Source: Phoronis australis (lineage: Eukaryota > Animalia > Phoronida). Taken from it: a stretch of DNA of 64,000 bases. Where the stretch lies: the NCBI GenBank assembly GCA_002633005.1, contig NMRA01000073.1, positions 458,150 through 522,149 on the forward strand. The letters are read 5' to 3'. How positions within the stretch are numbered: the stretch's first letter is position 1; each line of letters opens with the position of its first letter. Made by a program: the position numbers and the translations under genes. Shown here in pieces: positions 1-64,000 of this stretch. The notes under the pieces were generated by a model. That model saw only the letters and a program-made list of their open reading frames with translations, made no database searches and had not been told where the DNA came from.

Positions 1-30
1 TATATTAATAAAGCATAAAAATGGTTCCAG

Positions 31-418
31 GGCCCGGTCACTAATCTTTGTACTCGAAACTAGTTTTGGCAATTTCTCTGTTCCTTTTGTGCGAACTTGA
101 AATAATTGGTTATCAGACTGCTCGAATACATTATAATTTATGCATAGGAGTTTCTAGATCAAGTTTGCCCTTGAAGACCCTTATATTCGTGCTACAAACT
201 CGAGTAAAAACTCGAAATTTCGAGTTCAAACTCGAACTTATTGCTTTAATATTGGGTTTACAAACTGTGAACTAAGGGCAATAAATTATCTATGTAAGTT
301 ATTTTGTACTCGAGCATAGAATAATAGACACTTATCTTGAGTTCGCCCAAAAGTAGAGTAGAAAATGCCAAACCTAATTTCGAGTTCCATTTCGAGTAAA
401 AAGATTGGAGACCGGGCC
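31..418. mobile_element. Non-autonomous PIF/Harbinger-like MITE
   Basis: About 30-bp imperfect TIRs (GGCCCGGTCACTAATCTTTGTACTCGAAA ... TTTCGAGTAAAAAGATTGGAGACCGGGCC) with a 3-bp CAG duplication at 28-30 and 419-421. Internal CTCGA-rich subrepeats. GG(G)CC termini and a 3-bp TSD fit PIF/Harbinger. Confidence 0.75.
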
Positions 419-1899
419 CAGGTGATCAGTGCAATGGGCCCACATGTGCTGCCTGCGCATGTCTGGTACAACATGTATCAGACCGCCTGCAATAATTTTT
501 TTTTAGGTCACACGGAAATAGACGAACTTCGTATTGAATGAGCACGGTTATGAATGCCCACAATTTCACAGAACCATTGTTTGGTGGCACCTATGATAAA
601 GATATTTAAAAACAATAAAGGTGCTACTTGTATTGTGTGAAAAATGAAAACATAAAAATTTCACTTGTGTCCTAAAAAGAGTAAAACTGTGCCATTTTTC
701 ATACACCCTGGGGCTTACTATCAAAAATTCATATGGCAGATCACAAACTCTAAACAATTTCAGTTATGTTATGGACCAATAGGATTGCACTCACTGTACA
801 TTCATTATTGATAGTTTCTCTGTAGCAAACATGATTAATTCTAGTTTATAGTTGGCAATTTTTTCTGAAGCTGAATGTGACATTAAGCAAGCATTGAACA
901 TCATGACTAATGGAGGTAATTTTCACCAAAATAGCTCACACTTTCTTTGTCCCCCAACGGAGTTATTTGTACTCAAGCCAGAAATTAAAGCCGTATCGAA
1001 AACCACTACGCAAAAAATAATGCACTTGTGTGGATTTTAAAAACAAAACATAAACTTTCTGGCAAACATGATGCGCACGTGCAATTCTGGCAAAAATGAT
1101 GCGCACGTGCAATTTCTCAGTTAGGAGCTTCAAAATTAGTAACCCACAAACCAAAACTATATAGTTTTTTGGTCTAACCTTTCTACTATTTTTAGCCAAG
1201 GCGTGAACCCTTATAAATAGGATCAAGTCATTCTTGGCGATAACTTTTGGGCAGTAACTGAAGAACAGCTCTACCAGCTCAGCAAAGTATAATTACAATG
1301 CAATTAACTACTAATTATGTGTGCATAAAAATTGCGCCTGACTTGGTAATTATCAAAATAATATTAATGGTCCTCATCTGAAAACGAAGGTTACCAATTA
1401 TACCACTAGGTAGCCAAGTTGTTTAATATATATATTCAGAAGATAAGGATGGGTAAAGAGACTATCAGAAGAATCAATTTTGGTGCCATTGATAACACTT
1501 TTGATCACATTTATTCCCCACCAGTTGCAAGGTTCCTTCTTGGGCACAAAGAAATTAATTTACCGGCTTCTTGGAGTTCATTTTAAAGGTTTTTTTAAAC
1601 CATTGTCTAGATCCTTGTCATAAACAATCCCAAGAACTTTAAATAAATCCTAAGACTACTTAAGATTTTTATGAGGACATATTACATCAGCACAGTTCTT
1701 TCTACTCTCTATACAGCTGCATTCAGTTTTGTCAAGGTGTGCCTAACCCTCAAATATTGCGTACACTGGAGTCAGGTTATGTAGGAGCTTGTTGACAAGG
1801 CTGTACATTTAGTCAAATATTTAGATTTTTTAACTCAGCAAAATTTATACTTTCTGGAAGTAGAAATTCTGTAAGTTTTAACTTAATACCAACCTACCA

Positions 1900-2133
1900 G
1901 TGAGTCACACGAACACGCTTTTCTCGTTTTCATTTCCATAAAAATCACATCAGTCGTATTTTCTGATAACCCCTCATGCAAAGGTGAAACGTTTCAAAAA
2001 CAATTCCTAAAACTGTTTTGGAAAACAGTGTATAAAGCACAGTACCTGAGTGTTTCATGTAAATACGACCACACCCATTTCTGAGATATGCCATTCCGAG
2101 GTGGGCCAAAATTTGGTCCTGCAAACCCTTAAT
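1900..2133 (-). repeat. Copy of an old dispersed repeat family (probable non-autonomous DNA transposon)
   Basis: The reverse complement shares ATCTCAGAAATGG...GAAAC..TCAGGTACTGTGCTTTATACACTGTT...GGAATTGTTTTT with copies near 3800-3895 (-), 47600-47750 (+), 53052-53260 (+) and 59215-59325 (+). Boundaries are approximate. Confidence 0.6.
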
Positions 2134-2268
2134 TTGGTGCTACATATCTTTTAAGGAAAAACAACAAAATAAAAATTTTATTCTCCACCATATTACACGT
2201 CCTAAGTAGATGGAACATTACCTCACAAGCCAGTAGACCAAGTTGTTGTAGACCAAGTTGTTGCTTAC

Positions 2269-2434
2269 CTCGTGATCATGTGACTTGCGTCCAACCACCC
2301 TGAAGGTCTGGTTTACTGGGTGGTGGTATATCTGCACCCTGGACATGCCCTGCGTCGAGCCAGCGTTCACCCAGGTCTTGTGAGGCTCATCGTAAACCAT
2401 GACCGAGGCTCGCACAGACACGATTGAGTGCTCG
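2269..2434 (-). CDS. ena: Ena/VASP family (enabled/ENAH-like) exon encoding the N-terminal half of the EVH1 domain
   Basis: Acceptor ttctgtttcag|C and donor GAG|gtaagc; 166 nt (phase 2 in, phase 0 out). Encodes (S)EHSIVSVRASVMVYDEPHKTWVNAGSTQGMSRVQIYHHPVNQTFRVVGRKSHDHE, matching the Ena/VASP EVH1 motifs RASVMVYD, W, SRVQIYH and TFRVVGRK. No downstream exons were found, so they probably lie left of the window. Confidence 0.95.
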
Positions 2435-5400
2435 CTGAAACAGAAGTCGGAAGCGACGTTTTTACTTATGACACGCCAACGCGAAACATGCATAACAGTG
2501 AGGAAATCACGGAGAACCAGTCAGAACAGAAGTTAAGGAATTTTGTCCAAGTACGTCAAGCTCCATCCAGTTGTGGCAAGACTCAAGCAGGAAGCTTGAC
2601 AAAAAATAACGCAACATCATTTGAAAATCAGCCAAAATTTTTTCATCGACTTTCTGACAACGCCAGATTTCATCATTTTTCAAACAACTCTTGACTTTAA
2701 ATCCATTCCTTTGCACTGAATCAGAACATTGGGCGGACGTTTTTTACAATGATTTATATGGTTCATTAATATTTAAGCAATTCAACACCCAAACAGATTC
2801 TTGAAACAGATTGTGACAGCAACTGAAAGCCATGTTTAGGTCACACCAGTGTTACACTTAAGTTCTGTGGCTGATTATGTATGGCTATTTACTTTTCATC
2901 ATACAGTGAAACACATCATAGAGTACTGCTAATCGCTGTCATATCAGTACTTTGCAACAGTTACTTTCTCAAATAAGGAAATATTTTAACTCCATCAGGC
3001 ATACATTCAAAACCCTGTCATTACAGGAGGGCAATAAAACTTGGACACATTTCAGACACACACTCGCTCGTTCGAAATCCAGTCTTTAAGCATAACTATT
3101 CTTTTCCAAATGCTAAAATGGTACATAAGCAGCTATTGAAGAGTTAGTTTATGATAATGTTCTGTCACATTTGAAACTCTTAATTGGCCACAACATATTC
3201 AGGCATCACTGAAACAGTCCAACACTACATGTGGATAATCAAGAGGCAAAGGAAAATATCAGACAGACATGGTGAATATTTAACACAGTAGGCATGTAAC
3301 CACAGCCCTGAGAGAACTAGGAACTTGAGGGAGTGTTTGAGCAAATTACAAAATCAATTTCATGTTATGAGATTACATTCAGCCAGTTCTGCGTTTTGCC
3401 ATCCAGCCTGGAGTAGGCTATAACATATACTCAGTCAGGGTAAAACTGATTATCACTACGTAATTCCTTGGTTAATGCCATAAGCTAAGGTTGTGAAATA
3501 TCTTTGTACTTGCAATAAAACATTCAGAGCTCATGTACAGCGGTTACCTTCACAAACAAAGGACAGAAAATTTTAAAGCTTTAATCAAAAGGACTGCCTA
3601 GTCAACTGAATTATCAAAACCATATCTCCAGCGACGAGTCCTTACAAAACCAAACATCTACAAAACAACAGATTTTAATTTGGTAAAACGATAGGTTTTC
3701 TGTAAGTAGAAAGTCTGAAGAATTTGATTATTAACTTTTTACCAATCTGCCATTAATCGTGTCACTAATACTGTTACATTTTACCAAATCATTATCTTTT
3801 TTTAGTTTTATGCAACATTTGAATTTTTTTCATGAAAATCACAAGAGTCTTCAAGCAAAAGTGGAACATTTTAAAAACAATTCCCAACAGCTACATGGAT
3901 GTGCTGTCGTAAATGAGCATGGTGATATGGCCTAAGTAAGAATTATTGGAATTCTGTAATATTGACCGGTAGTCTCAATAGCTCCAGCATTAGAGGTTCC
4001 GGGTTCGTGCCCGGTTGGAACAGATAATTCTATGGTATCCAAAAGTTTTTTTGAATCTGGTCAGCCTGAGCTTAATGATGGGCTGAAGTCAAATCTGGAA
4101 TTATTCCAGGACCCTACATAATATTAAACCTGTGTTAAAAGCTGGTTTTGAGTCCATGGTTACAGGACGAGTCTTTTGATGAAGAATTCAACGTTGCCAG
4201 TATAACTCACGAATCAGAAATCAAAAAGTTGCATTCAACGCCATAAAATCCTGCTACAGATGCTAACACATACTCTAAATCAACAACGAACTTCGGTAAA
4301 ATCGCTTACACCAATTTCTGACAAAACGAATTGCCAAAATAGACATCTTTCACCTTTCAAAGGCTTCTAACATAGGTGTGAGTGCCACATTGTCTGAAAC
4401 CAGTTTCTGGCAATCAGAAAACTACACCTGATCAAACACTGGATTCCTAGACTCAGCACCTGTCCTAATCTATCAAAAATCTGCAAAAAATAAACATATA
4501 ACTTAAACAAAATATACACCTGACTTTTGTTTCCTTCACCATTCTCCTAGATATTCCTTATCACTGCAGATACCAGGAAGCTGAAGATCTACTGTCCAAC
4601 CAGCTAAAGGTGAAGCTATAAGTACTTTCCCATTGTCACAATAGTTTCAGTTTCCTCATTCTTAATATCCAGTCGGTCCATCACACATCACCCACTTCAC
4701 CAGTTTCTCAAGCGTTACACGATTATGTACCATAGGCACCACCAATAAAAAACTTTTAACTCTCCAATAACACCGCCACAGCCTCAATAAGACTAGGGCA
4801 AGGTACAGGGTCATCTACTGTGAGAATTACACAGCCAGCGGTAAATCCATAAAACATACACAAACACTGATGGACAGTGTGTCCTGGCTTCAACCGATGA
4901 CCTTTGATTAAATATTTCCGCTGACACACCAAATTGCTGAAAAGGTAATGCTTATTTCTGGTGAACAACAACCAGTTCCAAGTAAACGATACTTCAGCTT
5001 AAACCCGGTGCACTTGGGGTGAAGAGTACAGAGAAGGAAGAGAACCGGAGACTTTCCAAGACAATTTCAAGTGCCAACCACTATGCACTGCAGAATCCTC
5101 GCGGACACTTCACTCTACAGTGGCTACAAAACAGGACCAGACACACAAGTTAACAGCAGAAACCTTCAATCGAGCTCGATAAAACTGTAACCTGGGCCTC
5201 CAAAGTCTAATCCTTGTGCCTGAAATTTGGCTCGAAAATCGACCGATTGCACGACACCCTTAGGGTAAACATATAAGCGTGTACCCAAACCATGCAGCAT
5301 TATTGGTTGGTTAAGATTCGAGCCTGAACAAGATTCTAGAATTGAGTTCCAAGAGTAGAACCCAAGTCTTAATCAAGAGCCAGTCATTGCCAACTGCTGA

Positions 5401-5771
5401 TACACGGTCATGCAAGCCTGAGCTGAGCTCAGCTGTCAAAATGCATGTAGTTTACATCTAATGAGTAGTAAGCCAGGGAATATGCACATCTGTCTGTTCA
5501 GACAACACTGGTTGTCCACAGCCAATGCTGTGTTTATTGATTGGTCAGACTGACCAAGTGAACCACCCATTAGTTGCTGTACTAACTAAGGGCAGGTTAC
5601 TTATAGGACTTCATTGGGCACACAACTAAAGGGTCTTCAAAGGTTGTTTTGATAAATCATTGACAGGGATTCCTTGCTGAGCTGGCCAAGCATCAAGTCA
5701 AGAAATTATTGTTACAACACATAAATATGTAAAACTATATGCAAATGTTACATAAATATATATGTATTAAA

Positions 5772-6128
5772 GCTGCATCTCGCCCTGTTTAGCAGGCCAC
5801 AAATCCAATTAAGCCTTTTACTACTCGTAATGTTCCTTACCGTGGAAGTATTCAACTTAAGAGCCCAACTAAAGTCTCAGGCAATGCATACATGCACCAC
5901 TTAACTTTAGGATTGGCCAACCACAAATAAATTCTGAAGCGATGGTGGATGCGCACAAATAAATTCTGAAGCGATGGTGGATGCGCACATACCCATTATC
6001 TGACCTGGGAGTTGGTAACTGACATTGAACCCTGTCACAATAAGGAGCATTATGGGACCGAATTCAAGAGAGCAAAAGCCCCAATTCAATTTCCGCTTTT
6101 TAGTCAGCTAAACAGGGCAAAATGCAGC
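5772..6128. mobile_element. Degenerate TIR element with an internal 32-bp tandem duplication
   Basis: About 22-bp inverted termini GCTGCATCTCGCCCTGTTTAGC / GCTAAACAGGGCAAAATGCAGC; the left end follows TTAAA. Two exact 32-bp copies lie at 5922-5985. Confidence 0.5.
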
Positions 6129-9100
6129 AGTAATTTCCTACAGATCAAGTTCCCAATAGAAGGGTTGTGTGGTATATAACTGGTATATGTATATTATCAA
6201 GGATCGTTTTAGAAAAACGTGACTACAGGCGAATTGCCCCCCATGGCCTTAAGTCCACAAGCCAATCCGGAGGCTACGTTATTTTTTGTTCTTTTTGCTT
6301 TCGGGCCTGTTGGTCAAGTTAAGCCATAACAATGCGTTAACTAATTTAGTTTTGGGCCAATGACGTAGGGCAGTGCTCCTAAAATTATCCCTGATAAAAA
6401 GGAAGATCAAAATTATCACTTTCCTAATTCTCAAGTTCCTTCTATCAATGTCGAGGGTTTTCTTATTCTAATAAGGATGTGATTTTACAAGTCTGTGAAA
6501 TGCTCATATAATCATACAGAACAACAATTTTATTGCCAACACTACCACCAGGGATAAAAAGGTTTGAACACCTAAGATACTGACTAAATGGAAAACTTAT
6601 AAATCTTTTTCATGTTTTCTATATTTATAATAAAAAACAATGTACTATAACAATAGTTCAGCCCAGAAAATGTTAGAAGTCATTATGTCTGGGTGTAGTC
6701 TTTTTTTACACTGATTATGGAAATCTAAAAATTTCCATAATCAATGTGAAAGTAAAATTGGGTTAAGAGAAAAACTGTCTCCAGTGGGCAATCAACCCAT
6801 GGGAAAACAGAAAGAAATGGAGAAAATCTGATGGCAGGGTCTCGCTATTGCTACATACTAAAATATCAAGTGCTAAAGAGTCTCCCTATTGTCACCTCAT
6901 TACTCTTGTGAATACACCACCTCAGCATACAGTGTGTGAGTGCAGGGGAGTGAACAGGAAAAGCCAATGGGACAGAAAGGACATGTATTATAAGGGTTTT
7001 CTGAAAGCATTCCACAAAAGAAACTCTTTTTTAGGGTTGATATCACCCTACCAATTTTTTTTGGGGGGGGAGCCCACTCTTACCTATACCTTGGTAAGTA
7101 CGTTTACGCATTTTGAACATACACTACATAGCTATATTGCAATAGTTAGTAGCTGTCACCAAAAATTCTTGAGTTGATTAGGTTACTGTAGTCAATATAT
7201 TCATTACAATCCAGGTTGATATTCACAAGAAATTAAAAGTTACATAAAATATTTGTTAAGAACTGAACACTGACTTTCTTGTACAGATTTAGTTGCATTT
7301 GTAAGGCTAGTCAGTTTTTAAGACAAATCTCTGAAGAGTTTGGTATGTTGTCAGGAATTATTTTAAAAAATGTACCTATGGCTCAATTAGCCCACAGAGT
7401 CCAAAATATGTGGGTCAACTAGCAATAGCCACTTCCTGAGAACGAGTCCGATGCCCTGTTATTAAGTGGAAAAACTGGTTCTCAAAATGCTGGTACCCCT
7501 ATAAGTGATTATTATCACTCAATCTAGGTCATGTGAGTCATGTTAGTTTTTTCGTTGTGTGGAATTTCTAATTTAAAATTCTTTGGGCAGCATGTTCCAC
7601 GTGCGATATTGCATGCTATACCAGTACGTTGTGAGACAAGTGATTAGTCAGCATGATAACGAAACATGTAAATCTAGCAAGGATCTGTGCTCTCACAATA
7701 TCCAGACCATAAAAAGTACCGAGGGATCCAGGGGGCACATGCCCCCAATAATTTGCAGCGGCAACAAGGGTGCGAAATTGACAAAAGTGATGGCAAACAA
7801 GACTAGGACAATCTTTAAACTCATCTGATCCCAACCTTCAATATATTTTAACTTCCTGTACACTAGACAGTAGCCTTGGTACAAAGCTGCATACTAAATA
7901 TACAGCTTTGCACCCACGTAGGTAAAAGAGTGGTTAAGATAAAACCTGACATAAAATTAGGGTCATTAATAACTACAGTCTTCCTTGAGTAAACTAAATT
8001 ATTTTAAGGTGATGGAAAAAATGGCGTTCTACCTTTATTCTGCTGCTTAAGTTGTGGAGCGATCTTTAGCGACGACTTTCTTCGCCATGAAATATTGCGT
8101 CACCTATTGGCCAGTTTCTTTTTTCGTCGATTCTTCGATCAACTATTGTTCTTTCACGAGGTTTTGTACACGTCACAACAAATTATCGGAACTGGTTTCA
8201 CTTCATTATAAGTTTTTAGAATTTTGATACTGAAGAACCGAATTTTAGAAGAAATTTTGCAGCTTCCACGCTATCATCATCTCCAGAGAGATGTCACAAA
8301 AATTTAGGAAATGGCGCGTGTGCGTGACACGAGCGTACTGTTTTAGAAACGATGACATACTTTTCATTGTTAGAAAAGGCTGAGAGTTACGCAAGAAAAT
8401 GACGTTTATTGCATTTATATTCACTTAAACGGCTGTAACGGGCAAGGTGAGAGTCAGTTGATTCTCAGATTTTGCATGCACCCCGTCCAGTCTTTAGCTT
8501 TACATGTTGATACAAGTTTCACGGCGAGGTTTCGAGCAGAACTACCTTTGCTGTGTGCAATTTCGGAGTCTACAGAAGAAATACACACAGTGATACCTAG
8601 CTGTGTTTTGACGATAGTCTTCACACAGCTAGCTACCTGGCTTACCTGGCTAGCTAGACCCCTATGTCTCTGAAATTGGGTTTGTTGTTCGATCAACTTT
8701 ATCAGCAGCCGTTGTGGAAGAATTTGAAAGCAATGTGTGATATTTCTGTAGCCAGAGAATAAACGATTAATGACAGAATTTTGATGCCGAAGTTATCACA
8801 ATAGGCTAATGAAATATTTATGCGAAAATGCTACAGCACCTCTCCTAACATTATCATGGTTCAGTAGATAAAACACTCTTCAGAGACAAAGTCTTGACCA
8901 ATATAACAAACAGAAAGTGTGTAATGCAGTGGTTTTCAGTAGAATATTATTTATGATCAGGGCACCTAGGAGCAGCAATTCAGTATGGTATGACCGGTTT
9001 TTGGCTGGCAGTTGTTTACATTTGATGTGTGATGTAACTGGCAAACCACATTCACCTTTAAGTGCATACTAATTGAATGTCTGGGCAGCACACACATGAC

Positions 9101-12100
9101 ACACAATCCAGATGAATATTCAATCTCGCCAGCCTGCTTAATCAATACATCTAGGAGTAGGGATATCGAGGGTGAACATACTGTCACAGAGAGATGTTCA
9201 ACTGAGTCATGAGCCATTGGTCATGACTCAACTACCTTTGATATGCCATGTGTATGGTAGCTTTCTCACAACACAAAGATGTCTTAGATTATTTAGAGGT
9301 TATGTACAAATTTGTTTATGCAGGAACAGCTCCTCTATAGTTTGAGTGAGGCATTTTCTACTAAGAAATTTTCAGAATGGCAAAGAACAAAGAGCTCTGC
9401 ACTGATCAGCTTATATTAAAATTCAAACATTTAATTCAGCCATTGTGGCTGTGTTTCAAACTGTGTCATGCCAAAAGATAAGCAGGAATGATAAAAACAA
9501 TTTTAAAACATCACAGACGAGCATTGGACAGGATCAAATGTTCAAATATGTGACTTATCATTCCGAAACCAAAAAAGACACATCAACGATCATGGACATG
9601 TAAAATGAAATTCAAAATGCTACAACCGCAGTAAACAACAGATACGATGATTGTATTTTGCACGACATAACTTTGAACAGTTTTAATTAAACGAACGTGA
9701 TGTGATGTACAAAACAATGACCTGAGGTATGTTATCAGTACGTCCTGGTATTTTCAAGGAAGTAATGAATGTTTGGGTCATGTTCTGAAGCATGATATGC
9801 TTAACAGTCAATCTTTTAGCACCATCAAAACAGCTGAAACCAACAGGTTTTGCCAAAATTACTCCCCGCTACCGGAGTATTACTGGGGTCCACCTATTTA
9901 AGTGCATATGATCCAAATACGTACATGAGATCTGACTGAGGATAGATTTAGAGTTAATGACTTTTCCAACACCCTTAATTCAGTGGAAATCATCTGCTTG
10001 TGTTATATTAACATTCCCAGACATTTGTGATGGGTTCAGCCACTTCGCTTCACAGACAAAATGTCATCCCTATCAAACAAATATGAAGAAAGGGGAAGGG
10101 TATAAAAGCAACTCATCAACCCCCCTCCCCAAGACAAAACTTGTTAAATGTACAATATGTGGACATAATTTACTCAGTGTTAACATACCACTAAGTGAGA
10201 CAACCTTCGCAAAAATTTGTTCACTATCTCATTAATGTTACCAAAGCTATTCAGGTTGGCGTACGGCTAAAGCTGAACATTCACAACTGTTCAAAACAGT
10301 TTCAGGTAGACCTTAATAAATGTTTGATACCAAACAAATGTGCTACGATGACAATGTTAACTCATGATACCAGGTAAGCGCCGTACACTCCAGCAAGGCA
10401 TCATAAAAGGACTCCTCGAGTCTACACTGAAATCTCATCAAGACTCAGGCTGTCATTAAACAATTCACTTGAAACATGATGCTACTCAGTCCCCAAGTTC
10501 AACCACTTAAAATACTCAGCAGTTTGCCAGTTGTTTTCCTTTTAGAAAAACCTCAAGTAATCAGAGAGGGGAGGCAAGCACGTCTCATTGCCTGAACCCT
10601 CAATACTAGTCACCCCTCACATAACTACCACAGCTTGTACAATATACTAACTTCCTTATCACTTCAGCACAGGCCTTCTCCATGTAGTCTTTAATCAACA
10701 TTGAAGATAATTCAATCATGCCAACTTCACACTGACTCTGGGATAATTACACCAGCACATGTGGCACAACACATCTAACACCCTCCACAACTATCCACCA
10801 ATACACAGGATTAATATTTCAAAGGACCAGAAACATTGTAATCAACATCATTACCTCTCAGGGCTGGTAGACTCTCCTTCCATGTTAGATGGTTGACTAG
10901 GTTGTGTGACTAATGCCTACAGTAATCCCCTGGTGTCCCAGACAGGGAAGTTCCTATTCATAGGATTAGGGCATAAATATCATGCAATGGGCTTGCCCAT
11001 CACACAGTGTTAACCAGTCCAAATCTTGGGTATGCTGTCCTCAGACAAGGTGAACGCAATACTATACCTATATTGGACCAGAGTTTTAGAAACACACTGA
11101 CTGAATGAGTCGGCCTGTCTACAGTTTCTCATAAATATAATGAACAGCAGATCCTCTGACAATAGGACAGTGGCAATTCTATTGGCCCAGGTGTATTCAG
11201 TTGCATGGAATAACATTCCATTTAAATGTGAAACAGAGCAAAGTTAGTACCCAGTGGTTTGGGAGTCTAGCTGAATACTAATACGCACAGGGGACTGTAG
11301 AATTGGATTTCTTTTCTCCAGAAGTCAAGTAAATCTGCATAATTTATACAATTAGCGGACCACAGGAACAAGAATGTTGTATAATGTAACATAGTAATGA
11401 AATTTTTAGCAGATTTTTCTAGAATAAGCCATCACAAATTAAAGATGATAAGCACACGCCTTTGGAGATATTTGATATCAAAATAAATTTTTTAATCAAG
11501 CCACTACTCGTTAAGGACCGGTATTTCAATAGCGGATACAGCACAGACATGCACACATCGTATAAAAACAACACATGTTTACTTATATCAGAATTTTAAT
11601 CCAAAACTTTGGCACCAAAGTCCCAATTACATTGAAATGAGTCAATCACATAAAAAATACATAAATTTGAGTGGTAGGGTGAACAGAGAACTTGTCTGAG
11701 TTGTAGGGCACAATTTGAGATGATCCGAGAGCTGGATGAAAACGTGTATCAAGTGCGAGATGATAATACAAGCTTTGTAACACCAAAAAAAAAAAACGAT
11801 AAAAGTCTGGCTTGGCAAAACATCAGTTAGTCTGTAACCATTACATTGACACAGGTCAAAGGAGATAAATTTTTAATCAAGAGTTAATTAATATTAGCTG
11901 GGTAAACCCGTGCATTGGATGGATTGATGGATATTGACGCCAACCAATGTAGATGTCAAAGTTGTCATCACGAAATAGTCACTGAAGAGACAGATCAACT
12001 AGAGCAACTATTAGCAAACAACTACAACTTCTACTATTAGAAGGCAGGGAAATGGGCACAAAACTAAGGAGATTCCAAACAACTGAACATACATACATAC

Positions 12101-13305
12101 ATACTATGAGGTACCCCAGAGCAATTTGCACAGAGCACATTGGCCCTAACTAGGCAAGTGTCTACCACACTACACACCCTACACTTTGTCACAAATGTGG
12201 CACATCTGTCAGTATGTAAATGAGCAAGCAAGTAACTTGTAATCATTTCCACCCTATTTGCAGGTTTACATCCACACTGCAACTTGCACAGGGGTGTTTT
12301 TCTAGCTGATACAACACACTATAACTACAGTAAAATCTCACCAATTTTGGACAAAAAATAATAGCCAAAATTGCACTTTCTTCATTTTTCAAGGACTTCT
12401 GACATTGGTGTGAATGATCACAATTTTTCAAAATATTGTCAGTTGGTAGCTATGATAGAGATTTTGAGTAAGTACCATTTTGACACATATACACATTTTC
12501 ATATATTATTCTTGAAAAAACAAGAACCTAAAATTTCATTTGTCCGTCATATTGTTTCCTGTATTTATTGGATTTTGGCGTACAAGTACGGTAGTGGTGG
12601 AGAAATTTCACTATAGGATTGACTTGCGCCTGCAAAAACTCAGAAGCAGTGAACAGATCACAGTGCTCACTATAGCAACAAATCACTCAACTCTCAGATA
12701 GGGTGATAAACTAACCAGAGGTAAAAAGCATCACCGAGAGTGAGCAGGCGAGATGTGCATCTTTCAACTGCTTTGGTTTGAGGAATCATTCTAGGACAAA
12801 CAGCAGAACCTTAGCAGAGCCCCAATCAAAAAATCAAATACCACTAGTACAGGAATTTGTTTTTCAAATTTAGAACATTGTATGGCGAAATAGTGAAACA
12901 CCAAGTTTTCAATAAAAGTAAATAGGAAAAATACTTTTCTTCCAAAATCATTTCCAGAGTTTATATTGTACAACTGCCATCAACCAATTATGACGGTCAA
13001 TCATTTTTAACAAATCAATACAGTTTGGTTTGAAAGTTGAAAAAATGACGACTTTGGCAATTATTTTTGATTGAATTTTTGAATTTCAAGAAAATTTACT
13101 GTTATTTCACCAATAGTATAAATGAATACAAGTCGTTGCAATACCACTGTGGTTGAGTTACCCAAACTGGTAGCATTTTCCCTAGCACTTAAATAACATG
13201 AATCCTTACTTCAAAGGACCCATATGACAGAGGATGGAGGTCTGTTTATTGTTGCATTAATCAATTTATTGCAGGGAGTGAACACCATATCAAGCTTCAC
13301 TTTAA

Positions 13306-13695
13306 AGGGAAAGCAACGTTTTTGATGTTAGCTAAAATATAAAAACCCCATTATGTTGGAAATACAGTTTTCGTTTTAATTGCTGTATCTGTGTTGAGTA
13401 CGTATTTTCCATGAAGCAACAGTAGGTGATACAAACGGACCAATAAAGGGCCAGATCTTGGTTAAGAATTCGCTTCAGTTTAGAAAACATGGTGTCCTGC
13501 TCCATATTGAATAGTCTGTGCAGGTCATTCGTTTTTGCTCAGTGGAAATGAATGCAGAACCGAGATGCAGGCTCTTTGTCTAGCCTCATACATCACATTC
13601 TACATTGTTCAATAGACACTACATACCCACCAGGGATTTCAATCGGGGGCCCTGTATTTCTAATACACTAACATCAAAAACAGTTGTCTTCCCCT
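13306..13695. mobile_element. Kolobok-like non-autonomous element
   Basis: TTAA|AGGGAAAGCAACGTTTTTGATGTTAG ... CTAACATCAAAAACAGTTGTCTTCCCCT|CTAA: imperfect TIRs with AG..CT termini and a degenerate TTAA target site. Confidence 0.55.
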
Positions 13696-15192
13696 CTAAA
13701 AGCGATTGGGGTGGTGAAGAAACGAGAAACAAGCACAAACTGTTGGGGAAACCAGTCTAAAACTAGGCTCATTGACAAAATGCTAGCTAGGTTTTGCACT
13801 CATGTGAACCTAGTGTTAAGTTGAACCCCCACTAGGCCACACAGCATGACTTGACAGTCTCCAGTCAGCTCCAGCATGTAGCATATAGTATTGCATTTCC
13901 AGTCTGTATAGCACATTTCACATGGNATCTGGGGTGTGTGTGGGCGGTCACGTCTATCTACCCAGTGCTGATAATGTAAATTTGTAAATTAAGACACAGC
14001 TAAAACAAATGACAAGAGACAACATTTGCATGTAAGTTCTTATTGAATGTGTATTGATAATTTTCTGTAAATAGCGCAGCCCAAAAGTGCAATAATCCAT
14101 CCTATATAACAAAAATTGTTTCCAACTTCACAAAAGTTCAGATTTCTGGAATTAATGCCAACAAAAAGTGGTGTCTCCGGAAAAGGGTCCCTTTCCAACT
14201 CCATTCTCTAATAAGGAGATGGAAAAGCAGTACATTTTGACAGAAAAAAATGACATACACGGGTGTCACTCTTGCTGAATATGAGATGAGAAAGAAGGGC
14301 GATTGATCTTGGGTAGTGCACCCACAACATGTGTGAAAACAAATGTAACGCCATGGAAACAAAGAGGTGAATCACTGAACTAGTACAAACCCAACAACGG
14401 ATGAGCTGACCCAGCTCTACAGTTCCACTCCAAATATTAGGGGCAGGAAAATCCAAGATGCTACCCTATTATTTGAAGAAAAGGGAATTTCAAAACATCA
14501 GAATACAACAAATTTCTCAGTACCCAACCTAATGCTAATAGCAAAACATAAAACAAAAGATAGGGTCACTTGCTTCATTCCAAACAAGAATTGGCCATAA
14601 AATGTTAGTGTTGAAACCAAATTGACATTACAAATTATCAAAAAATACAAATTAGCTTAAACCAACTTTAAAAGTTTTAGTAAAGAACGTCACACGGACC
14701 CTTGAAGACAGAACCAATCGTAATACAGCACAACATTTTAATGAGATTGTGTCAAAACTGAAACAACAAATAAACACACATGGTAAAATCTTTCAAATTT
14801 CCGACAAAAACAATCTCCTAAATTAACCTTTTTATTTTTCAAAGTCTTCTAATTTTGTCTTGAATGACTGGTAATGTACAGCAGCATGACGACGTCAACT
14901 TATTTACAAACAGATCATCAGTTTTCTTTGCAGAACCTTGCATGCAGTGCTCTCCATATCTGAAAACTCACGCGTCTGGGAACATACAGAAGTGTCGCAA
15001 ATGCTGGGTAACAGGTCTTGGCGAGATATTAAAGCAGATCGTGGAGAACACTGAACGTACATTTCAAGGAATATTCTGATGCAATATAACCTTCACGGAT
15101 CGGGCAAGAAGCCTAACAACCACCGGATAATTAAGCTAAGAAAACTGGGCAGGCAGCGTCAAGAACAGAGACAGCCAGTGTTAGACTCTTAC

Positions 15193-15233
15193 CTGGCATT
15201 GTCACAGTATGAACACTTACAGCGATAATGCAT
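15193..15233 (-). CDS. ena: Candidate alternative first coding exon of Ena (MHYRCKCSYCDNA-S)
   Basis: ATG CAT TAT CGC TGT AAG TGT TCA TAC TGT GAC AAT GCC AG|gtaaga. Phase 2 with a strong donor and an in-frame stop upstream. Shares the CxCSYCxxx motif with 16348-16505. Confidence 0.55.
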
Positions 15234-16347
15234 ATTTCCCTTCTAAATGCTACAGTGCCCTTAATAACCAGGTGACAAATATCCAGCGGCTTCACACACA
15301 GAGGAGACTCCTGCTAGAACTACTTTGCTAGTGGGAAGACTCCCAGGAATCATGCTGCTTACCAGTATACAGAGAACAACTATGGCCCCAGTAACCCAGG
15401 ATCATATAAACAGTAGTGGAAAGAACAGAATCACTTGGACTCCAGTGACAAATACTCAGACAGATATCTGAGGACAGATAGACCACAATGCCTATCAAAT
15501 GTCTACTTATAATTAACACCAGAAAAACAAAAGAAGGTTGTAAATAACATCTTGTTCAGGACAATGAACAATATGTTAGTTGGCCCTGAGACAGTTATCT
15601 GAAAGTGTGCTGGCTGCCATTATTTCATAAATAAAAACACAGCTGCTGAATTTCATGAATAACAATCAAGTGACATGACAGATAACAAAGTGAATAAAAA
15701 TTGTTTAGATCTAGTGGCATTCTTCCAACAAGGGGTCTATTTGTTGTGCTGATTTTGTGAAGTTTGACAAAAAAGAGCATGTCAAAAATTAAATTTACCA
15801 AAGAAAGATTTAGCTAAAAAGTGATCAATAGTTGCCCACAAAAATGATACAGACACAAAAACGTAAAATTGTCAAAAGGAGAGCAGATGGCAGCCGGATC
15901 CATCCAAAAATCCACTTGTTAGGTATAACGTCATTTTGACAAACAGAGGAGTTAGTCGAATACTTGTCAGATACATGTTTGTCAACTTCATGGAGCTGGG
16001 TAGATAATGAGGCAGACAGAAAGAAATACACTTGCCAGAAGGGGGACCAGCAGTAGTTGAATATATCCCATAATCCGTGAATTCACACCTCTCCTAAATA
16101 GGGAGCATTTACCAGATTTAACGATGAACTTTCGAGGGGTGTGGTGAGGCAGACATTAAAACACTAAAATTGCCACTAGGAGGTGCAGACAAGGGTCTAG
16201 GGAGACATAGATGCAGATGAGACACTTGCACGGATGCAATCATCATACATTAAAGGTGGCTCAACCACCAATATAATGTTCAATTTTGGTCAATTCACAC
16301 AGAGAATGTCAGGAGAATTGAACAAAAATTAATGAAATTTATTTCAC

Positions 16348-16505
16348 CTATCAGAAGAACAGTAGGAGCACGAGCAGCCTTTTGAAGACAGCGACGACGA
16401 AGACCCAGAATGGGCTAAAGAGGGCGCTGAAGAGCTGAGCAACCTGCTCCTAGGCAGCGACAGGGTAGTGAGCTGTTTGCTGCGACTGTGGCTGGAGCGA
16501 GACAT
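16348..16505 (-). CDS. ena: Candidate alternative first coding exon of Ena (52 aa, Ser-rich, ending CSCSYCSSD-S)
   Basis: Reads MSRSSHSRSKQLTTLSLPRSRLLSSSAPSLAHSGSSSSLSSKGCSCSYCSSD then AG|gtgaaa. 158 nt = 52 codons + 2 (phase 2). GC-richer than the flanking DNA. Confidence 0.6.
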
Positions 16506-19500
16506 GCTATCAATACGCAAAACTAATGTCTTTTATTTTAGGATATAGCACAAGATGTCTGTTCTTTATACTAGTATCTTCTCAGTTGAATATCATGGCA
16601 CATGGCTTCTTGTACTGATATTTTGATTGTTCGGGCGATTAATTCACAACTTTAACTTGCAACAGATTTGAAGAATCAGGCTTGATTCACGACGCGCTTT
16701 CAAAGCTTATGAAACAATTCGTGTACAGCAGCGGACACCACCTTCTGAAAGTTCACGATATTACACAAGATCTCATCTTTTTGCACAATAAATCCAGATA
16801 ACTTCCATGACAATGTTCCCAAGCAAATTTCAAAGCTTTCACAGATGAAAGTGCTCAATCAAATGCAAGTATAGTTTCACAGAACAGCTCCAATTATGCC
16901 ATCTATCCTGCGTCTTGGCTGGCTCATTTCAACTAGTAACCTCCAACCAGAATGCTTTTATTCAGCAAGTGCAATTCCCTGTAGATCGAATGCATGAACG
17001 GCCACCAACATCGCATTCAGCTGCACCGCCTGTTACAGCAGAGTCCCTTCCTCAGTCAAGTTAACCAATCATTCCCAACGACATATTCAAATGAGCCCTA
17101 ACATTGCCTACACTCCCAGTGGGGTCTCCAATCAGAGCTGGTTCAACTCCCCAGGTGGGCAGTCCTGCTGGGTAACTTGCCAAGGTGGTTTTACAGATCA
17201 CAGCTGGAAATCCTAGCTTGAGAAAAACAACTGCAGTTGAGGCATGCTGGTACCAGCAAATACAGCAAAGAGCTCATCTGTCACAGCAAACAATTGAATT
17301 AAGTTGCCAACTGCAAACATATTGCAAATGTACTGCTAACGAATTGCTCATCAATTTTGTCATAAACACGCCACAAAACGATTCACATGAGAATAACCAT
17401 TTAACAAAGCTCCTTTGAAATCCGAAGTAATAAAGGTGTCTAACAAATTCAGCGTGAAGCTGCGCTTGGGGATTATTCATGGTAAAAAGTTGGTAACAGA
17501 TTCGCTGATAATGATTTGAAGTCTACACAGATGAAAAACAATAAGGGTGATTATACCATGCAAAAATCAATAGAGAAAACAATTATACACAGAAACAAAA
17601 AACGATGAATAAAAAGTAAATGTTAACCCATCATAATACAACCCCTAGATGTCACTGAAGTGCTGTCCACTCTATGAGTACTGTGCCAACGAACAAGTTA
17701 CTAGTGGAATGAGTTATCACCAGATGAAGTGGTGTGTAATTTAGTAATGTAGGTGCTATTTGCAATGAAGCAATTTATGTGACAACTTATCCCACCTTAT
17801 CGAGGTACGACAACTTCTACTAGGTTATCTTGCCCAAGTCCCAGGGTGAACGCAGACCTTTGACAGCTAAATACATACAGGGGTCTAAACCTATTTTCTC
17901 CATATTTAAAATTGTGATTCGCAGAAGACATGTGCAGTCTGGGAATATGGACGCTTTTGAAGATACATCTGCAGAAGGGCCCTAATCAAATGCGATGCTT
18001 ACGAATCTTTTGTATGTAGCCCAACCTGTGCTAAGGGAATGTTCCATGAAGTACTGGCAACTGCAGGAGCTGATCCAGGATAAGAGGGGGTCCTAACAAA
18101 AAAACAGGGCAGTTGGGACAGATAGAGGAGGTACTCCTCCATTAAACAGCAATACTAAAGTGGCAGAGCAGGGTGTGAGTCCCATCCTCTTCGACCCCCT
18201 GTGGCAACAAGCCATTCGTTTTCATTTTAACTTTGGTTCCCTATATACTATAAATGCTCCTTTTCATTAAGATAGTCATAAGCGTCCCAGCGTGAAGTAC
18301 ACATACCTCTACCTGTAGTCAGGAGGCAGTAGAGGTCTCCCATCCCAGCTGATCAGAGACCCGTGCTTTATGAAAGACTTCCATTAAGTTTTTGACAAAA
18401 AAATGTACTCCTTTCTGTAATGCTATTCATTCATCAGATACTTGTGGCGATTAAACAGCATTCAAGAAACAGACAAGTTCATGAGTTCACGCAGGTTTCT
18501 CCCATAATCCAAACATTTCAGCCTTGCTCACCATTCAACTTTAGTGAAGGCCAATTTGCTGAATGTGTACTAATAAGGCTACAAGCTTACATGTAAAATT
18601 CTAGCCTTTTAGCAACTTCATCTTACACAATCTTCCAGGATCTCTTGTTAACCTAGAATGAAACTAGCTGGCAAACAGAACAGGGCAAACAGAACATGTC
18701 TTTAGTTGTTATGAACCACAAGCGACATTTCAATATTGCACACTCAACTCAGGGATATTGGTGAGGCTTTTGAACTATTTCAGTGACTGTTTCAACAGTT
18801 TACTATAAATCTCATTTACATCCTCTCCTTGGTAACTCAGGCTTAATTCTGACAACATCCCATGCACTCTGTGGTGTGAAAGACTAGAAAGCTCATCTTC
18901 AAAATGCCAGTCATTGAAAGTGAAATAACACAACTTCCCTGATAAAATTAGAACACGCTAATTGGAATACTGGAACCAATTACACTGAAGTACTACTTAT
19001 GTTACTGCAAAAACTAAATTATGACTGTTTACAAATGTTTACATTAAAATAACTTGCTACTTTGACACAACTTATATTTACCAATCAGCAGCTGTGGCAA
19101 CATCTCAAGGTAAAAAATCAACACTACTTTTATAATTGAAATTATCCTATTTAGTAAACGCACAATAGACAACTTGTCATTTCACACCCTTGTCACTAAA
19201 TAATGTATGGAGTAACAAGTGAAATTGCATTTTGTTAAATTTCTTCACAAAAAAGATTAAGAAAATTTTAGTTTATCACTAGCATTTTAGTGTATAGATG
19301 TATAAAACAATATTTGGTGAAGTTTCCACCTTAGAAAATGGAAAACGGCAATTTTGGCAAATACTTTTGTGCAAAATAATTGTAGAATAACAGCAGTTGC
19401 CATGCTTATTGGAATTCCTATGAGAAGAATGTTATGGTATGCGTAGTATGACATCTACCAAGGCTGCATTCCATGGAGCTACTTTGCTGCCAGAAAAGTA

Positions 19501-22500
19501 AGACCGCACAAGATCACGCAAAATCACGCGACAGGTCGAGTAAGCTGAGGACCAACATGACTGCCACTGATTGGTCAGCGAGGCTGGAACGACGAATTAT
19601 TGGAGTAAGTTGTACGAAAATACGATATTTCCTTCCATCAGCGAAATTTCTCACTACAACTGGCAAGCCAGTGTCTTACATCTATGGAGACAGCCCCAGT
19701 ATGTAACAAATCTACTAGAAATGAATTTCATCCCAAAGCTGTTGTTTCATTTATAATACGAATGCTATGAGACAAAAAACTGGCACAATAGATAACCATA
19801 GAAACTCAGAAGAATGGTGGCTTAGAAGCACTAATGTCATACCTGGCAGGAACATAAGTCTGCATCAAGAAGTATTACTTCCAAACACCAACACAGTGTA
19901 ACCAAAGAATAACAAGGAAATAACAAAGTGTTAACTTGCCTTATTTCAAGATGATTCTTTGAGAGATCCGCAAAATTATATGAAAAAATTCCAAACTCGA
20001 GATTGGGAGAAATGGGGTTGTCACAAGGTAATAGTCACACTAATAAACGGCAATCAATATTACTTAAACTTCGTCAGCCAAATGTCAACTTCTTCAAGAA
20101 ACAATGGCAAATTTAAACTTTACAACTGAAGTAAACATCGTGACTACAAAAAGCAAAGTTCACAGCTATAGACCATGTAACAAAAAGTTCCGCATAATTT
20201 CACTATCAAACTTGCAACTTACGCAGAAGCAGTGGAGTCTTGGGGAAAATTCTCTCCATTTACAGCAGTCATGGTCGGACCATAAGACTTCAGTTCAATT
20301 AACATGTTGAAGAAGTCTTTAGTCTGGCGGCAGCTATACTCCAATCCTAGGCTTGGTCCACACTCAACTAGACCAATTAACACATAGCTGCGAGTTTATG
20401 AATGGCCAAACGAAGGTTCAAACGAAATAACAAACGTTTGAACTTCTGGCGAGGTGAATCCGCAGGAGTTAAAGATCAGGATGAACGTGGGTGGGACTGT
20501 TCACCTATTCCTTTACCTGATGATGATTATGGGGTATTCGTAAAATCTTGAATATGCCTATCACGGCCATATGTTATAGTGACTAAGACAGGAAAAATTC
20601 TGTGAGGTAAAAAACCATAATGAAGTAACCTAACACACCGTTACTCTGTGTAGTATTTGTTAGTCTACATATCAATCAAACATCAGGAGATGATAGACAG
20701 TTAAGACAAAAACACACACCTTCAAAGAGGCTGTAACTCCACCCCCTCCCACCCTCCAACATAAATTTTTGAAATTAAATCACTTACCTATACGAAGTTG
20801 GTCGCCTATTTTTCCTTAACCAAATTAGTGGGCATTTCAAGTCTTTTTGTGAATGAAAAGTTCTTTATTGCTGAGACTAAACTCTGCAAGTAAACTTGAC
20901 ACTATAGGTAATTTTATGCCTTAAGCATGCTCTCAAGGAATAACAAAGTGCAGGTCTTGGAATGACCAATGACAAAGAAGAGGAAAATTTTCCCGATGAT
21001 GTATCGTTAAATAAATAGGCTTGGGTTATTTAAATATTTTTGTGGTGTAAAATTTAGCTGAAATAAATGTTTTTACACGAATAAAGTTAAAATGATGATA
21101 AAAAGAGATGAAAAAAGAGTAAACTGGAAATCAAATAAGAAGAAATTGAAACCAAAAAAGAGGAAAACCCTCTTAATTCCACCCCCCTGAAACTACCATT
21201 TCTTTAGAAGTTCAGATATCTCTTAAATCAGTATTTAGCATTAAGTGGTCTACAAGTTGGTTGTTTGACATAATGGGAGTTTAGTATAATCAAACCTCAC
21301 TGCTTGAAACAAAGAAAACACAAAGTGTGAGAAAAAGGGAGACAAAAGAACCAAACCAACTTTTATAAATCATTACTGGGTATTGTGTTAATTTATCTTA
21401 AAGATGTCTACTACTTCAATTAGTTAGCTTTAATGGATCAAACTGACAGTCTGTGGACAGATCTTTTCATTAGCTTTTCCATCAGCTCTTGCACTACAAT
21501 CCTGACACCTTGAGGCAAAATCTGATACTACAGCACAAGGAAAATGGATACTGCAAAAAGATTACTGCTGAAAGGTAAAATTTTATACCACAACTGCTGT
21601 GTTCTCCCTAAATGTAATCAAAGATGGTGATGTTTGAAATTTTTTGTACCATGTTTGGAAATCTTTGTTTTAAAGGTCCTAAGCCATGTTTAAAATGCCC
21701 CAGTCATGTTTAAAATGCCCCTAGCCATGGTTAAATCTGAAGCCATGTAAGAAAAGTATTTTTTTCTACTTCACAAGAGAAATAATTGAAATAATATTGC
21801 ATAGTGGTATTTACTTCTATTATTTTGTAGTGAAAATGACAGTGACAAGCTCAGTGAGTGAAAATGGTTGTTTCTGTGCATTAACAGAAAAGAAATTAAG
21901 GCACAAAACGATGCAGAATTTGAACGACATTTGAATTTTGCTTACGGAGAACCCTGAACTGAATATTGATATTGGAAATAATTTCAACAAAAACAAACAG
22001 GAAATGGATTCATATACTGATAAATTTAACCTTTAAATAAAATACTTAAATTATCGACAAGATGGGAAGCAAACACTGAAAACCATCATCTGCCATCAAT
22101 CAGCCTAGATGTATTTCAACTGCCCCCAAGAATGTGCCAGTTAAGTCTTCCTATCTATAATGACTTCTATTGTAATGTTGATGAGCACTGTCCAGGTGCA
22201 ATGAGGCACGAAACCTTATAGGTGACACCTAAATCACAACAGGTACAGCTTAATTAAAATCAACAAAACAATCTAAATCCAAAATCATGCCTCCTAACAA
22301 CTCAAGTGGAAATAAGTTGACTGCATACTTGTCTGGGTTTATGCCCATGCTATTTAAACTGGTAAGATTAAAAATCAGGAGATTGGTGTCCAGGCAAGCA
22401 TGGGCATCTAAAAACGTTTATTTCTTAAAAAACAGAGCGGGCCTTTCCCCCAATGTTGCATTCCGTCAAGCCAATGTCAATTTTTGCTCTTGAGTACCAT

Positions 22501-22541
22501 AATATCATAAAGCTAATAACTTTTTTGACATTATATTGAGT

Positions 22542-22650
22542 GCTAGGTAACAGTCTGATATAAGGTGGCCGCATTTTGAGAACCAGATTTCTCCACGGGC
22601 ATCAACTGGTTCTCAAAATGCGGGCACATTGTATCGGACTATTGCCAAGC
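22542..22650. repeat. Short hairpin (foldback) MITE-like element
   Basis: About 45-bp imperfect inverted arms (…GGCCGCATTTTGAGAACCAG / CTGGTTCTCAAAATGCGGGC…) around a loop of about 19 nt. A related fragment lies near 7470-7495. Confidence 0.6.
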
Positions 22651-23690
22651 AGTATATTGGCATGCCAGAAATGGTCAACTACACTGTAAGACAAAATAAG
22701 AATAAAGCGTTTTTAAGTCCAGAATAAAACCTACAAGCTGACCACGGTGTAATCGAAGAAAACAAGAAGTTTTATTGTGGAATCCCACTAATTTAAGGCA
22801 CCATATGACACACAAGAGAAATTTTATTTTATTTTTTTCACAAAAGATATCTAACACTAAATTACCGCTTAAAAATTCAATGTTCAAGTTCTGTATGGTA
22901 GCTACCACCAGACAGTTTTACAAAAAATTGTGGGCACTCATAACCATGTTACATTAGCCTTTTGCAAAAGGGAAAAACAATTTTGATAATGATTTTTGTC
23001 CAAGATCGGTAAGATTTTACCAAAAAATTAACTTACTTCACAAATCAATATTTTGTGACCATCGCAAAAGCAAATTAAAAAATTTGACACTCACTATTAT
23101 GCAAAACCGGATGTCCCAAGGAAATAATGATAGTACCTAAGAAACACTCAATACAACTTTGAACTTAATACTAAAGAATTTTTGGAATGGCGTTGAGACA
23201 ACCTGTTTACATTCTGGAGGTTGTGGCCAGACAGTCTGGAGAGGAAAAACAACTACCAAGACCACGATAATATTAGAAGTTTAAGCTCTAATCTTTTTAA
23301 ACTCCAATATCCCTTACTCTTTCCATTCCAACCCTTTTTTCTGTGAAGTTTGACTGAAACCCGGATGATGAAAAAATAAACCTGTCCATTGAACAGCAGT
23401 AGAAAAACTTGGAAAATTTCCAGGCAAAAGTGTAATATAATTTTCGAATTAAAGGCCCACCGTAACTGAAAAAACTCAATAAAGACAACAAAAAAACTTC
23501 ACGGGTAAATCATAGCAAATCGAATTCCCAAAAAATGATGTGTAAACATTAGTTTTGCAGCTCCTTCTGAAAAAGACATTTGCACAGTAATTAAACTGTA
23601 GTTGGACACACCTGTTTCCAGAGCTGTGGAAATGCTCACTTAAACAGACCTAACAGACAGGGTGGTACAACCAGCCACTGCTAAAAATAC

Positions 23691-23746
23691 CTCTGGTTAC
23701 AACAAGTACTTTTGCAGGAAGGTATCACCATGGAAGAACTGGTCAT
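23691..23746 (-). CDS. ena: Candidate alternative first coding exon of Ena (MTSSSMVIPSCKSTCCNQ-S)
   Basis: ATG...TGC AAA AGT ACT TGT TGT AAC CAG AG|gtattt; 56 nt, phase 2. Has a Cys cluster just before the donor like the two exons above, but the donor is weaker. Confidence 0.35.
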
Positions 23747-26717
23747 CCATGTACATTTTATAACAACAGTAGAGAGGCCGAGACCAACATCGAGTTTACA
23801 AAGGAAGATTAGAGCAACACCCAACTTTATAAAAATATAGCACAAATTGCGAACATGATAAAAATAGCTTCCTGTCACAAAGCAATTTTCAATTCATATC
23901 ATTTGCGAGAGTTCCTATGCAAGAATCCTGTAAGTAAAGCTCACACAATCCCATGTGTTGGTTGTAGTACATGGCGATATCTCGCAAAAACTTCCATGAT
24001 CTTGCATGTTCACGAGCGTATTGCATTTACAGAGCGTATTGCATTTATAGAGGTATTGCATTTATAGAACGGGAACCTGGTCCTTTCTAAGACTGGAAGT
24101 GATTTCTGGGCTTGAGGCCATGTTCAATGCATGAAAAGTCTAGTGGGATTCAGCCAACGTATTTAGGGTTTGGTTTTGGGTTTACAGAAATTCTTAGGAT
24201 AGGCCCAAGGTTAAACACCATTAAATTATGATTTGGGAAGTCACATACATTATAGACAATCCTACTACGGCCAATTCGATGGCTCACCAGCAACGCCATC
24301 TATAAAAAACAACATAGTAGATTCACACCAACTGACATCATGAGCTGATGACAATTATGATTAGTCGATGCCAGACGCACACAGCTGAAGCAACAGGCAC
24401 TACGATCCCATTATTTCCCATTTGGAGTTTCCAAAAAAATCCTTGTTAGCCAAAACAGCTCTTGTATGGAATTGTCTAAAGCCCATGTCTGTTTCTGATA
24501 TTTAGAGAACTGAGGTGGGCATTTTACAGAATTCCATTGCAAAGTTGTATGAGGTAAACGTACATTTATAAAGCTTCGAAAAGCCTGGGTCCATACCTTG
24601 AAGGCAGATCTGTGAGTAATACTGGCCCTAGGGTATGTTAAGAACTCTAAACAAGAAATGCATGCAATGGCTTTCAAAGCCTGTGCCAGGGCAATCAGTC
24701 AACAAATATACGCTAAAATGATTCAAGTGATGATTAGATACTATTTCAGGAACCTACGTTACCAGTTACCCTAGAAAATTTGCCCTGAAGCAACTTCCCC
24801 CTGGTAGGTAGAATGGACAATTCTGTTTAGTCGTCAACGATAGAGGTTCGCAAGTGCAACATCTTTTAAAACGTGTTTCACTGGATCCCATATCATAGTC
24901 CCTTAACATTAGTCAAAGTTTGTTCATAAAGAAAGCAAAAAAGCTACCTATACCTCGTTTACAGTGCAGGTTAATCCAAGTGCAACTTGTTGAGGTAAAA
25001 CTACAAGTGTAAACGAGCACCATTCCAGAACAATTTCATAATGCAGACACGGCACTAGTTTGCTCCATTTCAGATGGTAACTCCTGAATGTTTTTCAAAC
25101 CAACTTGTTCCCAGTGGAAGTTGCAGAGTTTGCCAGAACAAACAGGGCGTAAAACGAGAACACTTTTCACCCAGTGAATTGCTAACTAGTAATTATATCA
25201 AGAGATAATTATGCTGTGTTCAATGATGATGACTTATAAAAATAATGAGTCATAATCAAATGTTCAAATCCAGTTCAACGGAACATTCTCAGTAAAACGT
25301 TTTCAATAAAACAAGTGAATGTTCAAAGGAGTTTTATGAGGCCCGAGTTATGACGGCGACAGTTTTGCCAAGCATGCTAGTGGTACACATTTTCACTGAT
25401 GAAAAAGATTTTCACACAATACAACAATGAAGTGTACTTACTTATTAGATATAGCCCATTTCAGCATAGTGAGTAAGTTGTGTCACTACGTCGTCCAACG
25501 CTGCCTCGGGCAAAACCAAAAGCAACTTTAACTCCCCAAGTCAAGAGTAAGAGAATAATTTCTATGGTTTAATTTTAAATGACTGAGTTCATGAGAACGG
25601 AACTTCAATTCATGGCTTATCAATATAGGCCAACATGAACATCCAATCACCCGGGGTAATGTGATCATTTCTGTCACGAGTATATAAAAGCTGAACCATC
25701 CAAAAGTTCTGAACATTGGACACCATCGAGGAAAAATCATATTACCTCCAATTACACTTATATCCAGTATATCTGGTGTAAAGTATAAGTTTCTAGATCA
25801 TTCTGGGAAATATCCCTCTCATCACAGTTAAGAGGCGATTTAGACCCGTCCTGAAATAGCAAAGCACCACTCATTCTAAGGCATTTACCCACAATGCACC
25901 TCGTGTCGAGCAGCCATCATGCTTCTTCACATGTAAATGCACAAGTCACTATTTCATATCTTAATTATTATGTAATCCATCATAATTATGCAAGCAAACT
26001 TGCATTATTGTATTTGGAGTTGCAATGCCGACATTAAGAAATTGGCAAAAAAGACATATATCAGAGTTGGATATACAATCTAGGATACAACATAATCCTA
26101 GGTACGCAATGTAATGTTCTCCCCTTCTTAATAAACTCAATAGTGCCTGACATTTTGTAAAGTACACCAGTATGAAATGCATTTTTCAACCTCCACGAAA
26201 GAGGAGAGATGAGTTGCGTACAGGCCTCCTAAAATATGTAGCTGCATTCATGCAGTTTCTGGGATTTAGCCCCAAGCCTTAGCCGCGGGCAGTTTGAGTC
26301 TCTTTATTAAGAAAAATTCCCATAGCACGGATTTAAGTTACGGTACCGTAGCAAATATACCAAGATGACAATGTAACAAAAAATTTCATTTATAACCAAT
26401 CAGTCCAATCGGAATTAAACTTATACCCTATTCACAATACTGGGCAAATGCCAGGCATTTTCGCAAGGGCTTCCACTTGTAAAAAACGCCAGTAATGTGT
26501 CCAGTTTCAAGGACCACTTTTATCCGCGTTTTGAGTTCTCCCAAAACTTTCTTCATCAGTAGTTTAAAGCCAGACTGCATATTTCAAAGGACACACATAG
26601 GCAGGGATAGGGAGCCTTTGTTTAACTTTAATTGCATTTATAATCTTATGACACAGAGTAAACTTTTGCGTTCCACCAATGCAGTGTAAATGTTCAATCC
26701 AGAAATCTGGGTAAAGT

Positions 26718-27139
26718 CTATCGGAGTGATGCTGTCGGAACCCACAATTTTTCCTGGAGACCTATCGGACTAAGACATGTCTGGCGTCTTAGGATGTCAA
26801 ATGTAGGACAGTTCTGCAGGATATGGTATTGTGTCTGGGGGCCAGTGCCACACAGCCACTCATCTATGTCAGAAATTTTCAGGAGATACAGGTGAGAAAG
26901 GAGCAGACAGTGGCCAGTTCCTGGCCTGAAGACGGTGACTTGTTGTAGTCTGTCAAGGTGAACGATACAGTCCTCTTCAGCCTCCAAATAAAGGCGTTAA
27001 CTCTAGGCATTTCTGAAGTGGCCTTGTAGGAAGTTCTTAACTTTACCATAGAATGATGGGTGGGCCGCCAGTTCCAGTTTACTTCCTTCCTTAGACAGTC
27101 CGTCTACTTCCTCCTTGCCGCTGATACCACAGTGGAAGG
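26718..27139 (-). mobile_element. 3' fragment of an RNase H-containing non-LTR retrotransposon (I group), pseudogenised
   Basis: Frameshifted P-S/HCGISGKEEVDGLSKEG resembles the RNase H end motif PSHCGIxGNExADxLAK. In-frame stops follow, then LDRLQQVTVFRPGTGHCLLLSHL...CGTGPQTQYHILQNCP...LQEKLW, a degenerate C-terminal CCHC knuckle region. Confidence 0.8.
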
Positions 27140-28313
27140 ACAGGAAAAGTTACAAACTAAAGGTAGGAAATAGTACTGGTTGGTAAAGACGCCAAATTGT
27201 ATTTTAACTCAACAGCATTAAGTATTCATACCAAACTTCCCTGAAAAACAACTAAGGTAACAACTACGGCAACTAAGTCTCCTAGCTGATTTTTGGCAAA
27301 TTGGGTCTTCACTTTGCCATAAAATCCACCAAGTCTCCACATGTCAGGATGTTATTTTAGCCTAAGTAATTATTTTGTTAAATCAAAAGTGTCAAAGGCT
27401 GGCCGTGTCATATTTTTGTTTCAACAAGGATAGGAGGTACTTCATAGGATACCCTTCCGCTTCGCTTCTCTAACTCCATTTAGAACAAGAGCAATGCGGA
27501 GCTTTGAAATGCGCCCACGAATGCACCACAGATGGTGTGCTTGCAGCTTCTATGGTTGTTTATTTGTATCACAGGCCACTAAATGGCGAAAAACGTCAAA
27601 TCCATCCGAAAACAGAAACAAGTNGCAAAAAAGACAGATATCAGAGTTGGATATACAATCTAGGATACAACATAATCCTAGGTACGCAATGCAATGTTCT
27701 CCCCTTCTTAATAAACTCAATAGTGCCTGACATTTTGTAAAGTACATCAGTATGAAATGCATTTTTCAACCTCCACGAAAGAGGAGAGATTAGTTGCGTA
27801 CAGGCCTCCTAAAATATGTAGCTGCATTCATGCAGTTTCTGGGATTTAGCCCCAAGCCTTAGCCGGGGGAGGGGGGGGGCAATTTGAGTCTCCTTATTAA
27901 GAAAAATTCCCATAGCACGGATTTAAGTTACGGTACCGTAGCAAATATACCAAGATGACAATGTAACAAAAAATTTCATTTATAACCAATCAGTCCAATC
28001 GTAATTAAACTTATACCCTATTCACAATACTGGGCAAATGCCAAGCATTTTCGCAAGGGCTTCCGCTTGTAAAAAACGCCAGTAATGTGACCAGTTTCAA
28101 GGACCACTTTTATCGGCGTTTTGAGTTCTCCCAAAACTTTCTTCGTCAGTAGTTTAAAGCCAGACCGCATATTTCAAAGGACACACATAGGCAGGGGTAG
28201 GGAGCCTTTGTTTAACTTTAATGTATTTATAATCTTATGACACAGAGTAAACTTCTGCGTTCCACCAATGCAGTGTAAATGTTCAATCCAGTAATCTGGG
28301 TAAAGTCTGCCGT

Positions 28314-28735
28314 CTATCGGAGTGACGCTGTTGGAACCCACAATTTGTCCTGGAGACCTATCGGACTGGGCCATGTCTGACATCTTAGGATGTCAAATGT
28401 AGGACAGTTCTGCAGGATATGGTATTGTGTCTGGGGGCCAGTGCCACACAGCCACTCATCTATGTCAGAAATTTTCAGGAGATACAGGTGAGAAAGGAGC
28501 AGACAGTGGTCAGTTCTTGGCCTGAAGATGGTGACTTGTTGTAGTCTGTCAAGGTGAACGATACAGTCCTCTTCAGCTTCCAAATAAAGGCGTTAACTCT
28601 AGGCATTTCTGAAGTGGCCTTGTAGGAAGTTCTTAACTTTACCATAGAATGATGGGTGGGCCGCCAGTTCCAGTTTACTTCCTTCCTTAGACAGTCCGTC
28701 TACTTCCTCCTTGCCGCTGATACCACAGTGGAAGG
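28314..28735 (-). mobile_element. Second (duplicated) copy of the LINE 3' fragment
   Basis: Same motifs (…QVTIFRPRTDHCLLLSHL…HILQNCP…QTWPSPIGLQDKLW) inside the duplicated block. Confidence 0.8.
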
Positions 28736-29170
28736 ACAGGAAAAGTTACAAACTAAAGGTAGGAAATAGTACTGGTTGGTAAAGACGCCAAATTGTATTT
28801 TAACTCAACAGCATTAAGTATTCATACCAAACTTCCCTGAAAAACAACTAAGGTAACAACTACGGCAACTAAGTCTCCTAGCTGATTTTTGGCAAATTGG
28901 GTCTTCACTTTGCCATAAAATCCACCAAGTCTCCACATGTCAGGATGTTATTTTAGCCTAAGTAATTATTTTGTTAAATCAAAAGTGTCAAAGGCTGGCC
29001 GTGTCATATTTTTGTTTCAACAAGGATAGGAGGTACTTCATAGGATACCCTTCCGCTTCGCTTCTCTAACTCCATTTAGAACAAGAGCAATGCGGAGCTT
29101 TGAAATGCGCCCACGAATGCACCACAGATGGTGTGCTTGCAGCTTCTATGGTTGTTTATTTGTATCACAG

Positions 29171-29760
29171 GCCACTAAATGGCGAAAAACGTCAAATCCA
29201 TCCGAAAACAGAAACAAGTCATCACTTCTTTAAAGGAAGCTATTTACCAAATTTCATAAAAATCTGTCAAGGAACTTCAGCGAAACAAGCTTAAGGAAAA
29301 TGGAAAAAATAAAATAGCCACTAGAGGGCACAGCGTTTGTTGGATCTGCCTGAAAGTCATCGTTATCTGTTATTAGCTTCATACCTTTACTAAATTTAAT
29401 AAAGATCCTGCAATGGGTTTAAGAGATATATGTATGGGCGGAAAACAAAACAAAACTAGCACTAGGAGGCACCACAGTAGTCGAAGTTCAGTCACCGTCA
29501 ACCGTCCTCTTCACACTGAGAACATATACGCCAATTTTCAAAATCATCCTTAGAACGGTGCGGTTGATAGAGGGGTGGACGCCAAAAAACAGTAAAAATG
29601 ATCACTAGGTGGCACAAAAAACCTCGATTCCATCCGAAAACGAGAGGATACCGTCATCTCACCAATAGATGCTCATATTCCAAATTTTAAGAAAATCCGT
29701 TGAGGACCTTTGAAGATAGAGGTAAACTTAAAAACTAAATTGCCACTAGGGGGACACACC
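29171..29760 (+). repeat. Diverged tandem array with ~142-bp period (Helentron/HINE-like core repeats); each unit starts with a CCACTAGRKGGC-like motif
   Basis: Motifs at 29171, 29317, 29458, 29601 and 29742 (spacings 146, 141, 143, 141). Between motifs each unit has an (C)CAAATTT..AAA.ATC..GAGATA-like block. The family assignment is inference. Confidence 0.65.
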
Positions 29761-32252
29761 AGTAGTCATTTCTTGGGTCCTACATGATGACATCCACAAG
29801 TGGTGAAGTTTTGGCGCAAACAAAGTGCATTAGTGATTAGAGCATGAAAATAAGAGGAAAGTTTAATGCATTTTGGATGCATGCACAGCCCATATCATTA
29901 CAATTACTTTTGTGAAATAATTGACCTCTTTAGAACTGCCATGCCTTGGCAGAAGACTAGACCAAGTTTTTTTTCCAGTTCCAGTACCAAAGTGATCCTA
30001 GCATCTGTCATAACCACTGACTTCGAAGGTCAGTTTTGCAATTGCCAAGACTCAAAGTTCAATGGTTTTTTCAGAACCACCACTGAATTCGTAGTTTGTA
30101 CTTTTTTTGCAATTTACAAAATAAAAATAAAAATACAATTCAGAAATCGTAGCAATTGCAATGAGAAAACATACAACATACCCTTGCTGTGTTACACTCC
30201 ATGAAAATTGCACAGCAGATTTTTTCATCTAGTTCAAATGGACACCCCAACCCAGATTTAGACACCCTACCTAGGACGACCTCGTCAACATTTGCACTTG
30301 TTCAACATAAGTATTGGTGTCTCTTTTAACTTGCTAACAGCAGTGAGAGCTCATTATTCAGTCCGGAATAAAAAGTTAGTTAACATATGACGTACAACAT
30401 GAAATAAATTTATTGCAGAATGCAGACCCATGTCTTCACTGAGTACCATGGAACTTAAAACTGTAATTTCACTCAGGATCATAAAAATTGTAAAATTGGG
30501 AAACCCACTTTTAAACCTTAGTCCTATTTAGACGTCGTAGCTGTGACATAGGGCAAACTGACATACACAGGACGACCAGTATCAAGCGGCTGTTTACACA
30601 CACAACACAGAAACAGCGCCAAGGCGAAAGTTGTAGACACAGATGTGGATTGTACGCTCACGGTTACAAACGATGGAAATCATAGTTTACGTGGAGAAAA
30701 AGAAAGTGATGCATACTGGTATATTGAATATTTAGATGCAGAAAAACGGATAAATCAGCAACAGTCAAACTACAGAGGTAAAAGGCAAAGGAATTCAGTT
30801 GTAGGTATGGCCCAGAACAGATGATCAGAGCGCAAATTGCTCTACATCAAAACCTGGGGACAAAATTGACCCCAAGATGACAAATAGCTTGTGTCAGTTG
30901 CTACATGTCAACTTTTGTAGTATAAACGGCACTTTTAATGAGCCCTGGTGCACTACGAGTAGTTCATAATATTGGAATTATTAAAGCATTTTACCCATGT
31001 TGGAACTTTCTCTTTAATTATACAAAATGTTTTCTGTCCGTCACCTATCATTTTCATTTCGTTTTTCCCATCCACAACAAACGCCTAGACTGTTTGGTAT
31101 CCTTAGTGAAAGAGTACTGACATAGAATTGGCAGTATCAGCATCCCTAAGAGACAGATTTTTCAACAAACTGAAAGTGACATCAATTCACATAAACAGTT
31201 TATACTTACAGCATGCCTGAGCACTTATCCATAAAGGTTAAAGCTGGCATGTTTTCCATTGAGAGACTAACAGACACAAGATTGGCAAGGCTACTAGTAA
31301 CTCTACAGAACAAAGAGTTGAAAGCCCAAAACCCAAACCATCCAACTGGCACAGAAATTTTGAAAACCATGGCCAACTTCGGTCAGAGTAATACACAACA
31401 GCCCTCTCAAAAATCTTAAAACCTGAACACGCATTCAGGCAAAATCGTAACTAGAATTTGAACTGCAAATGAACAAAGAATATCAGATAGCCATAAACGT
31501 AAGCAAGTCATTTATGGTCTTCAAGTCCTTTCTACGACATTACAAAAACCAGGATAAAGGAGGTAGCTTTTGGATTCGGTTTTTTCAACCATCCATTTTT
31601 AAATTTCAGTTTCAGAATCAAGTACTTAACAAAGTACATTTCTGCAAATGCAACAAATCGGAAAGTCACCCACCCACTTTCATATGACATTAAAAAGAGT
31701 CAGGTAAATTGCAGTCATTGCATTTCCCTTGTTTCAGTATCAGATCTTCAGGGTTTCCAGGATCACCTTATCGTGAATGAAACTAACCAAACCAGTCACA
31801 GATTTAAACACAAAGGATCAGAAGGTTAAAGTACACTTTAGGGTAAATTGCTTTTAATGGGGTCAGTTTAAACATGCAGCAAATCCCATACATTATTTCA
31901 TGCCAGACCCTACCAAACAACATTTTTAAACAGTTTACTAGCATTTCCCATTAACTAAACACCACCTTTAAAAACAAAATTGTCCCGGCCAACATATCCC
32001 ACATAGCCATAACAACTCACAGCACAAAAATCCTTAATATTTAAGTTTTCCACAACACTTTGAACATGCTTTTGTCCAACCGACAATACATGAACATATT
32101 GTCTGCCAAAAGGTATGCCTGAAGTCAACAACATGAAACACCATAAAAGTCACAAAACCAGATTGTGGAATTTTGATAATGCGTAGACATCAAGAAAAAT
32201 CGAATCCTCAAGAACCTCTGTATAAAAAGGACAAGCAAGTGAGGGTACTTAC

Positions 32253-32278
32253 GGCACTTTCCTAAGTGTTTCGTACAT
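32253..32278 (-). CDS. ena: Candidate alternative first coding exon of Ena (MYETLRKV-P)
   Basis: gaa ATG TAC GAA ACA CTT AGG AAA GTG CC|gtaagt. Phase 2 with a consensus intronic donor. It is short, so a chance match cannot be excluded. Confidence 0.35.
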
Positions 32279-33775
32279 TTCAATTGACTGGCTCAGTTAG
32301 GAAACTGTAAGACAGACAGGTGACACAATGCAGCGTGTAAACAACAGTTGAATGATTCTCGAATCGATGAACGGTCTGCTGATGATCTAACAGTTTGTAC
32401 TGGTGACTTGTTCCTCTTGGTAATTCCTTCCACTTCTCGAAGAACAAAGCACGTACACATACAAATACTCCCCGAAGCTCTGTGGTATCAGTTCTAGCTG
32501 GTGTTCTTATTTACATAAGTGCTTCTTTTAGTATACAAATATGTACACTCTAGCTTGTTCTTCAAGTCAACAACACATGAAGATGCAAGAAATCCCCCCT
32601 AGCCTTTAAACCTCTCACAAAAGAAACAACTTCCCTGAGTCTAATTACACTCTAATTGTGAGAAAAAGTTTTCGAACTAAAACAGAGGAAGTCCCACAGC
32701 TCAAAGCGTGACCTCGCGTGTAATCTTGTCAACACAGGGAACAGTTAATTTCCTTCCTGTGTGCCGAGCAGATACTAGTGCCAAGTATATGTCACAACCA
32801 AGAAACACAGACTCCACAGCCTAGGGGAAAGACAGCTCCCACAAAGTAACTAAACCAGCTAGAGGTATAAAAAGACTGCCAGCTTTATCCACAGACGAGC
32901 CAAGCCACATGTAACCAGAGTCTACCCACTAGTGCTAGGCGATCAACATATCTCAGGCTTGAATAACAGACAGAGAGGCCTCTGGATGATAGAGTCATAA
33001 CATATGAGCAGTCAAGCAAGCATGAACCAGTTGATAACAGCTGACAAAAAGATGTAGCATATAGAGTGAACAGCAGGACAAGTGAGACAAGTGACTCAAG
33101 GTTAAAGTACGTAGACTACCATTGGCCGGATACTCTGACCTCACAACAATACCACAACAAGCCTATAATACACAGAAGCTGCTTATCTGAAATCAAACAC
33201 ATTAAGTAGGGGGCATTAATTCTCTCAATGCCCATAGAATATTTTTTCTCCCAGATTCAGATTCGGCAATATAGGAAATCAGGAATCTCAAAAGCACCTT
33301 TACAAAAAATCCTTCAGTTTTCTATTCATCAAAGGGGACTCGAATCTGCTAAAATTTTTGTGGTAACTTAGTCATATTGAGGTTTTATATCAATTGAGAG
33401 TGTGGGATGGGTTAACCAGTAAAATATCCGAATATGACACCAACAAACAATGAATGTATTCTATGAAAAGGTCTAGGCCATTTTTCTACGAATCCAGTAC
33501 TGGACATATATATGTATGACAGTGACACTGGAAAGGGCCAAGGGAAATACATTAATAAGATTACAAACAAGTAATAACTTTTAAACTTTGGCTACTGCTA
33601 GTGATGACAGAACCAGTTGTAATTTATCAACAACTTCAAAAGTGGCCTCTTCCCACTGAGTAATGTTGGCTACCAGAAGTGTGTGGATGCCATTGGTGAA
33701 GTTAACTTGACCTTTCCCATTGAAGTTATTACCTTCTGATGACAGGGTCCACAAATTTATTATACCACCCAATTA

Positions 33776-34566
33776 AAGCTGTTGCCACTGTAGCATGGCA
33801 TTACATAAACACCTTGCTGTTCAATCTACCAGATTACTATCCATGAACTAAGCATGTGCTTTTAACTTTGATCTAAGAGATCTACGACCAAAAATCTGAA
33901 CTGAAGCATCCCCACTGACTGATGCTCCCCTAAACTCCCAAGAAGTGTCCAAGTTAGTGAACAAGGGTCATAAATAAAGAGACCACAGCAACAGACCATG
34001 GTACTGTGATGCTCACTTGTATAAAGTCATATGACAATAATGCATGTGTAAAAGACAAGAAACTAAAACAGAATCAATGCTTTCAAAAAAAATCGTTTGA
34101 ACAAACCGAACGGTAATTCTAGTGGGCACGTTAGCTCCAACCCAAGTACTGTGGGGGAGGGGGGGGGGGGNAAGCTGTTGCCACTGTAGCATGGCATTAC
34201 ATAAACACCTTGCTGTTCAATCTACCAGATTACTATCCATGAACTAAGCATGTGCTTTTAACTTTGATCTAAGAGATCTACGACCAAAAATCTGAACTGA
34301 AGCATCCCCACTGACCGATGCTCCCCTAAACTCCCAAGAAGTGTCCAAGTTAGTGAACAAGGGTCATAAATAAAGAGACCACAGCAACAGACCATGGTAC
34401 TGTGATGCTCACTTGTATGAAGTTATACGACAATAATGCATGTGTAAAAGACAAGAAACTAAAACAGAATCAATGCTTTCAAAAAAAATCGTTTGAACAA
34501 ACCGAACGGTAATTCTAGTGGGCACGTTAGCTCCAACCCAAGTACTGTGGGGGAGGGGGGGGGGGG
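33776..34566. repeat. 395-bp direct tandem duplication joined by N at a poly-G tract (probable assembly artefact)
   Basis: 33776-34170 and 34172-34566 are near-identical (a few SNPs); both end in poly-G followed by N. Confidence 0.9.
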
Positions 34567-37500
34567 NNNNCGTACATGCTCCACACTCTGCCTATTACCT
34601 ATTAAGCTAATGTGATAAGGATGACATATCCCACCAAAGCTTGGGTGATATCTCTTTTCGCATAGGAAACGTGTTCTATGGATCAGAGTCTTGAACATAA
34701 TCACTTGGCAAATTCTCTGATAAAAACAGCTTTCATCTTTTAAATTACAAACTGATCGTTGAATCGGAACACAACAAATGATGTTTGAGACATCAGATTT
34801 GTTTCCCCCTAGCAGAAGTGGGACGTCCAATTTATAACCTGCCAGTAACACTGTGACGAACAGACGCCAGAATAAAACCTGGGTAGAGTTCAAGAATGTT
34901 AGGACCTTCGCGAGATTACACGAGATATAGCCGTGTATTTGAAATGTGAACACCAGATTTTGGCGAGATAATTCTAGCCGCGAGACAGCTACTGAACTCT
35001 ACCTCGGAGAACAATATATATAAACTAGCATTACTTCTGTTAACTGACAATAAGTATAGTTCGATAATCGCTTCTGCTACTAAGTGACAATATAATCAGA
35101 ACAGAAGATAGCCGTGGAGTTTTTCTGACAGTCTTTCGAGTCCCACGCACTTTAACATGCCTCTGAAATCTAAGAGATGTCCCGAAATAGGCTCACTAAT
35201 AAGTGTGGTGAAAACTTACCCATGGAATATATTACCCTATGTGGCATACATATTGTATCAATATACTGATTTCAGACAAAACCAATAGCCAAAAATGCCT
35301 TTTTTCATTTTCAAATGTTTCTCACATTGTTCCAAACATCCACACTTATTTGGCAGAAGCTGTGGAACAATCTTGAAGATGGACAGTCGTTTAAATTGCT
35401 ACTAGATACGTTTCATGGAAAAAATCATACACTAAAATTCCAGTTGTCGGACATACCGAGTCCTAAAGTGGTGAGATTTTACTAGACTTTAAAGCATTTA
35501 CCAGAGTAAGAGGAAGAACTTAGTTAAACATGTGTAACTTGCATCTAATTTTAAACTTGACACCAATGTATTTCTGCACAGGTGCCACAACTGCTCAGGT
35601 AACAAACCAACAGGATACATTATGAAAAACTGAAACAGGAGCTCCTAACCAGTATCTAGATGAACAAGTAGGGACGATGGTGCTGACATCTAAAGAGCTT
35701 TGAGAACACTAGGTTGGGTCAGCCACCAGCAAGACCACCATCAGGCAAACACAAGGCATAAGCCATAATGTGGTACACAGGGTTATCTAGTGTTGAGTAA
35801 CACTGTCAATTAACTTGAGAGCACACCATGTCATGTGACTTAAGTGCCCTCGACTACCAGTTACCCTTGGACAACTTACTCCTGGAATGATTTGTCGCCA
35901 GGCTCAGTAACAGCGTGGACGCTATTTGACACAAATGTGACAACATATCCACCTTAGGTAGGGTAACTTGTTCTAGCACAACTTGTCCTAGTATACCAGT
36001 AGACAAGGCATCAGTAATTACCAGCGGTGCAATTGCTCAGTTACACACAGGAGTGTTGAATCACTTTTGTGCAAAGTCGCAATGCAACGTATAGGCTGTG
36101 TTGTATGTATGGACACTCACTTTAAAGGGATGGGGGGACAAGTTGATCTAGGATATGTTGGTTTAGGGTAACTCCTTGTGTGGACATGACTCATAATTTC
36201 CAATAGTACTCACACTACAGAATAAAGTAATCACTGAGGTAATACAATTAAAAGACAACAGTAAACGCATGTCACTAAAGACCAGCCTAGTTATGAAACA
36301 TCTCAATACTGTTGAATTTTTGATGAAGGTGGGTTATAAAAAAGAACATATCACGCCAAGTAGTCTATCCCTAACCTGTAGGCCTTCCATTTTTACCATT
36401 TTAACAAAGTAAATATGCATAAATCAAAACTTATGCAAACTTTCCATGCTAGGGACTCAAGTAAAGCAAGTTGCCATTTTGAGGCTCTCTTATTTATAGC
36501 ACCACATCGATTTTGACGTAAAAGAGGTGACACAAACTGTATCATCCACAAAAGAACAAGTATTCCAGTTAAAACCAGATTTCGCCAGCAATCAAATCAA
36601 CTACCTAATACTGAAAGATTTTACTTCTCATTTTTGAGATGTGAAAAATCTACTTTAATTTACACTTATTTGTATAGCAGACAAATTATAGATGAAACTG
36701 GTTGCCCGAAAGTAAAACTGTGGAAAATTCTGAAATTTTTTTAACATGAGGCATTTATCCTGATGTGTACGAAGATATGTTTTCAAAATGCATGGACACA
36801 AATACAGGCTTTATCTATCTTTTTATCTGACTTCATTGAAAAGACCAATTGTTGACTAATGCAAGAAAGTGCAGTTTTCAAAACTAAGCAGAGAACTTTA
36901 CTGACAGGTCATTAAATCAAAAATCAACTTTTTGATTAGTCAGATTTAGTTGGGATCATTTCTCCAGAAACATATTGCTAAACAGAAGGCTGGAAATTGT
37001 GTAGGCATGGCCTACCAAATGCCTTGACATCAGGGTCTAGCTTTTTGGATTAGTACCTGGGCAGAGTTCATCAACTGTCTCACAGCAAGAAAAATCTAGC
37101 CAAAATCACATACTTTCATTGAAAATACACGGTGATATCATGTGGAAACTCGCGAGATCCTGTTTCTCTTGCGAGACACTAACGTCACTGAACTCTAGCC
37201 TGGTTATAGGCAGTCTGTACTAAACAGGTAACAGTAGATAATCTGTTATACACCTGGCATATGCTTTAAAAGCTTCTCTGATTGCATAGAATCATTATAA
37301 ATCAAAATGTCATAAATGTGAGGATTGCATTTTAAAGGCACTACAAAACATGCTATGGCTTCAAAGGCATCCATTTGTGTTCCAAGGCGTTCTTGCCCTT
37401 CCACAGCAACACTGTTGTGTTCTTATTCTTTGCTCCAGTAGAAATAGTTTACTAGTATCAGTACAGTAAATCACTTGGAATGTCCCAATGGCCACTCTCC

Positions 37501-37772
37501 CTCGGCAGCCCAAAATTAACAAACCATGAGAAGCTCAATGGGCCTGGTCTCAAGGAATCTTCCCACGCCTATAGTAATTCATGTACAATCTGAGTTCAGA
37601 ATAAGATCACAACAACTTTATAACTAGAAAGTGGTCTCAAATTAACCTTTATTTTTGTCGGCAAGGGTAAGGTTATTTCCCTTAACTGCACTAAGTTGAA
37701 AACGTTAAAATTCAATAACAAGACTGGGGAACCCAATATAATCACAATATGGCAGGAAAGAGGAAACAATAC

Positions 37773-38266
37773 CTGACTTTGGCTGTGTCCTTGATTTTCT
37801 TTTGCATCTCTGAAGTACCTATTGGCCATTCATTTGAGACAGGCGTTGTTACAATTGATGTGGAAAAACATGTTTCTTTATGGTGGAATGTCTGACTACG
37901 TGTCGGGCTGTTGGAGGATGCTGGTAGCCTATTGGGACTATGCGTCCGTGGGACAGTACCACAAGAGTAGCCAGGCTTCGTTTTAGGTTCCTTATCCGAC
38001 TGTGTGCACGCATACTTTCGTGACAGAGGATCACTGCGAGGATTCTTGGTGGAGGAACTGAATTCCGTAGTCAAGCTCGTATCACCGTGAAGACTTGCAG
38101 AAGTCTGTGCATGTGGCCAGTCTATGGCAGTCTCTTTGCTGGCGCCACGCTGAGAACTAGTGTCAAATGCCTTCTTGTACTGACCGACTGCAGTCAAGGC
38201 ATCAGAGGCGACATTCTGGACAGACTTTTTGCCGTTGTGGATGGCATACTTTCCAGAGCGGTTCAT
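37773..38266 (-). CDS. ena: Candidate alternative first coding exon of Ena (164-aa Ser/Thr/Pro/Lys-rich extension)
   Basis: Longest N-free ORF in the window (MNRSGKYAIHNG...KKIKDTAKV). An AG|gtattg donor in phase 2 lies 10 codons before the ORF stop; 494 nt = 164 codons + 2. GC-richer than the flanking DNA. Confidence 0.6.
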
Positions 38267-41200
38267 GCTGATGAAATACTACTTTAAAACATGAGTCAAG
38301 CAAGTCGTATCCTAAGTAAATAAATCAAGATACAATCGAGAACTCGAGCTGACGAATTCGGAAACAATCCATCAATATTAACCCTTGTCTGTAAATGATG
38401 GGATCTCAATCGAAAACGACTGCCAAGGAAACTTCAATGGTATCCAAGACACAGTTAATATCCGACATCAAAATGCTAGACTCCAATTGACATATTCCTA
38501 GAAGCAATTTACCAGGCGAAATCAAATTGCCGCTATGGATTTGCATGAATGAGAAACAGGCAACAAATCCAGAACCTCCACGGAAGCATGCAGTTGTACA
38601 ACCAGCAATTAAGGACACATAAGTTGAGGACTGGCAGCACGCTACAGCCAGCAAGTGACCACTCTATCTTCTACCAATCAATACTGTAGCCGATGGCAAA
38701 TCTGAGTTGTGATTATTGGCGATGAGTGATAAGACAGGAAGATGATTCCTTTCCTTCTGTCTCTTGAACTTTCAGCTAAAACGTCAATACGTCGACGGCA
38801 AAATGGCGACACACTGAAGACGTGATTTACCGTTAGACGGACACAGTTGCTCTTAAGTGAGATGTCAGGTCGACTTAACGGAAATGCGTTCAACACACTC
38901 AAAGTCAATAGTGATGACGACCTTCACCATTTAGGTGATGGCATCAATTATCACTAATTCTTATGCGCTTGGGATTCAAATATTGCGACGCATGTAACAG
39001 TGTAGCAGTAGCAAACACAATTCAGCCCTTTGGTCATGATCACAATGTAGTCTTTCAACACTTCCCAAAACAGGTGCAAACAAATTTGGTCACTCGGATA
39101 TTGATTACAAAAATAAAATTGCCAAAAACACAAGGAGGCAAGAGTTAGCTGTAGAGATTCGGATCAAAAAGTTTTAACGCACGCGACCCTGGTGTATTAC
39201 TTGTTGTGACGTTGTTCCGTTGTGAAGTTGTTCCGCTGCCATATTCAAATATATTGGCAGCGTTTATCATCAAGAAATGGCTTTCACAGCTTTCAAATCA
39301 GAGCTGGTTGATTTAAACAAAATACCACTTCTTCAAAGTAGAAAAACAGGAAAATGATAGGGTAAAATATCACAAATTTAGGACACCATAGAGTGGACAC
39401 CTGAAATATTATTTCTTTAAATTTTTCATAAAAGTCGAGTCGCACCAAATAAGTGCTTCTGTATAATAGCTGCCATAAAACAACGTTTTGAGAAATTTAT
39501 GGGCATTCACAGCAATGTCATAAGTTTTGATTTTTTTTTAAATTTTGGCAATTATATCTGCTTAAAATAGGTGAGATTTCATCATACCATTTGACCAATC
39601 TGAATCACTCCTTGAAATAACAATAACACTATAGGAAATACTATTTCCAGATGCAAAGAAAAAATAACGACCATCTTACGGAATCATAAAATTGAAAGTA
39701 TTGTACCAAGAGAAAAAGAGGACATACGCATCACTCTCACTTTTATCAAAAGTAATGTAAATGAACAATTCAGAAAAAAATGAAGGTCTAAGAATTCAAT
39801 TTTATAAAGCCTGATGAACAGCCCGGAGATAACCCACAACCCCTGTTGTACCAACAGGACGCTACGGTAATTAGATTTTTCTCTGTCACTCATTTCGCTC
39901 CATTAAGGAGATGGCAAATATGGCGAAGAAAAAGGACAGTAATTAACCAATAATACAAAATTGAATTATGCTCACTAAATCAACCTGCACAGTCTGCCAA
40001 GAGAGTACCACATATTCAGTATTATTTATGAACAAACCTCTGTTGGTGAAGAAATTACGCAATGGTCAACCAATGCCATGTAACAAGATCCAAAAATCCA
40101 AGCACGTCTATAGTCAGCTAATGTAAGATAATAGAACAATCATGAGTGAATACAGGTGGACCCACTTTTGGACCCTTGAGTGAGATTTCTAGCTATTCAA
40201 CTCAGTACATGTTGATAAATAAAAAAGGTTTCAGATATTTCGTTCAATGGGCCCGGTTGCGCAGGTCTGTTGCAATGGGCATCAGACCACATGCACTATT
40301 TCTTTTTTAATGGAGTGTGAGATTTTTGTATGTTAACTTGTACTTTTATGAATCGTGTTAAGCTAAAAGTATATTATTAAAGTAAAGGTAATCTTCAAAA
40401 TATTGGTGAGATCTGAGGTTACTTCAACTTCTATTTTTTCCTTCAGAACTGATTTGTTAAATCAAGCTATGCATTAACACACTCTACTTAAAAGATGAAT
40501 GTATGGGTTCAAAGCATTTGATAACCTCAAAGAATTTGATACCTTCTTATGTCTCATAGAATCATTCATCCGATCCCATGAATATTTCCTCTACCTCAGG
40601 CAAAACAAGAATCAATATTCAATTACTCAGAGACCACCAGGTGGCAGGCAAGGTCACTCTCAGACACATGGTATACTAAAAGCTAACTGGCAAAAATGCA
40701 CACCCTGGAACATCAATTGACATGCATCGTTTCCCAGTGGACAATGACTAATCAATATACATATGTAGAACTGATAAAAACCAGAAGAAAATGGTGCTCG
40801 CATAAATTTGGTTAGCCAGTTTCAACTTTTCCAGCTTAAAATATATCTAGGAATACTGACCATCTTAGAGACAGCTGATATTTTAACAAGTCTTAAAAGA
40901 CTTGCCAATTGTGGATGACCTTTGAAGAGTGTAGAAGAAATGTTTTCCTAGCATATGAACACAGTGAAGAAAAATAAAAATGAAAAATAAGTCGAAACCA
41001 ATTTGAGATTTTGAAAATGGCCCCATGTTTGAGTATGAATGGAGCCATGACTTCAATATTGTTGACTGAGACAACAGAAAGTTCAAGTCATTCAAGGCCT
41101 CATGACTTCGATACTGTTAATATTATCACTAGATCAAGATGGCTCCAACACAGTGCATGTCAATAACACCAATTTCTAATATCACGCGCTTCCCATTTAA

Positions 41201-44200
41201 CACCCAGGGAGAGCAGCTTATTGTTGAAACTAAAATACCAGTGACCAAAACAATAATGTTAGCAATATGAAGTCTAACATATGATGACAATACGGATCCA
41301 ACAGTGGATTTCTGTTTTTGGCTAGAATTGGAATACTTGCATAAGATGTACAGATAATAGACTAAATCGCACCAGGGTGAAAACAAGGCCTCCAAAAATG
41401 ACTCAAACATGACCCGTAGGTCCCCAAAACTGGCAGAGGCTCTATAGTCATTTTTTTTCTAAAGTTACCCCTGGACGGTATAAATTGGTGGTGGGGATTA
41501 GGTCAAAAACGGAAATTTAAAAGTGAAAAATTGGACAGTTTGCAAGACAATGTTTTAGTTCCAACATCAACGTTAATTTATAAATATACAGTAGTTCAGA
41601 GGAATTATAACTAGTTAAAAACCTGAGCCACATTGGCATTTGACAATTAGATGAATAATTTTTGCAAACATATTATGGCATTAGCGTCACATCCCCACTG
41701 TTGAGCAATGCTTCATGACAGTTGACAACCAAATTTATCCAACCAATACAATTATACACAGCCTCTCTGTCATACACCAGTCAACTGCAGCTCTTCCCAA
41801 ACCCCAAGTCTCATTAATTATAAACATAGAATTGCAATAGTTGTTTTCTTGTAATCAAAATATCAGGGCACGATTTAGAATGTTCAAAGAGAACGGAGAA
41901 CAAACAGGATTGAGACCGGATGCAGTAGGCATCCGCTCTCAACATACTGCAAAACAGCTAGAGTTCCAAACCAACCATGCAACTCACCCGGTCTGTTTCA
42001 AAGCCTCCATAGCCTTACCAGCCATCCTCATCCTCGGACAAGGGTCGAAAACATCGAAAGAAATGGCGCTGCCCGAGTAAACACTGTTTTCACTCCTCCA
42101 CCAGGTGAGGCCAATAATTACTCAAGATTAATTACTACACAGGTGCTTACAATCAAATGCATTAACATCCACTTCCAACGTGTCCAAATGTTTCGAATAT
42201 ACATGAAAACTTGTACAAGCTCGGTTATCAAACATCCGGAAAGTCGTGTTACGTAAATGAAAAGCCTTTCACCTCCACTTTAGAAAAGCCAATTTTGCAA
42301 ACTGACTTTTGCTGAATCCAATCTATAGATCGTGCTATGTCTGTGAATTCCGACAAATGTCAGTTAGCAGGAAGACTCGTGTCAAGACAGTTTAACTGTA
42401 ACTGGATCAGTTGACTCATATCTTTGGTTGACTGGAACCGTTAGCCGCTGTAAGGTGAATGAAAGCTTGTATGATGTAGTACACCGATGGAATCCACCAA
42501 TTCAATAATCATTCAGACTGTGAGACTAAATGAAGCAGGTTTTGTCTAATGAAGATGGGAAGTGTGGGCTGGTGTTTACAAGTGGGGGATTCCACAGCAG
42601 GTCAGTTGGCAAATAAAAACTTAACTTTCAGCCATTAGATGGCACACCATCAAAGGATATTTTCACAGCAATTAAAATTCCATTGGGTCAACACCGGCAA
42701 AGCAATAGTACAAACCAAGAAGGTATATGACTGAAAAGCGTCCGGGGCAAAATCATCTTGCACTCGGTGAAAATGCAGACTGACTGCAGCTAGAATGTGA
42801 CCAACTTAAAGAAATTCCAGGGCAGCTTTCGACCAAGACAGAAATTCAAAAAGACACGTCTCCAAACATAAGACTCCAAGTATCCACTTCAAAAGACAGC
42901 AACAAACCACAGTTAACATCAATCTTATCCTTTTTCCACAAAGCACATTAATGTCCAATACACATCGTTTCAACCATACCATACCAGGTTGGTTATTAAA
43001 GATTTATGCAATGTGATCTAGGACACTTTTGAAGTTCAGTCGCAATCTGTCACAAATTCTTTACTTGTATGTAGTTTAATGGCTACTGTATTAACAAAAA
43101 ACATCCATGATCATCGATAATTAGCATGAATTGTTGTTACAAATCAAAATGATTACAATCACCATTCGTTGCCCACAAAATACAAATGATTTATTTGTCA
43201 ATGAAGTTCACATTCATTCCACTTACCCCTGCCTAAGTTGTCCATTTTATGTTTGCTCAGTATGAGAACTATAAAGTCATATTCTTAACCAACAGGCACA
43301 CACAAAAATCAACGGAATGAAAATCAAAGATCAAAGTTTACTCTTTTATATAATAAAACCAATGAAAATCAGAAAAATTAACAGTAGTGCTTTTAAGGAT
43401 TAAGAAAAACGTATATGATGGTTTCACCTTCGATCCAATATTGTTACAGGCTAGATTATGTTATATTTTAGCAGATGGGCGTTAACACATTATCCTGTAG
43501 TACAATGTTACTGTGTCCACGAAACACATCAATCAAGCTTGCAGGGTATCACAGAAGATAAATTGATCTAGGTGAAAATATAGAAGGAAGTTTTGACTTC
43601 TGGGCAGATAATGCCAGCAAAAGTCTTCATGGCATCCAAACAGACTTCAAAAGAACAGGACCTATTTTTTTAAATGTGTGTCTATGTTAGGTGTTCAACT
43701 GTGATTGGAGTGCATCGTAATTCCGGAGTCAACTCTTTTCCTTTACAGAGGTAAAAAATCGCATTGTATGATTAACCTAGTTTTCAAAAGGGACGGCTAA
43801 CATCCTTCTGAGCCAAGAAGGACAAATAGAGACTGGTCTATCACACCTCACTCTGCTTTTCAAACTTTTATGTCTGCATTGCAGCTCACTAATGTAGCAG
43901 TAAAACTTTATTGTCACAATGACAAATGGCAAAGTAATTTTAATGTGAAATAGTGGACAAGTACAGCTGCAGTAAACAACTAGGGGGCAAGTGTCTTACC
44001 AATACACGTGCAGCATTGTGGATAAATAACACAGGTGCTGCTGTAATCCTGTAAACCAGTCTTGGGAACTGACTTACACACTATGTCGACATATGCATCT
44101 CGCACCTCAACCGGTAAATGAAAGAATTAAAAACAGGTAGAGATATCATTTTGGCAGAAATGCTCGAGTGCTGAAAGACTTTTGTTCTGCAAGCTGTATG

Positions 44201-46025
44201 GTTTCTTGGTGTGTCTGCAGTAGAAGCTTTATAGAAAATCGTATCCTACCGATGGTACTGACGAATGTCTTGCAAATATTCCGTTTGCTAACTCAACCCA
44301 CAACAAAGTAAACGATTTTTGCTCCAAGAGCATCTTTATAAACATTGGTATAACGATTGAATTAGGTTTGTAAAAGATCTCTTTTCTTGTACTTGTGAGC
44401 TATTTAAGTATTATCACTGTTACTCAGGTCATAATCATATATTTAATGATGTTAAACACCATGTTTCTAACGGCCAGTGTGGATGGCAGGACAAATTGCC
44501 CCTAAACAATTCATTTTCTTGTGAGAAAGCAATGTGTAATGGCTTATAGGTGAGGAATGACCCAAACTTAAGGTGGTTGCAATTTGAACTATTAAGCAGA
44601 ATTTTGACAGCACTTTTCTAAAAATTATATATGTACCAGAAGCTGATTTAAGTTTTTATGCAAAAATACACCAAAGTCTTTACTAGTTTACAACACCTTT
44701 TTTGGGAATGTTCTACTGTAAAACATTTTTGGAACACACTTTTCTGATTCTTTTACCAATTGCAGCTGTCATATGAGGAGGGTAATCGTATATCTTTCAA
44801 AGTAATAGCTTTTGGTTTTCTCAAGTCTGGAAAAGAAGCTTCCTTGAACTTGTTAGTACTCTTAGCAAAACAATATAACAGGTATTTATAGGACTAAGTT
44901 TTCAGCAAATTTTCTATGTGTGAAGAACTTCTTGCTTGATGCTAAGAAGTGCTACCTTGTTGAGGGATATCACTTCCAAAAATCAAAAAGTGGATTTTTT
45001 AGCAAAATGGAACACAACTGCCGAGTTTCGTCATCCATAATGTATTCGAGGTGAGCTTTTCTAGTCATATTTAAATTTGGTGTGCCTGAGGATTAAATGA
45101 CTGTGAATGAGTCACTTATGTTCTTGTATTTCTATGCTTATTTAATAATAAAGGAGATAAAAATTTTTTTTGCTCCAAGGGTTTTGACTTGCTGTGTCCC
45201 ACTAAACTCTAGCATCGGTACTCCAAAAATTGCTGATCGAGGATTCTGAATGCCCACGTATTTCTTCTTCGTTCTCAATCAAATGAATTGAATTACGAAT
45301 ATTAATAAGTTTCCATTAGCTTTCATATAAGGTAATTCTTCCACTTATCTTGCGCAAAAACAATTACCACCACTGTCATGTTTCCATTTTCCAAAGGCCT
45401 TCTTGCAACAGAAACTTCCAATCAAATTTCATGACATCTAAACTATTTTCCACTTCTTTCATTTACACAGATATAATTGCCAAAATTACCACCTTTCCAA
45501 TTCAAAGGTTACTTATTAAATGCTTACAAATACTACACCAAATGTTGCCTTATGGCATCTGCACAGGACAAACTATTTTAGTTATAGATTTGCTTAATAT
45601 TTATTTTTGTGAGGAAATTTGACAGAATTTCACTTGTCCGTCATATTGTGTGCTAAACAAAGGAAAAATGTTCACACACAGCAGCACTTTTTTTTGCCCA
45701 ACACCATAAGTTCACCAATTATTGAGAAAAAATCATGGAAACTACATTGTACACAGAAAGATTCATAACTCTGCTACAGATATCAAAAGTTCCACAAGTG
45801 ATATTTACAATTTGAAAGAAGGTACACCAGAACACACTATTCACTCCCTTGAATGCTAAAAACAGCCCAGGGACTGCGTTTTATTGTGTGAATTGCTAAA
45901 TACCCACACATATTGATAGTTCAAATGAGCAAAAGACCCAGCGGGATGAGTTCAAGACAATTGATCAAGCAATAATTTGATTTCAACTGTTAATAAGGCA
46001 GTGTGACTGTGCCATCCAACGCCTA

Positions 46026-46476
46026 CAAGGAATTTCCGTAGATAAGCCCATGGGCGTGTATTCGGAAAATGAATAATTTCAGGCATTTTAGCAACACCAA
46101 ATAAACACCTGGGCGTTTATTCGGAAAAGGGTGCGTGTAATCGTGGCCATATAGTTTTGCTGACTTTGACATTTTTTTGCTTAAAACTGCGTTGTTTAAT
46201 TTTATGTTAATAAATGTATAGTCCGCAAACACCTTGTTTGTTTTTATCAATGATAAATGCTCCAAAAAACTGGATTCTGTGACAAAAAGTTGATGATGAG
46301 TGGCTTTTTAAGAGGAAAATTTCCAAATAAATGCCCCACTGTCTGAAGACTTGACACCATAAGTTTTAACACCATTTAACACCAAATATACGCCCATGGG
46401 CTTGTATTTGGCAAAATTTTCTGAATAAACACCCAGGGGTGTTTCATCCGATGGGTTTATCTACGGAAAAACCCGG
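46026..46476. mobile_element. Tc1/mariner (pogo/Tigger-like) MITE
   Basis: TA|CAAGGAATTTCCGTAGATAAGCCCATGGGCG ... ATGGGTTTATCTACGGAAAAACCCGG|TA: imperfect TIRs, TA target duplication and subterminal inverted (C)CATGGGCG/CCTGGGCG repeats. Confidence 0.7.
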
Positions 46477-47599
46477 TACCCTCAATTTTATGCAGATTCC
46501 AAACAATAACTAACTACAACTCCTAAACTGTGATCAAGAAGTAATGCAGAGATGCATGACAATAAGACAACATGCCGGGATATAATGCTTTCTAGCGCTT
46601 TCTTGGCGTAACTCTCATTATTGTACATTGTAATAAACGTCAAAACAAAAAATAGGTTCAAAGGCTTCTGACATAACATTGAATTCGTGAACGTCCATGA
46701 CTTTTCATAACAGTGTCTGATGGTAACAATGGTAACAGAACTCAAAAATAAAAAGGCATTTATTTAGTGCTACTGTGCCCTAAAGTAGTGATATTTTGCT
46801 ATAATTGTTAAAAATTCATCAATGTTATCACTGTGAATGTCATGTTGTACACAAAGTTGGGCAACTCTACCCAGAGTATCGTTTCATATTTTATGTAATG
46901 CAAGAGCCAAAGCAAACATACAATCCATCAAAGCTGAACAGAGGTGTCCTGATCTTGACAAGACAAATCAGTCACTGCATTGGACTTGATCAAGTAACAG
47001 TGACTGAGGCCAGCACAACTGACAGAGTTTCAGATTTGAGTGTCTCTTGATCAAGCACGTTCTGCACTGATTCAGCGCACAATATGACTAATTTGTCAAT
47101 TTCTCCATGAAAATGGAGATTAAAAAACATCCAGTCCATATTATAACTAACAGGGTTTGTGCTGTGTAGCTTTTACAAAACAACAACTGGTTAATTCCCT
47201 TCATTTCCAACAAGGTTATCAGACTTTGAAAAATAAAAATTGGCATTATTTTTGTGCGAAATAACTAAATAAATACCCGTTCTTAAAATGACAACAAACA
47301 AGAACATTAAAGTCATAAGCCTACCAAAAACCAAATCTTGTACAAGAGCACTAACAAGTAAAAAAAAAAACAATGTTTTACGCCATTCGTCATTTTCCTG
47401 CATTTAACATTACAGGCTTGACTCAGATGGCAGTGAGTAGCCATTTATTTCGTTTATTTTAAAAACACCCTAAAGCAACAGATATAGCAAAATCGCAAAC
47501 ACAACAGCAGTAGGGAACAAGTTGCTCTATGTTCCTCAAAAACTGGTAACTTTTTCAAGCTTCTGTAGGACTGATCCAAAAACTATGGGTCACATAGGC

Positions 47600-48090
47600 T
47601 TAATTTTGGTCAACTTCGGATCATCCTATCTCAAAAATGGCTGATCGGATTCACAAGAAACTTTCGGATACTATGCTTTATACACTGTTCTTCAGAACGC
47701 TGTTAGGACTTGTTTTTAAAATGTTTCACATTTTCATAACATGACATCAAAACATAGGACTTATATTTTTATGAAGAAAAATTGAAGTTGCAAAGTGGAA
47801 CGGAAACGAAACCATAATTTACAAACGTTTTGAAGACTTTAACAGGGTAATTTATATCATAAGAAATTTGGTCGTGTTATGGATCCTGTTGTTTTGCCAC
47901 GAATGCGCCTTTATGTTTTGCAAAATTTTTATGAAAAACAATGTCACATGACTTAATTAGTGGAAAATTGGGATAAAGTCAAAAATCAAATACCACGAAA
48001 TTTTTGCTTTCCGACAATGTGCACTTTTGCCGAGATAAATTTTAAACTTTTGTACCGACTTGTCAGTAAGGACCTATATTTAACCTTAGA
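47600..48090 (+). repeat. Copy of the same dispersed family as 1900-2133 and 53052-53400
   Basis: Contains ATCTCAAAAATGG...GAAACTTTCGGATACTATGCTTTATACACTGTT...GGACTTGTTTTTAAAATG. Boundaries are approximate. Confidence 0.55.
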
Positions 48091-50796
48091 ATTCCTCCTA
48101 CTACTGGAAAGATAACTGATGTAATGTTCAGCAATAAGTTTGGCAAAGCTTTGAAATGGAGAAAAGTTAAATTGAAATCTTGTATTGACACAATATGTTT
48201 AAAAAATCTTCCGCCGGTCATATGACTAGTTTGACAACAGGTCAGGATTGCCATTAAAATAACTACATGCATTTCAGGAAGAACAGGTGTGAAATGATTT
48301 TGCACCATTAATTTCGCCAAAAAACATTATCTCAGTTTTACCCATTTTCCCCGCACAGAATATCACATTATAAGCCTTCCATATTACTCAGTGTTAGTAG
48401 CCTACACAACTAGCCAGGCATCGCCAACAAGTATAGATTTTTTTAAGGACGAACAGCAAACAAAAGAGAACAACGGAAGCTATTCACAAGAGAACTATGT
48501 TAAATCTGGGTCACTGGTCATTACAGGGTGCTTTCCGTTGAACCTACATTTAACATACAGGAATGTTTGAGTAGTCAGTCGTGATTGAAGAAGACAAAAA
48601 TTTAAGGACTATTTAGTGCTAATTCCAATTGTGTAGTTGTTTTGCATAACTGTGCAGTAAAATCCAGCATATTGACCTTAAACATAAAATCCAATATCAC
48701 TGACCTTAAACATGTTTTTCTTTTCATGTTTTAAATGTTATTAACATCTGCAAAAAGGCAGCTGCTCGACAGGGTAACGTGCTTTGTGACGTGTTTTCAA
48801 AACCAAACTGATACATACACAACAAAGACATTCTGATATCACGAAGCATAATCAAAGATAAAAGTTTGACAATATGTAAATCCTATCTAGTCCAGGTAGA
48901 TAAGGTTAATTTCATTTTAACATTTCCTAAGAGTTCACTGGCTTGAATATGTGACCTTTCCTATCTGAACTGATTGTATCTTGACAGGGGAGTGATGTGA
49001 TTATTGCTTTGTCAAGCCTTCTAGATAACACACCATGATAAAATATGTTAAGAGTACTTCCAGAACTAAACCATGTAGTGATGTAACATGTGACCACACT
49101 CCAAGTCACCCCAGAACAACTAGTCTTAGATAAACTTGCCCCAGTTCAGCCTAGTGTCCACACTACACATTCTACCCATGCGACAAATATGGCGAAAATA
49201 TGATTAGACACCCCTATTTGTGTAACTGAGCAAGCAGGCTGATGGAAATTACCTCGGTGTTTGATGGAAATTACCTCGGTCTTGTATGTAGGTTTCTGTC
49301 GTCACTATGATGTGTATTGCAGCATTTTACCCTAGAACAAGGTCTTCTACCTCCATAACATGGGGTAACTTTTCACCCGTGGGTCATGCTGCCCCAGCAC
49401 AAGCAGTGTCCATACTACTAAATCAAGCAAGAACTCGTTCGAGGAGTAATTTGTTCCTGGAGAACTTGTACTGTGAACAGCTCTATAGCCAGGAGACAGT
49501 GATTACCCATCACCCTTTACAAATATAGCATTAATTCTTCAACTTTTAGTCCAACATACAAAATACAGACCTGACAGTCTACTCAAGTCGAATAAGAAAC
49601 AATTTTTTGGAGATGATCGAAACGAACAGTTATTCATGAATAAAGAATTAAAAACAATGCACATGCATACAGTATGTTTGGTTCAAAGTAAATTTGACAC
49701 GTCACAGATGGCTGATACTTTCAATTTCCTTCTTAACAAATAATTATAAAATTCACTTTTTGAGTTTAAGTAACATCATCAAAAACATCCATTACTTAAA
49801 CTGCTTGTTGCATCCATGAGTATGACATCTCAAAGATGTTGAAAACTTCAATTTCCTACTTCACAAAAAATTCATAATAATGCTTTTTCAACTCAGAAAT
49901 GACAAAAAGCTTAAATTTCATTCTTCTTTATTTATATGCTGAAAACAACCCTAATTACTCAAATGCATAAATTATCATAATGAAGATATAAACGCAAAAA
50001 GGTGCTGAAAATGTGAATGAGGTAAATCTACAACTAGCTTTTGAAATCTAATTTGAATAGAATGTAACTTTGTCTTCTTTCCTCAAACTCCAAATCAATC
50101 TCAAATTCAGGGATCCATAGAGCTGCAATAATAGCACCCATCTTCAAAACCTTTTCACATTATTTTTGTAGACTTTCTACAAAAGCTGTGATGTTGTAAA
50201 TACAACACATTTTTAAAGGTATCAGCAAAGACAAAATCCATCAAGAGGTTATTTTACAGAAGTGAATACCTACAAGTCATGATCAATGCACATACTACGG
50301 TCAAGTCACTGAAAGCAGGATTCAAGATTTCATTGTGACTTTTTTACAAGTTAAAAACATTTAAACTACCAGTTTCACTTATGCTAAAATAGAACAGGGC
50401 CTATGTACATTTTTGCACCAAACGCATGACTTTTTCAACATGCAATGCTTCAAAATTCTTGAAAAAAAAATTTTGCACCCCTTGCTGTTCAGTTAACATA
50501 ATGAAATGTGTGGAGTGGTATGCTGTTTGCGTCTCAGACTCGAGTGGAGTTCAATGTAACAGGTAAGACTGTTAATATTCCTCGTTTCCACACCTCAACA
50601 AAAACCATAAGGGTGGAAATGACTGCTGCTAAAACTAAAAGGAAAAATGTATGATATCATGTTGATGTGCTGCACTGAGCATTTCCAGAGAAAAAATATA
50701 TACATTAGAACAACGATAATACTACGGACAATGATCAGGTTGAAAAAAATGTAAAACAGCAATGAGAGGCACTTCCAATTTAGTCGTTACACTCAC

Positions 50797-50834
50797 CTCA
50801 CTGCATAGTCTTTAGCTCTCTGTAAGTTGGTCAT
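50797..50834 (-). CDS. ena: Probable most 5' first coding exon of Ena (MTNLQRAKDYAV-S)
   Basis: accATG ACC AAC TTA CAG AGA GCT AAA GAC TAT GCA GTG AG|gtgagt. Good Kozak context, consensus donor and phase 2 (AG|C = Ser, giving ...AVSEHSIVSV). Lies next to the SRP9 promoter. Confidence 0.7.
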
Positions 50835-51493
50835 GGTTTCACAAGTCAGTGTCCAATATCTTCCTCACAGTTATCAATAGTTAAATTAACTCATTCGCAG
50901 ACAGTTTGTTGATAAAAGCTTTTACGAGGGAGTTTACCTTAGCTGCTTAGGTTGCAAACACTAGAGGTGACCTGGCAAGGTGCGAGGTTCAAAACTCAAA
51001 AAGTTAAAGGTGAACTGCCTTTTAAATTTGGATTCGTTTTCTAAATATTTTAAACACAATCCTCAGCAAAATTCACGTCAGTATAAATATGTCACGAAAT
51101 ATCGACGTGCGTCCAGCGTCCAAACAGTGTGTTAATTTGTTTATCCCAGTTGGTTTAAATATACGAATAAACAAAGCCGGTCACTGACAACTCATCTACC
51201 TTCATCGAAACGCCATTGCTGTTTGTAATATAAAATGTAATTGGGTGCATTGTAAATAAATCTTGCACATTTAAACTAAAAATAAATTAGGAGAAAAGGA
51301 ACTCTAAAATATTAAATGGTATTAACCAATGTTACATTTTCTGTTTAATGTAAGAATTATTAATATAAATATATTTTAAACAAAATGTATATTGGCTCTT
51401 TGATTGTTTCCGGTTGATGCGCTGTTCGTTTTGCCAACTGTTTTTATACTGGCTGTTATTGCTGTTTTTGTTTTTTCATTTATCTGAGTTGAC
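50835..51493. promoter_or_regulatory. Probable bidirectional promoter region shared by Ena and SRP9
   Basis: Only 659 bp separate the two divergent ATGs. Local CpG cluster at about 51070-51215, a CRE-like TCACGTCA at about 51073 and an ETS-like TTTCCGG at about 51407. Motif function is untested. Confidence 0.55.
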
Positions 51494-51565
51494 ATGACGT
51501 ACATCACTTCTTGGGAAGAATTTGCAAAAGCAGCAGAGAGGCTTTATGTTGCTGACCCAATGAAA
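51494..51565 (+). CDS. SRP9: Signal recognition particle 9 kDa protein, coding exon 1
   Basis: MTYITSWEEFAKAAERLYVADPMK|gtaagc; 72 nt, phase 0. Matches the SRP9 N-terminus (WEEF..AAE.LY..DPMK). Confidence 0.96.
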
Positions 51566-52766
51566 GTAAGCTATATATTGCTAGAATCTGGCGGACACTT
51601 TTTTCCCTGGACTTCCATAACTCACTCAGTCTCAGACACACTCACACAGTCCATGCCATGGCCCATGGCATGGGAACTTATTTGGATTTAGAACAGATAT
51701 GCTAGGCAACACGTAGCCCTAGCCTAGGCTGGCAGGCGAGAGGCTAAAACTCTCATCCTACTCTGTGTTAATTTCATCCCTGTGTATTTGAAACCGGCGA
51801 TAGCCTAAATCCTGTCATCAAAAATGCATTTTACACTTCACATTGTCATGCAAAAGGCGATTACTTTCTTCAGTGATCCTTTCTGGTTCTATGCATATCC
51901 TTGATGAACCATATCTTTGTTTGGTCACTGTTAACTATTTCACCTTGAGCGATAACCACAAACTATTTCAATTGATGTCGTGCGAGCTAGGCCACAACAA
52001 GCACGAGATGTCTCAGTGGAGTGCATGACATGGTGGCTGATGCATTGCAAAAAGGATATCCGATGGAACTTGTTATATTTTTGTCCTTTGGATGTTTTAT
52101 TCGTGAATTGGCATGATTTCGTATGACTTCCTCAAAATGGCACCAGGCAAGGCAAGTTCGAATGAACTTTGACAGATTTTCATAGATATGTTGAGTGCCA
52201 CCGTTCCTGTGCTCAAGCTGGCACTGTTCCCTCAATCTCATTCAGCTAACAATTCCATTAGTAAGCGAATGAACATGTTTCTAGATAGAAATTGCAAGAG
52301 TAATTGTTCTAATTAGAAAAATTTAGATAATCATGATTTCCTTCTACCAGGTTCTTATGTCCACTAACGAAGTTGATTTTGGGGCAGTAATAGTAACACT
52401 TTTTGTTCAATTTTTTAAGATGAAATAAACAGTTGTCTTGTGAAATTGATTTTTGACTCACACGTGGCAAACAGAAATGTGTAGAACTCTCAACCATCCG
52501 AAAATTTGTGTTCTAATTCCAGTCGTTCTAATGGCACCTACCCTATTTGTTGCCTTCATTTAAAAGAACCCTATCAAATAAACATCATTTTTGCATCTCA
52601 CACTTCCATCATTGTAGTTGTCAGTTGAATTTATAGAGGCGGGAAGGTCATTTGGAATGGGTGTGTTTATAGTGATAAAGCCACCTAAGACAACTATCAG
52701 TAGTATTGATTCTGTAGAATGAATATTTACTGCGTTTGCACTAATCCTAAATTTTTTGTATTCCAG

Positions 52767-52835
52767 TGCCGTTATGTCATCAAATATCGTCACTCAGATG
52801 GGAAACTTTGTATTAAAGTTACAGATGACCATGTG
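52767..52835 (+). CDS. SRP9: SRP9 coding exon 2
   Basis: ttccag|CRYVIKYRHSDGKLCIKVTDDHV|gtgagt; 69 nt; KYRH.DG.L..KVTDD motif. Confidence 0.96.
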
Positions 52836-53431
52836 GTGAGTAATTGGTTGACACTGTACAGTTCAGGGACAGCACTGTTACGAACTCTGCTGAATTTGCA
52901 TGGGGGGGGGGGGGGGNGGGGGGGGGGAGTTGAAGCTGGTTTCAAACCACTTTCTTTAAAAAAATAACTTTACTGTTGTAAAATAACTTCCAGTTTGTTC
53001 CTTCCTCAGATTAGAAGTGATTTCTGGGGTTGGTAAGAGATCTGTATTTTGTTAAGGTTATGAAGGACCCTTGAAAAATGTCCAAATTTGACATGCTTCG
53101 GAACATCAGATCTCTGAAATGGCACATCACATTCAACTGAAACTTTCAGGTATTGGGCTTTATGCAATGTTCTACAAAGTGCTGTTTGGAATTGTTTTTA
53201 AAGCGTACTTTTGGGCATTGTGTGCTATCAAAACAGGACTTTGTGATTTTCATGGATTAAAGCTAAAAGGTGCATGAAATAAAAATGAAGTGATAATTGA
53301 GAAAAGTGTAGCAGCGTTTTTGAGATTTCGTCTTGTAGTTAAAATCTATAGCTTTGTAGACATTTGGCTGAATACCCAGCCTGCTAAATTTGGCCCTACA
53401 TAACGTTAATGGACGAAATCACGCTCATTAT

Positions 53432-54631
53432 CAGGCCTTTATGCAGCGTACGTCCTGGGTGTCCAAATGGACGCCCTAGCACTAATCTGGACACCCTGGC
53501 AGGTATGCCCAATGTATCATTTGGACCATTTGGAGGCCCACTGTCAATCACAGGCGTCCTCAGCTTCTGATCGTCCCCAATACACTACATATAATACTAC
53601 AAGGTAGGACACTCTCGACTAGAAATTCCACGGGTGCTTCACTTCACCCGTCCATAGCAAACATAAAACTCAATAAATTTACACAAAACAGGGGTTCAAC
53701 AAACCATGAAGAATTGTTCTTTCTCCCAATACCATTCACGGTGTCCTGTTCCGGCGACTTCGTAAAAAATTCGCAGTCAAAGAACAAAAATGTTCACAAA
53801 AAACCCCCGCGCACGTCCATCGGTTGCCGCTCGAGGTCAAGGACGGTACGAAAATTGCCGGTGAGTTACGGAAGTACCGACATCGTGACTTTACGCGACC
53901 GATGTCGGTACATCCGTAACTCACCGGCAATTTCCGTACCGTCCTTGACCTCGAGCGGCAACCGATGGACGTGCGCGGGGGTTTTTTGTGAACATTTTTG
54001 TTCTTTGACTGCGAATTTCTTACGAAGTCGCCGGAACAGGACACCGTGAATGGTATTGGGAGAAAGAACAATTCTTCATGGTTTGTTGAACCCCTGTTTT
54101 GTGTAAATTTATTGAGTTTTATGTTTGCTATGAACGGGTGAAGTGAAGCACCCGTGGAATTTCTAGTCGAGAGTGTCCTACCTTGTAGTATTATAATGTA
54201 GTGTATTGGCGACGATCAGAAGCTGAGGACGCCTGTGCTGTCAATAGGAACCTTTCAAGTTTGGATTGGCACATTGTAATGAATACTAGGAAGCCTCTGA
54301 ATGCTCACAGTGGGGGGGCTCTTTTTCAAAGCAGGAAGAAATATACAATGTATATACAAAGTATATAAAATGTTGCTATGCTCACACTTGGTTGATAGCA
54401 TTGTAAAAGTCTTGGTCTACAGTTTTTTTAGTAAGAATGCTCACTACAGTAGGCTGTTTTGTAAACTTAGATGTAAAAACAGCTTGATCTATGCATTTTT
54501 TTTGTAAAAAAATCTGTGTGTTTGGGGGGATTGCTGGGGGTGGGTGGTTACTCGTTGGAATCATGGACGCCCTGGAATATTGGGAACCCCATTTTGGACA
54601 CCCTATTTTCAAAATCCTGGATAAAGGCTTG
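53432..54631. mobile_element. hAT-like non-autonomous element interrupted by the palindrome
   Basis: Termini CAGGCCTTTATGCAG…GGGTGTCCAAAT and TTTTGGACACCC…CTGGATAAAGGCTTG. Exact 8-bp TSD CTCATTAT at 53424-53431 and 54632-54639. Confidence 0.75.
53549..54237. mobile_element. 689-bp foldback (palindromic) DNA transposon derivative with P-superfamily-like termini
   Basis: Arms 53549-53885 and 53900-54237 are reverse complements (about 4 substitutions and one 1-nt indel by eye) around a 14-nt spacer. Termini CACAGG…CCTGTG; exact 8-bp TSD CTGTCAAT at 53541-53548 and 54238-54245. Confidence 0.9.
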
Positions 54632-55362
54632 CTCATTATGTTGGCTTGTCTCGGGGGGATTAGTTTAGGCACTTAGCATCTAACTGTCAGTTCTTCCGAG
54701 GCACTGAAATCACTTCTACTCTGAGTAAGAAACCAGTTGTGACCGGTTCTGTAATTGTAGATGGTGTAAATCAAAAGTTATTTTTTTGATAGAAAACTGG
54801 TTTACAGCAGCTTCAATATAACTTTGCGTGTCACAAACATTCTAGTCTGCACGCCACCTGTTGGTCACATCACACGACCCAATGAACTGAAAATGTTTGT
54901 GCTCTATGTTTCCAGGAGGGTTCAAGCCTTACACACAGATATTTTTTTGTATCAGAAATATAGTCATTTGTATTTTGGTATGGGTGTTTTAATGATTGTG
55001 CTGACACGGTAATATTGTAATGTTATGTGTTGTATTAATGGACCTGATATCAATATAAATGATAAATTTCTTTGTGCCATTAAAAGTTAATCATTGCCAC
55101 ACATAGTCACTCAGAGTCCGTTTGTCATCTGTTGTTACTTTTACTTGTCCTCAGGGTTTACCTCGCAAACCACACGATTAAGAACGACTGGTATTATTGG
55201 GGAGCCACTGTCACCATATCATTTTCTAATGGATTTGACAGACATACCATCCCTTATTAATTAGTCCTTTTACATTTCAAGCAATGGGTATCTATGGTTC
55301 GGCTAACGGCATTGATTTTTGGACATATACAAGTACTTCAGAACTAAGTAGTTTTGAATAGT

Positions 55363-56510
55363 TACTTGGCGAAATAAATTTCGCCAAGTATGTTGCTCTT
55401 CCACTAAGTTTTTTTTTTTTTTTTTTTTTTNNNNNNNNNNNNNNNNNNNNNNNNNNNNNNNNNNNNNNNNNNNNNNNNNNNNNNNNNNNNNNNNNNNNNN
55501 NNNNNNNNNNNNNNNNNNNNNNNNNNNNNNNNNNNNNNNNNNNNNNNNNNNNNNNNNNNNNNNNNNNNNNNNNNNNNNNNNNNNNNNNNNNNNNNNNNNN
55601 NNNNNNNNNNNNNNNNNNNNNNNNNNNNNNNNNNNNNNNNNNNNNNNNNNNNNNNNNNNNNNNNNNNNNNNNNNNNNNNNNNNNNNNNNNNNNNNNNNNN
55701 NNNNNNNNNNNNNNNNNNNNNNNNNNNNNNNNNNNNNNNNNNNNNNNNNNNNNNNNNNNNNNNNNNNNNNNNNNNNNNNNNNNNNNNNNNNNNNNNNNNN
55801 NNNNNNNNNNNNNNNNNNNNNNNNNNNNNNNNNNNNNNNNNNNNNNNNNNNNNNNNNNNNNNNNNNNNNNNNNNNNNNNNNNNNNNNNNNNNNNNNNNNN
55901 NNNNNNNNNNNNNNNNNNNNNNNNNNNNNNNNNNNNNNNNNNNNNNNNNNNNNNNNNNNNTCAAAATTTCATTTTTTTCGAAAAATTTACGGAATTAAAT
56001 GATACCATCAGTTTAGATAGAATTTTGAACGGGCTTTCAGAAGATGTTTTCCATTTTTCGCTAGGACGTCTACTTTTCGAGTTATTTGAGATTTTCTGAT
56101 AACGCTGTTCCTTTGTTGAGCGCTCTTGCTGCATTGATGTTGGTTTATCTTCTATTGAACTAGACTGTAGTCTATTTCTTATTGATTTATGACATCTAAG
56201 TTCGTCATATGAATGTTGTGATGTTGTTCATCATCGCCACCACCATCATCATATTCGTCATCATCGTCATCATCTTCGTCATCATCTCCGTCGTTATCTT
56301 TTCCGTTAATTTCGCCAAGTGTCGCACAAGACTGTATCCTTTTTCTTACTAATTTCGGACTTATACATACGTTCGTCATGTGTATGTTATTATTACTTCT
56401 TTTGTTCATCCTGGCCACCATCGCCGTCATATTCGTCATCTTTGTCATCATCTTTATCGTCATCTTTTTGGTTAATTTCGCCAAGGTTCGCTCCTCGGAG
56501 CGCTTTCATT
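55363..56510 (-). mobile_element. Probable Helentron/Helitron2-associated non-autonomous element spanning the gap
   Basis: Terminal hairpin TACTTGGCGAAAT-aa-ATTTCGCCAAGTA at 55363-55390 next to a homopolymer tract. The same CTTGGCGAAATTAAC motif starts two tandem ~165-bp GAY-rich units at about 56160-56486. The 5' end reads AAAGCGCTCCGAGGAGCG. The family call is inference. Confidence 0.45.
55431..55960. other. Assembly gap (530 N)
   Basis: Run of N after a poly-T tract. Confidence 1.
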
Positions 56511-57683
56511 TTTGTTGTTGATTAGTTTCAAATTGACTTTGTGGATATTGATGACAGTTGACTCAAAAAGTACCGTATGTTGTAGAAAGAGGTCAGCACT
56601 AATTGATTGAGTTTTGGGTAGATCTGACTTAGTTAGCACTCTTCGTTGGGCTTTTTGTAGATTTTGACTTGGCAGTCCTTGCCCTACGATTAATTTTAAA
56701 ATAGCTCAATAGTTTTGATGAAACTTGAAATAGATGTTTCTTGTAGCTTGTACCAGATAAGTTTTGGTCGTATTTGATTACCTTTGATGTCTCCTTTTGA
56801 CCATTTTAGTTTTTCATCAAGATATTCCTCATCCTTCTGTTTTGTAAACTAATGCACATGTTTGACATAACCTTAATTTTGGTCCCAAGGATCTCTGTAG
56901 CACTTCTATTGGCATGAACAGTGTTTCTCAATTAATCAAAACAGTACCATAGATTTTCGTGACATTTTAAAGATAGCAATCATCTGAAGCTGCCTTGGTG
57001 TTTGCGATGCTCTAGTGTCATCACTATCAGGGTTTGGAAACCATCCATGGCCTCGCCTCTTACTCCCAAGTCACAGTAGACACCAAACAGATGGTGCACA
57101 CCCCAAATTCTCTCCCCTGATCTCAACATGGGTGCCAAAAATGCTCCATACCTGCTGAACAAACTCCATTAACAGCGACCATATTTCTCTCCCGCACGCA
57201 AGTCCAGGGGACGAATCTGGTCCCAGGCTCTGCAGTTTGATCTGCATTGTAGAGCTTTTCCAGTGTGGGTTTGGGGATTTGGACCACGAATTTTGTGTCT
57301 GCTGGTCTGGAACTGGGATTCAGTGATGCGGCCATGGCATTGTTTCCATTCCTTATGTGTTAATGTTGTCACTTAAAATTATTTCAAACTTGATCTATTA
57401 AAAGTTCGAAAATTGTGCTACTACATATACAAATACAGGTATTACATCACAATATCAGATATATTCTCTGATTTGTGTATGTGTCTATATACTGATGCTA
57501 AGAACAGCTGGTGATGTGTACTTGTAGTGTAGCTCTTAGAAATGTCGAAGCATTTTCAATATGTTTTACATTTAAGCCATGGTTTCACTGGCTCTTGTGT
57601 AATAGTATTTGGCATTGGTGTTCAGCTGCTGATAATTTAAATAAAAGTCTAAGTGTTTTAAACAAGCACTTTTTATTTTCTAG

Positions 57684-57785
57684 TGTCTACAGTATAGAAC
57701 AGAGCATGCACAAGATGTGAAGAAATTGGAAAAGTTCACCAGTCAATTAATGCGGCATATGGCCTCCAAGGAATCATCTAAGTGA
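57684..57785 (+). CDS. SRP9: SRP9 coding exon 3 (to the stop codon)
   Basis: ttttattttctag|[33 protein letters not shown]. The three exons splice in frame to an 80-aa protein. Confidence 0.96.
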
Positions 57786-58212
57786 TGAGAAAGTTAGTGT
57801 ATTTGGACTACATTGGTAGCAGATGCAATTAGGAAGTGGTGGTTGTATCTTGTGAAGAGTGGGTCAAGTAAATGCATTGTTCTCATGTATTTTGGTGAAT
57901 AGGAGAAAACCTCATGTGCAATCAACAACAGTGGTAGTCACGCCTTCTGTTGGTAAATGCGCCGTTTTGAACCATGTTCATGAACGTGGTTGCTGGCTTA
58001 TGGGTGCGAATATGACTTGTGCTTCCCGGCTAACTGACATTGACGCTATTTTCATAGTTTTCACCCAGATTTCCCAGATATGTAAAAGTAAGTTGATGAC
58101 AATGTTCTCCTTTGTGTTGCCATTGCAACATTGTGTTTGTAGAATTATTGTAAAGAATGTTAAGTGACAACAAATATTGCATTGTTTGAGCTGTTTTATT
58201 TGTAAAATACAC

Positions 58213-58218
58213 AATAAA
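58213..58218 (+). terminator. Probable SRP9 polyadenylation signal
   Basis: AATAAA about 430 nt after the SRP9 stop codon. Confidence 0.55.
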
Positions 58219-58439
58219 AACTATTCACGTCTTATTGGAATAATTTAGGAAAACACGGTTTTCTCACAATTGGATTAAAACTAGGTAATTCCCTGTTTAT
58301 TAAATTGGAAAATTGCATTAGGGTTGTCCTGGATTGCACGGCGATAGCACTCTACCTTGCCCTGGAGATAAGAAAGCGCGTGACCTCGTTTTGGAAATCA
58401 AACATTTCCACAGATAATCTTAGGAGACCGGCGAGTTGT

Positions 58440-58633
58440 ATAGCCATGGAAATATTTCTGATTTCAACCGTTCATTAAGTAGCGGAATTGAACGGGTATC
58501 TTCAAGAAAGTGCATTTTGTTCGGTTCAAAATTAACCCGACAAACTTGATTTACCCACTCTCTTTGCATTTCATATTTGTCCAGTTTATCAAACATTCTC
58601 ACATTGGAGTTGCATCCCACAGAACCGCATTGG
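58440..58633 (-). pseudogene. Degenerate THAP zinc-finger domain remnant (probably transposon-derived)
   Basis: QCGSVGCNSNVRMF…QREWVNQVCRVNFEPNK-MHFLED…RLKSEIFPWLY follows the THAP pattern C-x4-C…W…R..F.P…HF…RLK..(AV)P but lacks the 'xCS' Cys before HF. Confidence 0.5.
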
Positions 58634-60019
58634 AAGGACAAATAGAGTAATGCCGCTGAGAAAAACTTGCAAAGAATCGGACAACAACAAAAAACATGTG
58701 GAACATCAATGGCAAGAAAAGGAGGCAGCAAATGTTACTGACCTATGCTGATGGCATTGCGGGTACATACAGTGAGATTGGGGGTTGTTGTATACTCTGG
58801 GAAAGTCCTATTGCTAAACTGGACGTCAATTGCCAAAATTTCTCACATTTCATGAATATCAAGAGGTTCGTAAAGTGAGATACTTTTCATTGCTCTTATT
58901 TGTTTTTAGCTTATGGTGCCGTTACTTAAAAACTGTTTTAACCCTTGCTCCATGCGGTGTCTCACTTTCATTATAATGGAGATACACCAATTACAATATC
59001 ACATTATACAGACCAAAAATAATACATTCAAACTCTTGGACATTTCTGAGAATTATTAATGTATCTCAGACAAAATGAAGCAGAATTAATTTAAATGCAT
59101 TTTGGGAACAAATACACTATTTGAAATGAAATCTGATACATACTATGGAAGACTAGATTTCACCAGGAATGATATAGTGCAACACGTTCAGAAGGCAATG
59201 AGTAACCACGCACATCGAAATTTGGCTCATTTCACAAAAACTGCATCTCAGAAATGGGTGACCAAATTCAAATAAAGATTGGATATTATGCTTTGTGCTG
59301 TGACATCCAAAATGCTGTTGGGTGTCAATTTATAGATCATGTTGCTGGTGAGCTGTTGCGTTAGTCTATCACAACCTTGTGGTTGTCTCTTTAAAGTGCA
59401 CCAATATTGTGACTAGCCTGTACAACTACATGTAGGTAACTCAAGTCAGAAGTCAATTGCTTCCAAACCTGGTGACTTTGGCTTCACACATTTGTCATCT
59501 GTAGGTTTTTGAAAAAATTTGCAATGCCCCATTTTTACTGCTTGTACAAATCATACTGTGTAAAAAATTGCTCTCTCTTCCACTGATGTGACCTTTATAA
59601 AAAACTTGTCTCAAACTATAGTAATGTCACTTTACAGAACATCCACTTTTCTATGATGTTCATGCATGCCCTTTGACCCCATGCCATATGCAAATTAGCT
59701 TCATTCAAATACCCCAGTCAGTCAATGAGACACTCGGCAGGTTCACTTTGTAGTCAATTCTTGTGCATACAGTTTGTGACTGATGGCTGGAATTATTTGC
59801 AATGGGTTCATTAACAAACAAGAGCAACGCGACATTGAAATGTACCCACAGTAGATGAGACCCCACTGAAAATCCACGTCAATCGTTCTCTTGCCAGTAG
59901 GAACATATCTGACATTTTCATAACGATACTCTGAGCAGTTTGACCGATGATGAAAAGAGGTAAACATAAAAAACTAAAATTGCCTCAAGCGTCACAGCGG
60001 TAGTCTGAAACTCGTCATC

Positions 60020-60160
60020 ATCTGTCACCATCTTTATAAGAACACATCTGCCAAATCTCATGAAAATCTTGCTAGGGGTTTAGGAGATACGGCAGCGGAC
60101 GCGAGATGTCCAGATAAAGATGGTAGCAAAACGCACACACACACATACATACATATATGT
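60020..60160 (+). repeat. Fragment of a HINE/Helentron-like repeat with a CA/CATA microsatellite tail
   Basis: CCAAATCTCATGAAAATCTT…GGTTTAGGAGATA resembles the 29.2-29.8 kb unit and is followed by (CA)n(CATA)n. Confidence 0.45.
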
Positions 60161-60239
60161 GTGGATGCAAAACAATTGACAGGCAAGCAAAAGTAACAAT
60201 GGACAGCAAATGACAACATACTGAATGTAAGCGAACAAT

Positions 60240-60245
60240 TTTATT
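60240..60245 (-). terminator. Probable CCDC167 polyadenylation signal
   Basis: AATAAA on the minus strand about 400 nt after the CCDC167 stop codon. Confidence 0.5.
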
Positions 60246-60642
60246 GGTTGCATAAAAATGGCATCACAAGGTCAGTAATGCAGTTGAAATTACAGAATTG
60301 GCAGTAAATATCATGAATGGGATATTTGAATCAACCCATGTCATGAAGAAAAATACACACACTACCTTTTCCTTCACTGGGTTATGGATGTACCAAAAAT
60401 AAGGTTTTGATTTGCAAATTTAGGCTCAAGTGATTGTGTTCCATGAAGTTTCTAACAGTAGCCTGTGTCTGTAAATACTTATTTACATATAGGGTATGTT
60501 TCTAAGTAAATCCCGTTATAGCACCTAGTTAGGAATGAGTTGAGGTTCCACATGTCCAGAACTGGCATTTAGGTTAGTACGCTGGCAGAACCAGCAGCCA
60601 ATGGTATTGACCAATGAGTTTAGTCATTTCATGATGGTGCTG

Positions 60643-60749
60643 TTACGTCCTGAAGGTGAAGTAATACACAGCATATATCACACTGAGGACAGCCACAGAT
60701 AACAGCATACTCTTGAAATTTTCCTTTCTCAAAGACTTCAGTTCTTTTT
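60643..60749 (-). CDS. CCDC167: Coiled-coil domain-containing protein 167, last exon (coiled-coil end plus C-terminal transmembrane helix)
   Basis: atttatttcag|(E)KELKSLRKENFKSMLLSVAVLSVIYAVYYFTFRT*. Matches the recalled human CCDC167 segment [22 protein letters not shown]. Phase 1 fits the previous exon. Confidence 0.9.
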
Positions 60750-61162
60750 CTGAAATAAATAACAGTTTCAATAAATAGGGTACAGCAAGCAGAGCTGTAT
60801 GAGTGATAAGATACCCACCTTGGCATAGCAATTGATAATTAGTATGCTGTATTGTCGTTATGAGTGAATCTCGTTTTTTCAGGAATGGTAACGTAAATTT
60901 CAACATTGTTCAGGCAAATTTTGCACATGTTGCATAATGGGGAGGAGAAAATGTGGATCTGCCACAACCATTAAGTGAGGCTCCAGCAATTATCCGCAAG
61001 GACTCCAGGGGTCGCTTTCATGAAAGTGACTTAAGCGTTTTGACAGAAATTTGGCGCAACGCTCCCTCCTTGCAATTGCTGAAAAATGTTTAGTCAAGTA
61101 ATTTTGAGCGCGTCACATTCTATGAATAATTTACAGAAATTATCTCAGTAACTAGCAGTTAT

Positions 61163-61320
61163 CAGGGGTGAATCGAGGATTTTTAGTGGGGGGGGGGGCA
61201 GAGCAAAGTAGTAGCCAGGATTTTGCCCGTCAGACATTTGCACCTCCGAACTGCCAAATGGAGTCTGGGAGTTTTAGGGGGGACCATGGCCCCCTTGGGC
61301 CCCCTCTAAATCTGCCACTG
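61163..61320. mobile_element. Small MITE with CAG..CTG termini
   Basis: CAGGGGTGAATCGAGGATTTT ... CCCCCTCTAAATCTGCCACTG with G-rich and C-rich subtermini, flanked by GTTAT on both sides (possible 5-bp TSD). Confidence 0.6.
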
Positions 61321-62243
61321 GTTATGTTTGTGTTCTTAGGGACTACACTTTCCTTAGCGTAAGATTTAAATTTCTATTTCTCAGAAATAGTTGTTTGGAG
61401 CACAACACCAATGACCTAAGTTTTAAGTCAATTTCCAGGAAACAGATCCCAGACCCCACTAAGAGAAGCCAAACAAAATATCGTCAAATATTCAGCATTT
61501 CGTGAGTGTATGAATTTCCCAATTCATTGTAAAAATATTGTACAAACTGTACACCGCTATTGATACACTTAAAAAGCAAGAGTGAACATACAGAAAACAC
61601 TAGTAATTCTAAATATTACACAATCGTTATTTGATAGTGAAATGAACAATTAATAAAAACTGCGCCATATTTTATTAGGGTAACGATGACAAATTACCAT
61701 ACTCATTTCCATAAAAATAGTCTAAGAAAATGGAAACGAGACTTTCACGAGATTGTAATGGTAACTGGTTCTTGGATGGTTTCCCGCACACCGGTAGACT
61801 TCGGGTTGTTTGAAAACTAGTACTTCATTTGCATATTCCCAATTTATTGAGACATGGCATCTTTAACTGCAAAGGCAACGTGCAATCTGAAGAATTAATA
61901 ATAATTAACTGTGAACACTTCAATTCACCAATGAAATCTTTTTTTCTCAACAATGTAGACCAAGTCAAGTTACTAAAGCAGGTATGGCCAGTTTGGTTAA
62001 AATAGTTAATCTACTTACAGATACAGTTGCAAAATCTTGTTACAGTAAAACATGCACAAGTCAGACAAGAATATGACAGATCTCCGCTTCTTAATTTGGA
62101 CAAAGTTTCTCAGTATGGTTGCTCTAGCTCATGTCCTTGACTTTCCAAATAAGTCGAATTTCACCTTAGTGGAATAAAATCTCTCAAATCTGGTTAGATC
62201 TGACTTATGTAAGTTTGACTGTATTTATTGAAAAGTTACTAAC

Positions 62244-62296
62244 CATAACTAGCCACATCCTTCCTCAATGACTCTTCTTCATCTTGCAGACATTCT
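62244..62296 (-). CDS. CCDC167: CCDC167 internal exon
   Basis: tttcag|A-ECLQDEEESLRKDVASY-G|gttagt; 53 nt, phase 2 in and phase 1 out, consistent with both neighbouring exons. Confidence 0.88.
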
Positions 62297-63244
62297 CTGA
62301 AATATGGGATATGAAATAACTGGGATGAAACATACTCCACAACAACTGCATGCATCTCTACCAAAATGGCAAAACACACAGTAAAAAAATACCAGAGCAA
62401 GACGTAACTGGCATTGAAAATAATTGAATTTATAAGATGCTCACTGCAAAACTTGAAACGAGACAATAGTATTTGAACAAACCTAAGGTTAAATTTTCTG
62501 TCTTCCCTATTGGTAGCAGCCCTTCATTAACACAAACGTCGTTGAAGACACGACTCTACTTTTTGGTTAACAGCTTAATAGAGATGTAGAGTCTAAACAA
62601 TTTCAATTCTTCAGATGTGCAGCTATGTAGCAAAACAAGAGACACTTGAGATTTCAACAATGCAATCATCAAATGCTGACTAGAGAAACTAGACATGAGA
62701 CAACTCCTACGTTAACATTAAGCCAGACTGTGACTAACCTGTCCTAATCGATTCACTAATTAATGATCGTGGCTTAGCAGCAATGCTTAAGAAAACAAAG
62801 TTGCTAATTTCTCTTACAATGCATCCATTTTAAAAATTCAAAGACGGCTACAATTTAGTTTTTAATGTTAAAAACAGTCATGTTGGTCATTTGCTTTTAC
62901 TTATTGCTTGTTTTTTTACTTTAAAACTCCTACACTAAATAGGCTTGTTTGTTTACCACTGCATGTAATTACTTCACTGATTCAGCACATTCAGCCAAGC
63001 CCAATGAATAGTGAGCATCTCACTTCAATCTATGACGGCACCATGAAGCCTTTGATATGCCGAGGATTTCGCTGGATACTTTGGGATAAACAGTGCACAT
63101 ATTTTCTCGTCCACTTGCATGCAAATCACGTTAGTGTCAGTTCTGTACAAACTTCTTATTTAATTCTAGTATACTCAGCTTGGCATGAATGTACAACAAA
63201 ATATATGTGACATCCAATAGAAAAAAATGTACAGATTACTATAC

Positions 63245-63339
63245 CTTTGTTCACTTGTTAAAAGATCCTTTCTCAGTGAGAAATGGATCTTTTCTATCCT
63301 CTTTTCACATTTTGTAATCTTGCTTTCAGCAGCTTCAAT
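63245..63339 (-). CDS. CCDC167: CCDC167 internal exon (coiled coil)
   Basis: ttggttttag|IEAAESKITKCEKRIEKIHFSLRKDLLTSEQ-AG|gtatag; 95 nt. Resembles the recalled human segment [32 protein letters not shown]. The first exon was not found inside the window. Confidence 0.88.
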
Positions 63340-64000
63340 CTAAAACCAAAAATAACAACATAATTAGCTCAAGAGCCGACGTCTGGACACTATAGTACGC
63401 GTGTTCCGTCTACAAGATGTGGTCTTGATCATGCTCACTCAACAAGTTTAGTGCCAGGCCACTCAGGTAGACAGTAAAGCAACCCAAATCTCAAATATTA
63501 TTATTACTGGGACCTTCACCTCTGCCAGAGCTGATGCTGTTACTGTGTGATCAGCAATGCATGTGCCCCGTTTTTTGTTCCCCAGTCACAATTCCACGAA
63601 TGACGACACTCCTTGCTGAATACGGTGTAATCATTCCACAAACTAGCAGTAAACTAAACCAGGTCGAATTCTCCACAGCAAAGCATTACTGTGAACAAAT
63701 TACCAACATCGGTGCTGACCTGCATTGAGTCCCACCGGGTGAAGTGCACCGGAGCCTCATTACCTCAGTAGACAATAAAACCTATAATGAAGTGATTCTA
63801 ATCAAAACGATAATTTTCTATCCCTTGAGGGTAGTTTTTGGTCATGGAGAGGGTGGACTTCGTGAGAACTTAATTGTGTTTCAAAGGGGGATGAGGTGGA
63901 CGTTCGGCCAGTCCACCGACTCCGGGTCATAAATTAGAATATCGCGGACAGTGCAAGTTTTTGGCTTTGTGCTGAATTCGTAAAACTATGACTTGAAATA

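What the first reader, a model, noticed from the sequence alone, without database searches (positions are those of the whole stretch)
15193..16505. Two neighbouring candidate first exons share an identically spaced C-x-C-S-Y-C-x3 motif abutting EVH1
Seen: RCKCSYCDNA|S and GCSCSYCSSD|S place the motif at exactly the same distance from the donor. The codons differ at synonymous positions (TGT/TGC, TGT/TGC, TCA/TCC) and the rest of the two exons is unrelated, which points to protein-level constraint rather than a DNA repeat. A third candidate (SCKSTCCNQ|S, 23691-23746) is a looser version. Inference: this is either an S-palmitoylation cluster that anchors these Ena isoforms to membranes, or a splice-assembled C3H metal site using the His of the constant exon (C-x-C-x2-C-x3-S-E-H). 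I know of no description of this motif for Ena/VASP, but I have not searched.
Basis: partly seen in the sequence, partly recalled or inferred. Interest (0 to 1): 0.75.

Follow-up and report, generated by a model that had tools for sequence, protein, structure and literature searches.

The report
Cysteine-tipped first exons of Ena
An invertebrate gene for the actin-filament builder Ena/VASP holds two neighbouring stretches that end in the same three-cysteine motif at the same distance from a splice site; they are likely rare alternative first exons, whose cysteines would most likely carry fatty acids and pin those protein forms to membranes.

Summary
On the minus strand, two candidate first exons (A 15193-15233, B 16348-16505) end in C-x-C-S-Y-C-x3 before a phase-2 donor that fits the EVH1 exon at 2434. 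Among 1,079 candidate-donor pairs this pair scores 35, the next 18; 0 of 500 simulations reach it. Flanks are unrelated and 3 of 5 synonymous sites differ. Reads show a different, cysteine-free first exon (20223) joined to 2434 (17 reads). No joint or loose end of 3+ reads was listed for A or B. B lies in a stranded RNA block with a sharp 5' edge, and depth arithmetic fits clipped reads at its donor; A has one unspliced read pair only. The motif is in 0 of 469 fetched EVH1 proteins, none closely related; other cysteine-cluster leaders occur in spider, tick, amphioxus and insects. Best reading: minor S-acylated Ena isoforms (0.45), as in GRIP1b or PSD-95alpha. Rival: a zinc site (0.22). The His is lineage-wide, so it does not favour the metal site. 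Nothing biochemical was tested.

The parts
2269..2434 (-). Constant exon coding the first half of the EVH1 (WH1) domain; phase-2 acceptor at 2434
   Evidence: Translation; Pfam WH1 E 6e-8; Mena EVH1 1evh E 4e-17; junction reads end at 2434
15193..15233 (-). Candidate first exon A, coding part: 13 codons, Cys at residues 5, 7, 10, His at 2; donor CAG|GTAAGA (8 of 9 to consensus)
   Evidence: Sequence. RNA: none in X1, X2; one read pair in X3 that crosses the donor unspliced (302 bases = 2 x 151). Use as an exon is inferred
16348..16505 (-). Candidate first exon B, coding part: 52 codons, Ser-rich, Cys at residues 44, 46, 49; donor TAG|GTGAAA (5 of 9)
   Evidence: Sequence; G+C 54-59% against 31% just past the donor; depth arithmetic fits two clipped X2 reads ending at 16347-16360, most layouts at 16348; partner exon not shown
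16506..17200 (-). Likely 5' untranslated part and start region of exon B (12 upstream ATGs)
   Evidence: Stranded coverage in X1-X3 up to the 17101-17200 bin and none in 17201-17900; G+C-rich at 17000-17250; ATG count
20223..20305 (-). Alternative first exon shown spliced to 2434; coding part of 27 codons without cysteine; donor TGC|GTAAGT
   Evidence: Joint 2434-20223, CT..AC, 2 + 2 + 13 reads in X1-X3; frame
23691..23746 (-).
   Evidence: Sequence; score 4 against A and B; outside both read lays

Best explanation
A and B are likely minor, separately started first exons of an Ena/VASP gene, probably descended from one duplicated exon end, which would place three cysteines just in front of the EVH1 domain; these cysteines would most likely be S-acylated and tether those isoforms to a membrane. 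Shown: the motif, its spacing and frame, the EVH1 exon, one other first exon spliced to it, and stranded RNA over B. Indirect: splicing at B's donor. Inferred: use of A, common descent, translation, acylation by a zDHHC enzyme, and the effect, namely that promoter choice gives an Ena tetramer a lipid anchor so that it depends less on FPPPP-bearing partners for its place while the EVH1 pocket stays free.
For: Likeness beyond chance and at protein level; 0 comparable candidates (best score 14) among 130 candidate donors upstream of EVH1 exons in 65 of 80 loci of other animals. The gene uses alternative phase-2 first exons, as Ena genes widely do (Lineus, Schistocerca, Branchiostoma, tick). B: stranded block with sharp 5' edge, G+C step at the donor, 22 Ser codons drawn from all six Ser codons, clipped-read arithmetic. 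Other Ena genes have annotated leaders with cysteine clusters near the N-terminus: MFCC in a spider and a tick, MACCCC in amphioxus, CC or CSCC in two insects; 7 of 107 leaders against 3.2 expected, 43 of 2000 shuffles. Precedent for acylation set by N-terminal exon choice: PSD-95alpha (Cys3, Cys5), PSD-93alpha/beta, GRIP1b, GRIP2b (PMC6365469 passages), Cav-beta2a (PMC3972191 passages); for an actin regulator, LIMK1 Cys7/8.
Against: No listed junction for A or B; A's only read pair is unspliced. The motif was in 0 of 469 fetched EVH1 proteins; no relative closer than about 70% in the EVH1 part was found, so conservation is untested. The leader enrichment is weak: spider and tick are not independent, one of the seven may be an intron read-through, and the leaders are database gene models. 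B's cysteines are at residues 44-49, not at the N-terminus, in a Ser/acidic setting; B's donor is weak and 12 ATGs lie upstream. C-x-C-x2-C is also a known zinc motif, and SAP102's N-terminal cysteines bind zinc and are not palmitoylated.
Confidence: 0.45

Rival explanations
1. The three cysteines bind zinc, with the His of the constant exon (or His2 in A, or a water or partner protein) as fourth ligand, folding the leader against the EVH1 edge; zinc could also compete with acylation.
For: Exact C-x-C-x2-C spacing kept twice at a fixed distance from the domain. In SV40 small t a CxCxxC cluster plus a His binds zinc (PMC1945078 passages); separase has a conserved CxCxxC with a nearby His, proposed as a metal site (PMC5921967 passages). 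SAP102's Cys/His N-terminus binds zinc, and zinc impairs PSD-95 palmitoylation (PMC10620527 passages). The His aligns with Gln4 at the very start of Mena EVH1, next to the leader.
Against: The His is a lineage-wide residue: 19 of 20 His-bearing full-looking proteins have cysteine-free leaders. Fixed spacing follows equally from duplication of an exon end. In the cited sites the His comes from upstream or another helix, not five residues after the last Cys. No model of leader plus EVH1 was made.
Confidence: 0.22
2. The exons are real, but the cysteines serve something else (a redox or disulfide switch, or a docking motif built around the Tyr), or are kept only loosely after duplication.
For: Ser-Tyr is kept along with the cysteines, which acylation does not obviously need. 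Ena leaders are very diverse (166 distinct), so many may have no lipid or metal role.
Against: Three Cys kept in place while third codon positions and all flanks diverged points to selection on the thiols. Free clustered thiols in the cytosol are commonly acylated or metal-bound (established knowledge, recalled).
Confidence: 0.18
3. One or both stretches are not working exons: intron sequence or decayed copies, with the RNA over B being nascent or prematurely ended transcript.
For: No listed junction; A is crossed unspliced; intronic reads exist nearby (16131-16281 in X2 and about 15643-15793 in X3, my reading); B's site also resembles an acceptor (pyrimidine run then TAG) and is followed by AATAAA.
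Against: 0 of 500 simulations reach the pair score; both frames are open from an ATG with A at -3 and in the one phase that fits 2434; coverage over B has a sharp 5' edge and, by bin arithmetic, stops at or above 16342 in X2 and X3.
Confidence: 0.15

Closest known systems
Ena/VASP family (Drosophila Ena; Mena/ENAH, VASP, EVL; PDB 1evh)
   Same: EVH1 first half; intron at the same phase-2 position before E-x-S; several alternative short first exons, as in annotated invertebrate genes.
   Different: A C-x-C-S-Y-C-x3 leader was in 0 of 469 fetched EVH1 proteins. The reviews and splice survey checked deal with internal exons; a 2023 Ena/VASP review has 0 hits for palmitoyl, acylat and zinc.
Palmitoylated N-terminal splice isoforms: PSD-95alpha/SAP97alpha, PSD-93alpha/beta, GRIP1b, GRIP2b, Cav-beta2a
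   Same: Exon choice adds or omits a short cysteine-bearing N-terminus on a constant protein.
   Different: Here two exons carry the same motif, fixed relative to the domain rather than to the N-terminus; B's cysteines are internal; the host is an actin polymerase; acylation is not shown.
CxCxxC zinc sites (SV40 small t; proposed in separase) and the zinc-binding N-terminus of SAP102
   Same: Same cysteine spacing, a His nearby.
   Different: Those His ligands lie upstream or on another helix; here a site would be completed across a splice junction, and no metal binding is shown.
SPRED proteins
   Same: EVH1 domain plus a cysteine-rich part that is S-acylated (recalled; SPRED papers seen only as search listings).
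   Different: SPRED's cysteine-rich domain is C-terminal, large and constant.

Membership tests
Ena/VASP | N-terminal EVH1 domain of Ena type | tested here: met
   Pfam WH1; best solved matches Mena, VASP, EVL; best homologues are Ena/VASP proteins, 37 of 54 identical
Ena/VASP | Proline-rich region and EVH2 with tetramer coil | not testable with these tools
   The rest of the gene lies beyond the window's left end; no genome is held
Palmitoylated N-terminal splice isoforms (PSD-95alpha, GRIP1b type) | Cysteine-bearing N-terminal exon spliced to the constant exon | tested here: inconclusive
   No listed junction for A or B; indirect support for B; none for A
Palmitoylated N-terminal splice isoforms (PSD-95alpha, GRIP1b type) | Cysteines within about the first 20 residues | tested here: inconclusive
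   Met for A (residues 5, 7, 10), not met for B (44, 46, 49)
Palmitoylated N-terminal splice isoforms (PSD-95alpha, GRIP1b type) | Hydroxylamine-sensitive acylation and Cys-dependent membrane binding | not testable with these tools
   Needs bench work
CxCxxC + His zinc site (SV40 small t type) | C-x-C-x2-C spacing | tested here: met
   Both exons
CxCxxC + His zinc site (SV40 small t type) | Fourth ligand tied to the motif | tested here: inconclusive
   His present, but also in 19 of 20 His-bearing proteins with cysteine-free leaders; geometry not modelled
CxCxxC + His zinc site (SV40 small t type) | Stoichiometric zinc binding | not testable with these tools
   Needs bench work

The most novel reading that the evidence does not exclude
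Splicing builds a zinc site across the exon junction (three Cys from the chosen first exon, His from the EVH1 exon) whose thiols can alternatively be acylated, giving Ena a promoter-chosen zinc/lipid switch; and cysteine leaders in chelicerates, amphioxus and insects mark an overlooked, repeatedly evolved class of self-anchoring Ena/VASP isoforms.
Probability: 0.15. Interest if true: 0.75.

Novelty: new variant of a known kind. Interest (0 to 1): 0.42.

Why it matters
Ena/VASP proteins are thought to find their place through EVH1 binding to proline-rich partners (stated in PMC2898656). A natural lipid-anchored isoform would be a second targeting route, set by promoter choice, and would mirror what experimenters do artificially with membrane tethers (PMC4543927 passages). 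The spider/tick MFCC leader and the amphioxus MACCCC leader make the general idea testable in named species. As it stands the finding concerns apparently rare isoforms in one unidentified animal, and exon-chosen acylation is a known device, so the present interest is moderate.

Tried and rejected
No genome is held for the window, so repeats elsewhere and the 3' part of the gene could not be checked. No RNA holder was listed for 14800-17000; runs came by species label. First donor scan used phase 1 by mistake and was redone in phase 2. Two read lays listed no junction for A or B; one search left 7 joints unshown; 23691 lay outside both. Partial reads at 15619-15670 and 16157-16188 are short matches from other transcripts and were set aside. 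Homologue searches found nothing closer than about 70% in the EVH1 part; only the best 120-150 of up to 2,218 hits are shown per search. The motif-weighted profile (A4, scaffolded on P0231, itself probably an intron read-through) was dominated by vertebrate ENAH and gave the motif little weight, so its blank is weak; three earlier alignments misplaced the peptides. Cysteine runs directly before EVH1 in short database ORFs (P0002, P0215, P0231) were rejected as acceptor-side intron read-through; so was the one regex match in L029. ESM Atlas and Pfam gave nothing for exon B. 80 of 136 metagenome loci were kept, 65 scanned upstream, most with under 3 kb. A recent DNA repeat as cause was rejected. 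No fold or complex job was run. Literature: 8 searches showed no listing on acylated or metal-binding Ena/VASP leaders; EVL-1 binds zDHHC17 through an internal exon (PMC5655499 passages), which is a different feature. Supplements (palmitoylome tables) were not searched and may bear on this.

Full report
Setting. The window is animal DNA (37.8% G+C) and holds the 5' part of a minus-strand Ena/VASP gene. The exon at 2269-2434 codes the first half of an EVH1 domain: Pfam WH1, Mena EVH1 1evh at E 4e-17. Its best relatives share 37 of 54 residues and are annelid and gastropod proteins, with nemerteans next, so the animal is likely a lophotrochozoan; an earlier, unchecked AI note on this genome suggested a mollusc. 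The next EVH1 exon was not found in 1-2268 and no genome is held.

The observation. Exon A (coding 15193-15233) and exon B (16348-16505) both end in C-x-C-S-Y-C, three codons, and AG|GT. Both are phase 2, so the first base of the 2434 exon completes a Ser, followed by Glu-His. Three of the five shared residues use different third bases, the last 35 bases match at 20 positions, and 800-base surroundings align no better than chance (81 of 100 control pairs score as high). The post hoc pattern occurs twice on the minus strand against 0.01 expected. A fairer test compared the last ten codons of all 47 candidate phase-2 donors with an upstream Met: A/B scored 35, the next of 1,079 pairs 18, and none of 500 simulated regions reached 35. 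The plus-strand control scored 51 through an identical pair, a reminder that the null ignores repeats; A and B, however, are not a DNA repeat. In 147 kb upstream of EVH1 exons in 65 of 80 loci from other animals, the best of 130 candidate donors scored 14.

RNA. Three raw-read runs with the same species label were laid, about 18-19% of each. They show one first exon joined to 2434: 20223, CT..AC, 2 + 2 + 13 reads. Its 27-codon leader has no cysteine. By my arithmetic's bins the EVH1 exon has a depth of about 30-60, so most transcripts probably start beyond 21000. No joint for A or B was among the 15 shown (7 unshown), and the close lay listed no loose end of three or more reads at either donor. 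A has no reads in X1 or X2 and 302 bases in X3, which is one pair crossing the donor unspliced. B is different: all three runs have reads of the same orientation as the EVH1 exon from the 17101-17200 bin downward, and none in 17201-17900. G+C is 50-54% at that edge, 54-59% in the coding part and 31% just past the donor. Comparing the bins of both lays puts the X2 and X3 coverage of the 16301-16400 bin at or above 16342. The counts of partly laid reads leave about two clipped genuine reads in X2 and one in X3 (my reading). If the two X2 reads share a left edge, it lies at 16347-16360, with most layouts at 16348, the donor itself. This rests on assumed read lengths and does not show what the clipped ends join. 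So B is probably a real minor first exon, and A is unproven in these samples.

Relatives. Four searches and three cluster look-ups gave 515 proteins; 469 had a recognisable EVH1 start, and none had C-x-C-x2-C-x3 abutting it or C-x-C-x-[YF]-C in the 30 residues before it. No close relative was among them and each search shows only its best 120-150 hits, so this is no test of conservation within the lineage. Two general points emerged. First, several short phase-2 first exons are normal for invertebrate Ena genes (Lineus, Schistocerca, Branchiostoma, Argopecten, tick), so the architecture is ordinary. Second, cysteine-cluster leaders recur: MFCC followed by a shared VLTT in a spider and a tick, MACCCC in amphioxus, CC in a cockroach, CSCC in a leafhopper, CSC in lobster. 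After dropping vertebrate ENAH and proteins lacking the second EVH1 exon, 7 of 107 leaders have CC or CxC against 3.2 expected (43 of 2000 shuffles). That is weak: the leaders are gene models, two are related and one may be intron read-through.

Mechanism. Two precedents fit. Choice of an N-terminal exon sets palmitoylation in PSD-95alpha, SAP97alpha, PSD-93, GRIP1b and GRIP2b (PMC6365469, passages) and Cav-beta2a (PMC3972191, passages). CxCxxC with a His binds zinc in SV40 small t (PMC1945078, passages), is proposed to in separase (PMC5921967, passages), and SAP102's Cys/His N-terminus binds zinc and is not palmitoylated (PMC10620527, passages). I favour acylation (0.45) because other Ena cysteine leaders vary in spacing and sit at the N-terminus, which suits lipid better than a fixed metal site, because duplication of an exon end explains the equal spacing, and because the His is found in 20 of 386 full-looking proteins, 19 with cysteine-free leaders. 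Zinc stays a serious rival (0.22): the spacing is exact, B's cysteines are internal, and the His sits at the very start of the domain. Other thiol roles (0.18) and non-working exons (0.15) make up the rest. The consequence, an Ena tetramer held at a membrane with its EVH1 pocket free, is inference.

Known or new. The gene meets the EVH1 test for Ena/VASP; EVH2 is outside the window. Eight literature searches (listings and abstract starts only) showed nothing on acylated or metal-binding Ena/VASP leaders. A 2023 review has no hit for palmitoyl, acylat or zinc (PMC10340426, term counts and passages); a mouse Enah splice survey has no hit for first exon, promoter or cysteine (PMC2898656); EVL-1 binds zDHHC17 through an internal exon (PMC5655499, passages); membrane tethers appear as experimental tools (PMC4543927, passages). 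The library lacks most subscription papers and supplements were not searched.

Verdict. A real, non-random twin motif in a likely array of alternative first exons; splicing is indirectly supported for B, unsupported so far for A; function untested. New variant of a known kind; interest 0.42, and about 0.75 if the splice-built zinc/lipid switch proved true (probability about 0.15).

Noticed in passing
window 20223-20305 (-): A first exon not named in the finding is the only one shown spliced to 2434; its share differs between runs (2, 2 and 13 junction reads).
   Followed up: yes
window 37773-38266 (-): A 164-codon Ser/Thr-rich open frame from an ATG ending at a phase-2 CAG|GTATTG donor; a candidate long first exon, no Pfam match, no RNA test.
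   Followed up: partly
window 10855-10883 and about 41988-42030 (-): Further short ATG-to-phase-2-donor candidates; untested.
   Followed up: no
P0237/P0448 (spider Oedothorax) and P0481 (tick Haemaphysalis, XP_077536529.1): Ena leaders that both begin MFCC and share VLTT: possibly one conserved chelicerate acylation leader.
   Followed up: partly
P0426 (Branchiostoma, XP_078673930.1), P0511 (Periplaneta, XP_069677527.1), P0056 (Macrosteles): Other annotated Ena leaders with N-terminal cysteine clusters.
   Followed up: partly
P0327, P0340, P0348 and others (mammalian ENAH models): A leader recurring across mammals that starts Met-Gly and has one conserved Cys about six residues before EVH1; could be a lipidation signal, not examined.
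   Followed up: no
window 53486-54215: Two long frames on opposite strands with nearly the same translation, which points to a long inverted repeat.
   Followed up: no
window 16338-16343 (-): AATAAA lies four bases into the intron after exon B's donor; could end unspliced transcripts early.
   Followed up: no
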